This document shows positions 1 through 64,000 of a stretch of DNA of 64,000 nucleotides, in pieces. The stretch spans positions 10,132-74,131 of the forward strand of contig JBKPTD010000005.1 in assembly GCA_046735375.1 (NCBI GenBank), read 5' to 3'. A model generated the notes under the pieces. The model ran no database searches. It worked only from the letters and a program-made list of their open reading frames with translations, and had not been told where the DNA came from. Every line of letters begins with the position of its first letter. Position 1 is the stretch's first letter. The DNA comes from Actinomycetota bacterium. GTDB taxonomy: Bacteria > Actinomycetota > Actinomycetes > JAKEEW01. Position numbers and translations under genes: made by a program.

Positions 1-318
1 TGCCGTCGCACGTGGTACAGGGCCGCTCCCAGGGCTCCGCCGCAGTCATCACATGCCTCAATACCGGTGCGGCTGCATCGCGGCACCATCTCGCCCGGCG
101 AGCACAGTACTCTCCCGGTTTCTCGTCGGCGCCCAGTAGGACATGGCTCTTCAGCGCCTCCTGGCGGTATCCGGCGATAGCGTCGCGCCGTCTGGACACT
201 AGACGCCCGTCTCGGCGGATGAACGGACAAGGAGGCATCTTCCCACGCCTGACCAGCCCTGCAGACAAGGTATTCGGTGATTGAGCCTGGAAATACGCTG
301 CATGTTGGCGTCGTCACC

Positions 319-1092
319 CTATGCACGCGCATCGAAGTCGGTCTCCGCGCCATCCGAATCTGACTCAGCGGCCTCCCGAAGACGCTGAGCGAGCTCGGCT
401 GCGGCCGCTCCTGGATCGTCGGCGTCCGTAATGGCCCGAACCACGACGACGCGCCGCGCACCTGCGTCGAGCACCTCGTCGAGCGAGTCGCCGTCGACGC
501 CGCCGATCGCGAACCAGGGACGGTCGATCCGCAGGGAGGCAGCGAAACGCAGCAGCGGCGGGCCAGGGGCCGCGCGGCCGGGCTTGGTCGGCGTGGGCCA
601 CACCGGTCCGACGCAGAAGTAATCCGCGCCCGGTGCGGCAGCCGCCGCGTTCACCTCAGACTCCGCGTGCGTCGACTGCCCGATCAAGATGTCCTCGCCG
701 AGAAGTTCGCGGGCCAACACCACCGGGAGGTCTCCTTGCCCCAGGTGCAGGACGTCTGGCTGTGCCGCGTACGCGATGTCGGCGCGGTCGTTAACAGCGA
801 GGAGCGCGTCATGCCTGCTGCAGGCATCGGCGAAGACCTCGAGCGCGGCAAGCTCGGCTCGTGCCTCCATGCCTTTCTGCCGGAGCTGGACGATATCGAC
901 CCCGCCCGCCAGGACTGCCTCGAGGAAGTCGGCGAGGTCCGCCTGCTCGGCACGCGCATCCGTACACAGATACAGCCGCGCCGCTGTCAGGCGGCTGCGC
1001 CGCCAGGAGGCGCGACCTACCGCGATTTCGTCCGGTGACCTGCGGTGCTCAACATCCGGGTGCGGTCCCACTCTACCGACGGTAGAAGACAC
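319..1092 (-). CDS. thiE: Thiamine-phosphate synthase
   Basis: The translation carries ThiE motifs ([28 protein letters not shown]). It sits beside a thiOSG operon. Confidence 0.85.
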
Positions 1093-1121
1093 AGACAGGC
1101 AGGACCACGACCTGGTCGGGC

Positions 1122-1514
1122 TTAGTAGCCGAGCGCTTGGGCCCTCCGCTTGACCTCGGTTCCCCGATGCTCGCGGAGGGCGGTCACCGGGCAGCCTGGC
1201 AGTGAGGCGTCCTCGGTAAACAGCCAGCGCAGGGCCTCGTCGTCGGCAAAGCCGCTGTCGGAAAGCAGAGTCAGCGTGCCAGGGAGGCCCTTGAGCACCC
1301 TACCTTCCTCGATGAACGCCTCAGGGACCTCGAGCACGTTCCGCTCGCTCCGCCGAACGGCGATGAGCTGGCGCTCCCGGACGAGCTGCCTGACCCGGTT
1401 GACATCGATGCCCAGCCGGTCCGCCACGTCTGGCAGCGGCAGCCAAGAAGGGACCAGATTGTCGGTCGGTTTGTCGATCTCGGTCACCATCTCAGCCTGC
1501 CACGACCCGGACAT
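1122..1514 (-). CDS. Rv2175c-like DNA-binding protein (PknL substrate family)
   Basis: The C-terminal half aligns with M. tuberculosis Rv2175c (LRWLFT, ...RRAQAxxY). It lies next to a pknL-like kinase, as in mycobacteria. Confidence 0.7.
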
Positions 1515-1624
1515 TCCGGGGATACCTCGCGAGCAGCCGGGTCACGGTCTGAGCTCGTCGCGGCCCGCCGCTACTCGACTGGGGCCCACCACGCGAATTC
1601 GTCGCATGTCTTCCCCAATGTCCC

Positions 1625-2131
1625 TTGTGGTCGATACGGTCCCGCGGCATGGACATCTTGCGGCAAGGCGACGATGAACCGGCACGTGACGCCTATTCAG
1701 ACGAGCCCGTGTTCGACCTTGGAGATGTGAGCCGGCCGCCGGCCGACGAGACCGAAGCCGAAGCTCAGGCCGAGGTGAGCCAGCAGTCACCGCCGACCAG
1801 CGATCAGCTGATCGCGCTGTTCAACCCGCCGGGTCTCGCCATCGCCGGTGTGATCGTTGCGGTGCTTACCGCGATCACACCGACGTTCGGCGTCTGGTCC
1901 TTGGTCAACCTCAACACGTTCGGCCAAGGGCCGCCATCGAAGGGCTGGACGCTTGGACCCGTCCTCGGTCAGGCTGCGGTCGCGGTCGGCCTCGGGCTGT
2001 CGTCGTGGAGACTGGCGCTGCGGACTGGAACCGAGGTCCCGCGCTTGTCGGGCACCGCTGTACTGCTCGGAGCATTGTTGCTCGTCGCGGGTGCTGTGTT
2101 GTGGACGTACGGCGCGCCGCCTTCCCAATAG
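1625..2131 (+). CDS. Hypothetical membrane protein (acidic N-terminus, ~3 TM helices)
   Basis: ORF with coding-like codon usage and hydrophobic helices (AIAGVIVAVLTAI, AVLLGALLLVAGAVLW). I recognise no homolog. Confidence 0.45.
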   Translation: MWSIRSRGMDILRQGDDEPARDAYSDEPVFDLGDVSRPPADETEAEAQAEVSQQSPPTSDQLIALFNPPGLAIAGVIVAVLTAITPTFGVWSLVNLNTFGQGPPSKGWTLGPVLGQAAVAVGLGLSSWRLALRTGTEVPRLSGTAVLLGALLLVAGAVLWTYGAPPSQ

Positions 2132-2149
2132 GCGAGAGGTAGCCTGGCG

Positions 2150-2312
2150 CCGTACACGGGAGCCCGGCGGGACCGGGCTGAGAGGGCGGTTAAAACCGCA
2201 GCAGTGCGGGATTCTTCGACTGCGGCGAGGACACCACCGCCGACCGTTAGAGCGCCGCGACGACCAGCCCGGCGCTCTGGACCTGATCCGGGTCATGCCG
2301 GCGAAGGGAGGC
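2150..2312 (+). ncRNA. TPP (THI-box) riboswitch
   Basis: Conserved THI-element blocks are present: GGGAGCCCGG...CUGAGAGGG and ACCUGAUCCGGGUCAUGCCGGCGAAGGGAGG. The 3' end overlaps the Shine-Dalgarno (GGGAGG) of the thiO GTG start at 2320, and a long variable insertion sits in the P3 region. Confidence 0.8.
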
Positions 2313-2319
2313 GAGCCGA

Positions 2320-3550
2320 GTGCCCGACGTGATCATCATCGGCGGCGGGCTGATCGGCATGGGTGTCGCGTGGCGTACGGCGCAGGCCGGTGCCGACGTC
2401 ACCGTGGTTGATCCGACGCCGGGCGCGGGTGCATCGGACGTCGCTGCCGGCATGGTGGCTCCGGTCACCGAGCTGCACTACGGCGAGGAAGCGCTGCTGC
2501 GCCTCAACCTCGAGTCGAGCTCGATGTTTCCCGCGTTCGCCGCAGAGCTCGAAGATGTCACCGGGCTGCCGAGCGGGTTCCATCCGGCCGGCACGCTGGC
2601 GGTCGCTATGGATCGTGACGACCTCGCCGCGCTGTCTGATCTGTACGACTTCCAGCGTTCACTCGGCCTTGAGGCGGACCGACTGACCAGCCGCGAGTGC
2701 CGACGACTCGAGCCGCTGCTCGCGCCTGGTATCTGCGGCGGGCTCTTCGTTGCCGACGATCACGCGGCCGATCCCCGCGTGCTCTACGCCGCCTTGGCTG
2801 AGGCTGCCCGGCGAGCAGGCGTCACGGTGCTGACAGCGCGAGCCGTCGAGATCCAGCTCAGCGGGGAGCGCGGCACCGAAACGCCGGCTGCGGGGGAGAC
2901 GGTGGCTGGCGTACGCCTGGCCAGCGGTGAGCTCCTCACAGCGTCGACCGCCGTCCTCGCCGCCGGCTGCTGGTCGGCGTCGCTTGGCGGACTGCCCGCC
3001 GCGGCAGTGCCGCCCGTGCGGCCAGTGAAGGGCCAGCTGCTGCGGCTACGCGCTCCGGCACGCCCGTCGGGCGCGGCACACCGTGCTCCTGCCTCGGTAC
3101 CGGAACGCACAATCCGTGCAGTTGTCCGTGGCTCCACGGTGTATGTCGTGCCACGGCCGAGCGGTGAGGTCGTCGTCGGGGCGACAACCGAGGAGCTGGG
3201 GTTCGACACGACCGTCACGGCGGGGGCGGTCTACGAGCTCTTGCGCGACGCCCGCACTCTGATCCCGACCATCACCGAGCTTGCCCTCGCGGAGGCGTCG
3301 GCGGGACTTCGGCCGGGCTCACCGGACAATGCGCCGATCCTCGGCCAATCGAGCGTGCCGGGGCTGGTGATCGCTACTGGCCATTACCGCAACGGTGTGC
3401 TGCTCACTCCGCTGACCTCGGCACTGATCGCTGAGCTGCTGACTACGGGCCGTACCCCCGAGATGATCGAACCGTTCAGCCCACGGCGCTTCTCCGCAGC
3501 CCAAGCTGCACGCAAGAACCCGCAGGGCACGCTCACAGGAGGCCAGCGCG

Positions 3551-3558
<8 letters not shown>
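2320..3558 (+). CDS. thiO: Glycine oxidase, FAD-dependent (ThiO)
   Basis: The N-terminus has a DAO-family Rossmann motif (VIIIGGGLIGMGVAW). It lies in thiO-thiS-thiG order and uses a GTG start. Confidence 0.8.
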
Positions 3559-4541
<983 letters not shown>

Positions 4542-4574
4542 CCGCGCCTGGTCCGAGGTCCGCAGGCCAGGGCC

Positions 4575-6506
4575 TTGTCGCCCGTACACTCCTTTGCCAT
4601 GGATACGGCCGTTTCCGATCCGCTTGTCGGTCGGCTGATCGACGGTCGCTACCACGTCGAGGGACGTATCGCCCGCGGCGGGATGGCCGCGGTCTACTAC
4701 GCGGTCGACACCAGGCTGGATCGACCGGTCGCTCTCAAGGTCATGCACTCCGCTCTCTCCGATGATCAACAGTTCGTTCACCGGTTCATCGGCGAGGCGA
4801 AGACGGCCGCGCGGCTGTCACACCCGAATGTCGTCAGCGTCTTCGACCAGGGAACCCATGAAGGGCTTGTCTACCTCGCGATGGAATATGTCGAGGGAAG
4901 GACGCTGCGGGAGATTCTCGGCGAACACGGACCGCTGACACCCCGGCAGGCGTTCGGCGTCTTGGAGCCGGTCCTCGCCGCGCTCGGCGCTGCCCATCAG
5001 GCGGGGCTCGTGCACCGGGATGTCAAGCCGGAGAACATCCTGCTCGCCGACGACGGGCGAGTGAAGGTCGCCGACTTTGGGCTGGCCCGGGCGACCACCC
5101 AAGCGACGGCACAGACCTCGGACGGCATTCTTCTCGGTACGGTCGCGTACCTGTCCCCCGAACAAGTCAGCCGCGGTGTCTCCGACCCGGCCTCTGACGT
5201 TTACTCGGCCGGCATCGTCCTGTACGAGATGCTCACCGGGCAGAAGCCGTTCACCGGCGACGGCTCGATGGAGATCGCATACCAGCATGTCCACCGAGAC
5301 GTGCCGGCGCCCTCCGAGAAGGTTCCTGCGCTGTCACCGATGGTCGACGCGATCGTCGCTCGAGCGACTCGCCGCGATCCTGCCCAGCGACCCGCAGATG
5401 CCGCTGCGATGCTGGCAGAGGTCACCGGCGTCGCGCAGCGGATGAGCGACGCGGAGCTGGACGCCGGAGGGGCCAAGGCCGGCCGACATGCGTCCAACGA
5501 GCCGGTCACCCAGCAGATGGCCCCAGTCGATGGGCTGGCGGCCGCTGACGAGGACGGCGCTGAACGGACCGCGGTCGTCGATGCGCGGCAGCAGGCAAGG
5601 GCCCGCGGATCACGCTGGACACGCATGTCTCGCCGGCGTCGGCTCGCCACGCTGGCTGCTGTCGTGGGTGCGGCTCTGCTGGTCACCGGCTTCGCCTGGT
5701 GGCTGGTCGGCGGTGCCAAGACCAATGTGCCGAGCGTTCGCGGCATGACCCAAGCCGCGGCGACAGAAGCCGTTCAGGATGCCGGGCTCAAGGTCCAGGT
5801 GAGCGAGCCGGTCTTCAGTGAGGACGTGCAGCCGGGACTCGTGGCCGGAAGCGATCCCGCGCCCGGTGCGCGAGTGGATCGCGGTTCGGCGGTCACCCTC
5901 CACCTGTCGAAGGGTCCCGAGCGGCACGAGGTGCCGGATCTCCGCGGAAGGACCGTAGACCAAGCCGAGCAGTTGCTCGCGCAGCAGAATCTGAAAGTCG
6001 GCAAGATCACGCACGGGTTCAGCAGCTCGGTCGCGAAGAACCGGATCGTTTCCACCAATCCTGCGGCCGGTGAGGAGGTCCGTCGCGACACAGCGATCGC
6101 GTTGGTGGTGAGCAAGGGCCCAGAGCCCGTCGACGTCCCGGTTGTGACCGGCCGCAATGTCACCGAGGCGACGCAGGTCCTCCAGCAGGCCGGTTTCCGC
6201 GTCACGACCAGGACGGCAGCCTCGGACAAGGTCGCCAGGGATCTGGTGATCAGCCAGAAGCCCAGTGGCGGAAGCGCTCCCCGCGGATCAACCGTCGAGC
6301 TCACCGTGTCGACCGGACCGCCCCTCGTGACGGTCCCTGATGTGCGTGACAAGCAGGTCGATCAGGCACAGCAGATCCTGCAGAGCGCAGGGCTACAGGT
6401 CAGCGTCCTGCGCCTGCCCGGCGGTCCTGGCATCGTTCTTGCCCAGAGCCCAGGCCCAGGTAGTCAGGCCCCGAGGGGCTCCACGGTGCGCATCTCCGTC
6501 TTCTGA
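4575..6506 (+). CDS. pknL: Ser/Thr protein kinase with four C-terminal PASTA domains (PknL/PknB-like)
   Basis: Hanks kinase motifs are intact (VALKV, HRDVKPENILL, DFG, SPEQ). A TM helix and four PASTA repeats follow, and the gene is adjacent to an Rv2175c homolog. Confidence 0.85.
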   Translation: MSPVHSFAMDTAVSDPLVGRLIDGRYHVEGRIARGGMAAVYYAVDTRLDRPVALKVMHSALSDDQQFVHRFIGEAKTAARLSHPNVVSVFDQGTHEGLVYLAMEYVEGRTLREILGEHGPLTPRQAFGVLEPVLAALGAAHQAGLVHRDVKPENILLADDGRVKVADFGLARATTQATAQTSDGILLGTVAYLSPEQVSRGVSDPASDVYSAGIVLYEMLTGQKPFTGDGSMEIAYQHVHRDVPAPSEKVPALSPMVDAIVARATRRDPAQRPADAAAMLAEVTGVAQRMSDAELDAGGAKAGRHASNEPVTQQMAPVDGLAAADEDGAERTAVVDARQQARARGSRWTRMSRRRRLATLAAVVGAALLVTGFAWWLVGGAKTNVPSVRGMTQAAATEAVQDAGLKVQVSEPVFSEDVQPGLVAGSDPAPGARVDRGSAVTLHLSKGPERHEVPDLRGRTVDQAEQLLAQQNLKVGKITHGFSSSVAKNRIVSTNPAAGEEVRRDTAIALVVSKGPEPVDVPVVTGRNVTEATQVLQQAGFRVTTRTAASDKVARDLVISQKPSGGSAPRGSTVELTVSTGPPLVTVPDVRDKQVDQAQQILQSAGLQVSVLRLPGGPGIVLAQSPGPGSQAPRGSTVRISVF

Positions 6507-6530
6507 CGTCTTCTGACCGCTGCCGTTTCG

Positions 6531-6579
6531 TATGAAGGGCACCTTCACCCCATCTATTCGGGTGAAGGTGCCCTTCATA
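6531..6579. repeat. REP-like palindromic element copy 1 (19-nt perfect arms ATGAAGGGCACCTTCACCC / GGGTGAAGGTGCCCTTCAT, 9-nt loop)
   Basis: A perfect inverted repeat seen directly in the sequence. It lies between convergent genes (kinase stop 6506, minus-strand gene stop 6703), and the same element recurs at 36134 and 52979. Confidence 0.85.
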
Positions 6580-6702
6580 CGCCTCGGGATGAGACAAGCG
6601 TTCCCTTCACACATCGCAGGATTGGCACACGTGGCCGGTGAGGGAGACCGTGCCGGGAGATCGCGCTGCTCAAGGAGCTGCGGGACGCGCCGACATGCAT
6701 GG

Positions 6703-7095
6703 TCATGGTCTAGGGCAACGGTCACCTTCGATCACGACCTCGACGTCGTCGTCTAGCCCGAGTGGCGGCTTCGATAGATCGGCGACGACCACCGTGACAG
6801 CCGGTGTGGTCGGGTCGGCCGTGCGCACGAGGAGATTCAATCGAGTCGTGTTGTCCTCGACGGACGCCACGCGGGTGCGCTCCCCCGGGCCAATCCGCTT
6901 CCAGTGAAGATCTTTCCCGCTCTCTAGCGAGCCCACGCTTGTCTCGATGGCCTGCTTACATCGGTTAGCCACACTGACGCTGAGTGTCTTTTGACAGGCG
7001 GTCATGAAGGCAAGAACGGCCGTTATAGCGGCAACGAGCGCAACGGCTTGCCTCGAGGTGGATCTCGGCAGTTCCATGGGCACCGCTGTCATCAT
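6703..7095 (-). CDS. Small secreted protein or lipoprotein (hypothetical)
   Basis: N-terminal signal peptide (RSTSRQAVALVAAITAVLAFMTAC) with a GGGAG Shine-Dalgarno. The ORF's upstream extension to 7374 looks spurious. Confidence 0.4.
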   Translation of the reverse strand: MMTAVPMELPRSTSRQAVALVAAITAVLAFMTACQKTLSVSVANRCKQAIETSVGSLESGKDLHWKRIGPGERTRVASVEDNTTRLNLLVRTADPTTPAVTVVVADLSKPPLGLDDDVEVVIEGDRCPRP

Positions 7096-7159
7096 GGTTC
7101 CGATCTCCCACACGCCGCAACGCGACAGGTCGCGCCTCCAGGTAGGCTCCGCTAGCAAC

Positions 7160-8071
7160 GTGCGTGCCTCTCGATCAGTCCCCTTCGCTTTGGCCGGTCT
7201 CCTGATCGTCTGTATGTGGTGGGGGGCGACGTTCGTCGTCGTCAAGGACGCTGTCGAACGCATGCCGGTGATGGACTTCCTGGCCGTGCGGTTCCTCATC
7301 GCCGCGGCGGTGATGGTGGCGATCAGGCCCCGCGTCATACCGGCGGTCAGTCGCTCACTGGGTAGCTGGCGCACCGGTCTTGCTGCTCACGGCACACTGC
7401 TCGGGCTCGCTTTGGGTCTTGGCTATGTCGGGCAGACCTTCGGCCTGCAGCACACCTCCGCGACAATCTCCGGGTTCATCACGGGCATGTTCGTGGTCTT
7501 CACCCCGCTGATCGCCGCAGTGCTTCTTCGGCGGCCGGTTGGTACCTCCGCCTGGGTCGGTGTGCTCCTTGCCACGACCGGCCTCGCGGTGATTTCGCTG
7601 CATGGGTTCTCCATCGGCCTCGGGGAGGGCCTGACGCTGCTTTGTGCAGCGCTGTTCGGTCTCCACATCGTCGGTCTTGGTGAGTGGTCACCCCGCTATG
7701 ACTCGTACGCCCTGGCCGTTGTCCAGCTCACCGCCGTCGGCGTTCTCTGCGCGATCGCCGCGGCACCTGGCGGACTGACCGCACCACCTGACCGCGCGGC
7801 CTGGGGTGCGGTCCTGATCACCGCGCTGTTCGCCACCGCCTTTGCATTCGTTGTCCAGACGTGGGCACAGACGGTCCTCTCGCCCACTCGAACAGCTGTG
7901 GTCATGACCATGGAGCCGGTATTCGCCGGGCTCTTCGGGGTCCTCGTCGGAGGCGACAATCTGACGGCGCGCATCGTCATCGGTGGCACGCTTGTCGTCG
8001 CCGCTATGTACATCGTCGAACTCGGGCCACGCCACTCAGTGGATGCGCGCGTGGGCCGACTCGAGACGTGA
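7160..8071 (+). CDS. DMT-superfamily (EamA-like) transporter
   Basis: About 10 TM helices with duplicated EamA-like halves. The start is uncertain (GTG at 7160 or ATG at 7094); the ORF as listed begins at 7004. Confidence 0.6.
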   Translation: MRASRSVPFALAGLLIVCMWWGATFVVVKDAVERMPVMDFLAVRFLIAAAVMVAIRPRVIPAVSRSLGSWRTGLAAHGTLLGLALGLGYVGQTFGLQHTSATISGFITGMFVVFTPLIAAVLLRRPVGTSAWVGVLLATTGLAVISLHGFSIGLGEGLTLLCAALFGLHIVGLGEWSPRYDSYALAVVQLTAVGVLCAIAAAPGGLTAPPDRAAWGAVLITALFATAFAFVVQTWAQTVLSPTRTAVVMTMEPVFAGLFGVLVGGDNLTARIVIGGTLVVAAMYIVELGPRHSVDARVGRLET

Positions 8072-8195
8072 AGCCGACCGATGAGTTAGGCTGCCGCTCG
8101 TGCAGCATGCACGCTGGTTCTTTTATGGCGGTCGGCCCGGGAGGTTCCGGGCGGGCGGCCTGATCAGCGCGCGCTGACCAAGACCGAACGTCCAC

Positions 8196-8227
8196 GAGAG
8201 CCCCGGGCCGGGAGGCCCGGGGCTCTC
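8196..8227 (+). promoter_or_regulatory. Perfect 12-bp stem hairpin (GAGAGCCCCGGG-ccgggagg-CCCGGGGCTCTC) in the aroG-I leader / downstream of the DMT gene
   Basis: Inverted repeat seen directly in the sequence, 40 nt upstream of the DAHP synthase start. A 14-nt palindrome TCAGCGCGCGCTGA lies at 8162-8177. Confidence 0.4.
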
Positions 8228-8267
8228 GGTGTCTCCCGCCCGCATACACCCATCAAGGAGTCCTGGG

Positions 8268-9335
8268 ATGGTCGTCGTGATGGCGCCTGAGGCGTCAGAC
8301 AGCCAAATCAATGCCGTCGTCGACCGGGTCGCCGCGGCGGGCGGCGAGGCCTTCGTCTCCCGCGGAGTCGAGCGGACGATCATCGGATTGGTCGGTGACA
8401 TTGAGCGCTTCCGCGCGCTGAACCTGCGTACATTCGCCGGCGTCGCCGACGTCGTGCGCATCTCGGTCCCGTACAAGCTTGTCGCCAGAGAGCACCATCC
8501 CGACATGACGACGGTCTACGTCGGTGGCGTGCCGATCGGTCCCGACACGCTGACCCTCATCGCCGGGCCGTGCGCGGTAGAGACGCCGGAGCAGACACTC
8601 GACGCGGCGCGCATGGCCAAGGGCGCCGGCGCGGCATTGCTGCGCGGCGGCGCGTTCAAGCCCCGCACCTCGCCGTACGCCTTCCAGGGCCTGGGCGAGG
8701 CCGGCCTGCGCATCCTCTCCGAGGTGCGAGCCGAGACGGGCCTGCCCATCGTCACCGAGGTTGTCGACCCGCACGATGTCGATCTGGTGGCGTCGTACGC
8801 AGACATGCTCCAGGTCGGTACGCGGAACATGCAGAACTTCGCGCTGCTTCAGGCGGTGGGCGAGATCGGTCTGCCTGTGATGATCAAGCGCGGGATGAGC
8901 GCGACGATCGAGGAGTGGCTGATGGCGGCGGAGTACGTCGCCCGCCGCGGCAACCTGGACATCGTGTTGTGCGAGCGCGGGATCAGGACCTTCGAGACAT
9001 CCACCCGCAACACGCTGGACATCAGCGCGGTCCCCATCGCACATGGGCTATCGCACCTTCCGGTCATCGTCGACCCATCGCACAGCGGCGGAAGGCGCGA
9101 TCTGGTGCTGCCACTGGCCAGAGCCGCCATCGCCGCAGGAGCCGATGGAGTGATCGTCGACGTCCATCCACATCCGGAGTCCGCCCTATGCGACGGGCCG
9201 CAGGCGCTCGTCGACGGTGACTTGCGGGCACTGGCGCAGGCGGTCCGGCTGTTCCCGCCGCTGCTCGGCCGCGTGCCGGCGACGCTTCCGGCTGAAGCCC
9301 TATCCGCCAGCGTTGAGGAGCCCATCGGCGTGTGA
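8268..9335 (+). CDS. 3-deoxy-7-phosphoheptulonate (DAHP) synthase, class I-beta, with N-terminal ferredoxin-like regulatory domain
   Basis: KDO8PS/DAHPS I-beta core motifs are present (GPCAVE, KPRTSPY, DPSH). An N-terminal ~70-aa regulatory domain precedes them, and an AAGGAG Shine-Dalgarno sits 7 nt upstream of the ATG at 8268. Confidence 0.75.
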   Translation: MVVVMAPEASDSQINAVVDRVAAAGGEAFVSRGVERTIIGLVGDIERFRALNLRTFAGVADVVRISVPYKLVAREHHPDMTTVYVGGVPIGPDTLTLIAGPCAVETPEQTLDAARMAKGAGAALLRGGAFKPRTSPYAFQGLGEAGLRILSEVRAETGLPIVTEVVDPHDVDLVASYADMLQVGTRNMQNFALLQAVGEIGLPVMIKRGMSATIEEWLMAAEYVARRGNLDIVLCERGIRTFETSTRNTLDISAVPIAHGLSHLPVIVDPSHSGGRRDLVLPLARAAIAAGADGVIVDVHPHPESALCDGPQALVDGDLRALAQAVRLFPPLLGRVPATLPAEALSASVEEPIGV

Positions 9336-9391
9336 ATGATCCAGTTTGGGGTGTTGTGACTGGCATCACCTGGCGAGCAGACGGTCGTGCG

Positions 9392-9412
9392 TTAAGGTTA
9401 GGCGAACCTAAG
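9392..9412 (+). promoter_or_regulatory. IdeR/DtxR iron box (TTAAGGTTAGGCGAACCTAAG)
   Basis: A near-perfect match to the actinobacterial IdeR consensus TTAGGTTAGGCTAACCTAA, about 30 nt upstream of bfd-bfr. Confidence 0.75.
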
Positions 9413-9440
9413 TTTCTGCCTCTGTGGAGTCCGCTCGCCG

Positions 9441-9635
9441 ATGTACGTCTGTGTCTGTCACGCCGTGACCGAGAACGAGGTCAACGCCGAAGTCGCACTC
9501 GGCGCACGCAGCGTCGATGAGATCGGCGAACGGTGTGGTGCGGGAACAGGCTGCGGGATGTGCCAGGAGAAACTGCGCGCCCTGCTGCCGATTCCCGCTG
9601 CCTCTTGTGACATGGTGAGCCTGGGAGATCGCTGA
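9441..9635 (+). CDS. bfd: Bacterioferritin-associated ferredoxin (BFD-like [2Fe-2S] domain)
   Basis: Cysteine pattern CxC...C..C (YVCVCHAVTE...CGAGTGCGMC) lying directly upstream of bfr. Confidence 0.7.
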   Translation: MYVCVCHAVTENEVNAEVALGARSVDEIGERCGAGTGCGMCQEKLRALLPIPAASCDMVSLGDR

Positions 9636-9666
9636 CGCGGATCTCTGACACCTCCGGGGGGCTCAC

Positions 9667-10149
9667 GTGCAAGGTGACGCGGAGATCATCGAGTTCCTGA
9701 ACGAGCAGCTGACGGCTGAGCTGACCGCCATCAACCAGTACTTCCTCCACGCCAAGATGCAGGAGAACTGGGGCTACGTGAAGCTCGCGCGTTATACGAG
9801 AGCGGAATCCATCGACGAGATGCGCCATGCCGAGGCGCTGACCGACCGAATCCTGTTCCTCGACGGGCTGCCGAACTTCCAGCGGCTCTTCCCTCTCAAC
9901 ATCGGGCAGGACCTCACCGAAATGTTCACCGCCGACCTGGGCATCGAGACCGTCGCCGTCGACCGCCTCAGGCGTGGCATCGCCGTGATGCGCGATAAGC
10001 GCGACATCACCTCCTCCAGGCTGTTCGAGTCGATCCTCGAAGACGAGGAACACCACATCGACTACCTCGAGACACAGCTCGCGCTGCTCGAGAAGGTAGG
10101 CGAACAGCTCTACATCGCCGAGCTGGTCGAACAGCCCGACGACGCCTGA
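9667..10149 (+). CDS. bfr: Bacterioferritin
   Basis: 160 aa ferritin-like protein with the bacterioferritin signature (EFLNEQLTAELTAINQYFLHAKM, EMRHAE, EEEHHIDYLETQL). It uses a GTG start. Confidence 0.85.
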   Translation: MQGDAEIIEFLNEQLTAELTAINQYFLHAKMQENWGYVKLARYTRAESIDEMRHAEALTDRILFLDGLPNFQRLFPLNIGQDLTEMFTADLGIETVAVDRLRRGIAVMRDKRDITSSRLFESILEDEEHHIDYLETQLALLEKVGEQLYIAELVEQPDDA

Positions 10150-10194
10150 CTCCCGCGCGCGATCGCAGCACGCTGGTCGATCCGGAGCAAGGTC

Positions 10195-11142
10195 TCAGCC
10201 GACGGATTCCGGACGGGTCGAACCCCGCCGCCGCCAACGAGATGCCCTAACTGGGCGAGACCGGCGCGCCCGAGCGGGTCGCGACTGGGTCACCGCGGCG
10301 ACGACCGCGACAGCGTGCGCGAGCTCCGCACGACCTCGCAGCTCCCAGCCGGATCCCCAGTCGGCGACCGCGATCGCTGCGAGCTCGGCAGCAAGCAGTC
10401 TGCCGTCAGACGGGCGGAGGTGCTGGTCGTTGGCGAGCCCGCGAGCCAGGATCCCGCGCAGGCTCGGTGGCACTGCCGCCATCGGTGGCGGGGCCTGCTC
10501 GTGCTTCATGCCGGTCAGCGCCCCCGAGTCATCGCCGGCATACGGCGGCAGCCCGGCCAGGCATTCGACGAAGACGGCGCTGGCGGCGAACACATCGGAG
10601 GCCGGGGTGGCAGGCCCGCCCGCCCAACGCTCGGGGGCAAGATACGCGGGCGTTCCCATCGAGATCGCCTCGGTGGCCAGCGGCAACGTAATGCCTGCAT
10701 CAGTCAGATGGATCCGCCCGTCGAAGTCGACAAGCACGTTCCCTGGCTTGTGGTCTCTGTGCATGACACCGACGGCGTGGGCGGCGGCGAGTCCGTACAA
10801 AGACGAGCTCAGCACGACAAGGGAAGCCTCGACGCTCGGGGTCCCGGTGGTCTGCAGGATCGCGCGCAGCGAACAACCGCGGATGAACTCCATGACAACG
10901 GCCGACGCGCCGGGAGCGTACCCGAGTAGACGGCAGAGGTTCGGGTCGGAGAGCTCGGCCAGCAACCGCGCCTCGCCCTCATAGCGATCGAGGAAGCCGT
11001 AGCCGGAGACCACGGCGTCCGAGAGGAACTTGACGGCGACCTGCGCTGCCGTCGCGTCATCGGTCGCCAGGACAACCGAGCCGGTTGCACCTGACCCGAG
11101 CGGACGGACCTCGGTGTAGCCCGGCAGTCGACCGCCTGCCAT
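10195..11142 (-). CDS. Atypical Ser/Thr protein kinase (variant catalytic motifs HRDHKPGN and DAG)
   Basis: Kinase fold elements are present (GSGATGSV, VAVKF, HRDHKPGNVLV, TPAYLAPE) with a Arg-rich C-terminal tail. The start is probably at M57 of the ORF. Confidence 0.65.
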   Translation of the reverse strand: MAGGRLPGYTEVRPLGSGATGSVVLATDDATAAQVAVKFLSDAVVSGYGFLDRYEGEARLLAELSDPNLCRLLGYAPGASAVVMEFIRGCSLRAILQTTGTPSVEASLVVLSSSLYGLAAAHAVGVMHRDHKPGNVLVDFDGRIHLTDAGITLPLATEAISMGTPAYLAPERWAGGPATPASDVFAASAVFVECLAGLPPYAGDDSGALTGMKHEQAPPPMAAVPPSLRGILARGLANDQHLRPSDGRLLAAELAAIAVADWGSGWELRGRAELAHAVAVVAAVTQSRPARARRSRPVRASRWRRRGSTRPESVG

Positions 11143-11282
11143 ATGTCGTCCCTCCGCGCCCATCGCCGTCCGCCCGCAGAATAAGTGCGGTGCAAAGGCA
11201 TGCCAATAGGTCATATAGCCAGATCTCGGCGGACACACGTCGACGTCCAAGGCAAGCGCGGCCAGGTATGACGTCGCACGGA

Positions 11283-11783
11283 ATGGCGAGAATGCCTGTT
11301 GTGGGAACACCGGGACTGATCGTTATCGGGCTTGCCATCTTCGCCGGGCTCGTGGGCGTCGTGGTTCCGGTTCTGCCCGGGCTCGTGCTCTCGTGGGGTG
11401 CCGTGCTCGTTTGGGCACTCGCAGAGCGCACCGCAGCCGCGTGGACAGTGTTGACCGTGGCCAGCCTGCTGTTGGTCGCCAGTCAGGTGCTCAAGTATGT
11501 GGTGCCTGGGCGTCGGATGCGTCAGGCCGGCGTGCCGTGGCACACCCTGGCCGCCGGCGGTGTCCTAGGAATCATCGGCTTCGTCCTTGTGCCGGTGGTC
11601 GGCCTGGTCATCGGCTTCGTCCTTGGCGTGTACCTCGCCGAACGCACCCGGCTCCGTACGCACCGCGAGGCGTGGCAGTCGACCGTTCATGCGCTCAAGG
11701 CCGTCGGCATATCGATCTTGATCGAGCTCGCCGCGGGCCTCCTCATTGCCGCCGCATGGCTTGGGGCGGTCATCGCCACCTGA
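11283..11783 (+). CDS. DUF456-family small membrane protein
   Basis: Four predicted TM helices and a Gly-rich pattern typical of DUF456. It is transcribed divergently from the atypical kinase. Confidence 0.55.
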   Translation: MARMPVVGTPGLIVIGLAIFAGLVGVVVPVLPGLVLSWGAVLVWALAERTAAAWTVLTVASLLLVASQVLKYVVPGRRMRQAGVPWHTLAAGGVLGIIGFVLVPVVGLVIGFVLGVYLAERTRLRTHREAWQSTVHALKAVGISILIELAAGLLIAAAWLGAVIAT

Positions 11784-11812
11784 CCAGCTCGCCCCGACCG
11801 CCAGCGATGGGC

Positions 11813-13438
11813 TCAGCCGGGCGTGGCATCCGGGCGGCCGGATCCCACGGGCTGTCGCACGCCCTGAGCGATGAGCAACTCAGCGACCTCCGCACTCGGT
11901 GGCTTGCCCGGTACCCAGGCGTTCGCAAGCGAGGCGCCACAGTCGATGAAGGCCTGGACCGTCGCCACCCAATCGGGATCCGCGGCATGCCCGAGCTTGA
12001 ACCCGCTCCCCACGCTTGCCCATACGAGAGGCGAGGACTGCCATGTCGCGTCGGGCGCCTCGATGTCAGCGCCCTCCTCAATGAGCAGCCGGACGACGTC
12101 GACGCTGCCTGACGCGGCCGCGGCTTGTAGAGGCGTCGCACCGTCCTCGCCGCCACGGGTCTCGAGCGGGAAGCCGAGATCGACCATCAGGCGAACCGCC
12201 TCCAGCCTGCCATGGTCGGCGGCATCGACGAGGGCAGCATGGTCCTCATCGGTGAGCTGTGCGAGCAGGTCGGGATGGCGGCGGAGCAGCTCTTGGGCGG
12301 CCTTACGGTCAGCCCGCGCGCAGGCATCCAAGAAGGTGTCTGTGTCCCCGGCGTCGTCAACAGCACCCTGGGCGACGAGCATCGCGGCCACCTCGGCGCG
12401 GCCGCGGCGGCGGGCTTCCCGGTATGGCGAGCGACCCCCCGCGGGTGCGGCCGCCGGGTCCGCACCACCCTGGAGCAGCGCCTGGATCAGATCCAGGCTG
12501 CAGTCGAACTCGATCGCCGCGTACACCGGTGGAATCGACGGCCGGCCCTCATAGGACGCGCCGAGCGCCCCGGCCGGAAGTGGCTCGCGCGGGTCGATGC
12601 CGGCACCAAGGAGGAGCCGGACGGCCTCTGCATCGTTCACGCTGATGGCGGCCGCAAGCGCGTCCAGACCCTCGGCGCGCGCCCCACGCTCGAGCAGCAG
12701 GCCAAGCGTCTCGTGGTCGCGATGGAATGCGGAGTGGTAGAGAGCAGCTGGCGTATCGGGATCAGCGCCGCGGTCGAGTAGCAGCCGCGCCAAGGCCCGA
12801 TGGTTGGCAAGCCCGGCCGCGGCGTACAGCGCCGAGCAATGGCCGGGCCGCGGCGCCCGGCCGATTGTTGTGTCGGGGCTCGCGCCGGCATCAAGAAGCA
12901 GCCGAGCGACGTCAACGATTCCGGCCGACCGACGCGGCTCGATCTGATGCCAGCGAGAGTTGCACGCGAACAGGAGCGGTGGCCATCCGAGCCTCTTGTC
13001 CGGGAGAACGGCGAGCGATGGGTCCCGTTCCAAGGCCGAGCGGACGTAAGCCGGCTCGCCGAGGACCGCGGCGGTACGAATGTCGTACGTCGCGATCGCG
13101 GGATCGTAGTCGAGCAGCCGCGCCGCCCGACGAAGCGCCGACGTGCCAGGCTCGAAGTGAGCCTGCACGCTGGCCAGCAGAAATGCGCTCACGCGCTGAA
13201 AGGTTGTCTCCGCGCTGGCCTCGACCGCTTCCTTGAGCCTCGGCCAGCTGGGGAATCCGAATTCGCGGGCGAGCGCGAGCTGTGCTAGAGCGAGCGTGAT
13301 CGGAGCGCCGGGCCGCCGGTAGTCCGCCAGTCGAGCGAGTGCCGCCGGGTCGCCCTGACGGGCTGCCTTGGCGAGGTCCTTTGCGCGGCGCCGCAGCTGG
13401 TCGAGGTCGGGTCGCGACGGAAACGACTCAGTCGCCAT
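11813..13438 (-). CDS. Ankyrin-repeat protein (541 aa, >10 ANK repeats)
   Basis: Repeated 33-aa ANK units (e.g. GATPLQAAAASGSVDVVRLLIEEGADIEA, ALYAAAGLANHRALARLLLDRGADPD). Confidence 0.7.
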   Translation of the reverse strand: MATESFPSRPDLDQLRRRAKDLAKAARQGDPAALARLADYRRPGAPITLALAQLALAREFGFPSWPRLKEAVEASAETTFQRVSAFLLASVQAHFEPGTSALRRAARLLDYDPAIATYDIRTAAVLGEPAYVRSALERDPSLAVLPDKRLGWPPLLFACNSRWHQIEPRRSAGIVDVARLLLDAGASPDTTIGRAPRPGHCSALYAAAGLANHRALARLLLDRGADPDTPAALYHSAFHRDHETLGLLLERGARAEGLDALAAAISVNDAEAVRLLLGAGIDPREPLPAGALGASYEGRPSIPPVYAAIEFDCSLDLIQALLQGGADPAAAPAGGRSPYREARRRGRAEVAAMLVAQGAVDDAGDTDTFLDACARADRKAAQELLRRHPDLLAQLTDEDHAALVDAADHGRLEAVRLMVDLGFPLETRGGEDGATPLQAAAASGSVDVVRLLIEEGADIEAPDATWQSSPLVWASVGSGFKLGHAADPDWVATVQAFIDCGASLANAWVPGKPPSAEVAELLIAQGVRQPVGSGRPDATPG

Positions 13439-13600
13439 GTCATCTCCTCACTGTGTCCTCCTGGCCCGCGCTGGAGGCGTGAAGAAGATGACGAGAAACG
13501 ACGCGTACTACGAGGTGGACTCAGTCCTTCCCGCGGACCCCGGGGGTGCCCTCAGAACCATCTCGATGATAGGCGTGGTTCGCCAGCCGGGACGAGCGAC

Positions 13601-14656
13601 TCACGACTTATCGACGAGGATGCGCCGCAAGACACCCGCGGCGTACGCGCAGCCGGCATCGTCGACGTCCAGATGTGTGACCAGGCGGACGGCATCGTCA
13701 ACGGTGGAGACGAGTACGCCCTCAGCGCGAGCCTTGCCGGCCAGCTCCTCGGCACCGATCCCGGTCCCATCCAGGTCGAGTCGGATGATGTTGGTCTCGA
13801 CGGCGACGGGGTCGCACATATCGGGAACAGCCTCAGCGAGCGTCGTGGCGATCCGTCGCGCGCGTGCGTGGTCATCGGCCAGCCGCTCGATGTGATGTTC
13901 CAAGGCGTACAGACCCGCGGCCGCCAGGATGCCCGCCTGGCGCCAGCCGCCGCCGAGGCGGTGCCGCAGCACACGTGCCTCGCTGGCGCGGTCGGCGTCA
14001 CAGACGACCAGCGAGCCGACCGGGGCGCCCAGCCCCTTGGACAAGCACACGGAGAGCGTGTCGGCAAGTTCGCCGAACCGCTCCAGCGACGTGCCGGTCG
14101 CCACATGAGCGTTCCAGATCCGCGCGCCGTCACAATGCAGGAGAACCGAGCGCTCCGCGGTGAGCTGGCGAAGTCGCTCGAGTGTCGCGAGGGGATAAAC
14201 GGCTCCGCTGCCACGGTTGTGCGTGTTCTCGACCGCGACCGCCCGTGTGGCCACAACATGCCAGGTGATCGGCCTGAGCTGGACGAGCACCGCGTCGGGA
14301 TCGAGCAGGCCGCGTATGGAGACAAGCGTTCTGGTCTGGATTCCGGCATGCTGGGCCGCGCCGCCGCCTTCGTACGTGACGATGTGGGCGTCGGCGTCGC
14401 AGAGGACCTCGCTCGCTGGCGGGCAGACCAAGCGCAGCCCGATCTGGTTGCCCATCGTGCCGGTGGGCACGAAGACCGCTGCCTCCCGGCCGAACAAGCC
14501 GGCGACGGTCTCCTCCAGGCGGCGGATCGTCGGGTCCTCGCCGTACACATCGTCGCCAACTTCAGCGGCGGCCATCGCCGCGCGCATCTGTGCGCCGGGT
14601 TTGGTGACCGTGTCCGATCGCAGGTCCACGACGCCTAGCTGGTCACCGTTACCCAT
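13601..14656 (-). CDS. ltaE: Low-specificity L-threonine aldolase (PLP-dependent)
   Basis: Beta-eliminating lyase/threonine aldolase motifs are present (DLRSDTVT, GDDVYGEDPT, VPTGTMGNQ, and K in SVCLSKGLGAPVGS). Confidence 0.8.
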   Translation of the reverse strand: MGNGDQLGVVDLRSDTVTKPGAQMRAAMAAAEVGDDVYGEDPTIRRLEETVAGLFGREAAVFVPTGTMGNQIGLRLVCPPASEVLCDADAHIVTYEGGGAAQHAGIQTRTLVSIRGLLDPDAVLVQLRPITWHVVATRAVAVENTHNRGSGAVYPLATLERLRQLTAERSVLLHCDGARIWNAHVATGTSLERFGELADTLSVCLSKGLGAPVGSLVVCDADRASEARVLRHRLGGGWRQAGILAAAGLYALEHHIERLADDHARARRIATTLAEAVPDMCDPVAVETNIIRLDLDGTGIGAEELAGKARAEGVLVSTVDDAVRLVTHLDVDDAGCAYAAGVLRRILVDKS

Positions 14657-14712
14657 GCCGCCTCACTCCGTACTCGCTTCTTGGCGCACCGAGGCACCGT
14701 CTTCCGAAATGA

Positions 14713-16236
<1,524 letters not shown>

Positions 16237-16365
16237 TCAGGCGCGTTTTGATGTCCCAGGGCGCGGAGTGCGGGCGGACGTGCTCGGCCGGGCCGGCAGC
16301 GTGCGGTTGCCACCGGAAGGTACTGTTGCATACCAATCTGCATCCCGCTTTGATACCATCCCGGT

Positions 16366-16599
16366 ATGACGACGCAGATCGCGGTCCGACTTCCGGATGA
16401 GATCGTCGCCTATCTTGATCAACAGGTGGCATCCGGCGACGCGCCGAGCCGTGCCGCGGTTGTGGCGCGGGCTCTCGAGCGGGAACGACGACGCGACATC
16501 GCTGAGCGCGATGCCCGGATCTATGCGGCCGCCGCCGGACCGGGTGAGCTTGACGATCTCGCCGCCTGGGCCGCAAGCCAGCCGCTGGACATCGACTGA
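16366..16599 (+). CDS. Type II antitoxin, ribbon-helix-helix (MazE/CopG-like)
   Basis: 77 aa with an RHH N-terminus (QIAVRLPDEIVAYLD). Its stop overlaps the toxin start (TGATG). Confidence 0.7.
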   Translation: MTTQIAVRLPDEIVAYLDQQVASGDAPSRAAVVARALERERRRDIAERDARIYAAAAGPGELDDLAAWAASQPLDID

Positions 16600-16901
16600 T
16601 GCGGCCGATCCACCTCGCTCACCTGGACAAGACCCGGCCAGTGGTCGTCCTGACCCGCGACGCTGTTCGGCCGTACCTCACATCAATCACCGTCGCACCC
16701 ATCACCAGGACTGTGCGTGGCTTATCGACCGAGGTCAGCCTCGGCGCCGTCAACGGGTTGGATCATGACTCGGTGATTTCGTGCGACAACATCACCACGG
16801 TGCCGCGTGCGGTGATCGGCCGGCTCGTCGGCTACCTGCAGCCACCGCAGGAGGCGGCCCTTGCGCGAGCGATCGTGGCAGCCTACGACCTCGATCTTTA
16901 G
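16599..16901 (+). CDS. mazF: Type II toxin, MazF/PemK-family endoribonuclease
   Basis: Carries the PemK/MazF signature (RPVVVLTRDAVRPYL...VAPIT...CDNITTV). Confidence 0.75.
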   Translation: MRPIHLAHLDKTRPVVVLTRDAVRPYLTSITVAPITRTVRGLSTEVSLGAVNGLDHDSVISCDNITTVPRAVIGRLVGYLQPPQEAALARAIVAAYDLDL

Positions 16902-16925
16902 CCAGCCGCCGACCACGGAGGACGA

Positions 16926-17953
16926 TCAGCCGAACAGGACGGCGGCTTCCTCGTACTGCTCGATGGGTACGACCTTGAGTTCCTTGGTGGCGTCTGCGAG
17001 CGGCACTCGCACGATCTCCGTGCCGCGAAGAGCCACCATCTCGCCGTACGCGCCCTCCTTGACCGCCGCGATCGCCTGCAGCCCAAAGCGCGTCGCGACC
17101 CACCGGTCAAAGGCGGTCGGGGTGCCGCCGCGCTGTACGTGCCCGAGCACCACGAACCGAGTCTCACGGCCGGTCCGCTGCCCGATCTCGCGGGCCAGGA
17201 CGTCGCTGATCCCGCCGAGGCGAACGTGTCCGAAGGCGTCGATGTCGCCAGACTGCAGCGCCATGGTGCCTTCGCGTGGAGTCGCACCCTCGGCGACCAC
17301 GACAATCGGCGAATAGTTGCTCTGGAACCTGCTCTCGACCCAGGCGCAGACCTGCTCGATGTCGAAGGGCACCTCCGGGATGAGGATGACATTCGCTCCG
17401 CCGGCCATCCCGGCGTGCAAGGCGATCCAGCCGCTGTGCCGGCCCATGACCTCGACGACTTGAACGCGGTGGTGCGACTCCGTGGTCGTGTGCAGCCGGT
17501 CGATCGCCTCCGTCGCGATGTTCACTGCCGTGTCGAACCCGAAGGTGTAGTCGGTCGCATTGAGGTCGTTGTCGATCGTCTTGGGCACTCCGACGACCTT
17601 CAGACCGAGCTCGTACAGCTTGGTCGCGACACCAAGGGTGTCCTCACCGCCGATCACGACGAGCGCGTCAACCTCGAGCTTCGCGAGATTCTCCTTGATC
17701 CGGTCAACGCCGCCATCGACTTTGAACGGGTTGGTGCGGGACGAGCCAAGGATGGTGCCGCCACGCGGCAGGATGCCGCGAACGGCGTGCACGTCGAGGG
17801 TCATGGTCTGTCCCTCGAGCAGCCCACGCCAGCCATCCCTGAAGCCGATGAAGTCGAACCCGAACTCGGACACGCCATGCCGTACCACTGCCCTGATCAC
17901 GGCGTTCAGGCCGGGACAGTCTCCACCTCCGGTGAGAACTCCGACGCGCATGG
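16926..17953 (-). CDS. pfkA: 6-phosphofructokinase
   Basis: Starts MRVGVLTGGGDCPGLNA, followed by the PFK family motifs GGDGS-like and MGRHSG. The N-terminal extension of the ORF to 18128 looks spurious. Confidence 0.85.
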
Positions 17954-18225
17954 TCTCGCCCTTCTGCGTTGCTGCCTGCGTTGGGAACCGTCTGGTCGGG
18001 CGCCGTTGCCCGCGGTCAATGACCTCGATCACACTACTGTTGCCTGCCGCGGATTCGATGGCCGTCCTGACTCGATAACTGGACGACGCAACGGCCGGTC
18101 GGTCGTGCGGCCGGCTGTCGTATGTCACGCCGCGTTTGGCCCGGTGACCGGGCTAATTGAGGCGTAAGTGGCGGAAAACCGCCGCCGATCGCGCGCGCCG
18201 CCGCCGCGACGGCTACGGTCCGGGC

Positions 18226-19062
18226 ATGACCTTCTCGATCGTGGCCCGCAGCGCCGACGGCACCAGCTTCGGAGTGGCCGTAGCGTCCAAATTCCTCGCG
18301 GTCGGCGCCGCGGTACCGGCCGCTGCAGCCGGGGTCGGTGCCATCGCTACCCAGTCATACGCCAACCTCGCCTACCGGCCTGACGGTCTCGCGCTCCTCG
18401 CGGAGGGCCGGGGCGCGGCGTTGACGCTGGAGATGCTGACCTCGGTGGACGAGGCGCGGGAGACCCGGCAAGCCGGGATCGTCGACGCGGACGGGATCGC
18501 GGCAACCTTCACAGGCAGCGAATGCCAGCCGTGGGCCGGCGGGGTCGTGGGCGACGGGTACGCGATCCAAGGCAACATCCTGGTGGGGCCGCAGGTTGTC
18601 GAGGCAATGGAGCGCGCGTGGCTAGCGTCCTCCCGCGGTGCGCCGCTGACCCGCCGCCTGCTGGCTGCACTCTCCGCCGGCGACCAGGTTGGCGGCGACC
18701 GGCGCGGCCGACAGAGCGCGGCATTGCTGGTCGTCACGCCGGAGGGCGGGTATGGCGGCGGCAGTGACGTCCTCGCCGATCTCCGTGTCGACGATCATCC
18801 GGAACCTATCCCGGAGCTTGCGCGGTTGGTCGACCTTCATGATCTCTACTTCGGGGTGCCCGACCCGGAGACGCTCCTTGATCTCAGCGGGGAGCTCGAG
18901 ACCGAGGTGCGGGCCCGGCTGGCGATGCGCGGCTTCACCGATGGCGACTTGGAGGATGCGCTCGCCACCTGGGCGGGCCGCGAGAACTACGAGGAACGGC
19001 TGGTGGCCGGCAAGATCGACCCTGTCGTTCTCGCCAAGCTTCGGGAAGCGGAGACGCCCTGA
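18226..19062 (+). CDS. DUF1028-family protein (Ntn-hydrolase-like)
   Basis: The N-terminus MTFSIVARS has the nucleophile-like Ser/Thr at position 2, typical of DUF1028. It is divergent from pfkA. Confidence 0.55.
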   Translation: MTFSIVARSADGTSFGVAVASKFLAVGAAVPAAAAGVGAIATQSYANLAYRPDGLALLAEGRGAALTLEMLTSVDEARETRQAGIVDADGIAATFTGSECQPWAGGVVGDGYAIQGNILVGPQVVEAMERAWLASSRGAPLTRRLLAALSAGDQVGGDRRGRQSAALLVVTPEGGYGGGSDVLADLRVDDHPEPIPELARLVDLHDLYFGVPDPETLLDLSGELETEVRARLAMRGFTDGDLEDALATWAGRENYEERLVAGKIDPVVLAKLREAETP

Positions 19063-19095
19063 GCGCTTCCTCACCGGGCCTCGGCCGGCACTGGC

Positions 19096-19839
19096 CTACG
19101 CCGCTTGGTCGCGTGCCGCCGACTCGTCCGCGGACGTGGGGATCCGCTTGGGGTGCTTTGCCGCACTGATTAGGTCCTTGGCCTTGGTGGCGTACATGTC
19201 GACGTACTCCTGACCGGACAGCTGCATCAGTTCGTACATGATCTCGTCGGTCACTGACCGCAGCACGAACCGGTCGGACTCCATGCCTTCGTAACGCGAG
19301 AAGTCCAGAGGCTTGCCGAACCGCACACCCGGCCTGATGATCTTGGGCAGGATCCGCCCGGGTGGCTGCAGCTTCTCTGTGTCGATCATGGCGACGGGGA
19401 TGACCGGCACCTTGGCGGCGAGGGCGAGTCTTGCGATCCCGGTCCGGCCCCGGTAGAGCCGGCCGTCGGGCGAGCGGGTGCCCTCGGGATAGAGAGCGAA
19501 GAGTTCCCCCCGCTCGAGGATCTTCAGGCCGGTGCGGAGCGCTGCATCGGCCGCCCTGCCACCGGATCGATCGATGGGCACCTGCCCGGCGCCGCGGAAG
19601 AACCACGCGGTCAGCCGACCCTTGATGCCTGTGCCGGTGAAGTACTCGGCCTTGGCGGCGAACGTCACCCGCCGAGGAACCAGGAGGGGCATGAAAAACG
19701 AATCGGAGAACGAGAGATGGTTGCTGGCAATGATCGCTGGACCGTGCTCAGGAATGTTGTCGAGGCCCTCGACCCAGGGTCGCCATACGACTCGCAGGAT
19801 CGGGCCGATCAAGATCCGCTTGAGAAACCAGTAGAACAC
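19096..19839 (-). CDS. plsC: 1-acyl-sn-glycerol-3-phosphate acyltransferase (Rv2182c-like)
   Basis: Carries the NHLSFSD (HX4D) and PEGTR motifs. A GTG start at 19839, with a GGGAGG Shine-Dalgarno 4 nt upstream, gives 247 aa, the same length as Rv2182c. Confidence 0.75.
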   Translation of the reverse strand: MFYWFLKRILIGPILRVVWRPWVEGLDNIPEHGPAIIASNHLSFSDSFFMPLLVPRRVTFAAKAEYFTGTGIKGRLTAWFFRGAGQVPIDRSGGRAADAALRTGLKILERGELFALYPEGTRSPDGRLYRGRTGIARLALAAKVPVIPVAMIDTEKLQPPGRILPKIIRPGVRFGKPLDFSRYEGMESDRFVLRSVTDEIMYELMQLSGQEYVDMYATKAKDLISAAKHPKRIPTSADESAARDQAA

Positions 19840-20070
19840 GTCACCTCCCGCGATGTCTGTGGGCCGCACCGATCGTGACAGTCGAGCCGGCGACTCTTGG
19901 GATTGCCACGGTGAGACCCGCCGCGCGACCTCTCTGGTCAGGAACATTAAGGACAGTTGACCAACGAGGCAACGTGAGCCTACAGATCACCGTACGCCTC
20001 ACGACCTTCCCGCGACATGGTCATCGCGGGAGCGAGCCCACCCGCCTCAGCGCGTGGTCAGGACCGCATC

Positions 20071-20090
20071 GGGGGAAGGTGCCCTTCATG
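20071..20090. repeat. Half-copy of the REP-like palindrome (GGGGGAAGGTGCCCTTCATG)
   Basis: One arm only; it lies between the divergent plsC and hydrolase genes. Confidence 0.6.
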
Positions 20091-20128
20091 CGGTGACGGG
20101 GGTCGGGTGAACGTGGCACGATTCCGAC

Positions 20129-20950
20129 GTGATCCTGCCAGGCGCGGAGCCTTACTCTCATGATGGCGGGCCGATCGGAGCCCTGCTGATTCACGGCTTC
20201 ACCGGCTGCCCGCAGTCACTGCGGCCGTGGGCCGAATACCTCGCCGCCGCTGGGCTCACCGTGCGGCTGCCGCTGTTGCCCGGGCACGGACGCACCTGGC
20301 AAGAGCTGAACGCGACCCGCTGGCCGGAGTGGTACGCCGAGGTCGAGGCTGCACACACGGAGTTGACGTCGCGCTGCCAACAGGTCGTCGTCATGGGTCT
20401 GTCCTTCGGGGCCGCGCTGGCGCTGCACCTGGCGATCGAGCGTCCCGATGGTGTGCGCGGGCTGGTCCTGGTCAACACCTTCGTCCTCACGACCGACCGG
20501 CGCCAGGTGGCACTGCCCGCACTACGCTGGATCACCAGGAGCGTGCCGGGGGTCATCAGCGACATCAAGAAGTCGGGCGTCTCCGAACTCGGCTACAACA
20601 GGCTGCCCTTGCAAGCGCTCTACTCAGCGACGAGGTTCCAGCGCCAGTTGCGCGCGGCGCTGCCGCGACTGACCCAGCCGCTTCTCCTCTATCGCAGTGC
20701 CGAGGATCACGTCGTACCTGCGGCAAGTACGGCGTACGTTCTAAGACATGCCGGTTCGCCGGATATCGAGGAGATCATGCTGCCCAATAGCTACCACGTC
20801 GCGACGCTGGACAACGACGCCGAAGAGATCTTCGCCGGATCTCTTGCCTTCGCGCGCCGTCTCGGCAGCCGCCGGAACTCACCGGGAGCGTCCAACGGCC
20901 CGGTGACACCGCCTGAGCCCCGGGTCGACACGACCCACGCGGATGGCTGA
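20129..20950 (+). CDS. Alpha/beta-fold hydrolase (esterase/lysophospholipase-like)
   Basis: Has the GLSFGA nucleophile elbow (GxSxG) and an HGFTG oxyanion region. It uses a GTG start. Confidence 0.7.
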   Translation: MILPGAEPYSHDGGPIGALLIHGFTGCPQSLRPWAEYLAAAGLTVRLPLLPGHGRTWQELNATRWPEWYAEVEAAHTELTSRCQQVVVMGLSFGAALALHLAIERPDGVRGLVLVNTFVLTTDRRQVALPALRWITRSVPGVISDIKKSGVSELGYNRLPLQALYSATRFQRQLRAALPRLTQPLLLYRSAEDHVVPAASTAYVLRHAGSPDIEEIMLPNSYHVATLDNDAEEIFAGSLAFARRLGSRRNSPGASNGPVTPPEPRVDTTHADG

Positions 20951-21809
20951 CGCCGGCGCGATGCGCCCACGCGACAACGGGCTGACGGCTGCGTCCTATA
21001 CGCCGCTGGCCGACATCGATCCCCGCTTGACCGCGAGCCTTCTGGAAGCGCTGCGCGAGGCGGGCGTCGCCGCCTACGTCGTCTCCGCTAGCAGCCGGGC
21101 GAGCCTCGGCTGGCACGTCGACACCCCGTACCGCCCAGTCGACCGGCTTTATGTAGACGCGGGCGCCTCTGCCGTGGCGCAGGACGTCCTCAAGGCCACG
21201 CTTCCGCCAGCAGATCCTCAGGCCAGACCGTCCGGGCCGGTGTCTGACTGGTTCGCCCGCGGCGATCTCGGACCCATATCGCACTCACAGGTAGGCAGCG
21301 ACGAGACACCCGACCGGACAGAGCCGACCCAGGAGGCGGCCCTACCTGGTGGTGAAGCCGGCTCAGTGCCACCTGACCTCGACTCGGCGTGGCAGCAGAT
21401 CATCGCAGGTTTCGACTCAACGCCAGTCGATTCAGTGCCGCGCTGGCCTGCCGACGAGGACGTTCGTGACGAGTCGCCGCGCGAGGGTCGAGTCATCCGC
21501 AGAGTCGAGGCGGCCGAGCCGGCGGAACTGGCTGAGTCGCCGCCCTCAGCACCGGGCCAGGGGCCAGACGACGAGCACTTCGTTCCCCCAGCGCCGCCGC
21601 CGCTGCCATCAGTGGAGCGGGTAACCAAGTTCGCGTGGGCCGGAGTGCTCGGCGGACCGGCCGTTCTGCTGGCCGACGCCTTCGGTCTCGCGCTGCCCAG
21701 TTGGGCACCCGGCCTGGCGGTCATCGCCTTCATCAGCGGCTTCGTCACGCTGGTGATGCGACTGAAGGACCGCTCCGACTCCGACCCGGACGATGGCGCC
21801 GTAGTCTGA
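20943..21809 (+). CDS. Hypothetical protein (conserved N-domain, acidic/Pro-rich linker, C-terminal TM anchor)
   Basis: The ORF's start overlaps the upstream stop (coupling). The C-terminus has a hydrophobic helix (LAVIAFISGFVTLVM). Confidence 0.45.
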   Translation: MADAGAMRPRDNGLTAASYTPLADIDPRLTASLLEALREAGVAAYVVSASSRASLGWHVDTPYRPVDRLYVDAGASAVAQDVLKATLPPADPQARPSGPVSDWFARGDLGPISHSQVGSDETPDRTEPTQEAALPGGEAGSVPPDLDSAWQQIIAGFDSTPVDSVPRWPADEDVRDESPREGRVIRRVEAAEPAELAESPPSAPGQGPDDEHFVPPAPPPLPSVERVTKFAWAGVLGGPAVLLADAFGLALPSWAPGLAVIAFISGFVTLVMRLKDRSDSDPDDGAVV

Positions 21810-21859
21810 GCCTCCGTCGGAAATCTGCACGACCCGCGGCTGCGCCGACGCATGTCGCG

Positions 21860-23110
21860 GTGGTCTTCGAGGAGGGCAGGGCGGTGCAACTGAGCGAAAC
21901 GGTCGAGATCCGGGGTCATCTGTTGGACGCGGGGACTCTGACCAAGATCCTCGACGACATCAGAGACTACGACGGCGACTATGTGATCGAGCAGTTCGAT
22001 GTCGGCAAGGACCATGACGACGAGTCCTACGCCCGGATCACGGTAAGCGCGGCCGATGACCACCTCTCCAGGCTCGTGAACAGGCTTCAAAGCCACGGTG
22101 CCAATCCCATGGATCCCAGCGAGGTGGAGATCCGCGCGGCCGACGCCGACGGTGTCTTCCCAGACGACTTTTACTCGACCACCAACCTCGAGACATTCGT
22201 CCGGTTGGGCGGCGAGTGGATCCGAGTGGAAAACCCGGAGATGGATTGCGGACTCCTGGTCGTCGACAACCGAGTGCGGACGATCCCGGTAAGCGAGGTC
22301 ACATCCGGCGACCGGATCATTTGCGGGACCAATGGGGTGCGGGTCGTACCGGTTGCAGAGGTGGAGCGCGGCGGCAGCGCATTCGAGTTCATGAATTCCG
22401 AGGTCTCGTCGGAGAAGCCGCAGGCCGTGCTTGTCCGGCAGATTGCCGACCAGATGCGGGCGGTTAAGGCCGGCGGCGGCAAGATCCTCTGGGTCGGTGG
22501 ACCTGCCGTCGTGCACACCGGCGCCGCACCGGCGATGGTCGCGCTGGTCAAGGCGGGGTTCGTCGACGTGCTCTTCGCAGGAAACGCGCTGGCCACCCAC
22601 GACATCGAGGCGGCACTGTTCGGCACCTCGCTCGGCGTCGATCTATCCCGCGGTCGCGGCGTCGAGCACGGACACGAGCACCACATCCGGGCAATCAACA
22701 AGATCCGCCGAGCCGGCTCGATCGCCGCGGCAGTCGAGAACGGCGTGCTGACCGGCGGCGTGATGCACGCGATGGTCGAGGCCGGCAAGCGGTTTGTGCT
22801 GGTGGGTTCGGTTCGTGATGACGGCCCACTGCCTGAGGTCTACACCGACGTCATCGAGGGACAGCGAGCCATGCGCGCGGAGCTGTCAGGCGTCGGGTTC
22901 GCCATCATGGTCGCCACGATGCTGCACTCGGTCGCGACCGGCAACATCCTGCCGGCGTCGATCCCACTGGTCTGCGTCGACATCAACCAAGCGACTGTCA
23001 CCAAGCTCGCCGACCGGGGCTCGGCGCAGGCGCGAGGCCTCGTCACGGATATCGGTCTCTTCCTCGAACAGCTCGCCCTCGAACTCGTCCCTGACTACCG
23101 CCACCCCTAA
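21860..23110 (+). CDS. TIGR00300-family protein (LOR/SDH conserved domain; archaeal-type ornithine cyclodeaminase / arginine dihydrolase-like)
   Basis: The N-terminus shows the family pattern (VEIRGHLLDAGTLTKILD...YARITVSA), followed by a Rossmann-like GGPAVVHTG region. The start is probably GTG at 21860; the ORF as listed begins at 21635. Confidence 0.55.
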   Translation: MVFEEGRAVQLSETVEIRGHLLDAGTLTKILDDIRDYDGDYVIEQFDVGKDHDDESYARITVSAADDHLSRLVNRLQSHGANPMDPSEVEIRAADADGVFPDDFYSTTNLETFVRLGGEWIRVENPEMDCGLLVVDNRVRTIPVSEVTSGDRIICGTNGVRVVPVAEVERGGSAFEFMNSEVSSEKPQAVLVRQIADQMRAVKAGGGKILWVGGPAVVHTGAAPAMVALVKAGFVDVLFAGNALATHDIEAALFGTSLGVDLSRGRGVEHGHEHHIRAINKIRRAGSIAAAVENGVLTGGVMHAMVEAGKRFVLVGSVRDDGPLPEVYTDVIEGQRAMRAELSGVGFAIMVATMLHSVATGNILPASIPLVCVDINQATVTKLADRGSAQARGLVTDIGLFLEQLALELVPDYRHP

Positions 23111-23111
23111 T

Positions 23112-23135
23112 CCCGACCCTCGAACGAGGGTCGGG
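23112..23135 (+). terminator. Hairpin CCCGACCCTCG-aac-CGAGGGTCGGG immediately after the stop codon
   Basis: A perfect 11-bp stem 2 nt after the TAA stop. There is no U-tract, which is typical of high-GC intrinsic terminators. Confidence 0.5.
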
Positions 23136-23493
23136 AAGGCTGCAACCCGGGGGTCACGGGGCTTGGACGAGCATGATCCTGACCTCGCCGCCAGCGGGGT
23201 GGGAGAGGGTGACGACGAGGTCAGGAGAGTCCTATCGGTGCCGGGGCGAGGAGTGTTACGGGAGGCCCTCCCGCCGTTCCACGGCGACCTTGATCCACTG
23301 GTCTAGCTGACAGGATCGGAGCTACTCAGCTCGGATCGCTGGCCATTGACCCAGACCACATCGACCGTGTTCATCGATCGCTGGACCGGGAACCGGACTA
23401 GGTCGCACCATTTGGCTGGATCTCTGTCCAATGATCGACCAGAAGTGGCCTGCTAGTCGGGATGAGTGGCCAACGAATCAGCCGCCAGGTTGT

Positions 23494-24420
23494 TTACGCG
23501 AAGCCGGAGGGAGGCGACTCGTCGGGGCCGGACTGTTCGGCCAGGAAGCGCTCGAACTCGGCGCCGAGCTCCTCGGCGGTCGGCAGCGGACCAGGAGTCG
23601 TGAGCAGATTCGTGCTCTCCCGGCCGCGGACATAGGCGTCGTACTGCTGCTCGAGCGCCGTCACCAACGCGACAGCGTCGGTGTCCCCCTTGATCCGCTC
23701 GTCGATGTCGCCCCGCAGCTGCTCGGCCGCCGCATGCAGGCCCTCGGTGGGAAGCAGGAGTCCTGTCGCCTTGCTCACCGAATTCAGCACGAGTTCGGCA
23801 GCTGCGGGATAGTCCGTCTGCGCGAGGTAATGCGGCACATGGACGGCGAAGCCGATCGCGTCCCGCCCGTTGCGGCCCAACTCGTACTCGAGGAGATGGC
23901 CTGCGCTGCCCGGAACGAGCACCCGTTGCAGCCACGGCTCATACCCAGTGATCAGCTCACGGCGGGTGGCATGAGCAGTGATGCCTGTCGGCCGCGTATG
24001 CGGAACCGCCATCGGGATCGAGTTCAGACCGACCGTCAGCCGAACCGCGAGCCGCTCGATGATTTCTTGTACGGCCGCCGTGAAGCGGCGCCAGACCAAA
24101 TCCGGCTCGGGACCGGTGAGCAGGAGGAACGGCACACCAGCGCGGTCATGCAGCAGATGGATGGCCAGGGCCGGATCCTCGTAGTTCTCCCAGTGATCTT
24201 CCATGAAGGTCATGATCGGTCGCCGGGACCGGTAGTCGAGCAGCCGATCGATGTCGAAGGTTGCCACTGGGCGGGGGTCAAGCGTGGTCGTCAGGTGCTC
24301 CGCGGCCAGCCTGGTCGAGCCGCCGGCGTCGACGAACCCGGTCATCGCTTGGATCAGAACCGGCCGGCCGAGCTCGGGCAGATCGGTAGCGAGCTCGTAG
24401 AGCTCATCAGGAGCGGGCAA
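23494..24420 (-). CDS. PAC2-family protein (proteasome assembly chaperone-like)
   Basis: Family-like motifs are present (LYEL...PVLIQAMTGFVDAGG, GSAGHLLEYEL). A TTG start at 24420 follows a GGAGG Shine-Dalgarno. Confidence 0.55.
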   Translation of the reverse strand: MPAPDELYELATDLPELGRPVLIQAMTGFVDAGGSTRLAAEHLTTTLDPRPVATFDIDRLLDYRSRRPIMTFMEDHWENYEDPALAIHLLHDRAGVPFLLLTGPEPDLVWRRFTAAVQEIIERLAVRLTVGLNSIPMAVPHTRPTGITAHATRRELITGYEPWLQRVLVPGSAGHLLEYELGRNGRDAIGFAVHVPHYLAQTDYPAAAELVLNSVSKATGLLLPTEGLHAAAEQLRGDIDERIKGDTDAVALVTALEQQYDAYVRGRESTNLLTTPGPLPTAEELGAEFERFLAEQSGPDESPPSGFA

Positions 24421-24487
24421 CAGTGACGACCTCCAAGGCGTACCGCGCAATGGTGCAACACCAGTGTGAACGCGCGAGCTCCGGCCG

Positions 24488-25347
24488 CTAGTCCCGGGGC
24501 CGCACGAGGTCCCCTCTGGCCTGCTGCGCAGGCACACGAACGGTGGCCAGGACAGGGCGATGATCGCTAGCGACATCAAGACCAGGAAGATGCTCCGGTA
24601 CGCCGCATCGGACGACCTCGGTCTGATCGGAAACGAAGATGCCGTCGATCCGCTTATAGGGGTGCTTGGCGTTGCTCGTGAATTCGCCGCCCCACGGTGC
24701 CGCGGGATAGGCGTCGCGAAGCTTGGTGGCTAGGGCCCGCCACGATTCGCCGGTGGGGCGCTCATTGATATCGCCGGCCACGATGACATGTGGCGTGCCG
24801 ACGCCGGGAAGCGAGGCGACTCGGTCCACGTGTCCGAGCACCTCGTCGACCTGCTCCCTCCGCTCTTGCGCGAGGAGGGACAGGTGGATGCTGGCGACGC
24901 ACAGTCGAGCGGTTGTCGGGACGGGTCCCTGGCCAATACCGGGAATATCGACGATGGCTACGGCCACACCGCGCTGGTGAAGGCCGGGCAGCTTGGTCAG
25001 CTCGCGGTTCTCCGCATAGACCACCTGCGTTCGCAGGCTTCCGAGGAGCAGCATGGCACCGGCGGCCCGGCCCCCGGTGAGGACGACAAGGCCGCTCTCG
25101 TGAGCCAGCCAGGCGCATTTGGTGCGCCAGCGGAAGAACCGTGGAGCCTCCTGGATGCATGCGATGTCTGGGTCACAGTCGCGGATCACCTGGAACAGTG
25201 CCTGTGTGTCGTCCCGCATCGACCGGATGTTGTACGAGAGCACGCGCAGCTCCACGGTTCCGGCCGCGGGCTCGTCGACGCTCGCCAGTGCGCTGTCGCC
25301 AGCCGTTGCCGATGTACCTGCAGGCGGGACGACCTCATCGGTCATCC
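24488..25347 (-). CDS. Endonuclease/exonuclease/phosphatase (EEP) family protein, last gene of the iol/ABC operon
   Basis: Carries EEP motifs (RVLSYNIR, CIQEA, GDINE, SDHRPV). Its start lies 25 nt after the ABC ATPase stop. Confidence 0.65.
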
Positions 25348-25371
25348 CGCCTGCAGGTTCGGGCGTCGCGG

Positions 25372-26210
25372 TCAAAGATCCTCCGCAATCGCGGCGCGGC
25401 GGAGCTCGTGCTCGAGCTGCTCGATCTCCGCGCCACCGGCCATTTGCTGGGTCAGCTCGTCGCGGGAGATGTTCGCCTTGGCGAAGTCGCCGACGCCGCG
25501 CCCGCGCTTGAGGATGATGAAGTGGTCGCCCACCGGATAGGCGTGATGCGGGTTGTGAGTGATGAAGATCACGCCGAGCCCGCGGTCGCGGGCCGCGGCG
25601 ATCCGGCCGAGCACGACCCCCGCCTGTTTGACACCCAGCGCTGAGGTCGGCTCGTCGAGAATCAGCACTCGCGCGCCGTGGTAGGCGGCTCTGGCGATGG
25701 CGACACATTGCCGCTCACCACCGGAGAGCGTTCCGACAGGCTGATCGACGTCGCGGATGTCGATGCCCATGGCAGCCATCTCCCGGCGGGCGACATCGCG
25801 CGCCATCGACACATCGAAGCGACGCATCGGACCCCCGCCTTTGGTGGGCTCGGAGCCGAGGAAGAAGTTCCGCCACACTGACATCAGCGGGATCATCGCA
25901 AGGTCCTGGTAGACCGTGGCGATGCCGCGATCGAGTGCCTCACGCGGCGAGGAGAACCGCACCGGCTCGCCATCGATGGAATACACACCCTCGTCGGGTT
26001 GGTGGACGCCAGACAAGATCTTGATCAGCGTGGACTTGCCGGCGCCGTTGTCGCCGAGGATGCAGGTCACGCTGCCCGCCCTCACCACGGCGGACACTTC
26101 GGAGAGCGCGATGACCGAACCGAAGTATTTGGAGACGCGGTCGACCTCGAGTAGCGGCGGAGCTTGGACCGGAGGGACGGTCTTTTCCTCGACCGACGGT
26201 GTGGTCATCG
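25372..26210 (-). CDS. Sugar (putative inositol) ABC transporter ATP-binding protein, single NBD
   Basis: Walker A (GDNGAGKST), signature (LSGGERQ) and Walker B (ILDEPT) motifs are present. The MTTPSV start overlaps the permease stop (ATGA). Confidence 0.8.
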
Positions 26211-27245
26211 TCGTGTCCTCTCCGCGTAGCGCCGGACAAAAGCGTTGGTCAAGGCCGCTAGCAACAGCATCACTCCGAGGAAGAACTTGAACCAGTCCGC
26301 GTCCCACCCAGCGAAGATGATGCCGCGATCGGCCATCCCGAAGATGATCGCGCCAACCGATGCCCCGATGGCGGAGCCATAGCCTCCGGTCAGCAGGCAG
26401 CCGCCGATGACCGCTGCGATGATGAAGATGAACTCCTGACCGATACCGGTGTTGGCCTGCACCGACGTCAGTCGGACCGCATTGATCGTGCCGACCAGCC
26501 ACGCCGCGCCGGCGGTCGTCATGAACAGTGCGATCTTGGTCCGTGAAGCGGGCACTCCTACCGATCTCGCGGCCTGGGCGTTCCCGCCCACCGCGAAGAT
26601 CCAGTTCCCCGGCCTGGTCCGCATGAGTATCCACGTCGCGAGGGCAGTGATCGCGATCCACCACAGAATCGCAACCCGGAAATCGGCACCGAAGATGTGG
26701 AAGGTGCGGGCGAAGACCGAGTGCGCAGCGTCGTAACCGTCTGCCCGGCCTAGCCCGCTCACTTGCACGGTGTCGGTCAGTGCCTTGGTAACCCCGAGGT
26801 TGAGACCCTGCAGCATAAGGAACGTACCCAGCGTCACGATAAAGCTGGGCAAGCCGGTCCTGATCACGACCACGCCGTTGAATGCGCCGACAACCAGCGC
26901 GATGGCAAGCGCCGCGGCCATGGCGTACCAGACGTTCCAGCCGTACTTGGTGGAAAGGATGGCAATGGTCAGACCGGTGGTGCCGGTCATGACACCAGCC
27001 GAGATGTCGAACTCGCCGCCGATCATGAGCAGTCCGACGGCAACGGCCATGATGCCGTAGGTCGAGGCGATGTCGAGCCAGTTCGAGATGCCCGCGGCCG
27101 AGCTGAAGACCGACGACTGAGCGGCGAAGAAGATGAAGACGACGATCGCGCCGATGACCGAGGCAAGTTCAGGGCGAACGAGGAGGCGCCGTAGCAGGCC
27201 GACGTGTGCAACCCGCTCGTCGACCGGTGGTGCAGCAGTAGTCAT
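26205..27245 (-). CDS. Sugar ABC transporter permease (RbsC/CUT2-like)
   Basis: About 10 TM helices and a permease signature typical of monosaccharide ABC importers. Confidence 0.75.
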
Positions 27246-27363
27246 GGACGTCCCTCCCGCGGGAGATCAAGCACGAGCGCCCGTCCCCCCGATCAAGGAG
27301 CTCTGCCGTCTCGGCCTGAGGCGACCGTTGCTCCTTGATCGGCGAGGACGCTAGGCGGCGAGG

Positions 27364-28340
27364 CTAGCGGGTGCCCTGCTGAGCCAGCTGCGCGACCGTG
27401 TCGGCGTTGTCCTTCGTGACGAAGCCGGGACCGGTGAGCACGGGCTGACCGCCGCCCACGGTGTTGAGGTTGTTCTTGTACAGGTAGAGGAACACGATCG
27501 GCAGGTAGCCCTGCAGATACTGCTGCTGGTCGACGGCGAAGAGGATCTCGCCGTTCTTGATCGCGTCCACGACGTCGGCCGAGAGGTCGAAGGTTGCGAG
27601 CTTCGCCTTCGAGCTCGAGTCCTTGATCGCATCGCGGGCACTGATGGCGACACCTGGGTTGAGCGTCAGGACGCCGTCGATCGACTTGTCCGACTGCAGC
27701 TTGGCCGAGATCTTGGATGACGCGTCGGCCAGGTTGGTCCCGTCCACCTGCAGGTTCTCCACACTGCCGCCGAGAGTCGCCTTGGCACCGTTGCACCGCT
27801 GCTCAAGCCCGACGTTGCCGGCTTCGTGCACGACGCACAGGAGCTTCGTGACGCCCGCTTCCTTCATTTTCTCGCCCGCACCCTGACCGGCGATGTCCTC
27901 GGACTGGCCGACGTGCGTGATCGCGCCGAACTCCTTGGACCGGTCCTGGCCGGAGTTGATGGTGATGACGGGAATACCTGCCTGCACCGCCTTCTCGATC
28001 GACTCCTTGAGCGCGTCCGGGTTGGCCATCGACACGACGAGGCCGTCGACCTTCTGGGCCACCGCTGCGTCGATGAGCTGTGACTGCTGGGCCGGGTCGC
28101 CGTTTCCGTTGTAGTTCACCTTGATGCCGTACTGCTTGCCGGCCGCTTCCGCGCCGTTCTTTACGACATCCCAGAATGCGTCGCCGGCTCCCGCGTGGAC
28201 GACCACCGCGATCGTCATGTTCGCGGCCTGGCCCGCGTTGGTCTGCTGAGCCTGGCCGTTGTCGTCGTCACCCGAACAGGCGGCGAAGACGAGCGGAGCC
28301 GCAAGGGCGAGGGCGAGCAACCGTGTCCTAGTTCTCATCT
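27364..28340 (-). CDS. Periplasmic sugar-binding lipoprotein (putative myo-inositol binding, PBP type I)
   Basis: Lipoprotein signal peptide (MRTRTRLLALALAAPLVFAAC) followed by an RbsB-like binding fold. Confidence 0.7.
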
Positions 28341-28370
28341 GGTGGTCCCTTCTGGCGTCCTTGCCTTGCC

Positions 28371-30235
<1,865 letters not shown>

Positions 30236-30239
<4 letters not shown>

Positions 30240-31135
30240 TCACCACCCTCCCGACGAGGTGAGCGATCCTGTCCTCTGGCCACCGTGGCGTCGGGAATCG
30301 CCGCGCTCGTCATCGGCAGCCGCGTATCGACCTGCGCCGGGGTCCAGCTGTCGCGAATCCAGGTGTGGCACGGATCGTCACGGAACGCCATCGTCCGCTG
30401 TTCGGCCGGTCCTGCGAGGACATTCAGGTAGTACATGTCGTAGCCGGGCGCAGCCATCGACGGACCGTGATAGCCATGCGGGACGAGGACCACATCGCCG
30501 CTGCGCACCTCGCGCAAGACATCGATCGGTTTTCCCGGCGAGCCGTACACCCGCTGCATCCCGAAGCCGTGCTCGCCGGCGATCTCAAAGTAGTAGATCT
30601 CCTCGAGGATCGCCTCATCGTCACCGGCTGTGTCGTGCTTGTGCGGTGGATAACTCGACCAGTTCCCGCCGGGTGTCAGCACCTCGACGGCGGTGAGCTT
30701 CACCGTCTCGAATGCGCCGGGGGCGCAGAAGTTGTTGACCTGGCGGCTGGCCGGGCCGGCACCGCGCAGCTCGACGGGGACGTCCTCGGCCTTGCCGTAC
30801 CGCGGCTCGAGCTGCCTCTCGCACCGGGCGGTGGGCAGCGCATAGCGGCCGCCGAGCGGTGCGGTTACCGATGCGGCTGCGCCCATCGGCAGGTAGGCGA
30901 AGTCGGTGACGCGCGCGAAGACCGAGGCGCGTCCCTCGAGCTCGATGATCACACCGCCGCACTCGATCCTGGCCGGTCCTCCGGCCAGCGGCAGAACTAG
31001 CAGCTCGTCGTCGCCCGGCGGCAACTCGACCGAGCCCTTAGGCGGAAGGTCGAGCATTTGGAGCCCGGCGTAGCCCCAGCCCGCCGCCGCCGGCGTCACC
31101 AGTGTTGTCAGCATCAAGCTACCGGCCGCAGTCAT
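30236..31135 (-). CDS. iolB: 5-deoxy-glucuronate isomerase (IolB)
   Basis: Cupin-type IolB motifs (EEIYYFE, HGYHGP). Its ATG at 31135 overlaps the upstream stop, and its stop overlaps the iolD start. Confidence 0.75.
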
Positions 31136-32166
31136 ACCGCCTGCGCCCCTCGAGCCGCGATATCGGCAGCTTCGGAACCCTGGGAACCGCCGGGAGTGCC
31201 CCCGGCCAGAAGCGAGACGGCTCGGTCGACGGCGGCGTCCACGTCGTCGTCCGGCGGGTAGAGCAAGGCGCGCCCAGCGACGATGCCGCGGACGGTCGGA
31301 AGAGATAGCGCCGTCGTCCACCGTTCGAACATCTCGTCGGCCTCGTCCTCGGACTCGCCGGCGTCTCCGCCGAGGAGGAGCACAGGCAGCGTCGACGCTG
31401 CGAGCACTCGTTCCATATCGTCGACGACGGGAAGCTTGAGCCAGCTGTAGGCGGAGGTCGTACCGAGCCCCGACGCAACGGCAATCGACCTCGCCACGGC
31501 ATCGGCGGTGAGGTCGTGGCGGACTCGTCCAGCTGAGACGACCGACGCCCGGCGGCCGCCAACTGGGAGTCCACCTTTCGTCGAACTCGCACGCGGGGCC
31601 GGCGATGCGCCTTCCCCGCTGGCCCAGAACGGCTCGACCATGGCCATCAGCCGGTGGGCGGCGAGGTCGCTGATCGCATCAGCGCACGACTCGAGCGTGC
31701 GAACGGTGGCGGGATCGGCAAGGTCGATGCGAAGCAGCATCTTCCCGCCATCGAAGCCCATCGCTGCGAGGGAAGCCGCGGTATAACCGGTGAACCGGTC
31801 GTCCAGCTCGAACACCGAACCTGCGAGCCCGCCCCGGTTCATCGAGCCAACCACCAGCTTGTCGTCGAGCGCCTTGAGAATCAGCAGATCTTCCAGGATG
31901 TCGGCGGTGGCGAGCACCCCGTCGACGCCGGGGCGGTTCAGGGCCGCGACCAGCCGGTTCAGCAGGTCCAGGCGGTCGGCCATCGCCCACGGGCGGCCGC
32001 CTGCACCCAACGACGCCCGCGCCGGGTGGTCGGCAGCGATGATCATGAGACTGCCGGTGGCACTGACGAGTTCTGGCCGCCGGCGGCGGGCGACCGCCGC
32101 CTCGGCGATCGCCTCGGGGTGCCGCGCGCGAACATCCGCGAGAGCACGGGCCTGCCGTTCATCCAT
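31132..32166 (-). CDS. DUF2090 class-I aldolase-like protein (putative 5-dehydro-2-deoxyphosphogluconate aldolase, IolJ-equivalent)
   Basis: It sits between iolC and iolB, where actinobacterial iol clusters carry the DUF2090 aldolase (often fused to IolC). Its start overlaps the iolC stop (ATGGATGA). Confidence 0.6.
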   Translation of the reverse strand: MDERQARALADVRARHPEAIAEAAVARRRRPELVSATGSLMIIAADHPARASLGAGGRPWAMADRLDLLNRLVAALNRPGVDGVLATADILEDLLILKALDDKLVVGSMNRGGLAGSVFELDDRFTGYTAASLAAMGFDGGKMLLRIDLADPATVRTLESCADAISDLAAHRLMAMVEPFWASGEGASPAPRASSTKGGLPVGGRRASVVSAGRVRHDLTADAVARSIAVASGLGTTSAYSWLKLPVVDDMERVLAASTLPVLLLGGDAGESEDEADEMFERWTTALSLPTVRGIVAGRALLYPPDDDVDAAVDRAVSLLAGGTPGGSQGSEAADIAARGAQAV

Positions 32167-33175
32167 CGCGCTCGCCAGCCCCGGATAGCAGCTCGAGGAC
32201 CTCATGTTCGTACGGCATCGCCGCCGAGCAGGCAATCTTGGTCGCGACGATCGCCCCCGCCGCGTTCGCAAACCGAATGGTCCGCTCGAGTTCCCAGCCG
32301 CGAATCAGGCCGAGGCAGAGGGCTCCGCCAAAAGCGTCACCGGCGCCGAGGCCGTTGACGACCTCGACGGGGATCGAAGGCACCTCGACCTTCTCGACCG
32401 CGGTTCTGGCCAGCACCCCGTCCGGCCCCTGCTTCACTACAGCGAGCGCGACGCCGCGGTCGAGCAGTGCCTCCGCCGCGGCGGGTGGATCCGCGACCCC
32501 CACCGCGGTCTCGCACTCGTCGAGATTCCCCACCGCCACTGTCGCATGCGGCAGGGCGTCCGCGAGCGCCGCCCGGGCCGCATCACGACTCGGCCAGAAC
32601 ATCGGCCGGTAATCCAGATCGAGGATGGTCGCCGTCCGGGCGCCGACGGCGGCGCCGTCCGACCTGGCGCGCAGCGCCGCGAGCGTGGCGCTGCGGCTGG
32701 GCTCTTGGCAAAGCCCGGTGCCGGTCACCCACAGGATGTCGGCCTGTGCCAACGCATCGAGGTCGAGCTCGTCGGTGCTGATCTGGAGATCGGGGGCAGT
32801 CGGAAACCGGTAGAAGTAGAGCGGGAAGTCGTCAGGAGGCATGATTGCGCAGAATGTCACCGGTGTCGGAAGTCCGTCGACGGCGCTCACCCATCTGTCG
32901 TCGACCCCGAAGTCCCGCAACGCCGCATGGATATATGTCCCGAAGGGGTCGGCACCCGTTCTCGTAACCACTGCAGTGGTCAGCCCGAGCCGCGCCGCCG
33001 CGACCGCCACATTGGTCGCGCTCCCTCCGACATAGCGGGTGAAGTGCTCTACCTGATCGAGCGGCAGACCGACCTGGTCGGGGTAAACGTCGACACCGAT
33101 CCGGCCGATGGTCACCACGTCGAAGGCTGGCACCCCGGTCCCCGTCATCGACTGCCGGGCGGTCATGGCTGCCAC
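32159..33175 (-). CDS. iolC: 5-dehydro-2-deoxygluconokinase, PfkB family (IolC)
   Basis: PfkB motifs are present (VVTIGRIGVDVY, GGSATNVAVA, NGLGAGDAFGGA). Confidence 0.75.
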   Translation of the reverse strand: MAAMTARQSMTGTGVPAFDVVTIGRIGVDVYPDQVGLPLDQVEHFTRYVGGSATNVAVAAARLGLTTAVVTRTGADPFGTYIHAALRDFGVDDRWVSAVDGLPTPVTFCAIMPPDDFPLYFYRFPTAPDLQISTDELDLDALAQADILWVTGTGLCQEPSRSATLAALRARSDGAAVGARTATILDLDYRPMFWPSRDAARAALADALPHATVAVGNLDECETAVGVADPPAAAEALLDRGVALAVVKQGPDGVLARTAVEKVEVPSIPVEVVNGLGAGDAFGGALCLGLIRGWELERTIRFANAAGAIVATKIACSAAMPYEHEVLELLSGAGERDG

Positions 33176-34124
33176 TCGCCGGTGTCGCAGCCCAAGGGGG
33201 CGGCCTTCTCAAGCCCGGCCGCGCCAAGGTCCCGGTCCCGCCGCGGCGACCCGAGCTGGCCAAGGAAGTCGAGGCTGGCCTGGACGTCAGCAACTGGACC
33301 CGCCCGCTGGCGCGGTTCGGATTCGAGCCGTTGATCCTGCTCGATGACATACCAGCCCTGATATCCGGCGGACTCGAGGGCACGGACCGTCGCCGCTATG
33401 TGGGCCGCTCCTGTGCCGAGGCGAACGTACATGCCGCTACGGACGCCCTCCGCGTACCCGAGATCGCCTTGGCGGACCTTACCGGCGAGACCGGGTTCGG
33501 CGTCCTTGAGGTGGACGTGGGCGATCCGATCAGCAGTAGCGCCCGCAAACGACGCCGGTGAGCCGCCCCCGACGAAGTAGTGGCCCGTGTCGAGGCAGAG
33601 CGGGATCGCTGCGCCGTCGAGGACGCGCTGGACGTCACCCGGTCTTTCCACGGCAGTGCCCATATGCGGATGGAGGACGGCCTTCACCCCGTGATCGTCC
33701 GCCGCGCCGGCCGCGTGATCAAGAGTCTCCAGCAGCCGCCGCCACTGCGCGCCGTCGAGCACGGTGTGGCCGTCGTAGCCCTCACGCCCGTACTCCGCCG
33801 CGAGGACCAGCAGGGTCGCGCCTGCTGTGGCGAATGCATCGGCCACCCGCGCGACCACTGGGACGGGGTCGACGCGGGCGTCGTGCAGGACGACCGGAAC
33901 GAACCCACCGATCCCGGTGATTCCGTATCCGCGCAGCAACTGGTTGCGGGCGGCCGGGTCGTGAGGCAGGAAACCGTCGGGACCGAACTCCATGGCCGAT
34001 AGCCCGAGCTCGCGTATCTCGGCGAGCACCCGCTGCCGGCTCATCTGGTGACCCCAGCCGGGGACCTCGCTGACTCCCCAGGAAATCGGCGCGGCGGCCA
34101 CCCGTGCCCGGATTCCTATCATGT
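33163..34124 (-). CDS. iolE: Inosose dehydratase / sugar-phosphate isomerase-epimerase TIM-barrel (IolE-like)
   Basis: Xylose-isomerase-like TIM-barrel fold (HVHLKD, metal-binding His/Asp/Glu). Its position between iolG and iolC fits IolE, but IolI cannot be excluded. The ORF's N-terminal extension to 34626 looks spurious. Confidence 0.6.
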
Positions 34125-34198
34125 GGCCCTGCTTTGGGCCGTCGCCGGCCGGTGTGACGGCGACCTGATCCGCCGAGCGGATGACGCAGCCGTGGGGG

Positions 34199-35200
34199 TC
34201 ATCCGTCGATCTCCGCGATCTCGACCCGGCGCGCTTGCCGGCGTGACAGCTCTGCCGCCTCTGCAACGAGCAGTGCCGCAAGGGCGTCGTCGGCTGAGCA
34301 GGGGCTGTCGATCGACCCGCGGGCATAGTCGAGGAAGGCTGACAGCTCGGCCTCGTAGGCGCCGGCGAACCGGTCAAGGAATGTCCGGTACGGAGCGTGG
34401 CGAGGCCATGGAACGTCCACGTCGGCGGACCGCAGCGGACTGCGGTCGTTGAGGCCGACGGCCAGCGTCCCGCGTGTGCCGGCGAGTTCCAGCCGGACAT
34501 CGCAGCCCGCGCCGTTGTAGCGGGTGCCGGTGACAACGGCGAGCGATCCGTCGTCCATGACGAGGATGGCGGCCGTCGTGTCGACATCACCGGCGTCCCT
34601 GATGAACGCGGCCCCCGTGTTCGCACCTACCGCCTGCACCGACGAGACCTCACGACCGGTGACGAAGCGGATCGCATCAAAGTCGTGGATGTGCATGTCC
34701 CGGAACTGCCCGCCGGAGGTCGGTATGTAGTCCGGATGCGGCGGTGCAGGATCGGCCGTTATGGCTCGCAGGGTGTGGACCTGGCCAAGGGCACCGCCCT
34801 GGTAGTCGCGGCGGGCGGCCCGGTAACCAGCGTCGAATCGACGTTGGAAACCGACCTGGAGCGGGACCTGAGCCGCGGAGACCTCCGCCATGACCGAGCG
34901 CGTGGTGGCGAGGTCCAGCGCGATGGGCTTCTCGCAGAAAACCGGGACCCTGGCATCGACGGCGGCCCGAATAAGGCCGGCGTGAGTCGCGGTCGGGGTC
35001 GCAATGACCACGCCGTCCAGCGGACCGCTCGCAGCCGCGGCAAAGTCGTCCACCTGGCGAGCGCCGATCTTCCCCGCGAGTGCCTTGGCCCTGGCGAGGT
35101 CGGCATCGGCCACCAGCACCTTGGACACAGCCGAATGCCTGGTTAGCAGAGCGGCGTGGAACGCGCCTATTCGGCCCGCGCCGAGCACCACTATCCGCAT
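34199..35200 (-). CDS. iolG: myo-inositol 2-dehydrogenase, Gfo/Idh/MocA family (IolG)
   Basis: Begins MRIVVLGAGRIGAFHA with the Rossmann, EKP and FQRRFD motifs. It is the first gene of the operon. Confidence 0.8.
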   Translation of the reverse strand: MRIVVLGAGRIGAFHAALLTRHSAVSKVLVADADLARAKALAGKIGARQVDDFAAAASGPLDGVVIATPTATHAGLIRAAVDARVPVFCEKPIALDLATTRSVMAEVSAAQVPLQVGFQRRFDAGYRAARRDYQGGALGQVHTLRAITADPAPPHPDYIPTSGGQFRDMHIHDFDAIRFVTGREVSSVQAVGANTGAAFIRDAGDVDTTAAILVMDDGSLAVVTGTRYNGAGCDVRLELAGTRGTLAVGLNDRSPLRSADVDVPWPRHAPYRTFLDRFAGAYEAELSAFLDYARGSIDSPCSADDALAALLVAEAAELSRRQARRVEIAEIDG

Positions 35201-35271
35201 CTCGGCCTCCGCGCTTGGCAGCGCTGGGTGGGTGTGTCCCGCTCGCCTCGCCAGGGTTTCTAGTCGTCGAA

Positions 35272-35303
35272 CTTTGTCCTGTCAATGGTTTGTACTGACA
35301 AAG
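35272..35303 (+). promoter_or_regulatory. Candidate IolR (GntR/HutC) operator: CTTTGTC-N17-GACAAAG with an internal TGTACTGACA
   Basis: A 7-bp inverted repeat in the 84-bp divergent iolG/iolR intergenic region, resembling HutC-family GT-N-AC operators. Confidence 0.45.
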
Positions 35304-36064
35304 TGAGTAAAGTGTTAGCCGTGGTCGAGGCACCAGTCTCCATTGCGGTGGACCGCAGCAGCCCGGTGCCGCTCTACTTCCAGGTTGCGGAACAACTCGA
35401 ACGGGCGATAGAGAACGGCTCACTCCCGGCCGGCGTCCGCCTGGGCAACGAGGTACAGCTCGCCGAGCACTACGGCCTGTCGCGCCCGACGATGCGGCGG
35501 GCGATCCAGTATCTGGTCGACAAGGGGCTCTTGGTTCGTAAGCGAGGGGTCGGCACCCAGGTCCTGCATACCAAGGTCAGGCGGCCGATCGAGCTCACGA
35601 GCCTCTACGACGATCTCATCGGTGCCGGACAAGCGCCGACGACGCAGGTGCTGCAGAACACAGTCGTCTCGGCTGACGCCACGGTGGCGGTTGTCCTCGG
35701 CGTCGAGCCCGAGTCACCGGTGGTGTTCCTGGAGCGCCTGCGCTCGGCCGGTGACGAACCGCTGGCGCTGATGCGGAACTACCTGCCGGCAGATCTCATG
35801 GAGTTGACGACGGCTGCCCTCGAGTCCAACGGTCTCTACCAACTGCTGCGGGCCGCCGGCATCAATCCACGGGTCGCGCTGCAGTCGATCGGGGCCCGTG
35901 CGGCGCGCGGCGCGGAGGCACGTTTGCTCACCGAGCCGCGTGGTGCCCCGCTGCTCACCATGACCAGGACCACGTACGACGACTCCGGCAAGGCTGTCGA
36001 GTTCGGATCCCATGTCTACCGAGCCTCGCGGTACGCCTTCGAGCACACTCTCGTCGGCCGTTAG
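35285..36064 (+). CDS. iolR: GntR-family (HutC subfamily, UTRA domain) transcriptional regulator, putative iol repressor
   Basis: Winged HTH (LPAGVRLGNEVQLAEHYGLSRPTMRRAIQYLVDKGLL) followed by a UTRA effector domain. It is divergent from iolG. Confidence 0.7.
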   Translation: MVCTDKVSKVLAVVEAPVSIAVDRSSPVPLYFQVAEQLERAIENGSLPAGVRLGNEVQLAEHYGLSRPTMRRAIQYLVDKGLLVRKRGVGTQVLHTKVRRPIELTSLYDDLIGAGQAPTTQVLQNTVVSADATVAVVLGVEPESPVVFLERLRSAGDEPLALMRNYLPADLMELTTAALESNGLYQLLRAAGINPRVALQSIGARAARGAEARLLTEPRGAPLLTMTRTTYDDSGKAVEFGSHVYRASRYAFEHTLVGR

Positions 36065-36133
36065 GACCCTGCGGCCGGGCGACGCATTGCCCCATGCCGA
36101 GCATGAGGGGGACCCTTCCTCCATCCCGCTAGA

Positions 36134-36182
36134 CATGAAGGGCACCCTAGCCCGATGGGTCGGGGTGAGGGTGCCCTTCATG
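36134..36182. repeat. REP-like palindromic element copy 3 (ATGAAGGGCACCCTAGCCC-gatgggtc-GGGGTGAGGGTGCCCTTCAT)
   Basis: A near-perfect inverted repeat matching the 6531 and 52979 copies. It lies between convergent iolR and glk. Confidence 0.8.
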
Positions 36183-36237
36183 CGCAATGGGTTGGGCGTG
36201 AGACTCCCACGACTTCGTCCGCAACCCGCGGCCCGAC

Positions 36238-36292
36238 GCATCCCCAGGCAGGAGCTATGGCGGGGCATCCCCAGGCAGGAGCTATTGGCGGG
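36238..36292. repeat. 27-bp tandem direct duplication (CATCCCCAGGCAGGAGCTAT(T)GGCGGG x2) spanning the glk stop codon
   Basis: Two adjacent near-identical units seen directly in the sequence; the second unit overlaps the last codons and stop of glk. Confidence 0.7.
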
Positions 36293-37247
36293 CAAGGTCG
36301 GCAGCGCCGACGACTCCGGCCTCCGGACCGAGTTCGGCGATCTTTATCTCAGCCTCCGGGCGGTAGCCGCGGCCGACGAGGCCGCGGTGGAATGACTCAC
36401 GGGCGGGGCTGAGCAGAAGATCGCCGGCATCGGACACCCCTCCGCCGATGATGAAGCAGCCAGGGTCGAAAGCCGCGGCCAGCGACGCGAGCCCTACGCC
36501 GAGCCAGTGGCCGACGTCCTCGAGCAGTTCGATCGATGTCGGATCGCCGTCCTTCGCGGCCTGGGTGATCAAGGGGCCGGTGATGGCCGAGACATCCCCA
36601 CCGGCGAGGTCCAGGAGGGCGTTGGCGAGCGGCGCGCCGGATTCGGCAAGCTCCCGGCCCTCGCGCACGAGAGCATTTCCGCTCGCATATTGCTCCCAGC
36701 AGCCCTTGTTGCCACAGCCGCAGCGGACCCCACCCGGCACGACCTGCATGTGACCGAACTCTCCGGCAATGCCCCACCGACCGCGATAGAGCTGGCCGTC
36801 CAGCACGATTCCGCCGCCGATGCCGGTTCCCACGGTGACACAGACCACGTGATCCTGCCCTCGGCCCGCGCCGAATCGGGTCTCCCCCCAGGCAGCGGCG
36901 TTCGCGTCGTTCTCGACCATGATCGGCAGGCCGACACGCTTCTCCAGCTCGGCCTTGATCGGCTCTTCTCGCCAGGCAAGGTTGGGTGCGAAAAGAACCG
37001 TCCCCCGCTGCTGGTCGATGAAGCCTGCGGCGCCGATGCCTGCGGCCGCGATCCCCGGCCGGGCTCCCGCGAGGTCATTGATGGCGTCAGCGATCGTGTC
37101 CTCGGTCGCCTTCGGGTCGTGGGCAGGCGTCTCGCGCTTGTCAGAGACCAAGATCCGGCCAGACTCGTCCACTATCCCGGCCGCGACCTTCGTTCCCCCG
37201 ATGTCCACACCGATCGTGAGGGCCATCGAGTCGTCAGCCCTCGTCAC
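36282..37247 (-). CDS. glk: ROK-family glucokinase
   Basis: ROK motifs (GVDIGGTK, the CGCGNKGCWE zinc motif). Its order with the upstream small gene matches Streptomyces glkA-SCO2127. Confidence 0.85.
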   Translation of the reverse strand: MTRADDSMALTIGVDIGGTKVAAGIVDESGRILVSDKRETPAHDPKATEDTIADAINDLAGARPGIAAAGIGAAGFIDQQRGTVLFAPNLAWREEPIKAELEKRVGLPIMVENDANAAAWGETRFGAGRGQDHVVCVTVGTGIGGGIVLDGQLYRGRWGIAGEFGHMQVVPGGVRCGCGNKGCWEQYASGNALVREGRELAESGAPLANALLDLAGGDVSAITGPLITQAAKDGDPTSIELLEDVGHWLGVGLASLAAAFDPGCFIIGGGVSDAGDLLLSPARESFHRGLVGRGYRPEAEIKIAELGPEAGVVGAADLARQ

Positions 37248-37575
37248 CGGTTATGTCGATTCGCGCCGACGACCCGTTGGTTCGACCGGCCGAACCACGT
37301 CCGGTTGCCGCATCCGGGGCGACGCCGCCGCCGGCCGGGCCTTCGAGGAACGCCTTGGCCGCCGCGGCGAGCGAGAACCCAGCCACGGCGAGGTGCCGAA
37401 CCACGTCCGGATTGGCGTCTCGAAGGTTGCGAATCAGCAGGCAGATCGGGCAGAGCTGGCACTCCTCGGCATCGGTGGCGATATGGTCACCGACCCAGCT
37501 CGTCAGCGATGCGATCAGCTTCGCGGCCTCCTCGGCCGCGGTTCCCACAGCCTCCTCGCCCGAACGGCTACTCAT
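37234..37575 (-). CDS. SCO2127-like small protein (DUF5304-like), upstream partner of glucokinase
   Basis: 113-aa acidic protein with a CQLCPICLL motif. Its stop overlaps the glk start, as in the Streptomyces sco2127-glkA operon. Confidence 0.55.
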   Translation of the reverse strand: MSSRSGEEAVGTAAEEAAKLIASLTSWVGDHIATDAEECQLCPICLLIRNLRDANPDVVRHLAVAGFSLAAAAKAFLEGPAGGGVAPDAATGRGSAGRTNGSSARIDITGDEG

Positions 37576-37605
37576 AACTGCATCGCCACCATTCCATCCG
37601 CGTGA

Positions 37606-38904
37606 TCAGTCGCGAGTACGTCCTCGTGCTTCGGCAGCCACATCGCCGCTCCTGTCTGGTTCATGCGCAGAGCGAGGAGAATGGGTGGATCGACGACCCA
37701 CACTCTTCCCTGCCTCCTCCGGTAGGCCGAAGCGGATCGACAGCCGACCCGCAACGAGCTCGGCGCCGGCGACCTCGCAGCGCCATAGTGCCGCGGGCAG
37801 CGCAAGCAGCCTGCGGCTATCCCCGACGGTCAGAACGAGCTCGTTTCCCCTTCGCATCAGGTCCATCTCGCGCCGCTCAGCGAACGGGAGTGCGAGCGAG
37901 AGTACATAACCGGACCTTTCCCGCGACACTCGAACAGGATCATCCACGGTTGGCTCCGCGAACGGATCAACGGCGGAGCGTATCCCGTCGCCGTACGCCG
38001 CCGCGGCGAATGCCGCAAGCTCCTCGAGCCCGACCGGCTCTGCCGCACGATATGGCGACCGGTAGACAGGAAGCGGTGCGAACGACGCATCGACCTCCTC
38101 GAGTTGTTCGGCCTGGGCGGCTATCCATCCGCGCCGCCAAGCGTCGGCACCACCGGCCGGGAACACCCTGTTGGCGATCACGGCGTCTACGCGATAGCCG
38201 TACAGCGAGAGAGACGTCAGCGTCCGTCGCGCCTCGGCCACCACGACGGATTCCGGCGTGAGGACCAGCCGAACCGATGACCTTGGCCCGGTGAGGACCT
38301 CCCGCACGGCTGCCAGCTCGGCGTGCATGCGTTCGATCGCGTCGAAGACGACCTCGTGCGGCATCGGAACTCCGGCTGCCCGCCGCAGCACAGGGCGGAA
38401 GGTCTTGATCAGGCGCCGCTCAAGTGGGAACACCCGCTCCATGTACCAGCCGAGCGCCTCGGGAAGGGCGAGCAGCCGAAGGGTCTCCCCCGTCGGTGCG
38501 CAGTCGACTACGACAAGGTCCCACCTCCCCGAGCGGACCTGGTCACGAACCTCGAGGAGCGCGAGCACCTCGTCAGCGCCGGGCAGGACCGTGAGCTCCG
38601 CGGCCTCGATCGGATCGACGCCCGCGGCGTCGAGGACCGAGAGTAAGTAGCGCTGGACGTCTCCCCACGACCGCTCCAGCCGTCCGCGGGCGTCGACGTG
38701 CTGGACATAGAGCCCGACGTCGACCTGCGTTGGGTGCTTGCCGACCGCGTGATCGAAGGCATCGGCCAGCGAGTGCGCCGGGTCGGTCGATAGAACCAGT
38801 GTCTTCAGCCCGCGGTTCGCGGCAAGGGTTGCCGTCCCCGCGGCTGCCGTCGTCTTGCCGACGCCTCCTTTGCCGGTGAACAGAAGGACGCGCGGCGCCG
38901 TCAC
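37606..38904 (-). CDS. ArsA/Get3-family ATPase (Rv2184c-like)
   Basis: P-loop (FTGKGGVGKTT) and DTAPTG-like switch regions, with a duplicated anion-transporting ATPase architecture. Confidence 0.75.
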   Translation of the reverse strand: MTAPRVLLFTGKGGVGKTTAAAGTATLAANRGLKTLVLSTDPAHSLADAFDHAVGKHPTQVDVGLYVQHVDARGRLERSWGDVQRYLLSVLDAAGVDPIEAAELTVLPGADEVLALLEVRDQVRSGRWDLVVVDCAPTGETLRLLALPEALGWYMERVFPLERRLIKTFRPVLRRAAGVPMPHEVVFDAIERMHAELAAVREVLTGPRSSVRLVLTPESVVVAEARRTLTSLSLYGYRVDAVIANRVFPAGGADAWRRGWIAAQAEQLEEVDASFAPLPVYRSPYRAAEPVGLEELAAFAAAAYGDGIRSAVDPFAEPTVDDPVRVSRERSGYVLSLALPFAERREMDLMRRGNELVLTVGDSRRLLALPAALWRCEVAGAELVAGRLSIRFGLPEEAGKSVGRRSTHSPRSAHEPDRSGDVAAEARGRTRD

Positions 38905-39410
38905 CGGTCCTCCGAGCTCGACGGGGTTCCAGGGGCGTTGTCGTCCCCCTGGGCGTTCGTACCCGCGGCACGAACGCGTGCGACCCGGCGGTCGAGCTCC
39001 TTAAGAGCCGTGTCGACGATGACCTTTTCCGCCTTGCGTTTGATCAGTCCGATCATCGGTATCTTGAGATCGACGGTGAGCCGATAGGCGACCTCCGTCA
39101 TGCCACCCTCTGCGGGCGTCAAGACATATGACCCGTCGAGTGCGCGCAGCAGCGTGCCCTGCTCATCGAGTGTCCAGCGGACCTCGCGATCGGCATCCCA
39201 GGTGTAGGCGAGGGTGTACTCATCCTTGATGGCACCGGCGTCCAAAAGGAAGTGCACGCGGCGAGCACGCCCGTCCGGCCCAGCTTCGACCACATCCGCC
39301 TGTTTCACCTGTCCGGTCCACAGCGGGTAGGAAGGAAAATCGGCGATCACCGCCATCACCTCGGCGGCATCGGCTGCGATCGTGATGCTCGACGTGGTTT
39401 GGTCCGCCAT
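38901..39410 (-). CDS. SRPBCC (START/Bet v1-like) family protein (TB16.3/Rv2185c-like)
   Basis: SRPBCC fold pattern. Its stop overlaps the ArsA start. Confidence 0.65.
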   Translation of the reverse strand: MADQTTSSITIAADAAEVMAVIADFPSYPLWTGQVKQADVVEAGPDGRARRVHFLLDAGAIKDEYTLAYTWDADREVRWTLDEQGTLLRALDGSYVLTPAEGGMTEVAYRLTVDLKIPMIGLIKRKAEKVIVDTALKELDRRVARVRAAGTNAQGDDNAPGTPSSSEDR

Positions 39411-39551
39411 CAGCTCCCCCTTGCTGCGCCCAAGGCTCTCGCCACCTTCGAAGCCGCGTCCTGTCCCGTCGGGAGACCTCTGTTGCGCTTGGCCGTCCGC
39501 GCCCGGGCTAGGGCCTCGTGCCGCCCGAGCGGGAATTCGTGGGCTGCCAGG

Positions 39552-40340
39552 CTACCGGTCGCCAATTGTGAGCACATAAGGCCGCTTACTAGCGGCGAAA
39601 TGGCCCACGTTCACGCATTCCGTCCGACCGATCCGAATCCGCTTCGCAAGCGGCTGGTGGACATGCCCGAACAGTGCCAGCCGCGGCTGGTGGACATGGA
39701 TCGCTTCGAGCAGCGCCTCACTTCCCCGCTCGAACCGCCGAGCGACCGTGTCGTACATGAGCTCGGGGACCGCGGGCGGGATGTGCGCACACAGGACGTC
39801 GACCTCGCCGAGCGCGGCGACCTTCGCCGCATAGATCTCCTCGTCCACCTCGGTCGGCGTGTGATGTGGCGTGGGGAGCCCACCGCCGACGAACCCGAAG
39901 ACCAGGCCTGCCAGCTCGACCGTCTGGCCGTCAAGCAGGTGCAGACCATCGCGGAGGAATTCCGGATAGAGGCGAGGCAGATCGACATTGCCGTAGGTCA
40001 GGTACGTCGGCGTGGGCATCGCCGCGAAGATCCTGCGGTATTGCTCTCGCACTGCGCTGACCGCTCGCGTCTCGAAGTCGCCGTCGACAGCCTCGAACTG
40101 TTGGCGTACAAATTCCCGCGCCGCCGCGAAGCGGCCGGCATCGCGAAGATCTATCCAGTGGGACACCGCATCCGCGCCGAACAGCTCGCCGAACACGCCG
40201 CGGGAGTGATCCACGTAGTCGACGAAGAGGGCCAGATCGCCAAGCGAGACCAGCGCGTCCGCCCCCTCCGAAGCGCGTGCGAGCGCGTCCGCGGCACCGT
40301 GGACGTCGCTGACCACATGCAACCGCATCGGCGACCTCAC
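39552..40340 (-). CDS. Metallophosphoesterase (calcineurin-like)
   Basis: Motifs HVVSDVHG, GD..D, GNVD and GHVH are present. Confidence 0.65.
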   Translation of the reverse strand: MRSPMRLHVVSDVHGAADALARASEGADALVSLGDLALFVDYVDHSRGVFGELFGADAVSHWIDLRDAGRFAAAREFVRQQFEAVDGDFETRAVSAVREQYRRIFAAMPTPTYLTYGNVDLPRLYPEFLRDGLHLLDGQTVELAGLVFGFVGGGLPTPHHTPTEVDEEIYAAKVAALGEVDVLCAHIPPAVPELMYDTVARRFERGSEALLEAIHVHQPRLALFGHVHQPLAKRIRIGRTECVNVGHFAASKRPYVLTIGDR

Positions 40341-40738
40341 GAGGTCCCGGCTCGCTCGGGCACTCCAGGTATCGCCGGCCGTGCGCGCACGGATGCCTCG
40401 GCCTCGAACCGGTCACCGAGCGCGTGTATGCGGGCCTTCCAGACCGTGCGGTAGCGATGTGTCAGCCGCCGGCTACGGGCCGCCGACCGCCATCGGTACG
40501 GACGCCGCCGGTCAGCCCGTAGGAAGAAGTGAACGATAGATCCTTTCCTGCCGTACTCCTCGATCCACACTTCGGCCCGGCCGGCGAGCGGACCGCTGAC
40601 CTCCCAGCGGATACCCTCGGCTGCACGGTCCTCGCAGACCCTCAGTTCGAGGTCCGGCCACCAGGACCGCCAGACCGCGGGATCGGCGAAGTACGCCGCT
40701 ACCCGCACCGGCGGAGCTGGTATGAAGCTGTCATCCAT
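40337..40738 (-). CDS. SRPBCC/polyketide-cyclase-like small protein
   Basis: About 134 aa counting from the internal Met (MDDSFIPAPPVRVAAYFADPAVW...). The ORF as listed starts further upstream, at 40861. Confidence 0.45.
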   Translation of the reverse strand: MDDSFIPAPPVRVAAYFADPAVWRSWWPDLELRVCEDRAAEGIRWEVSGPLAGRAEVWIEEYGRKGSIVHFFLRADRRRPYRWRSAARSRRLTHRYRTVWKARIHALGDRFEAEASVRARPAIPGVPERAGTS

Positions 40739-40767
40739 CAAGTCGAGGACGGGCACGGCGAAATCGT

Positions 40768-42573
40768 ATGCGCGAGCATTCCGTCCCAGCCGCCTACACG
40801 GTTTCGGCGGCGGGCAATCTGACCGATCTGATCTATGACAACGCGACAAACGATCCGGCACACGCCGCCTTCGCGCGCAAGATCGACGACGAGTGGGTGG
40901 ACGTGACCTCTGCTGAGTTCATAGCCGAGGTCGAAGAGGTCGCCAAAGGACTGGTCGCCTCGGGGATCGAGGCTGGTGACCGAGTCGCGATCATGTCACG
41001 GACCCGCTACGAGTGGACCCTCGCCGACTTCGCCATCTGGTGTGCCGGCGCTGTCGTCGTACCGATCTACGAGACGTCATCGACCGATCAGACACGCTGG
41101 ATCCTCGCTGACTCCGGAGCCGTCGCGTGCATTGTCGAGCTGGCCGACCACGAGCGGGTCGTCGCTGCGGCACGGGACGGGGCAGCCGCGCTTCGCCAGG
41201 TGTGGCGGATCGAAGGCGAGGGCGACGGGCCAAGCCTCACCGACCTCATCGCCGAGGGTCGGGCGGTCACGTCGGAGAGTCTGGCCGGGCGCCGTGCAGC
41301 CCTAGGACCGGACAGTCTGGCCACACTCATTTACACCTCGGGCACGACCGGCCGGCCCAAGGGTTGCGAGCTGACTCACGGCAACTTCCTGGCCGAGCTG
41401 GGAAATGCCGTACGGATGCTCGACGTCCTGTTCACCCCAGGGGCGAGCACCCTGCTGTTCCTCCCCCTCGCCCACGTTTTCGCCCGGATCATCGAGATCG
41501 GCGTCATCATGACGGGTGCGAAGCTCGGCCATACCCCGGACGTGCGCTCGCTCGTCCCCGATCTTGGCAACTTCAAGCCCACGTTCATCCTCGCCGTGCC
41601 TCGGGTGTTCGAGAAGGTCTACAACACTGCGGCGCTGGGAGCGCACTCGGGCAGCACGATGAAAGGCCGCGTCTTCGACCGATCCGTGGCGGTGGCGACC
41701 GCCTATAGCGAGGCTCGACAGCGCGGCTCCGTGCCGCCACTGGTCCGCGCGCAGCACGCGGTGTTCGAGCGCCTGGTGTACGGGAAGGTGCGCGCTTCCC
41801 TCGGCGGACGGATCGAGTACGCAATTTCCGGAGGTGCTCCCCTCAGCGAGCACCTGACCCACTTCTTCCGCGGCGCCGGGCTCACGGTGCTCGAGGGATA
41901 CGGGCTCACCGAAACGACGGCCGCCGCGACCGCGAACCCGCCCGCCGCGATCAAGATCGGTACGGTCGGACAGCCGCTGCCAGGTACGGCGATCCGCATT
42001 GCGGAGGACGGCGAAATCCTCATCCGCGGCGGGCAGGTGATGCGGGGGTATTGGAAGAACCCGGACGCGACCGAGGAGGCCCTGGTCGACGGCTGGTTCC
42101 GCACCGGCGACATCGGCGAGCTCGATGGCGACGGCTACCTCTCGATCACCGGTCGAAAGAAGGAGATCATTGTCACGGCGGGGGGCAAGAACGTCATCCC
42201 GGCCGTTCTCGAAGATCGGCTGCGCACCCACCCGCTGATCAGCCAGGGCCTCGTGGTCGGTGATAAACGACCATACGTTGCGGCACTGATCACCATCGAC
42301 CCGGAGTTCTTCCCAGCATGGCGCGCGCGACAGGGCAAACCCACGGACCTGCAGATCGCCGACGCCACGGAGGACCCAGATCTACGGTCGGAGATCGACG
42401 CTGCGATCGCCGAGGCGAACCAGGCGGTTTCGCGCGCCGAGTCGATCAAGCGCTTCCGGATACTGGGCGGTGATTTCACCGAAGAGGCCGGCCAGCTGAC
42501 CCCATCACTCAAGCTGCGGCGCGCCGTCATCGAGAAGGACTTTGCGGCCGACATCGACGCCCTCTACGCATAG
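40768..42573 (+). CDS. fadD15: Long-chain fatty-acid--CoA ligase (FadD15-like)
   Basis: AMP-binding motif (TSGTTGRPKG), a C-terminal AMP-binding domain, and an N-terminus MREHSVPA similar to M. tuberculosis FadD15. Confidence 0.8.
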   Translation: MREHSVPAAYTVSAAGNLTDLIYDNATNDPAHAAFARKIDDEWVDVTSAEFIAEVEEVAKGLVASGIEAGDRVAIMSRTRYEWTLADFAIWCAGAVVVPIYETSSTDQTRWILADSGAVACIVELADHERVVAAARDGAAALRQVWRIEGEGDGPSLTDLIAEGRAVTSESLAGRRAALGPDSLATLIYTSGTTGRPKGCELTHGNFLAELGNAVRMLDVLFTPGASTLLFLPLAHVFARIIEIGVIMTGAKLGHTPDVRSLVPDLGNFKPTFILAVPRVFEKVYNTAALGAHSGSTMKGRVFDRSVAVATAYSEARQRGSVPPLVRAQHAVFERLVYGKVRASLGGRIEYAISGGAPLSEHLTHFFRGAGLTVLEGYGLTETTAAATANPPAAIKIGTVGQPLPGTAIRIAEDGEILIRGGQVMRGYWKNPDATEEALVDGWFRTGDIGELDGDGYLSITGRKKEIIVTAGGKNVIPAVLEDRLRTHPLISQGLVVGDKRPYVAALITIDPEFFPAWRARQGKPTDLQIADATEDPDLRSEIDAAIAEANQAVSRAESIKRFRILGGDFTEEAGQLTPSLKLRRAVIEKDFAADIDALYA

Positions 42574-42773
42574 CGCTCGCCGGAGGCGGCCCGACCAGCC
42601 GATCCCTCCGCCTCGCACCGCAGGCCTGCTCATGGCACGGGAGCTGTGGGTTGTCGCAGGTGGGCGACCGAGCAAGCGACGAGAAGTTATTCGTAACTCT
42701 TTGAGCACAGGCCTTCACGTCTTGTGCTGAGACCGTTCTGTTTGACTGATCGTCGCCACAAACAGCGCAAAAT

Positions 42774-44468
42774 GTGCCACCGTTATCCATTGTGACCGCC
42801 CGTGCTCGCCCGACGCCTACGCGATGGCCAGCACTCGCGTTGCGCGCCGTACTGCTCGTGGTCGCGGTCGTGCTCACCCTCGTCGTCGATGAGCCCAACA
42901 GTGTCGGGTGGTTACTCGCCCTCGCCGGGGTTGCCGCGCTCGCCAGCGTCGACAACGAGCGTTGGATCTTCGGCTCGGCGCTGCGATGCGTAGAAGCAGT
43001 GGTGTGGGCCATCGGGGTCCACGCCACCGGCGGGGATAACAGTCCGTTACTCCCCTACCTCATCGCACCCGTCTTCGCCGCCGGCTTGGCCGGCGGCGTG
43101 CGCTCCGCGCTGCTCACTGCAGGCTTCGGAGTCGTCGGGCTGGCCGCAGGTGGCGAGATCACCGAGACGGCAGTTGGAAACGCCGTCCTGAGCATCCCCG
43201 TCATCGAATGGGTCCTCATCGCCCTGCTCATCGGGCTGGTAGGAGCCTGGATCAGGAACCTGCAGATGCGCGCCGCTGGGCCGGCGGCGGTCCACTATGC
43301 GCAGGCGCACAAGCTGCTCGAGCAGCTGCAGGCGGTCGCGACGAAGCTGCCGGGCTCGTTGGACCCGGTGACCGTCGCCTCCGGACTGCTCGATGATATC
43401 GGTGGTGTGGCGAAATACGACGAAGCGGCCGTTCTCGTCAACGCCGAGGGGGATCAGCTGGTTCCGCTCGCTCACGACGGCGCCGAGCGGGTCACCTGGG
43501 ACCTGGCGCGGCGACGCAGCGGCCCCTTCGCCGAGGCATGGACGACACGAGCGAAGTACGTGCGGCCCAACCGGCTCCCGAGAACCGATGCCGCCGCGGA
43601 GCAAACCGGCCATGCCAGCGCCCTCGTCGTACCTCTGAGATTCGGCACCAGGACGTTGGGCGTGGTCGCGCTGGAGGCTTACGCACCGGACGCCTATCCC
43701 AAGAAAGTGGCGAGTTCCGTCCGCCGCATCGTCTACGCCGCAGCCCTTCCGCTCGCCACCGCTGCGCTCTTCGACGACATCCGCGAGCTGGCAACCGCGG
43801 AGGAACGCAGGCGGTTGTCCAGGGAGATCCACGACGGCATCGCGCAAGAGCTGGCGATACTCGGCTATGACGTGGACGACCTGCTCGCCGAGGCGCGTAA
43901 CGGCTCCGCCGGCCGGGTTGTCAGGAACCTTGGCACACTGAGGGACCGGATCACCGAGCTGATGCACGAGGTTCGACTTTCGATCTTCAGCCTGCGCAGT
44001 GATGTCGACCGGCACGGCGGGCTCGGTGCGGCACTCGCCGAGTACGTCCGGACGATCGGTACGGAGAGCCGGCTCACCGTCCACCTCGTCCTCGCCGAGT
44101 CGCCCACCAGACTGCCTGCGCAGACCGAAGCGGAACTGCTGCGGATCGCCCAGCAGGCAATCGGCAATGCGCGGCGGCATGCGGGAGCCAAGAACCTCTG
44201 GGTAACGCTGCAGGTCGCGCCGCCGTGCGCTCGATTGATCGTCGAGGATGACGGGGTGGGGATCGGCGAGCTGCGCCCAGACAGCTATGGACTTGAGATA
44301 ATGAGCGAGCGAGCGCTGCGGATCAGGGCTCGCTTTACGGTGACCCCTCGGCAAGCTGGAGGAACGATGGTCGACGTGGCGCTCGCTCCGGCCCGGTCGG
44401 GCGATGTGATCGAGCACCTGTGGCCCGACTTGCGAGGAACGGATGTCCATCAGGGTCTTGCTGGTTGA
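42774..44468 (+). CDS. Two-component sensor histidine kinase (N-terminal TM domain, GAF, HisKA_3, HATPase)
   Basis: HisKA_3 H-box (RRRLSREIHDGIAQEL) and ATPase N/G boxes, with a GAF-like middle domain. Confidence 0.75.
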   Translation: MPPLSIVTARARPTPTRWPALALRAVLLVVAVVLTLVVDEPNSVGWLLALAGVAALASVDNERWIFGSALRCVEAVVWAIGVHATGGDNSPLLPYLIAPVFAAGLAGGVRSALLTAGFGVVGLAAGGEITETAVGNAVLSIPVIEWVLIALLIGLVGAWIRNLQMRAAGPAAVHYAQAHKLLEQLQAVATKLPGSLDPVTVASGLLDDIGGVAKYDEAAVLVNAEGDQLVPLAHDGAERVTWDLARRRSGPFAEAWTTRAKYVRPNRLPRTDAAAEQTGHASALVVPLRFGTRTLGVVALEAYAPDAYPKKVASSVRRIVYAAALPLATAALFDDIRELATAEERRRLSREIHDGIAQELAILGYDVDDLLAEARNGSAGRVVRNLGTLRDRITELMHEVRLSIFSLRSDVDRHGGLGAALAEYVRTIGTESRLTVHLVLAESPTRLPAQTEAELLRIAQQAIGNARRHAGAKNLWVTLQVAPPCARLIVEDDGVGIGELRPDSYGLEIMSERALRIRARFTVTPRQAGGTMVDVALAPARSGDVIEHLWPDLRGTDVHQGLAG

Positions 44469-45081
44469 CGATCACGAGCTGATTCGCGAAGGACTGCGCC
44501 GAGCGTTCGAGCGCGAGCCAGACCTGTCAGTGGTTGCGGAAGCCTCCACCCTTGGCGACGGGCTCCTGGCCGCGGCGGCCTATCAGCCGGATGTCGTCAT
44601 GATGGACCTGCGGCTGCCTGACGGGAACGGCATGGAGGGCGTGCGGCGGCTGCGCGCCCAACATCCCATGCTCGGCATCGTCGTGCTGACGATGTACGCC
44701 GACGACAACGCCCTCCTCTCCGCACTCGAGACCGGCGCGTCGGGATTCGTCTCCAAGGACGCCCGGGCGGAGGAGGTCATAGCTGCCGCCCGCCATGCCG
44801 CCGCTATGCCGCGCTCGTTCTCGGCAGCGAGGCTGGCTGGTGCCATGCATCGCAAGCTCGCCGAGCCCGGACCTCGGCTGAGTAGCCGGGAACGAGAGGT
44901 GCTCCAGCTGCTCGCGGACGGCAAGGCCGTTGCCGGCATCGCAAGGGAACTCTTCATCAGTGACTCCACGGTAAAGACGCACATCTCGAACGTGTATGAG
45001 AAGCTCGGGGCGCAAAACCGGGCGCAGGCCTTGATGACGGCCATGCGGCTCGGCCTTCTTTCCCCGGGCAGCACCACCTAA
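44443..45081 (+). CDS. NarL/LuxR-family response regulator
   Basis: Receiver domain (VLLVDDHELIREGL, D at MDLRLPDG) plus a LuxR HTH. Its start overlaps the histidine kinase 3' end. Confidence 0.85.
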   Translation: MSIRVLLVDDHELIREGLRRAFEREPDLSVVAEASTLGDGLLAAAAYQPDVVMMDLRLPDGNGMEGVRRLRAQHPMLGIVVLTMYADDNALLSALETGASGFVSKDARAEEVIAAARHAAAMPRSFSAARLAGAMHRKLAEPGPRLSSREREVLQLLADGKAVAGIARELFISDSTVKTHISNVYEKLGAQNRAQALMTAMRLGLLSPGSTT

Positions 45082-45204
45082 GTGGGCGCTGCCATCTCGT
45101 GATCGGCTATCCGCCGAACGGTTGAGTCGGCACCGTCCACCTGCGCTATGGAATCCGGTCCAGACCGCTGGAAAGCTACCCAAGGTCACGACAGGACTCG
45201 GGGA

Positions 45205-45339
45205 ATGTTGATGCGCAGGAGGCGCGGTTCCGGGACGGGCACGTCAGCACTTGAATTCGGACTGCTTGTCGCGGTGATCGTCGCACTTGTCGTCCTGGTG
45301 TTCATCGCCATCGGCGTCCTCCTGCGGACGGCGAGTTAG
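45205..45339 (+). CDS. flp: Flp/Fap-family type IVb prepilin (orphan)
   Basis: 44 aa with a basic N-terminus, the Flp processing motif G-TSA-LEFGLLVAVIV, and a hydrophobic helix. No tad genes lie nearby. Confidence 0.5.
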   Translation: MLMRRRRGSGTGTSALEFGLLVAVIVALVVLVFIAIGVLLRTAS

Positions 45340-45418
45340 CCGGCGGCGACGAGGGGGCGTCACCGGCAGTGCAACCCGCGGAGCCCACGGGCTCACCCAG
45401 CCTCCGCGGGGCGGAGAG

Positions 45419-45500
45419 CTCGGCTGCACAGCAGCCGAGCCCGCCGGCGGAGTCGGCGGGGAGGAGGGGCGGCGGCCCTCCTCCCCGCCAATTTCTTTTT
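45419..45500 (+). terminator. Tandem hairpins with a 3' U-tract: GCTCGGCTGC-aca-GCAGCCGAGC, then GGGGAGGAGGGGC-ggc-GGCCCTCCTCCCC, then GCCAATTTCTTTTT
   Basis: Two perfect stems followed by a T-run; an intrinsic terminator downstream of flp. Confidence 0.7.
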
Positions 45501-45669
45501 ACCTGCCAGCGAGGACGCTCGTGTCCCGCTTGCCAACCGACCGTGTTCGCCGACAGGATGCGCCGAGCCCCATCTCTCGGTCGGGTCTGGCTGCGTTCTC
45601 GGTCGCCGGCGTATATGCGGTCACTCACTGGCGTGAGTGTGAGGACCCTCTCAAGCGGAAGGAAGGTCG

Positions 45670-47794
45670 TGTGAGCGTTCGCCTACGCCTTGTCCTCGGC
45701 AGCACGCTGATGCTCTTCCTGGAGCTCGCGCTGATTCGCTGGACCGGGGCGAACGTCCTGCACCTCAGCTATTTCTCGAACTTCGTCCTGCTCGGGTCAT
45801 TCCTCGGCATTGGTCTTGGTTTCCTCAGGACCGGTCCCGATCGGCCGGCGCGACCGTACTACTCCCCCGTCGTCCTGCTCGCGCTCGTGGGCTTCATCCT
45901 CGCCTTCCCCGTGGTGGTCGACCGCAAGAGCAGCGACGCGATCTTCTTTACCAGTCTGGACGCGAGCGGCCCGCCGCTGTGGGTCGCGCTGCCGCTGATC
46001 TTTCTGGCCATTGCCGCAATAATGGCGGGTCCTGGCGAACTCGTCGCGGAGTGTTTCCACCAGCTGCCCCGGCTCGATGCCTACCGATTCGACCTCATCG
46101 GCAGTCTGATCGGCATCGTTGCCTTCACCGGACTGGCGTTCGCCGGGGCGCCGTCGGCGGTGTGGGGTCTCGTCGTGGGCGGGCTGTTCCTTGTTCTCCT
46201 TGGTCCGCAGGCGCGGGGTATCGCCATCGCCACCGGCGTAGGTCTCGTCGCACTGCTCTACGGCGAGTCGACACTCGCCGGCGACGGCCTGTCCGTCACC
46301 TGGTCGCCCTATTACAAGATCACGACCCATGTACGCGCCGAGAGTGACGGCGGCACCTCTTTGATGGTGTCGGTGAACGGGATCCCGCACCAGCGGGTGA
46401 CGCTCGCCGAGCGGCGGGAGAAGCAGGAGCCGCAGTACACAGTCCCGTACGAACGCATCGCGGCTCAGCAGGTGACCAGTGGGACCGGCCAGGCGACCAT
46501 CCAACTGCCCACTGGGAGCGCCACGCAGAGCCTCCCCGACCTCGACCGGGTCCTGATCGTTGGTGCCGGGACCGGTACTGACGTCGCCATCGCGCTCAGG
46601 CACGGCGCGGCTCACATCGACGCGGTCGAGATCGACCCAAAGCTGGCCCAGCTTGGCACGGACCGCAATCCGGATCACGTGTACAGCGACCCCCGCGTCA
46701 GCGTCCACGTCGACGACGGGCGGGCCTTCCTCGAACGGACCGACACGAAGTACAACCTGATCCTCTTTGCATTGCCCGACTCGCTCACCCTGGTCTCAGG
46801 TGCCAGCTCGCTGCGGCTGGAAAGCTACCTCTTCACCGAGCAGGCGCTGGCGGCCGCACACGACCACCTCGCTCCGGGCGGGGCTTTCGCGATGTACAAC
46901 TTCTACCGGGAGGCTTGGCTCGTCGATCGCCTCGCAGGCACCATCGACACAGTGTTCGGCCATCCGCCGTGCGTGGACGCCAAGCCAAATTGGGGACAGC
47001 AGGCGGTCATGGTCGCTGGGCTGACGCCCGCCGATCAGAAATGCGCGATCACATGGTCCAGGAACGCCGCGACGCCCGCGCCATCCACCGACGATCGCCC
47101 GTTCCTCTACATCAAGGACGGAACCTTCCCGACGCTGTACATCGTGGCGCTATTGCTGATCTTGGTGGCCAGCGCCTTCGCCGTTCGGGTCACGTCGCGG
47201 GCACCGTTGCGCCGGATGTTCCCCTATCGGGACCTTTTCCTGCTTGGCGCGGCCTTCCTGCTGCTCGAGACCAAGAGTGTGACCGGCTTCGCGCTCCTGT
47301 TCGGTACGACCTGGGTGGTCAACGCCCTGGTCTTCGCCGGAGTGCTGATCGCCGTGCTCGCCGCGGTCGAAACCACGCGGCGCTTCCGCACGCCGCCGCT
47401 TCCGGTGATGTATGCCGTGCTGCTCGGCGGGCTGGCACTCGCGTGGCTGGTCCCGAGCTCATGGCTGCTGTCGCTGCCCGTCGCCCCGCGCGCAGTGCTG
47501 GCGGTCGCCATCGCTTTCATGCCTATCTTCGCGGCCAATGTGATCTTTTCGAAGCGGTTCGCTGACACCGCGGACCCGACCGTCGCCTTCGCCACGAACC
47601 TGCTCGGGGCCATGCTCGGTGGCTGCCTCGAATACCTGGCCTTGGTCACCGGCTACAACGCGCTGCTCCTGATCGCTGCTGGGTTGTACATCGGTGCTTA
47701 CCTCGTGCGGCCCAGGCAGGCGCTACAGGACGTGCATGGGCTTATCCCGGCACCGGGTGTCGCCCGCGCTGCCGGGACGACGGCAAACCGCTGA
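45670..47794 (+). CDS. Polytopic membrane protein with spermidine-synthase-like (aminopropyltransferase fold) domain
   Basis: N-terminal ~8 TM helices, a central class-I methyltransferase/spermidine synthase-like domain (VLIVGAGTGTDVA, D-x-VEID), and C-terminal ~6 TM helices. A GTG start at 45670 is likely. Confidence 0.6.
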
Positions 47795-47872
47795 GGTCTT
47801 CCCACGGCACCTGGGCTTCGAGCCGCCACGCACCCTCGTGGCCGTACCGTGAGAAGAATGAACGGTGGCGTG

Positions 47873-48874
47873 ATGGACGCCTGGGTTGTCCGTACACCGG
47901 GACCGATCGCAACAGGTCCGCTCGCCCGGGTGCGGCGTCCGGTACCGGAGCCCGGGCCGGATGAGCTGCTCGTCGCCGTAGAGGCATGTGGTGTGTGCCG
48001 GACTGACCTGCACCTCGCCGAGGGCGACCTCCCGCCCCGTCGCACAGACACCACACCGGGACATGAAGTGGTGGGGCGGGTCGTCGCGGTCGGCGGTGAG
48101 GTCAGCAGGTTCGGGATCGGCGCGCGGGTGGGCATTGCCTGGCTGCGGAGTACGTGCGGCAGATGTCGATACTGCCGCCGCGGCGCGGAGAACCTGTGTC
48201 CTTACTCGACCTACACGGGCTGGGACACCGACGGCGGCTACGCCGGCTACGCCACGGTGCCAGCGGACTATGCCTATGCACTGCCGGAAGAAGGCCCAGG
48301 CGCCGAGCTCGCCCCGCTGCTCTGCGCCGGCATCATCGGGTACCGTGCGCTGCGCCGAGCCGAGCTGCCGCCCAACGGCCGGCTCGGGATTTACGGATTC
48401 GGCGCCTCAGCTCACCTGACGGCACAGGTTGCGATCGCCGAAGGTGCCACCGTTCACGTGCTGACCAGGTCGGAGGAGGCCCGCAGGCTTGCCCTGGACA
48501 TCGGCGCAGCGAGCGCCGGCGATGCGTACGACCCACCGCCGGAGCCGCTCGACGCGGGGATTCTCTTCGCGCCGGTCGGCGACCTCGTCCCGGTCGCGCT
48601 CAGCGGCCTAGACCGAGGCGGCACCCTCGCGATCGCAGGGATCCACCTCACCGACATACCGGTGCTGAACTACGAGCGGCACCTGTTCTATGAGCGATCG
48701 GTGCGAAGCGTGACCGCGAACACCCGTCGTGACGGCGAGGAGTTCCTCGCGATCGCAGCCAAGATCGGCTTGCAGGTGACGGTCACGCCCTACCCGCTGT
48801 CCGAGGCGGATCGGGCGCTCAGCGATCTCCGCGCGGATCTGGTACGCGGCGCCGCGGTGCTGCTCCCCGGCTAG
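47873..48874 (+). CDS. Zinc-dependent alcohol dehydrogenase (MDR family)
   Basis: Catalytic Zn motif (GHEVVGRV), structural Zn motif (C..C..C.......C) and Rossmann motif ([10 protein letters not shown]). Confidence 0.8.
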
Positions 48875-48909
48875 CCCCGCCGCGCATCCCGTCCTGCCGG
48901 TACGGCGCA

Positions 48910-50043
48910 TCATTCTGGGCCTCGGAGCAGGCCATGCAGTCGGTCGGCGATGAGGTCCCAGCGCCACGCCCGCTCGACCCAGTCACGCCCGCGCCGGCCG
49001 AGCTCTTGCGCCTTCGCGGGAGCGTTGAGCAGGTCCGCGATGCGCTCCACGACCTGTGCCGGCGACCGACCGTCGACGACATAGCCGGTCTCGCCGTCGA
49101 TCACGGCATCGGGAGCACCGCCCGAGTCGCCGGCGACGACGGGCAGTCCCGTCGCGGACGCCTCGAGATAGACGAGCCCAAGGCCCTCTACATCGAGGCC
49201 GCCGCGGCGGGTCCGGCACGGCATCGCGAAGACATCCCCGGCAGCGAAGTATCCGGGCAGGTCTGCCCACGGGACCGATCCGGTGAACATGACATCACGG
49301 CTCAGCCGGGCGTCGCCGGCCATCTGCTCCAGCCTCTTCCGGTAGGGGCCGCCGCCCACGATCAGAACGGCGGTCTCCGGCACCCGACGGCGGATCTCCG
49401 GCAGAGCACGGATGAGGGTGTCCTGCCCCTTCCGCGGTACGAGCCGGGAGACGCAGACGACCACCGGCCGGTTTGCCAGACCGAGTCTGTTGCGGATTTC
49501 GGCGCCGCCCGCGCCCGGCCGGAATTCAGCCTCATCCACCCCAGGCGGGAGTTGAACCATGCGGGCCGCGGCCGCCGGCGAGAGAGCGCGGGCGATCCGC
49601 CCGCGCGTGTACTCACCGAGGTAGGTGACAACGTCCACCCCGGTACCGATGCGACGGAGTAGCGACCGCGCACCCGGAAGCTGCGCCCATCCCGCCTCGT
49701 GACCATGGGTGAGGGCAACGAATCGTTCGACGCCGGGATCATGTCGAAGCGCAGGTGCCAGCAGGCCGAGCGGAGCGGCCGCCCCAAACAGCACCGCAGT
49801 GCAATCCTCCGCCCTGGCGATCTGCCTCGCACGGCGCAGAACGGAGGGATCCGGGAGCATCAACGAGGTGGGGTGTCTCACGACCGGGTAGGGCAGTCTG
49901 GCGTCGAAGGCGGCCGCGCCGCGCCACGCCGGAGCGTAGACAACAACCGATCCGACCGGCTGGCGAATCGCTAGAGCGTGGACAAATGACTGGATCCCAC
50001 CGGGTCGGGGCGGGTAGTCATTTGTGATCACCAAGGTCCGCAT
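48910..50043 (-). CDS. pimB: GT4-family glycosyltransferase (PimB/Rv2188c-like mannosyltransferase)
   Basis: Begins MRTLVITNDYPPRPGGIQSF and has the E-x7-E GT4 motif region. It is adjacent to fadD15, as in M. tuberculosis. Confidence 0.75.
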   Translation of the reverse strand: MRTLVITNDYPPRPGGIQSFVHALAIRQPVGSVVVYAPAWRGAAAFDARLPYPVVRHPTSLMLPDPSVLRRARQIARAEDCTAVLFGAAAPLGLLAPALRHDPGVERFVALTHGHEAGWAQLPGARSLLRRIGTGVDVVTYLGEYTRGRIARALSPAAAARMVQLPPGVDEAEFRPGAGGAEIRNRLGLANRPVVVCVSRLVPRKGQDTLIRALPEIRRRVPETAVLIVGGGPYRKRLEQMAGDARLSRDVMFTGSVPWADLPGYFAAGDVFAMPCRTRRGGLDVEGLGLVYLEASATGLPVVAGDSGGAPDAVIDGETGYVVDGRSPAQVVERIADLLNAPAKAQELGRRGRDWVERAWRWDLIADRLHGLLRGPE

Positions 50044-50087
50044 CGGACCGCCACCCTATCCACTTGCCAGGTCAGCACCTGATCGAG

Positions 50088-51455
50088 TCAGCCGCTGCTT
50101 ACGCCATGGATCGTGGCCCAGTCGCGGGCAATGGCGATCCGCTCGGGCGGCGTCGGGTGGGACGCGAAGAGGCCGTACACGACCGGACCCGGATCGAGGT
50201 CGGCGAGGTTTGTCACCGCGAGGCGATGCTGCATCGCAATCTGACCTGGCGGGTCGCGGACGAGGTCAAGGGCATGAACATCGGCGCGCGCCTCGATCCT
50301 GCGGCTGACGAGCAGCTCGAGTGGCGTCGCGAGCTGCGTGAACACCGCCACGATGGCCAGGATCAGGGCAATCGACCGCGGATCCGCCAGCGTCGAGACA
50401 CCGGCTCGGTGTTGGAGCCACGGCAGTTCGAGCACGAGGTAGAGGAGGCAGACCCCGAATGCCAGGCCGAGGGCGCCGATCAGGGTGCCGCGCAACACGT
50501 CGTGATGCTTGACATGTCCAAGCTCGTGCGCCGTGATCAGCCGGATCTCCTCGGGGGACATGTCGCGCAGCGTGGTGTCGTAGACCACAATGCGCCGGGT
50601 CGACCCGAAGCCGGAGACGTAGGCGTTGAGCCGGGTCGTACGTCTGGACGCATCCGCGACGAGCACATCCTTGACCGGCAGACCGTCCTTGTCGGCCAAC
50701 GCGATGAGCGAGCTCTTGAGCGGGCCGGGCTCCATCGGCTTGAAGTTGTTGAACACGGGCTCGATCAGCAATGGGTAGACGAACGAGCCGACGACGACCA
50801 TCAAGGCGGCGAGCGCGGAGGCGGGTACCCACCACCAGTGCGGTGAACGCCGGACGAGGGCGAGCAGAACGAAGAGAGCAAAGGCGATCACCACTGCGTT
50901 GATGCCGAACGCCTTCAGCCGATCGACCGCCCAGCTCCCCCACGTCTGCGTCGAGAGGTTGTAGTCGCGCATGACGCTCTCCGCACGAACGTCGAAGGGC
51001 AGCGTCACCAGGCTGCCAAGTGCAGTCAGAACCAACGCACCCAGCACGATGAGCCGCAGCCGGCCAGCGGCGCGCCGTCCTCGGCCGCCCACTGCGCCAA
51101 CGATGCGTGCGCCCAGTGGGGTCAGGCCGAGGAGCAGCGCGAGCGCGGAGCTGACGGCGAGCGCGGCGTAGGCCGGCGGTCGGACGGCACGGTGATAGGC
51201 CTCTTCTCGTGCGATCTCGGCCGCGGTGAAGTCCCTGGCGGGGTCGACGGCGACGGGGCCACCGGGAACAGGACCGAGCGTGCGCCACGGGGTGGTCACG
51301 ACGATCAGAGCAACAAGGCAAACGCCGAGGACCGCTGCGACGATCAGCGCCCAGCGCCGAGCCGACCAGTGCCTCACGTGCCTCCTGACTCCGTCAGCCG
51401 CGGCAAAGTTCCGCCCCTCCTCGCGAGGCCGGCTCCAGTCCGGCTCCGCCCTCAC
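50088..51455 (-). CDS. M48-family (Ste24/HtpX-like) zinc metallopeptidase
   Basis: HExxH (HELGHVKHHD), multiple TM helices, and an ATGA start/stop overlap with the upstream gene. Confidence 0.75.
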   Translation of the reverse strand: MRAEPDWSRPREEGRNFAAADGVRRHVRHWSARRWALIVAAVLGVCLVALIVVTTPWRTLGPVPGGPVAVDPARDFTAAEIAREEAYHRAVRPPAYAALAVSSALALLLGLTPLGARIVGAVGGRGRRAAGRLRLIVLGALVLTALGSLVTLPFDVRAESVMRDYNLSTQTWGSWAVDRLKAFGINAVVIAFALFVLLALVRRSPHWWWVPASALAALMVVVGSFVYPLLIEPVFNNFKPMEPGPLKSSLIALADKDGLPVKDVLVADASRRTTRLNAYVSGFGSTRRIVVYDTTLRDMSPEEIRLITAHELGHVKHHDVLRGTLIGALGLAFGVCLLYLVLELPWLQHRAGVSTLADPRSIALILAIVAVFTQLATPLELLVSRRIEARADVHALDLVRDPPGQIAMQHRLAVTNLADLDPGPVVYGLFASHPTPPERIAIARDWATIHGVSSG

Positions 51456-52885
51456 GCGGCCAGATCGGCTACGTAGTCGCGCCAGGCCGCGGTGAACCGC
51501 TTGGCGGTCGTCCCGAGTACGCCGTCGAAGGCCGCCCCGAGGTTCGCCCTCCGGGTACCGCCGAACGTGCCGACTTCACGGTAGAAGGCGACGAGCTTGC
51601 TCTGGCCCTGTTGGTCGGCGACGAGTCGGCAGGCCAGCCACGCCTTCTCGTACGTCGCGGCAAGATTGTCACGTTGAACGTCGAAGTCCTTGTCGCTCGG
51701 GAGGACCTTCGGAGCACCGTCGAGCCGAACGTCTCGCAGAAGCTCGCGGGCCGCCACGTCCGCCGGCACGTCCGTACCGAGATAGCCGACGTAGTCGGCG
51801 AAGCCCTCCGACAGCCAGGTGGGGGTCCACGTGTTGGTCGATGTCCTGGTGGCCACATGCGTTATTTCATGGGTCATCACGATGCGGCGACCCGTGCTGC
51901 TGAGCTTCGCCCAGATGGCCGGGTTGATGACGATCCGATCAGCGACACCGACGTCGGTCGGCATCGCCGATTCCGCCCGGGTGATCGCGGCAATCTGGGC
52001 GTACTTCCCCGCTGGCGCACCGAGCAGCGCGGCCATCCTCGCCTGGCTGTCCGGAGCCAGTACCACGACCTTCTGCTCCCAGTCTGTCCCCCAGACCCTT
52101 GTCACGCGCGGCACGGCCGCATCGGCCTCACCTGCGTGCCGCTCGAGCGAGGCCCTGGCGCCCTGCCCGAGCACGATGCTGTGTTCACCCCGCACAACCG
52201 TGACCGGCCCGAAGTCCCAGAGCTGCCGCTGGGTGAGATAACCGGCCCTATCGCCATCGGTGTCTGCGGCGATGTACCAGTGGCCGCCGTGCTGCCCAAA
52301 GGTGTAGTAGAGGTCCAATCGCGCCGCGGTGTGGTCGTACCCGTCGATCCGGTACCGGGCGGTGACCTTCCCGGCGAACGCATCAATGCCGAGCTCGGTC
52401 TGCCGCGTCGCGGAGAGCTGGAACGGCGAGGCGTCGGTCAGTTTGTAGGTCCAGCCGCGATAAGGAACGGACGCCAACGCGTCGAACATCTTTTGCTGAC
52501 TCTGGACGAATCGCGGTGCGCCGGGGTCGACCGTCGCGAGGAACGACTCGCGATCTCGATGGCTGATCGCGGCTGCCCGCCGGTCGAGCATCGCCTGGAC
52601 GGCCACCAAGCGAGCTCGACTCGGATGGACCGATGTGCTCGGTGCCGGGGATCCCGCCGTCGCATTCGGACGCTCCGCGGTGCGCAGTCCGGCGTCGCTG
52701 CCCACCTGGTTGTACGCGACCACGCCAGCGGTGGCGAACAGCGAGAGCACTATCGCAACGGCAGCTAGGCGTGGGCGCCCGAGTCGCCCGCGTCGGGGCT
52801 GGCCGACCGTCGGCAGGGTCGGGCTGTCACCGTCCCGCGACGCGACGTCGACCGCCGCGGGATCGGCTCGCTCGCCATCCTGCAC
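51452..52885 (-). CDS. Membrane-anchored hypothetical protein with C-terminal HExxH (putative zinc peptidase-like domain)
   Basis: N-terminal TM anchor and an MTHEITHV motif. It is translationally coupled to the M48 peptidase. Confidence 0.45.
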   Translation of the reverse strand: MQDGERADPAAVDVASRDGDSPTLPTVGQPRRGRLGRPRLAAVAIVLSLFATAGVVAYNQVGSDAGLRTAERPNATAGSPAPSTSVHPSRARLVAVQAMLDRRAAAISHRDRESFLATVDPGAPRFVQSQQKMFDALASVPYRGWTYKLTDASPFQLSATRQTELGIDAFAGKVTARYRIDGYDHTAARLDLYYTFGQHGGHWYIAADTDGDRAGYLTQRQLWDFGPVTVVRGEHSIVLGQGARASLERHAGEADAAVPRVTRVWGTDWEQKVVVLAPDSQARMAALLGAPAGKYAQIAAITRAESAMPTDVGVADRIVINPAIWAKLSSTGRRIVMTHEITHVATRTSTNTWTPTWLSEGFADYVGYLGTDVPADVAARELLRDVRLDGAPKVLPSDKDFDVQRDNLAATYEKAWLACRLVADQQGQSKLVAFYREVGTFGGTRRANLGAAFDGVLGTTAKRFTAAWRDYVADLAA

Positions 52886-52978
52886 GTGCGTGACTCCCCT
52901 TCGGACTGACCCGGACCTAGAGAGGCGTATGCCCAGCGAGGCCGACTCTCACGGACGTTAGCGATCGTACGGCGCCCG

Positions 52979-53027
52979 CATGAAGGGCACCTTCACCCGA
53001 TGGGTCCGGGTGAAGGTGCCCTTCATG
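52979..53027. repeat. REP-like palindromic element copy 4 (ATGAAGGGCACCTTCACCC-gatgggtcc-GGGTGAAGGTGCCCTTCAT) plus degenerate half-site at 53056-53070
   Basis: A perfect inverted repeat identical in its arms to copy 1. Here it lies in a divergent intergenic region. Confidence 0.85.
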
Positions 53028-53187
53028 CCTGTCCGGATCGAGCAAGGGCGCCTTTCATGCCCGGCAGGTGCACGGATGCCCCCTCTCCGACCTGGGTTGT
53101 CTGCCTCAGGCAGTCATGCCGCTGCTCGGTACCGCGGTGAAACTGTCCGCCCAGACGGCTAGCGTGGCCATGACTGGGAGGACACCA

Positions 53188-53943
53188 ATGGACGACATGT
53201 CTGGCAGGACCACGATCGTCGTCGGTGCAAGCCGGGGCCTCGGCCACGGGATCGCCACAGCCTTCGCCCAGGCCGGCGCCCCGGTGGTCGCAGTATCCCG
53301 TACCCAGGCGGCTTTTCCCGAGTCGGCCAACGGCGCCAGCGCCATCCGGACGGAAGTGGCCGATGCCAGTGACGCCACGGTGGTGGGCAGCCTCATCGAC
53401 CGTTACGAGCCAGTGACCGTCATTTTGGTGGCCGGCGCTAGCCCGCACATGCGCCCGCTGCAGCAACAGACCTGGGAGACGTTCTCGGTCAACTGGGAGA
53501 CCGATGTCCGAATCACGTTCCACTGGCTGCGCGAGGCGCTGCTCAAGCCGCTGCGGCCAGGCAGCAGGGTGGTCGTGTTCAGCAGCGGCGCGGCGCTGAA
53601 CCCGAACGGTTCACCGCTCAGCGGCGGATACGCCGGCGCCAAGGCCACACAGCGCTTCATCACCGGATATGCCCAGGACGAGGCGAGGCGCGCCGGACTT
53701 GACATCACGTTCACCGCGGTGCTCCCACGGTTCGCGCCCATGACCGGCGTCGGCCCGCCAGCAGTCCAGGCGTACGCGACCCTCGCCGGCCAGTCCGTAG
53801 ACGATTACCTCGATCAGCTGGACTTCTCGCCGCTGACCCCGGAGATCGCCGGCACCGCACTGGTCAAGCTGATACAGGAGGATGCCGCCAACGTCGCCCC
53901 CGCCTATGTGTTGACCGGCGCCGGGCTGCAGAAGCCACCCTGA
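53188..53943 (+). CDS. Short-chain dehydrogenase/reductase (SDR)
   Basis: Glycine-rich NAD(P)-binding loop (GASRGLG) and catalytic YxxxK (YAGAKA). Confidence 0.75.
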   Translation: MDDMSGRTTIVVGASRGLGHGIATAFAQAGAPVVAVSRTQAAFPESANGASAIRTEVADASDATVVGSLIDRYEPVTVILVAGASPHMRPLQQQTWETFSVNWETDVRITFHWLREALLKPLRPGSRVVVFSSGAALNPNGSPLSGGYAGAKATQRFITGYAQDEARRAGLDITFTAVLPRFAPMTGVGPPAVQAYATLAGQSVDDYLDQLDFSPLTPEIAGTALVKLIQEDAANVAPAYVLTGAGLQKPP

Positions 53944-54031
53944 CCAAGGTCACGTCACCAGCAACGGCAGGGCTGGGTCCAGGTCCCGTGCACGCTCCAG
54001 GGGGCCCCGCGACGCTGTTCAGCCGAACGAG

Positions 54032-55045
54032 CTAGCCGACGCGGCGGGCGGCCACGAACGGCATTGTGTCGATCGCCGTCACCTTGACGACATCACCGGG
54101 GTGCGGGGCATGGATCATAAGCCCCTCCCCGATGTAGATGCCGACGTGACTGATCGGGCTGTAGAAGAAGACCAGGTCGCCAGGTTGCAGGCTTGACCTG
54201 GAGACGGCGACGCCGACCTGAGCTTGCGCGGCCGAGACCCTGGGCAGGGTGACCCCCGCGGCTTGATAGGCACCAAGGGTCAAACCGGAGCAGTCCCACG
54301 AGCTGGGCCCGGTGGCCCCCCACACGTAGGGCTCACCGACCTGGTCTATGGCGAAGCGGACCGCCTTGCCGGCGCGGCCGCTTGGCAGGTTCTCCTTGAT
54401 GCTGTCCGGGACGACCAGCGAACCGGTCGACCGCAAAAAAGCACGCTGTTCGAGCTTGAGCGTCGCGAGCAACCCGTTGGCCCTTCGCATGCTCGCCTCG
54501 ATCGCGTCCCGCTTCTCGGTCATCGCGTTCTGCAGCTGCTCGATCTCACCGATCTGCCGAGTTGCCTGCGAGCGAATGGTCAGCAGATCCTGGCGGGCCA
54601 TCTCGACCCTGCGCAGTGCGTCCGCCTGCTGCGCGGACAGTTGATCGAGTGTTGTCGCCTGCTCGAGGAACTGCTGGGGATCGTCGGACAGGAACAGCTG
54701 GAGGGTCTGGTCGACGCCACCACTGCGGTAGGCCATCGTCGCGAAGATGCCGTTCTCCGTGAGCAGCTTGTCCAGCTGGTTCTGCTGCTCACCGACACGC
54801 TCTTGCGTGACCTTCAGCTCCCGCTCGGCAGCGCGCATTCGGTCCTGGTAGCCGTTGTACTGCTCGGTGGCCACTTCTGCACCGTGGTAGAGCTCACCGA
54901 TCTTCTTCTGGACATCGGTGATGCTCGTCGGATCCGCCTGCCCCGCAGAGGGGACCGTGATCAGAAGTGCCGTCGCGGCGGCTGATAAAACGCCAAGAGT
55001 GCGCGCCGGACGAAAACCACTGTGCGACGCCAACTGGTGTGGCAC
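54032..55045 (-). CDS. NlpC/P60 peptidoglycan endopeptidase with N-terminal coiled-coil (RipA/RipC-like)
   Basis: Signal peptide, ~200-aa coiled coil, and a C-terminal NlpC/P60 domain (Cys in DCSGL, His in SHVGIY). It uses a GTG start. Confidence 0.8.
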   Translation of the reverse strand: MPHQLASHSGFRPARTLGVLSAAATALLITVPSAGQADPTSITDVQKKIGELYHGAEVATEQYNGYQDRMRAAERELKVTQERVGEQQNQLDKLLTENGIFATMAYRSGGVDQTLQLFLSDDPQQFLEQATTLDQLSAQQADALRRVEMARQDLLTIRSQATRQIGEIEQLQNAMTEKRDAIEASMRRANGLLATLKLEQRAFLRSTGSLVVPDSIKENLPSGRAGKAVRFAIDQVGEPYVWGATGPSSWDCSGLTLGAYQAAGVTLPRVSAAQAQVGVAVSRSSLQPGDLVFFYSPISHVGIYIGEGLMIHAPHPGDVVKVTAIDTMPFVAARRVG

Positions 55046-55054
55046 CCCTTCTTC

Positions 55055-55205
55055 CTCCCACCGCCGACCGGGTGAGCTGACGGGTTCGGGCGGGGAAGAT
55101 CGGCCCTACGGTGCGTCGCATCCAGGCGTCACACCGATTCACCCCTGGGATCCACTGGGTCCCCGGCTCCGCTCGCAGCCGGTTGAGAATTCGCCGGCGA
55201 GGTCG
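55055..55205 (-). ncRNA. ydaO (c-di-AMP) riboswitch, copy A
   Basis: The minus strand reads ...CCGGGGACCC...CAGGGGUGAAUCGGUGUGACGCCUGGAUGCGACGCACCGUAGGGCCGAUCUUCCCCGCCCGAACCCGUCAGCUCACCCGG..., matching the conserved ydaO blocks. It sits immediately 5' of a purine-rich Shine-Dalgarno and the NlpC/P60 start. Confidence 0.7.
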
Positions 55206-55497
55206 CAGATTAGGCGGGACGTCCGCCCTCATCCCCGGTGGGATGAGCGTCCGTAGCGGACGTCTGGCGCGAAAACATATCGGTGATCAGGTACGCGGAG
55301 CAAGCACCGGAGCGGTCCGCTTCATGACAGTCCAACGATGCTGCACGCGGCAGACGGGCACGGCAATCTGAGCGAGCGGCGCGGCGGCCAGGATCATCGT
55401 GACAGCCGCAATCCATGGAGCGAGGCGCCGGCCGGGGCTCGGCGGAGGTCCCGGCCGTAACGCCTCACGTATCAAAGATGGCGTCCGAGGCGACGTG

Positions 55498-56520
55498 TCA
55501 CCCGGGCCGAGTGGCGCCCACGAAGGGCATGTAGCTGCCAGAAATGGACGTGATCTTCACGACGTCACCCGGGTGCGGCGCGTGGATCATCTTGCCGCCA
55601 CCGATGTAGATGCCAACATGGCTGATCGGGCTGTAGAAGAAGACCAAGTCGCCAGGCTGCAATTGACCTTGTGACACGTGCGTGCCATAGCCGTACTGCA
55701 GGCTGGACGAGTGAGGCAACGAGACGCCGGCCGCGCGCCAGGCCGCCATCGTGAGGCCTGAGCAGTCGTAAGACCCCGGGCCATCTGCTGCCCATTGATA
55801 GGGCTTGCCGAGCTGGGCGTAGGCGAAGTTGACCGCCAGCTTCGCGCGGCCGCTTGCCGGCACGCTTGAGGTTGGGGTCGTGGTCTGCTGCGTGGTAGGC
55901 GGCGGCTCGCTGGGCGTATTCAATGCCGCTCGCTGCGCCGCCGTGAGGCGGCTGAGCAGGGCATTGGCCCGCTGCAGCTTCTTTCTGACCTCTGCTTCCT
56001 TGGCCTTCAGGTCGTCGCGGACCTTGTCGATCTCGGCCAGTTTCTGGCGTGCGGTCAGCTTCGTCTGCTCGAGCTGCTGCTTGGCAAGCCGCAGCCGACG
56101 CAGCGCGTCAGCTTGCTGGGTGGACAGCTGGTCGAGTGTGGTCGCCTGATCGAGGAACAGTCTCGGATCGTCCGAGGTGAGCAGTTGGATGGTTTCATCG
56201 ACTCCGGCGTTGCGATAGGCCATCGTCAGATAGATGCCGACCTCGTCCTGTAATGCGTCGAGCGAGCGCTGCTGGGCGGCGACGCGATCCTGGATCACGC
56301 GCAACTGCTTCTCGGCCGCTTTGAGGTTCTCTGTCGCCACGTTGACTTGCTCGACGACCGCGTCGACCTCGTGATCGAGCTTGTTGACCTCGTCGCGGAC
56401 TTCGCTGATGGATCGCGGGTCAGCGTAGCTCGCGTCGGGCATGACGACGAATCCGACGGCAGTGGCGGTGCAGAGAGCGACCAGTGTGCGTACATAACGG
56501 CGTGAACCGACAGACGCCAC
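55498..56520 (-). CDS. NlpC/P60 peptidoglycan endopeptidase with N-terminal coiled-coil (paralog)
   Basis: Same architecture as the 54032 gene, with a nearly identical C-terminal catalytic domain. Confidence 0.8.
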   Translation of the reverse strand: MASVGSRRYVRTLVALCTATAVGFVVMPDASYADPRSISEVRDEVNKLDHEVDAVVEQVNVATENLKAAEKQLRVIQDRVAAQQRSLDALQDEVGIYLTMAYRNAGVDETIQLLTSDDPRLFLDQATTLDQLSTQQADALRRLRLAKQQLEQTKLTARQKLAEIDKVRDDLKAKEAEVRKKLQRANALLSRLTAAQRAALNTPSEPPPTTQQTTTPTSSVPASGRAKLAVNFAYAQLGKPYQWAADGPGSYDCSGLTMAAWRAAGVSLPHSSSLQYGYGTHVSQGQLQPGDLVFFYSPISHVGIYIGGGKMIHAPHPGDVVKITSISGSYMPFVGATRPG

Positions 56521-56539
56521 CAGAGCGGCACCCCTCTTC

Positions 56540-56690
56540 CTCTGGCCGCCTACCGGGTGAGCTGACGGGTTCGGGCTGGGGAAGACAAGCCCTACAACGC
56601 GCCAGGGCGCGTTGATTCACCCCAGGGAAGATTGGTTCCCCGGCTCCCTCGGAGCCCATTGGTGCCATCTGGGCCCGTCGGGACTCGGCG
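56540..56690 (-). ncRNA. ydaO (c-di-AMP) riboswitch, copy B
   Basis: Minus strand: ...CCGGGGAACCAAUCUUCCCUGGGGUGAAUCAACGCGCCCUGGCGCGUUGUAGGGCUUGUCUUCCCCAGCCCGAACCCGUCAGCUCACCCGGUAGG.... Differences from copy A are confined to one hairpin, which here is a perfect stem (AACGCGCC-CU-GGCGCGUU). Confidence 0.75.
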
Positions 56691-56809
56691 GAGGTCTCCG
56701 CCGACCACTCCGGTTGAGCAGCCGTCGGCGCGGACACCTGGTGCGGAACCATACTCATGATCCGCTCGCGGAGCAATGCGAACCGCCGTTTCTTGTGGAA
56801 AACGCCTGG

Positions 56810-57040
56810 TCAGGCCGATGCAGCCCGCCGCCGCCTCGGTCCGTGCGCATCCGGCGGCGGCGGACGTTTGACCGTGAGGCGCAGCGGGGGAACCAGGCCA
56901 GAAGCGGCGAGCACGCCGATGGCCGTCCGCTCTTCCGCATCGAGCGTCCCTCCGGCTGGCGGCATGCCGAGCAAGACGCCAACCGCGCAGTCGCCACACG
57001 CGACGTCGCGAACCGAGCACCTCTCGCAGTCGATGAGCAT
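56810..57040 (-). CDS. Small hypothetical zinc-ribbon protein (CxxC-x8-CxxC)
   Basis: 76 aa. A strong Shine-Dalgarno (GGGAGG, 6-nt spacer) precedes the ATG, and the N-terminus has MLIDCERCSVRDVACGDC. I recognise no homolog. Confidence 0.35.
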   Translation of the reverse strand: MLIDCERCSVRDVACGDCAVGVLLGMPPAGGTLDAEERTAIGVLAASGLVPPLRLTVKRPPPPDAHGPRRRRAASA

Positions 57041-57181
57041 GGCGAGCCTCCCAAAACGCCAGGTGACAGGCCCTCGCCCATCGCCTCGAGTCCTTCATTG
57101 CTCGCTAACGTAGGGGGCAGCTCCGACAAAATCGCATCGGCGTCACGGGCAGCACCTGACACGAGGGAGGCGCCCGCTTCC

Positions 57182-58651
57182 TTAGCCGCGGGCGAGGCGT
57201 CTGATCAACGCGGCGGCTGGAAGGGCCCGCGCCCCTGCCGTCCGTACACCATCGGCAACCTCCCGATCGCTTGACACGACGACGACGGGACGCCCGGAGG
57301 GCTCCGCTCGGACCAGCCGCCGAATGAGGTCGTCGGCGGTCTGACCCGGCTTGCTGAACAGAACGCGAACGCCTCGGGGAGCCGCCGACGGCACCGGTCC
57401 GGTGAGCGCGGCACCATCGAACACGCAGGTGATCTCGGCGCCGCTCTGCGCGGCGAGCCCGCCGAGCCCGCTGACCAAGCGGGCGCGTTGAGCTTCGAGC
57501 GGTAGGTTCGCGAAACCGGTCTTGGTGACGTTGTAGCCGTCAATGACGAGGTGTACTTGTGGCAGCGCGAGCAGCTGGTCGAGCAGCACCGGATCGTCTG
57601 CCTCCCGTGCCCGATCGGTGATCGACTCCACTCCAGCTGAGCCGGCCTTAAGTGCCTCGACTGTGTCCGCGGGCCTGATGGTGATGGGCGGCAGCGCCAA
57701 TTCCCGCCGCAGCCCCTGCGCCGCATCGAGGACGGTATCCAGCAGCAGGCGCAGGCGAATGTCTTCGATGCTGCGGCCCTCACGTGTGGTCCGGCGCGCG
57801 GATTCGAGTGACTGCTCGGCGTCTGCGAGGCGTGCCTTCATGCGCCGCAGCTCCGCATCAGCATTGGCCTGGGCGGCGGCTGCGTCCGCACGAGCAAGCT
57901 CGGCCGCCTCATCCGCGGTACGGGCGGCGAGCGCCGACTGCTTCGCCTGCTGGCGGGTGTCATGGAGCTTGTGCCGCAGGTCCGAGATCTCCGCCTTGGC
58001 CCGATCCAGCTCAATGCGCAGCCGATCGACGTCCGCCTTGGCTGTGGCACGAGTTGCCGCTAGCTGCTCCTGCACACGTGCCATCGCCTCGGTCGCCGCG
58101 GCCGAGCCCGCCGCTACCGTCGACCGCTCGACCTCGCGGCCGGCCGCCTTGACATGTCCTTGCCACCCGTCGGGGCGGAGCAGATAGGCGATCGCAGCGG
58201 TATCAAGGGGATCGGCCACCGCAGGAACGGCTCCGACGGTCAGTGCAGCCGCGAGATCGGGCATGGCCTCGCGGGCGCGGCCGGCCACGACCGAGCGAAA
58301 TGCGCCGTCCCTGGCGAGCGCGGCTGCGATCGAGGCAGCGGCCAACCGGGCACGCTTCTGTGGAGCGAACCGGACGAACTGCCGCAACGAGGCCGGCACC
58401 TCGCTGACCGGCAGCGCACCAAGGGCGTCGGCGGCGAGCGCAACGACCCGCTGGCGCACCGGCTCGGGTAGCACCCCGACGTCGCGGTCCTCAGCCGGTT
58501 GCCGCTCATCGGCGCCGATCCCCTCGTCCGCCGTCAGATCACCAGCGGTCGCACCGGCGCCGGCCTTGCCGGGGCCATCCCCCGAAGGCGCAGCACGACC
58601 AGGATCAGGCTCAGCCTGGTCCTCAGCCGGTCGAGGCGACGACTCCCACAT
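57182..58651 (-). CDS. NYN-domain (YacP/Rae1-like RNase) protein with long Ala/Arg-rich coiled-coil N-terminal region
   Basis: The C-terminal ~150 aa match the YacP-like NYN pattern (VHLVIDGYNV...TCVFDG...VVVVSSDREV). Confidence 0.55.
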   Translation of the reverse strand: MWESSPRPAEDQAEPDPGRAAPSGDGPGKAGAGATAGDLTADEGIGADERQPAEDRDVGVLPEPVRQRVVALAADALGALPVSEVPASLRQFVRFAPQKRARLAAASIAAALARDGAFRSVVAGRAREAMPDLAAALTVGAVPAVADPLDTAAIAYLLRPDGWQGHVKAAGREVERSTVAAGSAAATEAMARVQEQLAATRATAKADVDRLRIELDRAKAEISDLRHKLHDTRQQAKQSALAARTADEAAELARADAAAAQANADAELRRMKARLADAEQSLESARRTTREGRSIEDIRLRLLLDTVLDAAQGLRRELALPPITIRPADTVEALKAGSAGVESITDRAREADDPVLLDQLLALPQVHLVIDGYNVTKTGFANLPLEAQRARLVSGLGGLAAQSGAEITCVFDGAALTGPVPSAAPRGVRVLFSKPGQTADDLIRRLVRAEPSGRPVVVVSSDREVADGVRTAGARALPAAALIRRLARG

Positions 58652-58771
58652 GCGGAAAGCCTATGCCGCACCTCCTGACCGGCAGATCAAGAAACCTGAG
58701 GCGCACACGAGTGCGATCTGCTGCACCGCGCGGGTGCCATCACAATCGACCGGAGGGGGAAGTGTGCCCTG

Positions 58772-60670
58772 TTGCTGTGCGAACAGCTCGCGCGTCGTAA
58801 CCGGTTTCTGTCGGTCGGGCCGCTTACCTTCGCTGACATGACCGCAGAGGCTGTCCAACGATCGGCGCCGCCAGTGCCGATTCAGGGCACCTTCGAGGAA
58901 CTCGGGACGCCGCTGCGAGAGGTGACCTTCGTGGTGGTCGACCTGGAGACCACCGGCGCCGCGGCGACCGACAGCATCACCGAGGTCGGGGCCGTCAAGG
59001 TCCGTGGCGGTGAGGTCCTAGGCGAGTTCCAGACACTGGTCAATCCTCGCGGTCCGATCGCACCCTTTGTCGCTGTCCTCACCGGCATCACGGATCTGAT
59101 GGTCGCTGCCGCCCCGCGGATCGAGGCCGTGCTGCCGCCGTTCCTCGAGTTCACCAAGGGCACGGTGCTGGTCGCCCACAACGCCCCGTTCGATGTGGGT
59201 TTTCTGCGCAGTGCGTGCCAACGGCACGATTACGCCTGGCCGACCTTCGACGTGGTCGACACCGCTCGCCTGGCGCGTCGCGTGCTTACCCGCGACGAGG
59301 TGCCCGACGCGACGCTGCACACCCTTGCGCGTTACTTTCGCGCCACGACGGAGCCGATACACCGCGCCCTGGCCGATGCCAGGGCGACAGTTGATGTCCT
59401 CCATGGGTTGATCGAGCGGCTGGGATCCTATGGCGTCCACTCCCTTGAGGAGCTGGCGATCTTCTCCGCCCGGGTGGCCCCGCAACAGGTCGCCAAGCGT
59501 CACCTCGCTGAGGGGCTGCCGACTTCGCCTGGCGTCTACCTGTTCAAGGACGCCCGCGGCGAGGTGCTCTACGTCGGCAAGTCCCGCAATCTCCGATCTC
59601 GGGTGAGGACCTATTTCACGGCGTCAGAGACCCGAACCCGGATCACCGAGATGATCGGGTTGGCGACGCAGGTGACGCCGATCGTGTGCGAAACCGCGCT
59701 TGAGGCCGAGGTACGTGAGCTAAGGCTCATCGCCGAGCACAAGCCCCGATACAACCGGCGCTCCCGTTTCCCCGAGCGTGCCCTGTGGCTCAAGCTCACG
59801 GTCGAGCCGTTCCCGCGACTGTCGATGGTTCGCGAGGTCCGCGACGACGCGACAACCTATCTCGGGCCATTTGGGTCCCGGCGGGTCGCCGAGCAGGCGA
59901 TGACGGCGCTGCACGAGGCCTTCCCGATCCGCCAGTGCACGCAGCGGCTTTCGCCGCAGCGGCTGCGGTCGACTTGCATCCTTTATGAGATGGGCCGCTG
60001 CAACGGCCCGTGTGAGGGTCATGAGTCCGTCGCGGAATACTCCGTGCACGTGGGTGCCGCCCGCACCGCCATCCTGGGAGATGTTCGGCCGCTCGTCCGC
60101 CACCTCACCGCCCGGATCGACCTGCTTGCCGGGCAGCAGCGCTACGAGGACGCCGCGATTCATCGGGACCGTTTGGCGGCCTTCGTGCGGACTGCTGCTC
60201 GCATGCAGCGCATCGCCGCGCTCAGCGGGTGCCAGCAACTCGTCGCCGCCCGGCCGGTCGAACCGAGCACCAGGCTGAGCGATCGGCTCGGCGGCCCGCC
60301 AGCCGCGCAGCGGCGGTCACAGGATTGGGAGGTAATGGTGATCAGACATGGGCGGCTGGCGGCGGCTGGCCTCATGGCTCCTGATGCTGTTCCTTCTGCG
60401 TTCGTCGACGCGCTCATAGCGACTGCAGAGACCGTCCGCCACGGGCCCGGACCGACGCCAGCCGCGACTGCGGAGGAAACCGAGTGCGTGCTGCGTTGGC
60501 TGGAGGCGCCGGGGACACGGCTCGTTCAGCTCGATGGTGAGTGGTCGTGGCCCGCGCACGGCGCAGCCTCCGTCCACGACATCCTCGACCCCGGCTCAAG
60601 CGACACGAGCACGCTCATCCGATTCGACCGGCCAAGACGGTTGCGACCCGTCCATCGCCCCGCTCGCTAA
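58772..60670 (+). CDS. DEDD 3'-5' exonuclease (DnaQ-like) fused to GIY-YIG/UvrC-like nuclease domain (Rv2191-like)
   Basis: Exo I motif (VVVDLETTG), exo III motif (HRALADA), and GIY-YIG (GVYLFKDARGEVLYVGKSRNLRSR). It lies beside the ripC-like gene, as Rv2191 does. Confidence 0.75.
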   Translation: MLCEQLARRNRFLSVGPLTFADMTAEAVQRSAPPVPIQGTFEELGTPLREVTFVVVDLETTGAAATDSITEVGAVKVRGGEVLGEFQTLVNPRGPIAPFVAVLTGITDLMVAAAPRIEAVLPPFLEFTKGTVLVAHNAPFDVGFLRSACQRHDYAWPTFDVVDTARLARRVLTRDEVPDATLHTLARYFRATTEPIHRALADARATVDVLHGLIERLGSYGVHSLEELAIFSARVAPQQVAKRHLAEGLPTSPGVYLFKDARGEVLYVGKSRNLRSRVRTYFTASETRTRITEMIGLATQVTPIVCETALEAEVRELRLIAEHKPRYNRRSRFPERALWLKLTVEPFPRLSMVREVRDDATTYLGPFGSRRVAEQAMTALHEAFPIRQCTQRLSPQRLRSTCILYEMGRCNGPCEGHESVAEYSVHVGAARTAILGDVRPLVRHLTARIDLLAGQQRYEDAAIHRDRLAAFVRTAARMQRIAALSGCQQLVAARPVEPSTRLSDRLGGPPAAQRRSQDWEVMVIRHGRLAAAGLMAPDAVPSAFVDALIATAETVRHGPGPTPAATAEETECVLRWLEAPGTRLVQLDGEWSWPAHGAASVHDILDPGSSDTSTLIRFDRPRRLRPVHRPAR

Positions 60671-60722
60671 CGTCCTCTTTGCGGCGGCGACGTCGTTGCA
60701 GACGTTCTGAGAGGATCGGGGG

Positions 60723-61535
60723 GTGGTCATCCCGATCCATGACCGGAACCCGGTCCGGAGAGTGCCGGTCGTCACCTACGCCTTGATCGCCATCAACTTC
60801 GTCGTTTTCATCATCGGTCCGGTATCAGGCTTGACCACGCATTACGGCTCGGGGCCTCGCCTCGCCTGTGCGCAGAACACCTACTTCAGGGAATACGGCG
60901 CGATCCCCAAAGAGCTGCTGACCAACGATCAGCTGCCACCACAGAGGATCGGCGTGCAGCAGAACGGCCAAACCTTCATCTGCCCGGTGGGGCGCTATCA
61001 CAAGGTGCCGATCTTCTCCGCCTTCACCGCGATGTTCATCCACGGCGGGTGGCTCCACCTGCTCGGTAACATGCTCTTCCTCTACGTCTTCGGAAACAAC
61101 GTCGAGGATCATCTGGGCCGGCTGCGCTACCTGCTCTTCTACCTCGGTTGCGGCCTGATCGCGACGTACGCCTTCGCCGCGTTCACTGGGCCAGGTTCCA
61201 CCCAGCCACTGGTCGGCGCGTCGGGCGCGATTGCCGGTGTGCTCGGGGCGTACCTGTGGCTCTTCCCAAAGGCGAAGGTCACGAGCCTGGTGCCGTTCCT
61301 GCTCTTCCTGCCGTTCCGGCTGCCGGCGTGGCTCGTGCTCGGCGGCTGGTTCGTTCTGCAGTGGGCATACGCGCAAGGCGCCGGGATGTCCGGCGATGCG
61401 GGCGTGGCCTACTTCGCGCATGTCGCCGGCTTCCTCGCCGGGCTGCTCTACGTGATCATCTTTGTGCGTCGGCCACAATGGCCCCCGTATTCCGGCTACC
61501 CCAGTGGCCAACCGCCCGGCTACTACGGCCGCTAA
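60723..61535 (+). CDS. Rhomboid-family intramembrane serine protease
   Basis: Six TM helices, catalytic GASGAIAG Ser and AHVAGFLAGLL His, and a Pro/Gly/Tyr-rich C-terminal tail. Confidence 0.8.
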   Translation: MVIPIHDRNPVRRVPVVTYALIAINFVVFIIGPVSGLTTHYGSGPRLACAQNTYFREYGAIPKELLTNDQLPPQRIGVQQNGQTFICPVGRYHKVPIFSAFTAMFIHGGWLHLLGNMLFLYVFGNNVEDHLGRLRYLLFYLGCGLIATYAFAAFTGPGSTQPLVGASGAIAGVLGAYLWLFPKAKVTSLVPFLLFLPFRLPAWLVLGGWFVLQWAYAQGAGMSGDAGVAYFAHVAGFLAGLLYVIIFVRRPQWPPYSGYPSGQPPGYYGR

Positions 61536-61561
61536 ATGGTCGGGGCGCGGCGTCAGTACAA

Positions 61562-61848
61562 CTAGTCGGCCTCCGCGACACCTAGAGCGAAGGCGGCCTC
61601 GAGGTCGTGCTGGGAGTAGGTGCGGAAGGCGACGTGAGTCTCGGTCGACAAGATTCCTTGGATCTTGTTGATCCGGCCGGGGATGACGTCGGCAAGATCG
61701 TCATGCTGCCGAACTCGCACCATCGCAATCAGGTCGAACTCGCCGGTCACCGAATAGACCTCGCTCACGCTGTCGAGCGCCGCGATCGCCTCTGCGACCT
61801 CGGGAATGCGGTCGACCTGCGCCTTCACGAGCACGATCGCGGTGATCA
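61562..61848 (-). CDS. Stand-alone Lrp/AsnC C-terminal (RAM) domain protein
   Basis: About 94 aa matching the AsnC ligand-binding domain (VLVKAQ...VTGEFDLIAMVRV), with no HTH. A GTG start follows a GGAGG Shine-Dalgarno; the upstream ORF extension to 61987 lacks an HTH. Confidence 0.5.
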
Positions 61849-61895
61849 CGGCAGCCTCCAAGGTGCATCGTCGACACTGGCAGCGGGGATGCGGC

Positions 61896-63074
61896 TCATC
61901 CTGCTTTGAGCTTTCTCGTGGTCTCCACCCAGCGGTCGAGAACACGGGCTGCCGCGCCGCTGTCGACCGAAGCGGCGGCCCGGCCAAGCGCGGCCTGGAG
62001 CAGATCGGTCAGGCGCTCGGCAACGGACGGCGCATCGAGCGAACTGATCGACGAGCGGTCATCGGCGAGGTCGTAGGCGATGAGCGCAGCGGCGGAATTG
62101 AGCAGGACCGTGTCGCGAACGGCACCGGGCTCGCCGGCAAGGAACGATCGAGCGATCCGCGCGTTCACAGGCGCCTCACCACCACGCAGATCCGAGGCCT
62201 CGTGTCGTGGCAGTCCCACCCGGCCGGGGTCGAGAGATGACTCAGCCACGGTGCCGCGGTGGACGATCCACACGCGGGAGGTCGTGGTGGTCGTCAGCTC
62301 GTCCAGTCCGTCGTCGCCGTGAAAGACGAGGGCCGCCACCCCCCGGCCCGCCAGAACACCGGCCAGTACTCCGCCCATTCGCTCATCCGCGACGCCAACT
62401 GCCTGCGCGGCCGGGCGGGCCGGGTTGGCGAGCGGACCGAGGAAATTGAAGGTCGTAGGAACCCCGATCTCACGGCGCGGGGCCGCCGCATGCCGCAGAG
62501 CCGGATGAAACAACGGCGCGAAGCAGAACGTGATGCCCACCTCGCCAGCGACCTGGGCGACGACGTCGGGAGGCAGGGCGAGGACGATGCCGAGTTCCTC
62601 CAGCAGGTCGGCCGACCCGCAGGCCGATGATGCGGCTCGGTTGCCATGCTTGACCACCCTGGCACCGGCTCCCGCCGCGGTCAGCGCCGCCATCGTCGAG
62701 ATATTGACGGTGTGCGCGCGGTCGCCACCCGTTCCCACCACATCAACCGTTCGGCCAGGAACAGTGATCTTCGTCGCATGGTCGTACATTGCGCCAACGA
62801 GACCAGCGACCTCGTCCACAGTCTCGCCCTTGGCCCGCAACGCGATGACAAATGCTGCGATCTGAGCGGAAGTCGCTTCCCCGGACATGATCTCGTTCAT
62901 CGCCCATGCGGTGGCATCGCTGGGAAGATCTGCCTGGCGTAGCAACGCTGAGAGCACCTCTGGCCACCCATGGGCAGGCGGCGACACGACGCCGGGCGCC
63001 GCGGCATCGTCAGGCCGAGCGGGGCTTCCCTCGCCCGGACCTCTCGCGCCGTCGGGGTGATCGAGGCTTGTCAT
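61896..63074 (-). CDS. trpD: Anthranilate phosphoribosyltransferase
   Basis: TrpD motifs ([24 protein letters not shown]). The true start is probably internal to the 392-aa ORF. Confidence 0.85.
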
Positions 63075-63081
63075 CGGGACC

Positions 63082-63495
63082 TCACGAGAGGGGAAGGCTT
63101 GCGAGTCGGCGGCGCATCAACCCGGCAACCGCATCGGCGACCTCGATCGGATCGAGCGGATGCGACACGGCCGCGTTGGCCCGAGACCAGTTCGCGAGCC
63201 AGGCGTCCTGCGGACGCCCGATCAGCACGAGCACCGGCGGGCACTTATAGACCTCATCCTTGAGTTGCCGGGCGATCCCCATTCCCCCGGCAGGCACGGC
63301 TTCGCCGTCGAGGACGATGACGTCGATGCCGCCACGCTTCACCCGGGAGATGACCGCAGGTTCGGTGGCGCACTCCACGTACTCGACCTGTGGGAGCTCG
63401 GGCGCTGGCCGGCGGCCGACAGCCAGCCTGACCCTCTCCCTCGTGTTGCGGTCGTCGCTATAGATGAGGACCGTCATCTTTTCTGCGCTCGGCAT
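63082..63495 (-). CDS. Single-domain response-regulator receiver protein (orphan)
   Basis: CheY-like receiver fold ([18 protein letters not shown] near QLKDE) with no output domain. Confidence 0.5.
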
Positions 63496-63681
63496 CTAGG
63501 CTTCCTCGGGCGTTGTCCACGCGCGGTCGGATCTTCCGGAATGCTACCGGCGCGGCTCCCCACGAGAGCGGGGACCGGCGCGTGATCGACGTGCGGAGCC
63601 GTGCAGGACCGGGGGGCGCGTACAGATCATTAGGCAAACTGCCGGGGGGTCGGCGTCACGGCTGCCACCGTTCCCGCCATA

Positions 63682-64000
63682 ATGGCGCGCGTGGCGACAA
63701 CCGCGCCGGACCGGCATGCCGTATATACGCCAGGCAGACCCAGCATGGTCAGCGTCGGGACCATCGTCTGGCTCGCCAGTGAGCTGATGTTCTTCGCGGC
63801 CCTCTTCGCGATGTATTTCACGGTGCGGTCCGTGTTCGGCCCGGACGGCTGGCCGACCCCGGGAGTGAAGCTCGACCTGCCGTTCGCCGCGGTCAACACC
63901 ACAGTGCTCGTGCTGTCGTCGGTCACGTGTCAGTTCGGGGTGTTCGCGGCGGAGCGAGGGCAGATCGGCCGCACCGGCTCCATCGTCCAGTTCTGGCGGT
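63682..64000 (+). CDS. ctaE: Cytochrome c oxidase subunit III (CtaE), 3'-truncated by window end
   Basis: Reads [47 protein letters not shown]..., matching the actinobacterial CtaE N-terminus. It is absent from the ORF track because no stop codon falls in the window. It follows trpD, as in M. tuberculosis. Confidence 0.75.

Follow-up and report, generated by a model that had tools for sequence, protein, structure and literature searches.

The locus raises a question that its letters pose at first sight: what kind of sequence is the palindrome of about 50 bp that recurs between unrelated genes in this 64,000-nt stretch of actinomycete DNA (referred to, in its whole length, as the window)? A sequence-only reading had counted three full copies with identical arms and had favoured a dispersed repeat, or a shared protein-binding site, over a simple terminator. 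The repeat family itself is real. Indeed, the 19-nt arm ATGAAGGGCACCTTCACCC is matched seven times in the 64-kb window at three mismatches or fewer, where 0.01 matches are expected, and this 700-fold excess over chance was equalled by none of 100 shuffles. With a 21-nt query allowed up to six mismatches, degenerate arms are recovered as well and the window holds four sites with nine arms in total; two further six-mismatch matches of the same query fall within the 0–6 expected by chance.

The four sites differ in their state of preservation. Site A (6530-6580) is a perfect 51-bp inverted doublet made of the arms 6530-6550(+) and 6560-6580(-) around the 9-nt loop CATCTATTC, and its palindrome is lengthened by the flanking bases to 22 nt per arm (6529-6581, CGTATG.../...CATACG). 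The first part of site D (52978-53028) is equally perfect, its 51-bp inverted doublet having arms of 22 nt and the 7-nt loop ATGGGTC. The identity of arms that had been claimed for three copies holds for these two and fails for the third, at 36134-36182. There, the doublet of site C (36133-36183, loop GATGGGTCG) is imperfect, its left arm showing three mismatches to the 19-mer and its right arm one, with one T-to-C change common to both. Site B is the isolated arm that had been announced near 20071-20090, and it is present as GCATGAAGGGCACCTTCCCCC on the minus strand (20071-20091), with a single mismatch, which falls within the 19-mer (20071-20089). As for the degenerate arm that had been located at 53056-53070, it actually lies at 53040-53060(-) with the sequence GCATGAAAGGCGCCCTTGCTC, exactly 32 bp after the right arm of site D. 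Its counterpart in site C, GCATGAGGGGGACCCTTCCTC at 36101-36121(+), had been overlooked; it carries 6/21 mismatches and precedes the hairpin's left arm by 32 bp, which is the geometry of tandem arms in this family.

An alignment of 132 arms defines the repeat unit as an arm of ~22 nt, (C)GCATGAAGGGCACCTTCACCC(C), with (C)GC-ATGAAGG at its 5' end and CACCC(C) at its 3' end in the position-frequency table; sequence conservation falls off directly beyond these ends. Each arm contains a mini-palindrome of its own, TGAAGG-GCA-CCTTCA, with a 6-bp stem and a 3-nt loop, and the unit folds as DNA at -4.1 kcal/mol, a value that 5 of 200 shuffles attain. The arms come in three arrangements, namely 51-bp inverted doublets, lone arms and same-orientation arrays with a period of 32 bp. 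Their spacing is sharply defined, the outer ends of inverted arms being 50 nt apart in 51 cases (other spacings are scattered) and same-orientation arms being spaced by 32 nt in 27 cases, up to an array of five units in one contig (L057). In the doublets, the 7–9-nt loop carries a conserved and orientable motif, ATAGGT or its complement ACCTAT. Since both this motif and the boundaries of the unit are conserved, whole elements, and not half-sites alone, are related by descent. Two other readings of the arms were discarded. The 32-bp arrays are not CRISPRs, because the would-be spacers are themselves repeated, and the idea of a translation start in each arm (an outward SD-like GAAGGTG followed by ATG) was dropped, the lone arm at 20071 giving ATG CGG TGA.

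This anatomy recalls the REP, BIME and REPIN sequences of E. coli and Pseudomonas, with which the family shares a short palindromic unit found as inverted hairpin doublets, singlets and even tandems, extragenic copies lying mostly after genes, the lack of target duplication and persistence at orthologous sites (PMC3116915, PMC5581495). In Pseudomonas fluorescens SBW25, REPs have been described as singlets, as REPIN clusters and as tandems of even spacing (PMC3116915). The likeness stops at the unit ends, since one end of the classical REP unit bears a conserved tetranucleotide, GTAG or CGTC (PMC3733652), and such a tag is absent from either end of the present unit in the position-frequency table of the 132 arms. 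The family also differs from REP and REPIN sequences by its own stem of 6 bp, its spacer of 7–9 nt and its actinomycete host.

Perfect inverted termini present in many copies could also be those of a MITE composed of the two inverted repeats that bound an insertion sequence of the DDE type, and there is a possible 8-nt resemblance, GAAGGTGC, to the terminal repeat of IS5. This origin is essentially excluded. The sequence-only reading had proposed to look for target-site duplications beside the copies, and none exist: no direct repeats border any copy inspected, several flanks prolonging the palindrome instead. In addition, a length of 51 bp is far under the usual size of a MITE, arms often occur alone or in direct tandem, no full-length insertion sequence with these ends occurs among the loci, and the genes found between distant arm pairs are housekeeping genes only according to Pfam.

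The family extends well beyond the window. A scan for the exact arm in 185,579 species genomes matched at least 90 stretches, and true elements were found in two soil MAGs named 'Actinomycetes bacterium' (SMAG_U4126 and SMAG_U4576), on at least about 40 contigs; two further MAGs with the element, U4657 and U7063, appear among the matches listed. The pattern of the full hairpin matched 24 soil metagenome contigs. Altogether, about 63 sites were counted in 46 loci, plus the 24 metagenome contigs, and dozens of unrelated intergenic loci carry the element in related soil MAGs and metagenome contigs. Kribbella, Bosea, Streptomyces, Umezawaea and others also contributed matches, none of which counts as a member of the family: each is a lone MKGTFT coding match, in frame and without a second arm. 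The collections of viral contigs, plasmids and phage records gave no match to the element. Synteny with the window was found for three contigs, L035, L067 and L101, with an identity of 90%, 90% and 85%, respectively, so the window belongs to the same clade of uncultured soil actinomycetes. One contig (L041, DASXSD01, SMAG_U4657) was binned as 'Candidatus Dormiibacterota' while being 98.4% identical to another of SMAG_U4126 (L009, DATBRJ01) and bearing the same element; its label is probably a binning error. A rearranged form is found in five contigs of Motilibacteraceae MAGs (L016, L018, L039, L068 and L083), where two cores lie 30–32 nt apart with their flanks swapped, in the layout GGGTGAAGG...-AATAGGTTCGT-ATGAAGG...CACCC with the same ATAGGTTCG linker. 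This form still folds into a long, imperfect hairpin.

The position of the copies relative to genes bears directly on their possible function. Site A had been placed between convergent genes, pknL and an ORF at 6703, and this setting was not upheld. The element lies 25 nt past the stop codon of a PASTA Ser/Thr kinase gene (4575-6506, +; Pfam) and about 425 nt ahead of an EamA transporter gene (7004-8071, +). The ORF 6703-7374(-) matches nothing in Pfam and shares ~370 nt with the well-supported EamA gene; it is probably spurious and not a gene, which puts site A between co-directional genes. The types of genes flanking the other copies were borne out by Pfam. Site B stands between divergent genes for an acyltransferase (19096-19947, -) and an alpha/beta hydrolase (20129-20950, +), site C between convergent genes for a GntR/UTRA regulator (35285-36064, +) and a ROK glucokinase (36282-37247, -), and site D between divergent genes for an M1-like peptidase and an SDR protein. 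The divergent setting of site D may be secondary, since the SDR gene (53068-53943) has no counterpart in L035 (4488-4577), the syntenic MAG contig, through an indel of ~860 bp, at ~150 bp from the element, which in that contig lies downstream of an NlpC/P60 gene instead. The start of the SDR gene is probably ATG 53188, behind GGGAGG, rather than GTG 53068.

A broader count was made in the window and 46 related loci with a self-trained, and hence crude, codon model. Among 63 sites, 20 were co-directional, 17 convergent, 11 divergent and 10 unclassifiable, while five were called inside genes; four of these five calls are artefacts of 5' extension by the crude ORF caller, and only the case of gltB (see below) is real. 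Strictly intergenic placement, for which the sequence-only reading had proposed a check, holds for essentially all copies, with a single in-frame exception. Measured against the intergenic regions of these loci, convergent settings are enriched (17 sites where 8–10 are expected) and divergent ones are not depleted (11 of the 48 classified sites versus 12–14 expected), the test giving p = 0.003 by length and p = 0.054 by count. Most copies are located at most 50 nt past a stop codon, within a range of -4 to about +70, and the stop TGA even falls within the arm in L001/L014. Relative to a single upstream gene, the loop is oriented one way in 12 cases and the other way in 3, in small numbers that include orthologues.

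Such a placement brings to the fore a rival explanation in which the copies would be conserved bidirectional 3'-end RNA hairpins, acting as factor-assisted terminators, stabilisers or insulators and kept by host selection without any mobility, in the manner of the TRIT sequences of Mycobacterium. Besides the proximity to stop codons, the enrichment between convergent genes and the biased loop orientation, it benefits from the great stability of the hairpins on both strands, the doublet folding at -49 kcal/mol as RNA (z = -10) and at -28.7 kcal/mol as DNA (z = -13). TRIT, with 147 palindromic copies per 4.4 Mb near stop codons, shows that such families exist in Actinomycetota (PMC3152330). Nonetheless, we consider this explanation unlikely. 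The hairpins are followed by GC-rich sequence and by no T-tract, which mycobacterial RNA polymerase needs in vitro (PMC3993855), and the region 52500-53500 around site D contains no terminator-like site. Few TRITs overlap mapped termini, and their role as terminators is poorly backed by later mapping. The chance-level share of divergent sites and the conservation of lone arms and of 32-bp tandem arms do not fit 3'-end hairpins either, and a hairpin function needs no 22-nt identity at unrelated loci. A comparison of the motif with Rfam, which the sequence-only reading had suggested, yielded no family at the gathering threshold; in the E-value scan, the best match on the element was mir-942, with 31 bits versus a threshold of 100, among other miRNA-like hairpins below threshold.

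By analogy, TRIT is the closest actinobacterial counterpart of the family. Both are found in Actinomycetota as bidirectional palindromes conserved in sequence and structure, near or overlapping stop codons and without a canonical U-tract, and their densities are alike (147 copies per 4.4 Mb there versus 4 sites per 64 kb here). However, TRIT is reported from Mycobacterium only and sits in a narrow position around -8 from the stop, whereas the present family ranges from -4 to about +70 with a quarter of divergent sites. The two are set apart by description, as no TRIT family exists in Rfam. The other families named for comparison (REP or SMAG of Streptomyces and Mycobacterium) proved to be loose analogies only, SMAG being a REP family of Stenotrophomonas and not of actinobacteria.

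Orthologous sites tell how the copies age. Relatives carry the element at the position that corresponds to each of the three window sites that could be compared (B, C and D). In the case of site D, the arms match those of the L035 copy at 44/44 positions in flanks that are about 83% identical, and the degenerate arm is kept as well. The lone arm of site B is what is left of a full hairpin, which MAG contig L067 has retained at the orthologous position. The copy at site C has decayed. Its orthologue in L101, a metagenome contig, forms a perfect hairpin with an inverted loop: GATGGGTCG (36154-36162) matches CGATCTATC of L101 (5789-5797) at 7/9 positions as the reverse complement and at 0/9 directly, which suggests an inversion of the spacer between perfect arms or a replacement of the copy. 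The extra arm at 36101-36121(+) is also found at the orthologous site in L101. Elsewhere, a site common to five contigs of four lineages retains both arms perfect (44/44) in flanks that are 84–95% identical and interrupted by indels, and other orthologous pairs show one perfect arm with the second decayed by 3–6 changes, or extra arms or sequence in one genome. No clean pair of filled and empty orthologous sites was found in intergenic DNA, all compared sites keeping at least one arm. Since only loci with an exact copy of a perfect arm were retrieved, conservation is over-estimated in this comparison; judged from the unbiased side, that of the window, the copies do not clearly decay more slowly than neutral sequence. 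The intergenic regions bearing the element also display large indels between genomes of 90% identity.

The way in which arms decay is informative about what is preserved. No covariation between the two arms was detected beyond that of shuffles in 52 distinct doublets, 406 of 500 shuffles reaching the observed paired fraction, and the decay of one arm is not compensated by the other, which speaks against 3'-end RNA hairpins under host selection. Covariation in the mini-hairpin is weak, being reached by 3 of 500 shuffles and resting on three cells. As the long stem does no better than shuffles, we make no claim of a selected RNA structure; it is the sequence of the arm, rather than the long stem as such, that is kept.

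Conservation of sequence rather than pairing is what would be anticipated from another rival, in which the arms are phased duplex binding sites for a lineage-specific dimeric protein (a nucleoid-associated protein or a global regulator). Such a protein would recognise the dyad TGAAGG-N3-CCTTCA cooperatively, with 30–32 bp corresponding to about three turns of the helix. The retention of single arms at orthologous sites, the fixed distance between centres whatever the orientation (30 bp in the hairpins and the Motilibacteraceae variant, 32 bp in the tandems) and the presence of copies in promoter and terminator regions alike are consistent with this proposal. However, sites of transcription factors are normally degenerate, while here 22-nt arms and a loop motif are identical at many loci. 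In addition, the flanks outside the dyad are conserved, and the long hairpin can always form, even in the Motilibacteraceae variant. Most copies follow stop codons with no obvious regulon among their neighbours, and no candidate protein has been identified. Taken as a whole, this evidence makes a family of protein-binding sites alone quite improbable.

A further line of evidence comes from copies in new places. Identical 22-nt arms stand at unrelated loci, and the spread of the family has reached many intergenic sites that are unrelated to each other and, in one instance, a coding linker. In that instance (L063, DASYTV010000088.1, 400-545, minus strand), a hairpin at 473-521 with a tail of ~64 nt lies in frame within gltB, where it occupies the linker that joins the GATase_2 (amidotransferase) domain of the large subunit of glutamate synthase to its central domain. 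About 37 residues of this gltB product (HEGHLHPIGRGEGHIHLPGDRGNGATT...) are missing from its nine best homologues. The element encodes HEGHLHPIGRGEGHIH, then the residues of the tail, in the sole reading frame of the three in which the element contains no stop codon; the centre of its second arm is flipped (GGGCAC). Its tail also contains the linker GGATCGAG of the degenerate arm of site D, and this common linker suggests that a doublet and its tail were copied as a block. A further case is a locus with two hairpins 228 bp apart and a degenerate arm between them (L007, 189-463), of which the orthologues in three other contigs (L037, 1896-1941; L105; L107) have one hairpin each. The coding copy speaks against 3'-end hairpins, too. 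On the whole, the earlier preference for a dispersed repeat or shared binding site over a simple terminator is well founded, given the dozens of unrelated loci and the missing T-tract on the one hand and, on the other hand, the divergent sites at chance level, the lack of compensatory pairing and the in-frame gltB copy.

A dispersed repeat that is copied would call for a mobilising enzyme. We searched the six-frame ORFs of the window and of 70 loci (8-kb blocks around some copies, ~550 kb), a sample of low power for this purpose. Neither phmmer with approximate queries for E. coli RayT and the TnpA of IS200 and IS608 nor a regular expression for the HUH...Y..NP motif returned a RAYT or IS200-like ORF in these ~550 kb, which would be another difference from REP and REPIN systems. 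Since the GTAG/CGTC tag is lacking and a link to a RAYT is at most putative, the family is best described as one that may work like a REPIN rather than as a proven member of that class.

With these elements in hand, the explanation that we favour, with slightly better than even confidence, is that of a lineage-specific REP/REPIN-like repeat family spreading by copying, through a putative mobilising enzyme acting in trans. In this REPIN-like scheme, pairs of 22-nt arms inverted around the ATAGGT-type loop would form a 51-bp hairpin doublet comparable to a REPIN, and singlets and 32-bp-phased tandem arms would be products of its decay or expansion. The whole doublet, sometimes with its tail, would be copied through a single-stranded hairpin intermediate by a RAYT/HUH-type or functionally similar enzyme that acts in trans and leaves no target duplication. 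Once in place, copies persist at orthologous positions in different species, and they would be tolerated and perhaps useful just past stop codons. Transcription of either strand yields a very stable RNA hairpin, which might shield mRNA 3' ends or set their position, and act as an insulator between convergent genes. As a more speculative variant, to which we give a rather low probability, the family could be a REPIN-like replicator of Actinomycetota that does without a classical RAYT. The 15-bp dyad, phased by 30–32 bp, would be the target of a protein peculiar to the lineage, be it a new enzyme of the HUH type, an enzyme of another kind or a DNA-binding protein that has been domesticated. This protein would both copy the elements and homogenise their arms across species, and the single open frame of the element would give it access to coding regions as well.

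Palindromic repeats inside genes have a precedent in the Rickettsia palindromic elements, which are about 100–150 bp long and typically located within genes. The gltB copy is similar to them as a palindromic repeat in frame within a coding gene, and the family differs in that a single coding copy was seen. A comparison can also be made with the DUS of Neisseria and the USS of Haemophilus, whose paired uptake sequences act as terminators in inverted pairs after genes. Like them, the present family is an over-represented oligomer that often forms an inverted pair after genes; unlike them, it is built on a conserved unit of 22 nt, roughly double their length, and combines a conserved loop with phased tandem arrays. 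Literature searches with the core sequence retrieved unrelated primers only, and those on REP or RAYT in Actinobacteria nothing specific. As far as these searches show, the repeat family is undescribed, although its kind, the dispersed palindromic repeat, is already known.

REP/REPIN-type repeats have been studied almost solely in Proteobacteria, and TRIT of mycobacteria, the only family of Actinomycetota that bears comparison, has no agreed function. A second and unrelated family in actinomycetes offers a comparative handle on the role and the spread of such elements, owing to its clear anatomy (unit, doublet and phased arrays), its orthologous copies and at least one coding insertion. Its interest would rise further if a non-RAYT mechanism or a binding protein emerged. 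The family also has practical consequences for the annotation and binning of soil MAGs. Its arms generate spurious MKGTFT-type ORFs, exact-word searches with the arm return false homology to real proteins, and the elements are landmarks of intergenic regions whose arrangement changes from one related genome to another.

Finally, the window contains other structured sequences that do not belong to the family. Inverted repeats unrelated to the element are present at 8195-8228, 25316-25358 and 16181-16269. The first has a perfect 15-bp stem and lies in the gap between the EamA gene (end 8071) and an ORF that starts at 8229; the two others comprise 19-nt arms with a 95% match and a 30-nt imperfect pair. 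Beyond site D, two tandem genes on the minus strand (54032-55045 and 55498-56520, in the region 54032-56697) encode NlpC/P60 peptidoglycan hydrolases, each preceded by a c-di-AMP (ydaO-type) riboswitch (55047-55209, 67 bits; 56532-56697, 74 bits). These two riboswitches, away from the element, are the sole matches of the window to Rfam at the gathering threshold.

Follow-up and report, generated by a model that had tools for sequence, protein, structure and literature searches.

A short Hanks-type kinase and a DUF456 membrane protein are vertically inherited, invariant neighbours in one lineage of uncultured soil Actinomycetota

In a 64,000-nucleotide stretch of DNA from an Actinomycetota bacterium (hereafter the window), genes for a Hanks-type Ser/Thr kinase, a DUF456 membrane protein and an ankyrin-repeat protein (ANK) lie between bfd-bfr and aroG/ltaE. 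An earlier note, made from the sequence alone, had read this block as an accessory island encoding a dedicated signalling or sequestration module. The locus therefore raises two questions: whether the three genes were acquired together, and whether their products act together. Here, we examine the identity, descent and conservation of the three genes and weigh the explanations that their arrangement allows.

Gene identities and layout of the locus

Gene calls and profile matches confirmed the three genes and their place between bfd-bfr and aroG/ltaE (Table 1). The kinase matches PF00069 at 106.6 bits (Pfam gathering threshold 31.7). The DUF456 protein matches PF04306 at 124.4 bits against 29.4, over profile positions 1-138 of 139, and its hydrophobic segments (residues 1-45, 48-72, 81-118 and 132-163) make up most of the protein. 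For the ANK protein, Ank_2 scored 95.3 against 27.3 and Ank 74.3 against 21.1, with Ank_4 also matched.

The order kinase(-), DUF456(+), ANK(-) creates a divergent and then a convergent junction, and the genes do not form a contiguous same-strand run. Because DUF456 lies on the opposite strand between kinase and ANK, the three genes are three transcription units. ANK does follow on the kinase strand, as the earlier note had it, but is separated from the kinase by a gene of the other strand; the 140-bp divergent promoter and 160-bp ANK upstream region described there are both present and measure 149 and 162 bp. The further claim that the block breaks a conserved Rv2175c...aroG neighbourhood needs qualifying, as the break is not specific to the trio: the interval from the PknL-like kinase to aroG also contains a hypothetical gene, EamA, a type-I DAHP synthase, bfd, bfr and ltaE.

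A promoter scan of positions 9300-13700 returned the kinase-side TTGGCA-17-TATTCT as its sole match (mean in shuffled sequence, 0.3). The kinase-DUF456 intergenic region accordingly has a recognisable promoter on the kinase side only, and the gap upstream of ANK (13439..13600) gave no promoter-like match. The CCGC...GCGG of the inverted repeat over the -10 hexamer is kept in two relatives, L090 and L091.

Table 1. Features of the locus, in window coordinates.
Feature	Position	Strand	Basis or remark
bfd	9441-9635	+	context gene
bfr, bacterioferritin	9667-10149	+	context gene; bfd-bfr convergent with kinase, 45-bp gap
Kinase ORF	10195-11310	-	mechanical ORF; Pkinase PF00069
Kinase product, short soluble Hanks-type Ser/Thr kinase, 315 aa	10195..11142	-	start is M56 of the ORF, following the annotation of MAG GCA_046724245.1
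Disordered polybasic C-terminal tail QSRPARARRSRPVRASRWRRRGSTRPESVG	10198..10287	-	30 aa, 11 R+K vs 1 D+E; pLDDT < 50
Conserved post-kinase helix WELRGRAELAHAVAVVAAVT	10288..10347	-	AF2 helix, residues 266-286; common to long receptor-kinase homologues
DAG replacing DFG	10693..10701	-	sequence; Mg-binding Asp retained, regulatory-spine Phe gone
Catalytic loop HRDHKPGN with D130, K132, N135	10738..10761	-	sequence and alignment
VAVK, ATP-anchoring Lys K38	11029..11040	-	K38 nearly invariant in two alignments
Kinase-DUF456 divergent intergenic region, 149 bp	11143..11291	.	sequence
Inverted repeat CCGCA-N7-TGCGG over -10 hexamer; candidate operator	11174..11190	-	read from sequence
Putative sigma-70-like promoter TTGGCA-17-TATTCT, towards kinase	11178..11206	-	promoter scan
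DUF456/YqgC-family multi-pass membrane protein, 163 aa, pI 11.3	11292..11783	+	PF04306
ANK, cytoplasmic ankyrin-repeat solenoid, 541 aa, acidic, pI 5.3	11813..13438	-	Ank_2, Ank, Ank_4 matches
Gap from ltaE stop to ANK start, 162 bp	13439..13600	-	sequence; GAGGAG Shine-Dalgarno 7 nt before ATG
ltaE-like low-specificity threonine aldolase	13601..14656	-	Beta_elim_lyase 302.8 bits; same strand as ANK, upstream
Class II DAHP synthase (aroG)	14713-16161		beyond ltaE

Descent of the block and conservation of its junctions

The trio carries none of the signatures of acquisition that we looked for. Its GC content is 0.67-0.70 in a window of 0.674, and its GC3 of 0.78-0.79 falls within the range of its neighbours (0.77-0.88), so that the check on GC and codon usage gave no sign of horizontal acquisition. 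In a comparison of the window with L083, each of eight genes has a dS in the range 0.32-0.45, the trio equalling its housekeeping flanks. No tRNA was found in positions 1-25000, flanking repeats were limited to short, chance-level ones, and no integrase or transposase occurs among the called genes. Presence in relatives is not patchy either: kinase and DUF456 are found in all related contigs and ANK in all except one. We conclude that the block is lineage-specific and vertically inherited, neither an accessory island nor inserted. The dN/dS values (kinase 0.19-0.26, DUF456 0.10-0.17, ANK 0.16-0.20) point to purifying selection on all three genes alike; the kinase evolves faster than every neighbouring gene and has the highest dN/dS locally.

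Within the clade, kinase and DUF456 are adjacent and divergent in all 12 informative contigs (window/L082, L083, L084, L085, L002, L096, L097, L098, L104, L090, L091 and the P0133 contig), while ANK adjoins them in 10 of 11. The exception is the P0133 contig, representing one sublineage, where ANK is absent from the locus and a GntR/ABC cassette adjoins DUF456; the cassette is present in L090 as well. L090 retains the trio at a dS of about 1-1.25 from the window, which is saturated, and its kinase is just 49% identical. Indels occur at every junction except kinase/DUF456. For instance, the window, L083-L085, L096, L097 and the P0133 contig have bfr-bfd immediately downstream of the kinase, L090, L098 and L099 lack it there, and pknL is missing from the corresponding position in L090. 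Kinase and DUF456 are the only invariant pair, and ANK is an optional neighbour.

Beyond the clade the arrangement did not recur. Among 80 genome loci of the ANK family the trio occurs at one, itself from the same clade, and the other 79 are without kinase and DUF456. The partners are likewise absent at all seven loci of long kinase homologues and in all four DUF456 contexts outside the clade, and none of these 11 settings showed kinase and DUF456 independently associated or fused; the same partners were thus not seen together in unrelated lineages. The earlier note had proposed phylogenetic co-occurrence as a check, with a trio confined to this single genome counting against a module. Relatives as distant as L090 do share the trio, but its range is limited to one narrow uncultured lineage.

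These observations could also be explained by descent only, the three genes being functionally unrelated and their order simply unscrambled in a young, narrow lineage. The aroG (aroG2)-ltaE...DAHP1-EamA backbone is wholly syntenic across the lineage, in the same contigs, and only about three deep sublineages are sampled, so that the kinase/DUF456 adjacency could itself be gene-order inertia. The three separate transcription units, the occurrence of all three families without these partners elsewhere, and the loss of ANK in one sublineage that kept kinase and DUF456 fit this explanation. Two features fit it poorly: the kinase/DUF456 junction has outlasted saturated dS (~1.2) while indels struck all other junctions, and every relative, L090 among them, has kept the promoter block in the shared intergenic region. 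On balance, we regard descent alone as a serious but rather unlikely account.

A short kinase related to membrane-anchored receptors

The AF2 model of the kinase (pLDDT 86.7) has a canonical bilobal kinase fold at residues 9-262, with Mycobacterium tuberculosis (Mtb) PknA (E=1.6e-36) and PknE as the nearest solved structures. The motifs GSGATGSV, VAVK, GEARLLAEL, HRDHKPGN, D148 and LAPE are all there, including the catalytic Asp (D130) already credited to it. By motif the protein is not a pseudokinase, as the VAIK Lys, HRD Asp and DFG Asp are all present. What is missing is the DFG phenylalanine, the RS2 residue of the regulatory spine. In a census of the 120 nearest kinase homologues (114 scored), all 14 members of the short clade carry DAG or DVG, which is absent from the remaining 106; of these, among those that could be scored for the motif, 97 have DFG and 3 have DLG. 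The catalytic loop reads HRD[HY]KPGN throughout the short clade and HRAYKPSN in the sister-lineage P0137. Of the two motifs previously called unusual, DAG and the His after HRD deserve the word, but most of the nearest kinases that were scored have KPGN (74/114).

The kinase falls under all equivalog cut-offs in an NCBIfam search. The PASTA/PknB receptor kinase model (PknB_PASTA_kin, NF033483) aligns with its kinase domain alone (145.5 bits against 450), and the hydrophobicity of the sequence reveals no TM segment after that domain. Its nearest outgroup, from Longispora, Micromonospora and Trebonia, is 42-50% identical, ~450-560 aa long, and has a TM segment, HRDYKPEN and DFG. Alignment shows a YGPxWExRGRxxLA block common to the short clade and these long homologues, and the short proteins end precisely at the run of basic residues in front of the outgroup TM helix. 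The Arg-rich tail that had been noticed at the C-terminus is real; it is strongly conserved inside the short clade and aligns with the juxtamembrane basic stretch of the long homologues. The alignments indicate that the kinase descends from ~530-aa single-pass receptor kinases by loss of the TM helix and ectodomain. It shares the canonical fold and motifs of actinobacterial Hanks receptor kinases (Mtb PknA/PknE/PknB and the ~530-aa proteins of Micromonospora, Longispora and Trebonia), and the post-kinase YGPxWExRGR helix of the long homologues. Unlike them, it is only 315 aa long, lacks a TM helix and an extracellular or PASTA domain, has DAG/DVG in place of DFG, and carries a conserved polybasic C-terminal tail.

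The loss of the DFG Phe in the short clade, HRA for HRD in the sister lineage (P0137/P0362) and the highest dN/dS of the neighbourhood recall degraded-motif kinases and pseudokinases; in contrast to pseudokinases, the window kinase retains Lys38, the alpha-C Glu, Asp130, Asn135 and Asp148. As the fastest local gene, with HRA in a sister lineage, it could equally be drifting towards a pseudogene-like relic.

The protein encoded across the shared intergenic region is an orthodox, well-conserved member of the YqgC family and the sole invariant neighbour of the kinase. DUF456 had been called divergent, which is true of its transcription and not of its sequence: it is 65-73% identical to orthologues of distant actinomycetes. 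It resembles Bacillus subtilis YqgC (DUF456, COG2839) in matching the same Pfam family over the full profile, in length (160-163 aa) and in being a multi-pass membrane protein. The settings differ, yqgC being co-transcribed with sodA whereas the window gene neighbours a divergently transcribed kinase. Our literature search on DUF456 found nothing beyond the study of the B. subtilis yqgC-sodA operon, whose deletion causes manganese hypersensitivity while deletion of yqgC singly has little phenotype (PMC11332163).

Taken together, we tentatively favour, at slightly less than even confidence, a lineage-specific membrane pairing of kinase and DUF456 protein, vertically inherited and with ANK as an optional neighbour. 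We are confident of its descriptive part, namely the gene identities, the descent, the rejection of an island and the limits of co-occurrence. Functional coupling of kinase and DUF456 protein is a guess, which we lean somewhat against. In the favoured explanation, a neighbourhood of three separately transcribed genes has been passed down vertically in an uncultured soil actinomycete. Its kinase no longer has the anchor and sensor of its receptor ancestors, and keeps the post-kinase helix and, as a C-terminal tail, the polybasic juxtamembrane segment. The basic tail may bring the kinase to the membrane, where the DUF456 protein may stand in for the lost anchor or provide the input. With a weakened regulatory spine, kinase activity may be low or partner-dependent, and ANK would be an optional cytoplasmic scaffold and not an obligate component. 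The bolder version, a "split receptor kinase", strikes us as improbable. It would make the kinase dependent on the separately encoded DUF456 protein as anchor or sensor, take the broken spine (DAG/DVG; HRA in the sister lineage) as the mark of a (pseudo)kinase that is activated by a partner or acts purely as a scaffold, and cast the acidic ANK protein as a facultative adaptor.

The ankyrin protein and the remaining explanations

ANK is one of many stand-alone ankyrin solenoids of ~530 aa, a large family whose members come mainly from soil Actinomycetota. ANK has more than 1364 homologues, of which the best 120 are mostly full-length at ~530 aa. Pfam recognises approximately residues 368 to 475 only, most repeats being degenerate, and the AF2 model (pLDDT 93.5) is all-helical. 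A Foldseek search with this model returned ankyrin-R/B, DARPins and tankyrase ARCs at E 1e-10 to 1e-11; its matches in the PDB were generic ankyrin solenoids, with no functional clue. Like these long solenoids (in ankyrin-R/B, the membrane-binding domain), ANK is predicted to form one continuous solenoid; unlike them, it is bacterial and cytoplasmic and represents a ~530-aa single-domain family. Some members carry an additional C-terminal SnoaL/NTF2-like domain. When ORFs within ±6 kb of ANK genes were clustered (L002-L081), the top two clusters were off-frame readings of this fused extension in a subfamily, and the remainder were generic ABC, SDR and regulator families at no more than 10 loci each. 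As the clusters are artefactual or generic, ANK has no conserved partner.

This bears on the model of the earlier note, that of a horizontally acquired module of three parts for signalling or sequestration, with ANK as target or scaffold of the kinase. The trio in 10 of 11 informative contigs, divergent L090 included, speaks for it, as does the pairing of a strongly basic kinase tail with a strongly acidic C-terminal half of ANK. The missing island signatures, the 79 of 80 genomes in which the ANK family stands alone and the impossibility of co-transcribing ANK and kinase speak against it, and the idea that ANK is the kinase's substrate derives solely from adjacency. Tankyrase recognises peptides with the motif R-x-x-x-x-G. 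The kinase tail (...TRPESVG) loosely resembles it and was considered as a ligand of the ANK groove; this idea was dropped because the tail motif is kept in full in the P0133 contig, where ANK is absent, and is not retained in L090, where it is present. A literature search on actinobacterial gene neighbourhoods combining ankyrin and kinase genes gave no specific match. We judge the module quite improbable as an account of the whole locus.

About as improbable, in our view, is a metal-homeostasis unit, in which kinase and DUF456 would regulate or assist the iron storage of the adjacent bfd-bfr, by analogy with the manganese link of YqgC. The manganese hypersensitivity of the yqgC-sodA deletion and the contigs with bfr-bfd directly downstream of the kinase agree with it; against this, deleting yqgC by itself has little effect (PMC11332163) and bfr-bfd is not beside the kinase in L090, L098 and L099. 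In a scan of the 64-kb window for iron-box-like sites, the one strong site (17/19, positions 9393-9411) lies upstream of bfd, and the kinase/DUF456 intergenic region reaches no more than 9/19, a background score. An anti-phage defence locus of PD-T4-6-like kinase and ankyrin protein is highly implausible: against PADLOC PD-T4-6 models the kinase reaches 169 bits at best, and ANK weakly matches PDC-M72A and the MzaA ankyrin region, but the housekeeping PASTA kinase of the same window attains 442 bits with the PD-T4-6 models, so the matches reflect the generic kinase domain and a PD-T4-6 identity was rejected, and the locus is vertically inherited in a conserved metabolic neighbourhood.

If the pairing of kinase and DUF456 protein is functional, it would provide a first mechanistic handle on DUF456/YqgC, a large and widespread orphan membrane family, and would represent a bacterial receptor kinase with an outsourced membrane module; a split receptor, if true, would be the first signalling role for this family. 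Otherwise the result is mainly corrective, in that the block is no island and its DUF456 protein is not divergent in sequence. The stand-alone ANK family of soil Actinomycetota may be a better target of study than the proposed triad.

Gene layout and the kinase promoter

The interval 10195-13438 holds three genes, encoding a kinase, a DUF456 protein and a 541-aa ankyrin-repeat protein (ANK). In the near-identical public MAG contig (GCA_046724245.1, locus L082) the kinase start is annotated at codon 56, giving a 315-aa protein (10195-11142). The spacings that the earlier note had put at 140 bp between kinase and DUF456 and 160 bp upstream of ANK measure 149 and 162 bp, and the convergent gaps are 29 bp (DUF456/ANK) and 45 bp (bfr/kinase). 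Because the strands alternate, the three genes share no common transcript; on the minus strand ANK comes after aroG2 and ltaE, with its own Shine-Dalgarno sequence.

Features of the block and its surroundings, in window coordinates
Feature	Position	Strand	Remarks
Unassigned ORF	6703-7005	-	100 aa; between PknL-like kinase and EamA
Type I DAHP synthase	8268-9335	+	N-terminal ferredoxin-like FXD regulatory domain
Iron-box-like site	9393-9411		about 30 bp upstream of bfd
bfd	9441-9635		flank on kinase side
bfr	9667-10149	convergent with kinase	flank on kinase side
Kinase ORF	10195-11310	-	Pkinase domain PF00069, 106.6 bits
Kinase promoter	11206..11178	-	TTGGCA-17-TATTCT
DUF456	11292-11783	+	PF04306 matched end to end, 124.4 bits
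Direct repeat in DUF456	11572-11589, 11608-11625		exact, 18 nt, spacing 36 nt
ANK	11813-13438	-	541 aa; several Ank profiles matched
ltaE	13601-14656	same as ANK	flank on ANK side
Class II DAHP synthase (aroG2)	14713-16161	-	aroG type; flank beyond ltaE
Toxin-antitoxin-like pair	16366-16901	+	between aroG2 and pfk
NlpC/P60 hydrolase	54032-55045	-	about 340 aa
c-di-AMP riboswitch (RF00379)	55047-55209	-	full length, 67 bits
NlpC/P60 hydrolase	55498-56520	-	about 340 aa
c-di-AMP riboswitch (RF00379)	56532-56697	-	full length, 74 bits

A sigma-70-like promoter points at the kinase and is the sole match in 9300-13700, against a mean of 0.3 hits in shuffled sequence. An inverted repeat, CCGCA-N7-TGCGG, overlaps its -10 hexamer and is conserved together with the promoter block, which is kept in every relative, even in L090 (from a sister lineage) and L091 with their saturated synonymous sites.

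The surroundings hold several further features. Two non-homologous DAHP synthases lie less than 7 kb apart, and both are kept in relatives. The 100-aa ORF, a gene in the MAG annotation, has no Pfam match; L083 and L084 carry a 130-aa gene at the equivalent position. The toxin-antitoxin-like pair consists of an antitoxin-like ORF of 77 aa and, overlapping it, a PemK/MazF-like toxin of 100 aa (PF02452), and is not found at the aroG2-pfk position in L090 or in the P0133 contig, from another sublineage. Farther along, each c-di-AMP riboswitch stands directly upstream of a cell-wall hydrolase gene.

The short kinase and its descent

The kinase retains GSGATGSV, VAVK (K38), the alpha-C Glu, HRDHKPGN (D130, K132, N135), D148 and LAPE; the only missing element is the DFG Phe, replaced by Ala. 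Of its 120 nearest homologues, only the 14 proteins of a short-kinase clade have DAG (11) or DVG (3); the others, where scorable, have DFG (97) or DLG (3). The earlier note had called both HRDHKPGN and DAG unusual; since KPGN is the commonest variant among these 120, the description holds only for DAG and for the His after HRD. The regulatory spine is a concept of Kornev and Taylor, and loss of the spine Phe would probably lower the activity of the kinase or make it partner-dependent.

An AF2 model (pLDDT 86.7) has a normal kinase fold with an extra helix (266-286) and a disordered tail, and the closest solved structures are PknA and PknE of M. tuberculosis; against NCBIfam equivalogs the kinase scores far under every cut-off. 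The Arg-rich tail remarked on earlier is borne out, with 11 R+K against 1 D+E over 30 residues, and is strongly conserved in sequence inside the clade, whose members (314-339 aa, 59-100% identity) come from metagenomes and MAGs only. The next relatives (42-50% identity), from Longispora, Micromonospora, Trebonia and others, are about 450-560 aa long. These long homologues share the post-kinase helix, beyond which they have a transmembrane helix and an outer domain; the short proteins end at the basic stretch preceding that transmembrane helix. On these alignments, the simplest reading is that the kinase descends from a receptor-kinase family and lost its membrane and sensor parts.

The L090 orthologue (P0137/P0362, L090 8838-9854) presents the opposite pattern to the window clade: it reads HRAYKPSN, so that the catalytic Asp is lost, and keeps DFG, whereas the window clade keeps HRD and has DAG or DVG. 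The catalytic motifs are therefore eroding independently, and differently, in two sublineages. Amino-acid identity of the kinase to the window copy falls from 85% in L083 to 49% in L090, compared with 97% and 86% for the type I DAHP synthase, 96% and 84% for aroG2, 92% and 80% for ltaE, 91% and 69% for DUF456, and 85% and 72% for ANK. With dN/dS of 0.19-0.26 for the kinase, 0.16-0.20 for ANK, 0.10-0.17 for DUF456 and 0.04-0.08 for the two DAHP synthases, kinase, DUF456 and ANK are all under purifying selection, the kinase being the least constrained.

DUF456, ANK and a possible coupling with the kinase

DUF456 had been described as divergent, which its sequence contradicts: over 4800 homologues turned up, with 65-73% full-length identity to proteins of Carbonactinospora, Streptosporangiales and other actinomycetes. 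The protein, basic (pI 11.3) and very hydrophobic, has roughly four or five membrane segments, and the direct repeat within its gene codes for a duplicated IGFVL motif of one such segment. The sole experimental work found on the family concerns B. subtilis YqgC, whose gene is co-transcribed with sodA; manganese hypersensitivity followed deletion of the whole yqgC-sodA operon and not of yqgC alone, and the authors regard the function of the protein as still unknown (PMC11332163).

ANK, an acidic protein (pI 5.3), lacks hydrophobic segments; its AF2 model (pLDDT 93.5, pTM 0.87) is a single continuous helical solenoid, structurally closest to ankyrin-R/B, DARPin fusions and tankyrase ARCs. Its family has more than 1364 matches, the best 120 listed being mostly full-length (about 530 aa, 48-91% identity). 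Scanned species-representative genomes yielded 245 relatives, mostly in soil Actinomycetota MAGs, with some in Dormibacterota, Chloroflexota, Gemmatimonadota and Verrucomicrobiota. In one subfamily (L040 505-2508; L055 9656-12037) the ankyrin part is extended at its C-terminus by a SnoaL/NTF2-like domain of about 110 aa, for a total length of about 650 aa; in L040 a low-complexity linker lies between the two.

DUF456 is divergently adjacent to the kinase in all 12 short-clade contigs that reach upstream of it (the window/L082, L083, L084, L085, L002, L096, L097, L098, L104, L090, L091 and the P0133 contig), which are not independent and represent about three deep sublineages. Of the 11 contigs long enough to show it, 10 have ANK adjoining DUF456; the exception, the P0133 contig, reads aroG2-ltaE-GntR-ABC-ABC2-DUF456<>kinase-bfr-bfd. 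Across 80 ANK-family genome loci, kinase and DUF456 partners occur in L002 alone, itself of the same clade, and ORF clustering within ±6 kb revealed no conserved ANK partner; the partners are present at 0/7 loci of long kinase homologues, and a kinase in 0/4 other DUF456 contexts. The three genes thus co-occur beyond this genome, contrary to the outcome that the earlier note had named as refuting its module, but among the loci compared only within the short-kinase clade.

In three arrangements, DUF456 adjoins an ABC ATPase and ABC-2 permease cassette with a small PadR or GntR regulator (L108 4540-7483, the P0133 contig and L090 12284-14540); in L108 the genes look co-operonic (gap about 10 bp). 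With ABC-2 exporters so common among actinomycetes, this proximity may be due to chance.

The kinase would have lost its own anchor and sensor and retained a juxtamembrane-type basic tail; as DUF456 is its sole invariant neighbour, it may work at the membrane together with DUF456, ANK being a facultative neighbour. We favour functional coupling of kinase and DUF456 only tentatively, and the stronger version, a split receptor kinase that relies on DUF456, seems improbable. The main competing account, which we consider rather unlikely, is that the shared order is synteny by descent without a functional link.

Origin and surroundings of the block

The earlier note had read the block as an accessory island forming a dedicated module, a model we now think very unlikely. 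The three genes (GC 0.67-0.70, GC3 0.78-0.79) lie inside their neighbours' range, and all eight genes compared between the window and L083 have a dS of 0.32-0.45. Searches for island marks turned up no tRNA within 25 kb, no flanking direct repeat above chance length and no mobility gene, and the block's genes occur in all relatives, except for ANK in the P0133 contig. All of this argues against an island and marks the block as a native one that was inherited vertically. The backbone thiE-Rv2175c-thiOSG-PknL...bfd/bfr...aroG...pfk presumably resembles Streptomyces SCO2103-SCO2119.

A link of kinase and DUF456 to metal homeostasis through the neighbouring bfd-bfr is equally hard to credit. The bfr junction varies among relatives: bfr is absent downstream of the kinase in L098 and L099, and L090 carries ANK as well as the GntR/ABC cassette, with neither bfr-bfd nor the PknL-like gene there. 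The iron-box-like site, TAAGGTTAGGCGAACCTAA, matches 17/19 positions of the IdeR/DtxR iron-box consensus, TTAGGTTAGGCTAACCTAA. It is the sole site above 12/19 in the 64-kb window, pointing to separate iron regulation of bfd-bfr; the kinase/DUF456 region is at background. We reject a defence role on the PADLOC control, in which the window's housekeeping PASTA kinase outscored the short kinase on the PD-T4-6 models.

What the earlier note observed thus largely stands, and its interpretation is borne out in part. We are confident of the descriptive picture: the gene identities, the receptor-kinase descent, the conservation and purifying selection, the conserved kinase promoter and the absence of an island signature. 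Kinase, DUF456 and ANK are new members of already known families, and the only mildly unusual element of the block is a truncated, DAG-bearing, fast-evolving kinase that always lies beside DUF456.

Follow-up and report, generated by a model that had tools for sequence, protein, structure and literature searches.

Organization of the locus

The stretch of DNA analysed here (the window, 64 kb in length) carries ten minus-strand genes in the order iolG, an iolE-like gene, iolC, a gene for a Cgl0159-type aldolase, iolB, iolD, three genes for the SBP, permease and ATPase of an ABC importer, and a gene for an EEP-superfamily phosphoesterase (Table 1). Profile matches bear out the gene order, strand and gene identities of the original prediction, and support its reading of the locus as an operon for myo-inositol catabolism to which an ABC importer is coupled. 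The span it gave (24488-35303) covers the operon, but ends about 100 nt beyond the iolG start, inside the divergent iolR-like gene.

Table 1. Features of the iol locus and its flanks, with positions in the window and supporting matches.
Feature	Positions	Strand	Evidence
ROK-family glucokinase (glk), flank of the putative insertion	36282-37247	-	ROK 8.9e-84
Divergent GntR/UTRA (HutC-type) regulator, IolR-like	35285-36064	+	Pfam UTRA 1.7e-36, GntR 1.3e-14
iolR-iolG intergenic region, candidate promoter/operator	35201-35284	.	84-bp gap, locally AT-rich
iolG-like Gfo/Idh/MocA oxidoreductase, probable myo-inositol 2-dehydrogenase	34199-35200	-	Pfam GFO_IDH_MocA N- and C-terminal domains
iolE-like xylose-isomerase-type TIM barrel, probable 2-keto-myo-inositol dehydratase	33163-34122	-	PF01261 2.3e-24
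iolC, 5-dehydro-2-deoxygluconokinase	32159-33175	-	TIGR04382, 367 bits (cut-off 300)
Cgl0159-like, candidate 5-dehydro-2-deoxyphosphogluconate (DKGP) aldolase, IolJ role	31132-32166	-	PF22649 2.3e-114, 381 bits
iolB, 5-deoxy-glucuronate isomerase	30236-31135	-	TIGR04378, 289 bits (cut-off 205)
iolD, THcHDO acylhydrolase (TPP enzyme)	28371-30239	-	TIGR04377, 927 bits (cut-off 715)
Lipoprotein SBP of CUT2-type sugar/polyol ABC importer	27364-28338	-	Peripla_BP_4 8.8e-45
ABC permease	26205-27245	-	BPD_transp_2 1.8e-47
ABC ATPase, single nucleotide-binding domain, 278 aa	25372-26208	-	ABC_tran 2.7e-30
GC-rich hairpin at ATPase/EEP junction (19 bp, 5-nt loop)	25316-25358	-	Inverted repeat I24, 95% complementary
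EEP-superfamily phosphoesterase	24488-25345	-	PF03372 6.1e-13
PAC2-family gene downstream of EEP	23494-24390	-	PF09754 3e-62

Inositol catabolic enzymes

With iolB, iolC and iolD above their equivalog cut-offs and an iolE-like gene beside them, the locus agrees with the definition of an inositol catabolic gene cluster (IolCatGC) whose criteria we took from a published survey (PMC9430895). The iolG product aligns over its full length with TIGR04380 (2.9e-90), at 302.5 bits against a cut-off of 355. We call the next gene iolE-like because its product shares the PF01261 TIM-barrel family and stays below the cut-off of the IolE equivalog TIGR04379 (145.6 versus 290 bits, 2.1e-42). The following protein had been labelled a DUF2090 aldolase; Pfam instead identifies it as Cgl0159-like and reports no DUF2090 match, and its position among the iol genes suggests that it acts as the DKGP aldolase.

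The predicted lack of iolA holds within the window: the Aldedh signature is absent from all six frames of the 64 kb, and no Aldedh protein was found among the long open reading frames tested. The full pathway including IolA (malonate-semialdehyde dehydrogenase) is thus not encoded here, and describing the operon as complete is too strong because iolA is missing. The survey itself does not count iolA as a core gene (PMC9430895).

Reading the junction sequences confirmed the proposed start/stop overlaps, with the length of the iolE/iolC overlap depending on the iolC start. It is 13 nt if iolC starts at GTG 33175, while a start at ATG 33166 gives an ATGA overlap with the iolE stop, as at other junctions. 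The latter start is the one called in the relatives L081 (335 aa) and L086, and is likely the one used. The iolC and aldolase genes overlap by 8 nt (ATGGATGA), and ATGA overlaps join aldolase/iolB, iolB/iolD and permease/ATPase.

Regulator and ABC importer

The divergent GntR/UTRA protein is probably an IolR-like repressor of the iol operon; its translation may in fact begin a few codons after 35285. The gap between iolR and iolG carries a near-repeat (TTTGTCCTGTCAA / TTTGTACTGACAA), flanked by CTTTGTC...GACAAAG, which makes this region a candidate promoter/operator. The SBP begins with MRTRTRLLALALAAPLVFAAC, comprising a signal and a lipobox (LVFAAC), and its best NCBIfam match is the rhizopine (inosamine) SBP NF052284, at 266 bits and hence below the 420-bit cut-off. 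The ATPase aligns only with the first half of CUT2 ATPase profiles of about 500 aa. A hairpin between the SBP and permease genes was not significantly stabler than its shuffles (z -1.96).

In Corynebacterium glutamicum, the corresponding cluster comprises iolR / iolC-iolJ(Cgl0159)-iolA-iolB-iolD-iolE-iolG. Actinobacterial iol clusters and the window have in common IolG, IolE, IolD, IolB, IolC, the Cgl0159-type aldolase and a GntR-type IolR. Unlike clusters such as that of C. glutamicum, the window lacks iolA and encodes CUT2-type ABC uptake with a single-domain ATPase instead of an IolT MFS carrier, and its iolG and iolE fall below NCBIfam equivalog thresholds. Inositol ABC importers of the IbpA/IatA/IatP type occur in Caulobacter and Sinorhizobium. 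The window resembles these in having a Peripla_BP_4 SBP, a BPD_transp_2 permease and an ABC ATPase alongside iol genes, and differs in that its SBP is a lipoprotein (in line with a Gram-positive host) and its ATPase half the size. The E-C-B-D order of the window is the reverse reading of D-B-C-E, the commonest core order in the phylum, present in 65% of iol-positive Actinobacteria, in which iolA and iolJ often lie outside the clusters (PMC9430895).

The EEP phosphoesterase

From its place at the end of the operon, the original prediction proposed that the EEP protein is a dedicated member of the pathway that works outside the cell, where it would free myo-inositol from inositol phosphates or (lyso)phosphoinositides so that the ABC importer can take it up. 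This would fit a gene that is last in the run, on the same strand and at most 26 nt behind the ATPase gene, and a superfamily that includes INPP5 enzymes and sphingomyelinases. All four motifs noted earlier (RVLSYNIR, CIQEA, GDINE and SDHRPV) are found, and membership of the superfamily is supported by PF03372 together with the catalytic Asn, Glu, Asp-x-Asn, Asp and Asp-His residues. Across the family alignment, N39, E66, D192, N194, D234, D261 and H262 are invariant. The protein shares with INPP5 enzymes (synaptojanin IPP5C 1i9z, INPP5B 3mtc, INPP5E 2xsw and SHIP2) the superfamily fold and the framework of catalytic Asn, Glu, Asp and His residues.

The resemblance to INPP5 goes little further. 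In Pfam, the protein matches the generic PF03372 alone and no INPP5-type model. Its predicted structure (pLDDT 85.8) lies nearest to uncharacterised bacterial EEPs, the BT3783 mannose-6-phosphatase type, CCR4/nocturnin and TDP2, with Foldseek ranking 3mpr alongside BT3783, and INPP5 enzymes rank with the superfamily members farthest from it. A profile search of the PDB matched 3g6s (4e-13), 4ruw, TDP2 and nocturnin; it gave sphingomyelinase C only at 0.021 and no INPP5 match. The classification therefore does not place the protein in the INPP5 clade. Sequence identity is just 18-22% to 3g6s (BVU_0621 of Bacteroides vulgatus), 3l1w (from Enterococcus faecalis), 3mpr and the mannosyl-6-phosphatase BT3783 (4c1r). 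What sets the actinobacterial EEP family apart from these four is a QEAPRF-RW motif and a glucokinase-linked gene context.

The protein also has no signal peptide, membrane anchor or hydrophobic N-terminus, and of the 22 family members in the alignment, 10 begin 5-6 residues before the first beta-strand. The missing signal peptide and these short N-termini make extracellular scavenging upstream of an importer unlikely.

Two other functions were considered. As an enzyme of the TDP2/CCR4/nocturnin/ANGEL type, the protein might act as a 3'/5'-end phosphodiesterase, a deadenylase or an NADP(H) 2'-phosphatase. Clustering with nucleases had been named as an outcome that would undermine the inositol-phosphate idea; CCR4/nocturnin and TDP2 are indeed fold neighbours, but there is no clean placement in a nuclease clade. 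We regard this function as doubtful, since the top fold neighbours are the uncharacterised bacterial EEPs and 3mpr, ranked with BT3783, the scores stay far below the ExoIII / AP endonuclease equivalog cut-offs (TIGR00195 and TIGR00633), and a DNA- or RNA-binding accessory domain is absent. Unlikely, to a greater degree, is a phospholipid phosphodiesterase (sphingomyelinase/phospholipase-C-like) that takes part in membrane-lipid turnover with the neighbouring PlsC-like acyltransferase and lysophospholipase-like alpha/beta-hydrolase. The weak sphingomyelinase C match and the lack of an export signal keep the protein out of the sphingomyelinase clade. The explanation that we consider probable has the EEP protein as a cytoplasmic, catalytically competent, metal-dependent phosphoesterase, judged by its sequence and predicted fold; our best guess for its substrate is a small sugar- or nucleotide-phosphate ester.

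Gene neighbourhood of EEP orthologues

To place the gene in a wider context, we compared 80 other actinobacterial genome loci with EEP orthologues (47-57% identity), mostly from Streptomyces; in species-representative genomes, the family as a whole accounts for over 595 matching stretches. A ROK glucokinase lies directly upstream of EEP on the same strand in 75 of these loci, with gaps between the glk and EEP matches of 14-436 nt in 74 and 1,631 nt in one. An ArsA-like gene precedes the glucokinase in 74/80, an alpha/beta-hydrolase and a PlsC-like acyltransferase follow EEP in 76-77/80, and pfkA in 62/80, giving a conserved block of ArsA-like gene, glk, EEP, alpha/beta-hydrolase, PlsC-like acyltransferase and pfkA. 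Loci without glk upstream of EEP include L002, L008 and L069. On contigs from outside Streptomyces, ROK is followed by EEP after a 51-nt gap, or TadE/Tad genes are inserted at that junction. Literature searches on SCO2125, which we presume to be the tag of the S. coelicolor gene that follows glkA, and on glkA combined with 'endonuclease exonuclease phosphatase' gave no results.

The window has the same block in the same order, with a segment of about 10.9 kb (iolR, iol and ABC genes) between glk and EEP. Iol or ABC genes lie upstream of EEP in a single one of the 80 loci, and the iol-ABC arrangement is confined to the clade of the window (EEP identity 57-94%); an EEP neighbourhood with iol or inositol-transport genes is thus not conserved across lineages. 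Because EEP directly follows glucokinase in other Actinobacteria, the iol block appears to be an insertion, and comparison of gene orders suggests that this is the direction of the event. EEP would then be a vertically inherited core gene that became the tail of the operon by insertion; the comparable divergence of EEP (47-57% identity) and glk (52-61%) fits vertical descent. Neither a tRNA nor long direct repeats bracketing the block were found as signs of mobile DNA, and apart from hairpins the only repeat around it is a 27-nt tandem duplication at the stop codon of glk. Downstream of EEP, the PAC2 gene is limited to the closest relatives (present in L081, L086, L087 and L088, absent from L083 and the P0008 contig).

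That iol-EEP adjacency is retained in relatives down to 57% identity would be expected of a dedicated inositol-releasing enzyme, but the conserved partner of the orthologues is glucokinase (75/80 versus 1/80 for iol). The word phosphatase is, moreover, absent from the main text of the survey, which detected clusters in 7,384 species (PMC9430895).

The ATPase/EEP junction

Three starts are possible for EEP. ATG 25345 leaves a gap of 26 nt to the ATPase gene; TTG 25375, called as the start in relatives and preceded by a GGAGG Shine-Dalgarno sequence, would produce a TTGA overlap; and GTG 25255 corresponds to the N-terminus typical of the family. In the 40 codons between TTG 25375 and GTG 25255, variable columns make up 40/40/71% by codon position, against 13/8/48% in the domain; the third-position excess has p = 0.075, and there are no indels among five sequences.

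The hairpin at this junction encloses ATG 25345 and lacks a U-tract. Its minimum free energy is -56.5 kcal/mol (z -6.4), and it is kept in four relatives with three compensatory pairs (95.8% of cells are paired, versus 23-52% with the partners slid). In at least 27 other genomes, the interval from glk to EEP likewise contains long hairpins. The hairpin may serve as a terminator, attenuator, mRNA-end stabiliser or translational occluder. A scan of 23000-37500 for consensus promoters and terminators gave no more sites than in shuffled sequence and none at this junction, the consensus being uninformative for a high-GC host. Such a conserved element between the ATPase gene and EEP also speaks against a dedicated scavenger. 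The idea, read from gene position, that EEP liberates inositol from its phosphates or from phosphoinositides is not supported given the glk neighbour, the absent signal peptide and the hairpin, and we consider it extremely improbable.

Given the short junction, the hairpin's lack of a U-tract and the absence of a canonical terminator, transcripts that start at the iol promoter may quite possibly read through, which could make EEP expression inositol-inducible in the window's lineage. The persistence of the arrangement at 57-94% EEP identity, together with purifying selection (dN/dS 0.16 versus L081), would have left time for a secondary functional link. An EEP with no ancestral relation to inositol, now transcribed by read-through, could have been co-opted to act on an intracellular inositol-derived phosphate ester (inositol monophosphate or a phosphorylated side product). 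Besides the selection, the tight junction with its possible TTGA coupling after GGAGG, and a loop insertion (PGIGQGPVPTT) and N-terminal extension peculiar to the EEP of the window's clade, would agree with this. It is nevertheless highly unlikely: the family-invariant residues and QEAPRF-RW motif are unaltered in that clade, so that chemistry and pocket core are conserved, the hairpin encloses the ATG start, and in the Sporichthyaceae genome L083 (a MAG) EEP is intact, although the ABC genes seem to be split or cut short. That the insertion placed EEP under inositol-inducible read-through, from which some inositol-linked intracellular job (on an inositol phosphate or a phosphorylated by-product) could have arisen, we likewise rate as very unlikely.

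A model for the locus

We think it very likely that an ordinary actinobacterial iol operon was inserted between glk and EEP, and that EEP is an inherited neighbour, not an inositol-phosphate scavenger. The IolR-like GntR/UTRA regulator would most likely repress a single minus-strand iol-ABC transcript, from which IolG, the IolE-like dehydratase, IolC, the Cgl0159-type aldolase, IolB and IolD would be made. The lipoprotein SBP, permease and single-domain ATPase would import inositol, and malonate semialdehyde dehydrogenase (iolA) would have to come from another part of the genome. The block of about 10.9 kb, from iolR through the ATPase gene, would have entered between the ROK glucokinase and EEP, and the hairpin that follows the ATPase stop, ahead of the EEP core, probably either terminates or attenuates transcription of the iol-ABC genes, or else hides the start of EEP.

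As an operon, the locus offers little that is new, being one more actinobacterial inositol cluster with the commonest gene order and a coupled ABC importer. The main value of the outcome is negative: a last-in-operon position had been taken as functional evidence, yet synteny has EEP predating the iol block. The result guards against propagation of 'inositol-phosphate scavenging phosphatase', an attractive but unsupported label. A minor lead is that a widespread, uncharacterised cytoplasmic EEP phosphoesterase is kept beside glucokinase across Actinobacteria, in a sample made up mostly of Streptomyces.

The inositol operon and its surroundings

Ten adjacent genes run from iolG to the gene of an EEP phosphoesterase (PF03372 superfamily), all on the minus strand of a window with a GC content of 64-70% throughout. 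Gene identities were checked against Pfam and NCBIfam (with its equivalog cut-offs), which together with ORF calls agree on the gene order of the original prediction. The start/stop overlaps it described are seen in the sequence, and the EEP motifs it quoted in the translation. Calling the operon complete was an overstatement: iolA is missing, as the same prediction had remarked, and an aldehyde dehydrogenase is not detectable anywhere in the 64-kb window.

Genes of the iol-ABC-EEP arrangement and of its upstream flank
Gene	Window position	Strand	Assignment or context
EEP	24488-25345	minus	Pfam PF03372
ATPase	25372-26208	minus	
permease	26205-27245	minus	
binding protein	27364-28338	minus	closest named relative: rhizopine (inosamine) binding protein
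iolD	28371-30239	minus	above NCBIfam equivalog cut-off
iolB	30236-31135	minus	above NCBIfam equivalog cut-off
Cgl0159-like, aldolase candidate	31132-32166	minus	Pfam Cgl0159-like, 381 bits
iolC	32159-33175	minus	above NCBIfam equivalog cut-off
iolE-like	33163-34122	minus	146 bits, below NCBIfam equivalog cut-off of 290; clear relative
iolG	34199-35200	minus	302 bits, below NCBIfam equivalog cut-off of 355; clear relative
GntR/UTRA regulator	35285-36064	plus	divergent from iolG
ROK glucokinase	36282-37247	minus	beyond regulator
ArsA-like ATPase	37606-38904	minus	beyond regulator, next to glucokinase

In agreement with gene calls in relatives, the probable start of iolC is ATG 33166, which results in an ATGA overlap as at other junctions. 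The binding protein has an N-terminus of the lipoprotein type. The ABC ATPase consists of one nucleotide-binding domain (278 aa); it aligns with the ~500-aa CUT2 sugar-transporter ATPase profiles over their first half only, and has the same size in relatives. The 118-nt gap between binding protein and permease (27246-27363) contains a 13-bp stem (CCGATCAAGGAGC / GCTCCTTGATCGG), the stability of which is not significantly above that of shuffles (z -1.96).

We infer the following scheme for this operon. Without inositol, the GntR/UTRA regulator would repress the divergent iolG promoter; the 84-bp intergenic region between the two genes has a locally AT-rich stretch and the near-repeats TTTGTCCTGTCAA / TTTGTACTGACAA. 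With inositol, the lipoprotein-anchored binding protein, the permease and a homodimeric ATPase would be made, resulting in uptake. IolG, the IolE-like protein, IolD, IolB, IolC and the Cgl0159-type aldolase would then convert inositol to DHAP and malonate semialdehyde, with the pathway finished by an IolA encoded elsewhere. The iol operon is a further case of a well-known kind. Iol-positive species make up 48% of the phylum, and the commonest actinobacterial layout, D-B-C-E, occurs in 65% of iol-positive Actinobacteria (PMC9430895); the window operon has this same layout in the opposite reading direction. The word "phosphatase" is absent from the main text of that survey.

Downstream of EEP follow, in order, a PAC2-family gene, an ArgZ-like gene, a protein without Pfam match, an alpha/beta-hydrolase, a PlsC-like acyltransferase, a DUF1028 protein, pfkA and a class-II DAHP synthase. 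The PAC2-family gene (23494-24390) lies between EEP and the ArgZ-like gene in the closest relatives only, and represents a second lineage-specific insertion beside EEP; in one relative (L081, 8880-10530), this region also carries an extra 208-aa ORF. At the other edge of the iol block, the glucokinase stop codon is spanned by a tandem duplication of 27 nt (GCATCCCCAGGCAGGAGCTATGGCGGG; 36238-36291; two copies that are 89% identical), which may be a rearrangement scar. The iolR-like and glucokinase genes converge, and the inverted repeat in their gap (36121-36195; perfect core of 15 bp, CATGAAGGGCACCCT / AGGGTGCCCTTCATG) is probably a bidirectional terminator-like element. The window as a whole holds two DAHP synthases of differing classes, one of class I, which has a ferredoxin-like domain at its N-terminus (8229-9335, +), and one of class II (14713-16161, -). 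On the minus strand are also two riboswitch aptamers for c-di-AMP (ydaO-type; 55047-55209 and 56532-56697; 67 and 74 bits versus an Rfam gathering threshold of 38), the former with an NlpC/P60 cell-wall hydrolase gene (54032-55045, minus) directly downstream of it.

EEP is a neighbor of glucokinase

The position of EEP had suggested that it frees inositol from inositol phosphates or (lyso)phosphoinositides for import and catabolism. EEP homologues number in the thousands in a database search, the closest (76-94% identity) coming from metagenomes, and the named organisms being Sporichthyaceae, Acidothermaceae and Streptomyces. With each species represented by one genome, a scan gave more than 595 matching stretches; the best 80 loci, each with 10-kb flanks, were then searched with the window's proteins. 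ROK glucokinase lies immediately upstream of the EEP orthologue, on the same strand, in 75 of these 80 loci (gap between matches 14-436 nt in 74 of the 75, and 1,631 nt in one), and an ArsA-like gene precedes glucokinase in 74. Downstream are the alpha/beta-hydrolase (76/80), the acyltransferase (77/80) and pfkA (62/80). Upstream iol and ABC genes occur in a single locus of the 80, from a Sporichthyaceae MAG. Non-Streptomyces contigs concur, one showing ROK and then EEP 51 nt apart. On a 57-kb ENA contig, a single gene call (P0020, 344 aa) fuses the C-terminal part of ROK to the EEP domain via an Arg/Pro/Gly-rich linker resembling frame-shifted read-through; this fusion is probably an artefact, which nonetheless confirms the adjacency.

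The iol-ABC-EEP arrangement is limited to the window's own clade, with EEP identities of 57% (Sporichthyaceae MAG, L001/L083), 76% (contig of database protein P0008) and 87-94% (L081, L086-L088). In L083 (5365-7754), the gene calls give an intact EEP, but a short permease of 237 aa and an ATPase in two pieces of 124 and 131 aa, reflecting either importer decay or errors of assembly; an inverted repeat of 19 nt (GATCGCGGTTTTCATGATC / GATCATGAAAACGGCGATC) precedes the likely EEP start. Compared with Streptomyces orthologues, EEP (47-57%) and glucokinase (52-61%) are about equally diverged, as expected under vertical inheritance.

Based on the synteny of the 80 loci and the clade-limited arrangement, the window contains the conserved block (ArsA-like, glk, EEP, hydrolase, acyltransferase, pfkA, DAHP synthase), within which glk and EEP are kept apart by ~10.9 kb that reach from iolR to the ATPase gene inclusive. 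The place of EEP at the operon's end would thus be of historical origin and would tell nothing of a function in inositol metabolism. On an unrelated, non-Streptomyces actinobacterial contig (L084, 7001-10684), TadE and Tad pilus genes sit exactly at the glucokinase-EEP junction, which indicates that it took up foreign genes more than once. The junction's history of at least two insertions, of the iol block here and of the Tad genes there, is of mild interest.

A hairpin at the ATPase-EEP junction

EEP has three start candidates: TTG 25375 (the start in relatives' gene calls, with GGAGG ahead and a TTGA overlap with the ATPase stop), ATG 25345, and GTG 25255, which gives an N-terminus typical of the family (x-ELRVLSYN). 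Downstream of the ATPase stop and ahead of the conserved EEP core lies a GC-rich hairpin (25316-25358; 19 bp, 5-nt loop) that encloses ATG 25345; the 96 nt around it fold at -56.5 kcal/mol (z = -6.4). It is kept in four relatives, with both sides changed at three base pairs, and 95.8% of cells are paired versus 23-52% when partners are slid by 1-3 columns. The putative 40-codon N-terminal extension of EEP evolves near-neutrally and without indels, with 40/40/71% variable columns by codon position versus 13/8/48% in the domain.

Long, GC-rich hairpins (13-26 pairs) precede the EEP core, downstream of glk, in at least 27 other genomes, making a strong stem-loop ahead of EEP a recurrent feature. 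These hairpins, in loci among L004-L079, lie ~115-170 nt upstream of the core, are often built on GCCCGCCGCG...CGCGGCGGGC, and are probably glkA terminators. The junction hairpin in the window lacks a U-tract, a scan detected no canonical terminator, and read-through from the iol promoter into EEP is possible.

Classification of the EEP protein

EEP is a genuine gene and evolves under purifying selection, with a dN/dS of 0.16 versus L081 (neighbors' range 0.05-0.24). The canonical catalytic residues are all invariant among 22 aligned homologues, as is a family-specific QEAPRF-RW motif. The N-terminus contains no signal peptide; its first 34 residues in the window are acidic and Ala/Pro/Gly-rich, and 10 of the 22 family members start 5-6 residues ahead of the first beta-strand. 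The missing signal peptide and the short family N-termini leave a secreted or surface scavenger upstream of the importer unsupported.

The only Pfam match is the generic PF03372, and scores for the ExoIII equivalogs of NCBIfam fall far under their cut-offs. Among PDB sequences, the family profile matches 3g6s (4e-13), 4ruw, TDP2, nocturnin, 3teb and 3l1w, reaches sphingomyelinase C at merely 0.021, and matches no inositol 5-phosphatase. For an AlphaFold model of EEP (pLDDT 85.8), Foldseek ranks 3g6s, 3mpr, TDP2, 3l1w, 4ruw, the mannosyl-6-phosphatase BT3783, nocturnin and ANGEL2 at the top.

Comparison of the EEP model with solved structures
Structure	Score
3g6s	26.5
3mpr	26.1
3l1w	25.1
CNOT6L	23.1
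4ruw	23.0
human neutral sphingomyelinase	22.6
nocturnin	22.1
TDP2, ANGEL2	21.4
bacterial sphingomyelinase C	19.7
ExoIII	18.9
INPP5 family	15.4-18.5

Profile search and fold comparison together place EEP outside the clade of inositol polyphosphate 5-phosphatases (INPP5), one of the three homes considered originally. As a sphingomyelinase it is not convincing, and its placement with the nucleases is not clean. Closest to it are bacterial EEPs that are themselves uncharacterised, along with enzymes whose substrates are sugar- or ribose-phosphate esters; our best guess is a cytoplasmic phosphoesterase of small molecules or nucleic-acid ends. A role in inositol-phosphate scavenging is contradicted by the synteny with glucokinase, the predicted localisation and a fold far from INPP5. 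Of mild interest is the family itself: its phosphoesterases are widespread and uncharacterised, and in Actinobacteria their gene follows that of glucokinase directly.

Follow-up and report, generated by a model that had tools for sequence, protein, structure and literature searches.

Two paralogous genes lie next to each other on the minus strand of the 64,000-nucleotide stretch of DNA analysed here (the window), and each is preceded by its own c-di-AMP (ydaO-class) riboswitch, as listed in Table 1. Proteins A and B are 49% identical over their full length. Each consists of a signal peptide, a two-helix coiled coil, a linker and a C-terminal NlpC/P60 domain (PF00877; E = 6e-26 for B and 3e-25 for A), in agreement with the first-pass annotation, which had described two paralogous coiled-coil NlpC/P60 genes. 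The AlphaFold (AF2) model of protein B (pLDDT 82) places long helices at residues 38-104 and 119-189, before the catalytic domain, with block pLDDT values of 82-98 in the helices and 59-84 around the turn at 105-118. The Pro/Thr-rich linker has a low-confidence core at 211-218, and the model is without a prodomain. The best full-length Foldseek match of protein B was M. tuberculosis RipC (8idc_E; 309 columns, E = 3e-15), and the top matches also included Cg1735 (8aud). Among 38 homologues, D252, C253, S254 and H301 are invariant and G255 and H313 nearly so; these residues are all identical in the two window paralogues, and the DCSG motif and Cys-His-His triad of RipC-type endopeptidases are present. 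On its modelled architecture, from signal peptide and coiled-coil hairpin to Pro/Thr linker and NlpC/P60 domain, protein B is predicted to be a secreted RipC-like peptidoglycan endopeptidase. Gene A probably starts at TTG 55033 and not at the in-frame GTG 55045 (337 aa), the start implied at first, since L5 of the longer open reading frame aligns with M1 of protein B and the upstream GUG equivalent to 55045 is out of frame in all B-type leaders.

Table 1. Coordinates of genes, RNA elements and predicted signals at the locus (window positions)
Feature	Position	Strand	Description and basis
Gene B	55498..56520	-	340 aa, GTG start 56520; ORF, PF00877, AF2, Foldseek
Gene A	54032..55033	-	333 aa, paralogue of B, probable TTG start; ORF, PF00877
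c-di-AMP (ydaO) riboswitch aptamer B	56532..56697	-	RF00379 score and helix counts
Aptamer B, P1	56690-56687 with 56550-56547	-	CGCC with GGCG
Aptamer B, P6	56614-56595	-	Perfect 8-bp hairpin
Aptamer B, P7	56592-56573	-	Loop UCUUCC 56585-56580
c-di-AMP (ydaO) riboswitch aptamer A	55047..55216	-	RF00379 over 55209-55047; 5' limit revised by homology and P2 covariation
Aptamer A, P1	55216-55213 with 55065-55062	-	CGCC (most likely, corrected register) with GGCG
Aptamer A, P2 closing stem		-	UCUGC/GCGGA
Aptamer A, P6	55136-55109	-	7 bp, A.A, 3 bp
Aptamer A, P7	55106-55088	-	Loop UCUUCC 55099-55094
Expression platform B (candidate)	56521..56546	-	Linker GCCAGA, then pseudoknot strand, SD, post-SD element
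Platform B, pseudoknot 3' strand	56540-56535	-	GGAAGA; complementarity, cognate versus non-cognate test
Platform B, candidate SD	56534-56529	-	GGGGUG
Platform B, post-SD element	within 56528-56521	-	(U)GCCGC inside CCGCUCUG
Expression platform A (candidate)	55034..55061	-	Linker GUGGGA, then pseudoknot strand, SD, post-SD element
Platform A, pseudoknot 3' strand	55055-55050	-	GGAAGA; alternative register GGGAGGA 55059-55053
Platform A, candidate SD	55048-55043	-	GGGGUG
Platform A, post-SD element	55044-55039	-	UGCCAC, UG shared with SD; inside CCACACCAG 55042-55034
Promoter-like element, unit B	56748..56776	-	-35 TTGCTC 56776-56771, 17-nt spacer, -10 TATGGT 56753-56748; regex
Predicted transcription start, unit B	near 56741	-
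Promoter-like element, unit A	55274..55303	-	-35 TTGCTC 55303-55298, 18-nt spacer, -10 TATGTT 55279-55274; regex and alignment
Predicted transcription start, unit A	near 55267	-
GC-rich hairpin past gene B	55430..55456	-	GGCCGGG, 13-nt loop, CCCGGCC; about 42 nt after stop codon

Rfam cmscan of the whole window returned exactly two matches above gathering score, both to RF00379 (curated gathering score 38 bits), both on the minus strand and both covering model positions 1-134 of 134: aptamer B at 74.4 bits (E = 2e-15, 56697-56532) and aptamer A at 67.4 bits (E = 2e-13, 55209-55047). A scan of the sub-region reproduced both, and the initial reading of a ydaO (c-di-AMP) riboswitch ahead of each gene was thereby upheld. 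The conserved ydaO blocks that had been pointed out are exact in copy B and carry one or two substitutions in copy A. The covariance model for the comparison was built from P3 onward because the P1 and P2 regions of the copies did not align in MAFFT. In an alignment of 49 aptamers, which was fitted to the model and favours the structure, 95.8% of the cells in the nested helices P3-P7 were paired and 10 pairs were changed on both sides; the corresponding figures for the two window copies compared with each other were 95.7% and three compensatory pairs in P6. None of 500 shuffles reached the observed value on any helix measure, and slid controls were 26-54% paired. When the whole leaders were folded by minimum free energy (MFE), the z-scores were -0.83 and +0.30 and did not improve on shuffled sequence; such scores are expected because the RNA is pseudoknotted and ligand dependent, yet they lend no support. 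Score, helices and pseudoknot all place both leaders in RF00379.

The two aptamers had been described as differing almost only in one hairpin, but they are just 73% identical over 110 well-aligned aptamer columns and differ in P2 sequence, P4 loop, P6 and linker. P2, which pairs as UCCC...GGGA in copy B, is about 42 nt long there and 45 nt in copy A in the corrected register. For P6, the annotated shapes (a perfect 8-bp stem in B, a longer one in A) were confirmed, whereas the stated absence of covariation was not: three pairs of the lower stem are changed on both sides (A-U to G-C twice and C-G to U-A), and one pair on one side. The 5' limit of aptamer A, formerly set within 55050-55210, also had to be moved. 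The P1 5' strand is most likely CGCC at 55216-55213 and not Rfam's 55199-55196, a register with low posterior probability whose proximal CGCC is absent from the related locus L081. The distal register (CGCC, UAA, then UCUGC/GCGGA) is conserved, and its P2 stem covaries, with UCCGC/GCGGA in L081 and UCGC/GCGA in L087.

Both aptamers run directly into the ribosome-binding site. The purine-rich Shine-Dalgarno (SD) sequences that were first noted within a few nucleotides of each riboswitch, GAGGAAGAGGGG and GGGAGGAAGAAGGGG, indeed lie 5-6 nt past the P1 3' strand. The 3' end of 16S rRNA is CACCUCC, which points to GGGGUG as an extended SD; it stands 8-9 nt before the GUG or UUG start codon in both leaders, and the start codon is only 26-28 nt from the P1 3' strand. 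In both copies the P7 loop UCUUCC is complementary to GGAAGA, which abuts GGGGUG, and we take this pairing to be the pseudoknot of the ydaO class in the published consensus. Across RipC-like leaders, 19-32 nt lie between the P1 3' strand and the start codon chosen. In the 49 leaders the distance from the end of the pseudoknot 3' strand to the start codon is 6-18 nt, and in most of them this strand abuts the SD or overlaps it, as in Streptomyces, where the pseudoknot strand GGAAGG overlaps the SD GGAG. This layout, with the SD against the pseudoknot, is kept across genera.

The pseudoknot co-varies across the 49 actinobacterial leaders. Duplexes between P7 loop and tail averaged -11.1 kcal/mol for cognate and -9.4 kcal/mol for non-cognate combinations, and none of 10,000 permutations was as good in a test that ignores relatedness. 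Compensatory variants include CUCC:GGAG, UCUCC:GGAGA and CCUCU:AGAGG, and one leader (L077) has a perfect 11-bp match. A consensus terminator scan found no intrinsic terminator after either aptamer; its only terminator-like match sits inside aptamer B (P6/P7).

We consider it rather probable that a lineage-specific tandem duplication gave rise to two independent units, each with a c-di-AMP translational OFF riboswitch on a RipC-like gene. The duplicated cassette would comprise a promoter, a 5' leader, the riboswitch, the ribosome-binding site and the endopeptidase gene, and each leader would fold as a ydaO-class aptamer. When c-di-AMP is abundant, ligand binding would stabilise P1 and the pseudoknot between the P7 loop and GGAAGA, the folded aptamer would hold the ribosome-binding region against or partly inside itself, and 30S binding would be blocked. 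Each hydrolase would then be translated only at low c-di-AMP. In its canonical register, UCUUCC:GGAAGA, the pseudoknot of this clade does not base-pair with GGGGUG, and occlusion of the SD would be steric or would use an alternative CCCC:GGGG register. We infer ligand binding, the direction of regulation and its translational level. The ydaO class is a genetic OFF element (PMC11481543), and the ydaO-type riboswitch of C. glutamicum nlpC acts by a translational mechanism in reporter assays and is without a terminator; its authors propose that CTCC pairs with the GGAG of the ribosome-binding site (PMC9960051). The missing terminator, the short distance from P1 to the start codon and the pseudoknot strand abutting the SD speak for the translational platform that the first-pass annotation had thought likely, and an OFF switch as in C. 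glutamicum nlpC is the most likely form.

The likeness to C. glutamicum nlpC extends to the arrangement. There, too, a ydaO-class aptamer stands directly before an NlpC/P60 gene with no canonical terminator, an aptamer pyrimidine tract is complementary to the ribosome-binding site or has a partner contiguous with it, and a second nlpC-type gene adjoins the first. However, C. glutamicum has one riboswitch for the operon and the second nlpC is without one, whereas each window paralogue has its own riboswitch and promoter-like block. The window proteins are also RipC-like with a coiled coil, unlike C. glutamicum NlpC, and OFF switching has been shown in C. glutamicum, whereas the window is known from sequence.

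Another explanation, which we judge unlikely, is that the riboswitches act mainly on transcription, through premature termination or pausing without a canonical terminator or through a leader exposed to Rho, with loss of translation secondary or absent. Blocked translation commonly brings Rho-dependent polarity. A transcriptional component is also conceivable because the only characterised Streptomyces member, rpfA, is reported to terminate prematurely: c-di-AMP binding to the S. coelicolor rpfA leader had this reported effect in vitro, and rpfA mRNA is up five-fold in an S. venezuelae disA mutant (PMC10117811). The S. coelicolor rpfA leader is likewise without a canonical terminator (PMC9960051). 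Against this, no U-tract terminator hairpin follows either window aptamer and the gap of 26-28 nt leaves no room for a separate one, the position of the SD against the pseudoknot has been kept between genera, and the nlpC mRNA level in C. glutamicum does not respond to c-di-AMP.

Several finer models of the platform were rejected. One was a three-way switch in which a conserved post-SD YGCC pairs with the P1 3' strand in the unbound aptamer and with the GGCG at the start codon in the ligand-bound one. Each of the 49 platforms was folded in two states, with the P1 3' and pseudoknot strands either available or withheld, and start-codon accessibility showed no consistent ligand-dependent change (14 less open and 16 more open; Wilcoxon p = 0.74). 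L081, L087 and L085 carry UGGCGC in place of UGCCGC, which breaks the hairpin of window copy B. The post-SD YGCC is retained as an unexplained conserved element and not as a mechanism. It is doubtful, in our estimate, that RipC-like ydaO leaders across Actinomycetota share a three-part translational platform (pseudoknot strand, SD and a post-SD YGCC that mimics the P1 5' strand and pairs with the P1 3' GGCG or with a GGCG that extends over the start codon and a conserved Ala codon) and that the two window units, which differ in P2, P6 and linker, have diverged to two c-di-AMP thresholds for two division hydrolases; such a platform may be so far undescribed. A CCAGAG/CUCUGG hairpin around the SD of copy B was rejected because it is not conserved (6 bp in the window, 5 bp in L081, 5 bp and a bulge in L085, 3 bp in L087). 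The MFE fold also suggested another UCUUCC, located in the copy B P4 loop, as a partner for GGAAGA; B-type relatives do not conserve it, and just 6 of 49 P4 loops contain CTTCC or CTCC.

Comparative alignment brought out a promoter-like block before each aptamer. The two blocks are homologous (MAFFT alignment), as are the pre-aptamer leaders of the two units, and the unit B block is conserved in the B-type leaders of L081, L087 and L085. The actinobacterial -10 consensus is TANNNT, and the candidate promoters were assigned from this consensus and from conservation of the sequence. A consensus promoter scan of the locus found no promoter; it missed the unit B block because the -35 matches at only three of six positions. 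Between genes B and A, the only strongly conserved part in the window, L081 and L087 is the roughly 115 nt upstream of aptamer A. The hairpin past gene B, a putative terminator without a U-tract, was not picked up by the U-tract-dependent scan and emerged from the alignment; it is conserved in L081, and in L087 the stem differs but stays complementary (GCGGCCGAAACC/GGTTTCCGCCGC). With homologous promoter-like blocks before both units and a conserved hairpin past gene B, the genes look like two separate transcription units.

Less probable still than control of transcription is that both genes are transcribed together from the unit B promoter, with an intercistronic riboswitch A that gates only translation of the second cistron and with a non-functional intergenic promoter and terminator. 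The hairpin without a U-tract, the empty promoter scan and the 86-nt spacing of the two genes in L085 and L086, where they presumably share one transcript, would fit such an operon, in which a translational riboswitch is able to work (PMC9960051). However, the conserved block before aptamer A holds TTGCTC-18 nt-TATGTT and aligns base for base with the block before aptamer B, which follows a different gene, and the pairing of the hairpin past gene B is preserved by compensatory changes in L087.

The layout of two units is conserved. Both riboswitches are kept in five of seven related metagenomic loci (L081, L082, L083, L084 and L087), and the A-type riboswitch is lost in L085 and L086. The A-type and B-type proteins form sister clades in the tree, and the aptamer tree is similar. 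That aptamer A (the likelier of the two) is a decaying copy without ligand binding or regulation is very improbable: it scores lower than B, its P4 contains a non-standard pair and its P6 an A.A mismatch, and it is gone from those two loci, but it stands 29 bits above the gathering score with all conserved core blocks intact, and the P4 pair is non-standard in 18 of the 49 aptamers. Its identity to the orthologous aptamers is 93% for L081 and 80% for L087, with P2 changed in a compensatory way, and conservation to this degree implies selection. No adjacent gene pair with two riboswitches was found among 80 sampled loci from other genera; in the sampled Streptomyces loci, RipC-like tandem pairs have a riboswitch on the first gene only. 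On these sequences, duplication of the whole unit is specific to this lineage, and the remark that such units are less commonly described was fair. The duplicated unit is only a minor variation of a known kind of regulation.

That kind of regulation, correctly called established at the outset, covers seven ydaO-preceded wall hydrolase genes in S. coelicolor and six in S. venezuelae (PMC10117811, PMC11481543). As these two papers present the work on rpfA and the other five or six genes (Haiser 2009; St-Onge 2015, 2017), the leaders share with the window the RNA class, secreted hydrolases as targets, several copies per genome, no canonical terminator and OFF logic. The rpfA product, in the same accounts, is a lytic transglycosylase-like Rpf with reported transcription attenuation, unlike the RipC-like window genes. 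The B. subtilis ydaO/kimA riboswitch (Nelson et al. 2013, as given in citing papers) and the Thermoanaerobacter-type crystal structures have the same RF00379 architecture of pseudo-two-fold helices, conserved core and pseudoknot. Firmicute members usually have an intrinsic terminator and ion or osmolyte transporters as targets, in contrast to the window, which has no terminator, a pseudoknot strand merged with the ribosome-binding region and a wall hydrolase target.

M. tuberculosis RipC (Rv2190c) and C. glutamicum Cg1735, like the window proteins, have a signal peptide, an antiparallel coiled coil, a Pro-rich linker and an NlpC/P60 domain with DCSG and two His. They are FtsEX- or partner-activated endopeptidases, and the window proteins are about 25-28% identical to them in structural alignment. 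The neighbouring RNase_T/GIY-YIG gene of the window presumably resembles Rv2191, the neighbour of ripC. No report of a riboswitch on mycobacterial ripC was found in the literature searched.

The locus adds two well-supported members to a riboswitch class already established on actinobacterial wall hydrolases. Through it, c-di-AMP signalling would extend beyond Rpf proteins to division hydrolases of the RipC type, which presumably depend on FtsEX. It also suggests that an uncultured actinomycete lineage can duplicate a whole regulatory cassette (promoter, riboswitch, ribosome-binding site and gene) and retain it intact. The 49-leader comparison indicates that in Actinomycetota the strand forming the ydaO pseudoknot is fused with the ribosome-binding region, which supports the translational mechanism shown so far only in C. 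glutamicum. The practical value is modest and lies in annotating two cis-regulatory RNAs, the start codons of both genes and two probable promoters.

The closest relatives of the locus are metagenomic contigs labelled 'Actinomycetes bacterium', and the best match in a species-representative genome is 44% identical. A possible duplication scar is a 31-nt similarity (84% identity) between the hairpin past gene B and the 5' end of riboswitch B; its 13-nt exact core is not significant, as 16 of 100 shuffles match as well. Tandem c-di-AMP doublets (Sherlock et al. 2022, PMC9481103) resemble the window in having two aptamers of one class close together on one strand, but in doublets both lie in one 5' UTR before one gene, whereas the window aptamers are separated by a gene. 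The window holds a gene-unit duplication and not a tandem riboswitch, because a complete 340-aa gene (gene B, 1,023 nt), a hairpin and a promoter-like block intervene. True riboswitch doublets were seen in the Actinomadura loci L013, L016, L024 and L029.

When all 64 kb of the window were scanned with the Rfam 15 covariance models, only two matches rose above the gathering score, both to RF00379, the c-di-AMP riboswitch (ydaO/yuaA leader), as seen in the table. Both exceed the threshold of 38 bits (gathering score), and relaxing the cutoff over 53900-57300 brought up no further credible match. The first-pass annotation had placed a ydaO riboswitch before each of two paralogous coiled-coil NlpC/P60 genes, and the covariance-model search agrees with it in both regions. 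The conserved ydaO blocks that it quoted are exact in the upstream copy (B) and carry 1-2 substitutions in the downstream copy (A). It had also stated that the copies differ almost only in one hairpin, but the two aptamers share 73% identity across 110 well-aligned columns and diverge in P2 and P6 as well as in the P4 loop and the linker. The shape reported for P6 was right, as this helix in B is a perfect 8-bp stem capped by a CCUG loop and in A is longer, with 7 bp, an A.A mismatch, and 3 further pairs. The claim that the change shows no covariation was not, since three pairs of the lower stem are altered on both sides and one on one side; thus, base-pair covariation between the copies exists.

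Positions in the window of the features of units A and B
Feature	Position	Strand	Details
Promoter-like block, unit B	56776-56748	-	TTGCTC-17 nt-TATGGT
Aptamer B, RF00379	56697-56532	-	74.4 bits, E 2e-15, full model
Pseudoknot B	56585-56580 : 56540-56535	-	UCUUCC : GGAAGA, by complementarity
Post-SD YGCC element, B	56521-56530	-	same position in most RipC-like leaders
Gene B	55498-56520	-	ORF, 340 aa, directly after aptamer B
GC-rich hairpin	55456-55430	-	~42 nt past gene B stop codon
Promoter-like block, unit A	55303-55274	-	TTGCTC-18 nt-TATGTT
Aptamer A, RF00379	55209-55047	-	67.4 bits, E 2e-13, full model
Pseudoknot A	55099-55094 : 55055-55050	-	UCUUCC : GGAAGA, by complementarity
Post-SD YGCC element, A	55034-55044	-	same position in most RipC-like leaders
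Gene A	54032-55045 as listed	-	ORF, 337 aa, directly after aptamer A

The Rfam alignment put P1 of copy A at CGCC 55199-55196 with a low posterior probability. Alignment of the leaders of orthologues of gene A and gene B in relatives (A-type and B-type) gave a distal CGCC, 55216-55213, inside the conserved CCCGCCUAAUC, as the homologous P1 strand. In this register, P2 of copy A is a stable hairpin (-14 kcal/mol) with a covarying closing stem: UCUGC/GCGGA in the window, UCCGC/GCGGA in L081, and UCGC/GCGA in L087, the latter two being loci of metagenomic relatives. The distal register is the more likely one, given the low posterior probability of the proximal alignment, the complete lack of the proximal CGCC in L081, the conservation of the distal register, and the covariation of P2.

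Both proteins have a C-terminal NlpC/P60 domain (PF00877, E 6e-26 in B and 3e-25 in A), and the two paralogues are 49% identical over the full length. In an AlphaFold2 model of protein B, made with 38 homologues as input (mean pLDDT 82, pTM 0.73), a disordered N-terminal signal region is followed by two very long helices (residues 38-104 and 119-189). A Pro/Thr-rich linker, predicted with low confidence in its core at 211-218, then leads to the NlpC/P60 fold. When searched against the PDB, protein B over its full length matched RipC of the M. tuberculosis FtsEX/RipC complex best (8idc_E, E 3e-15 over 309 aligned columns), followed by the coiled-coil hydrolase Cg1735 of C. glutamicum; the remaining matches were limited to the catalytic domain. 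Among the 38 homologues, D252, C253, S254, and H301 never vary and G255 and H313 hardly do, which covers the DCSG motif and both histidines, and all six residues are the same in both window paralogues. The description "coiled-coil NlpC/P60" is therefore right given the modelled two-helix coiled coil of B, and the model, the full-length match to RipC, and the conserved motif and histidines make "RipC-like" the more precise term for the window hydrolases. The neighboring genes encode a YacP-type NYN-domain protein and, divergently, an RNase_T + GIY-YIG protein. The latter presumably resembles the neighbor of ripC in M. tuberculosis (Rv2190c/Rv2191).

For comparison, 80 loci were gathered from species-representative Actinomycetota genomes by back-translated peptide patterns, the best match being just 44% identical. 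A covariance model made from the two window copies, from P3 to the start codon, found 47 aptamers in these loci. The helices were well supported, with 95.8% of cells paired (26-54% in slid controls), and 10 pairs altered on both sides; none of 500 shuffles reached the observed values.

No intrinsic terminator was found after either aptamer. The distance from the P1 3' strand to the start codon is 26 nt in B and 28 nt in A (19-32 nt in RipC-like leaders generally), and the order of elements in this tail is conserved: the P1 3' strand GGCG(G), a few linker nucleotides, a purine block with complementarity to the P7 loop, the Shine-Dalgarno (SD), a YGCC element, 4-7 nt, the start codon, and GCG. 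The purine block and the P7 loop co-vary, with CUUCC:GGAAG the commonest pair and UUCCC:GGGAA, CUCC:GGAG, UCUCC:GGAGA, and CCUCU:AGAGG among the others, and the locus L077 has a perfect 11-bp match. The loop/tail duplex averaged -11.1 kcal/mol in cognate pairs, compared with -9.4 in non-cognate ones and -8.2 when the tails were shuffled; 0 of 10,000 permutations were as good as the cognate pairing, although this test is inflated by sequence relatedness. We take this pairing to be the pseudoknot of the published ydaO-class consensus. A second UCUUCC is found in the P4 loop of copy B (56626-56631, minus strand), and the MFE fold pairs it with the purine tail. This partner was rejected because relatives do not conserve it and only 6 of the 49 P4 loops of the wider set contain CTTCC or CTCC; the second UCUUCC is probably incidental.

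GGGGUG stands directly 3' of the GGAAGA pseudoknot strand in both copies, at a distance of 8 nt in B and 9 nt in A from the start codon, so the riboswitch does abut the SD as had been noted. As an SD, GGGGUG would pair with 5'-CACCUC-3' near the 16S rRNA 3' end. In Streptomyces leaders, the pseudoknot strand GGAAGG directly overlaps the SD GGAG. The start of gene A is most likely TTG 55033, with GTG 55045 as the alternative, since residue 5 of the listed ORF aligns with Met1 of B by BLASTP, the GUG within GGGGUG shares the reading frame in A-type leaders alone and in no B-type leader, and a (G/U)UG GCG motif (Met-Ala-Ser) is conserved in all leaders.

The reading with the best support is a translational OFF switch. 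The translational expression platform suggested by the first-pass annotation fits the lack of a terminator, the position of the SD against the pseudoknot strand, and a precedent in C. glutamicum. By this mechanism, c-di-AMP would stabilize P1 and the pseudoknot, and the stabilized fold would hold the ribosome-binding region against the aptamer and prevent initiation. A weak point of this model in the present clade is that the canonical pseudoknot register does not pair with the SD itself, so that occlusion would be steric or by an alternative CCCC:GGGG register. The closest system studied by experiment is the ydaO-type riboswitch of C. glutamicum nlpC, which has no terminator; high c-di-AMP cuts the reporter protein but not the mRNA, the second cistron is unaffected, and CTCC of the aptamer was proposed to pair with GGAG of the RBS (PMC9960051). 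The chief alternative, control that is mainly transcriptional, either by attenuation without a canonical terminator or by Rho-dependent polarity secondary to a translation block, seems unlikely to us, even though terminator-less transcription attenuation is reported for S. coelicolor rpfA (PMC10117811).

RipC-like leaders of different genera retain the YGCC element after the SD (UGCCGC in B, UGCCAC in A). Its complement is present twice, in the P1 3' strand and in the GGCG of the start codon and conserved Ala codon. Local folding predicts that the start codon is buried in a 4-6-bp hairpin, which in window B is GCCGC-UCUG-GUGGC with a predicted unpaired probability of 0.01-0.02; UGGCGC in the closest relatives disrupts this hairpin. 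Folding lent no support to YGCC as a three-way switch, as accessibility of the start codon showed no consistent shift when "free" and "bound" approximations were compared, being lower in 14 leaders and higher in 16 (p = 0.74).

The 190 nt before P3 align between A-type and B-type leaders. Common to both are a -35-like TTGC(T/C) with a TANNNT -10 hexamer 17-18 nt downstream, T(T/C)CCGC(A/G)CCAG, and a pre-aptamer hairpin. Between genes B and A, strong conservation in the window, L081, and L087 is confined to the promoter-like block before unit A. In L087, the stem of the hairpin after gene B is swapped for different complementary strands. A consensus promoter/terminator scanner detected neither the promoter-like blocks nor this hairpin. 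From this conservation we infer one promoter per unit and a U-tract-less terminator after gene B, which would make the locus two transcription units with the promoter within the duplicated cassette. That there are two units, each under translational OFF control, is in our judgment rather probable. The hairpin region after gene B (55427-55457) is also 84% identical over 31 nt to the 5' end of riboswitch B, in P1/P2 (56673-56703). The exact 13-nt core of this match is not significant alone (16 of 100 shuffles give two matches), and the similarity may be a scar of tandem duplication or chance.

The closest relatives by protein search were up to 94-98% identical and all metagenomic. They share a block of genes for rhomboid, RNase_T/GIY-YIG, NYN, a small ORF of 67-81 aa, two NlpC/P60 proteins, an MA-type peptidase, an M48 peptidase, and a glycosyltransferase. 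Each hydrolase gene has its own aptamer in L081, L082, L083, L084, and L087, while in L085 and L086 (3784-6041) the B-type unit has an aptamer and the A-type gene, 86 nt on, has none. In a protein neighbor-joining tree, A-type and B-type are sister clades within the window's lineage, and the aptamer-less second gene of L085 sits inside the A clade, which argues for secondary loss; the likely course in L085 and L086 is that loss of the second riboswitch turned the pair into an operon. RipC-like genes are often tandem in Streptomyces/Kitasatospora, with a ydaO aptamer on the first gene only (L002, L005-L007, L012, L020, L022, L026, L027, L038, L039, L043, L044, L061, and L064). The protein tree separates this duplication from that of the window's lineage, so the two are independent. 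The aptamer tree broadly agrees with the protein tree, at the low resolution of a short RNA.

The ydaO/c-di-AMP riboswitches before actinobacterial wall hydrolases have been known since 2009-2013. Seven riboswitch-preceded wall hydrolase genes in S. coelicolor and six in S. venezuelae (PMC10117811, PMC11481543) confirm that such control is established, as had been stated, and S. lividans has six annotated ydaO leaders. The reviews searched do not mention a riboswitch on mycobacterial ripC, an absence that is not evidence of novelty. In the other sampled genera and C. glutamicum, the second gene has no riboswitch, whereas both genes have one in the window. It is slightly unusual that both adjacent paralogues kept a complete regulatory cassette, conserved in the lineage. 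The first-pass observation is thus real and its interpretation essentially right, for a known type of regulation whose architecture has a small twist.

The published term "tandem c-di-AMP riboswitches" refers to pairs of aptamers within a single leader, and 77 such pairs were counted (PMC9481103). The window locus is not such a doublet, because a whole gene and a promoter-like block separate its aptamers. Two serial RF00379-like aptamers per leader were seen in the Actinomadura loci L024 (7539-8013), L013 (4784-5338), L016 (3280-3886), and L029 (7511-8058), which are true tandem doublets of that kind. After the first aptamer come a conserved AAGGAGUGAAU... and just a very short ORF; in L024, a 12-bp GC hairpin (~7729-7757) splits the aptamers and a CHAP-domain hydrolase gene follows (8004-8834).

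A 76-aa ORF with CxxC...CxxC (MLIDCERCSVRDVACGDCAV..., 56810-57040, minus strand) lies between the NYN_YacP gene and the promoter-like block of unit B. It has no Pfam match, and an ORF of 67-81 aa was called at its position in every related contig; it may therefore be a conserved small cysteine-rich protein. Downstream of gene A, a gene for a 477-aa protein with weak Peptidase_MA_2/M1 matches (51452-52885, minus strand) keeps its position in relatives. The short-chain dehydrogenase gene between it and gene A (53068-53943, plus strand) is absent in the related contigs shown and may be a local insertion.
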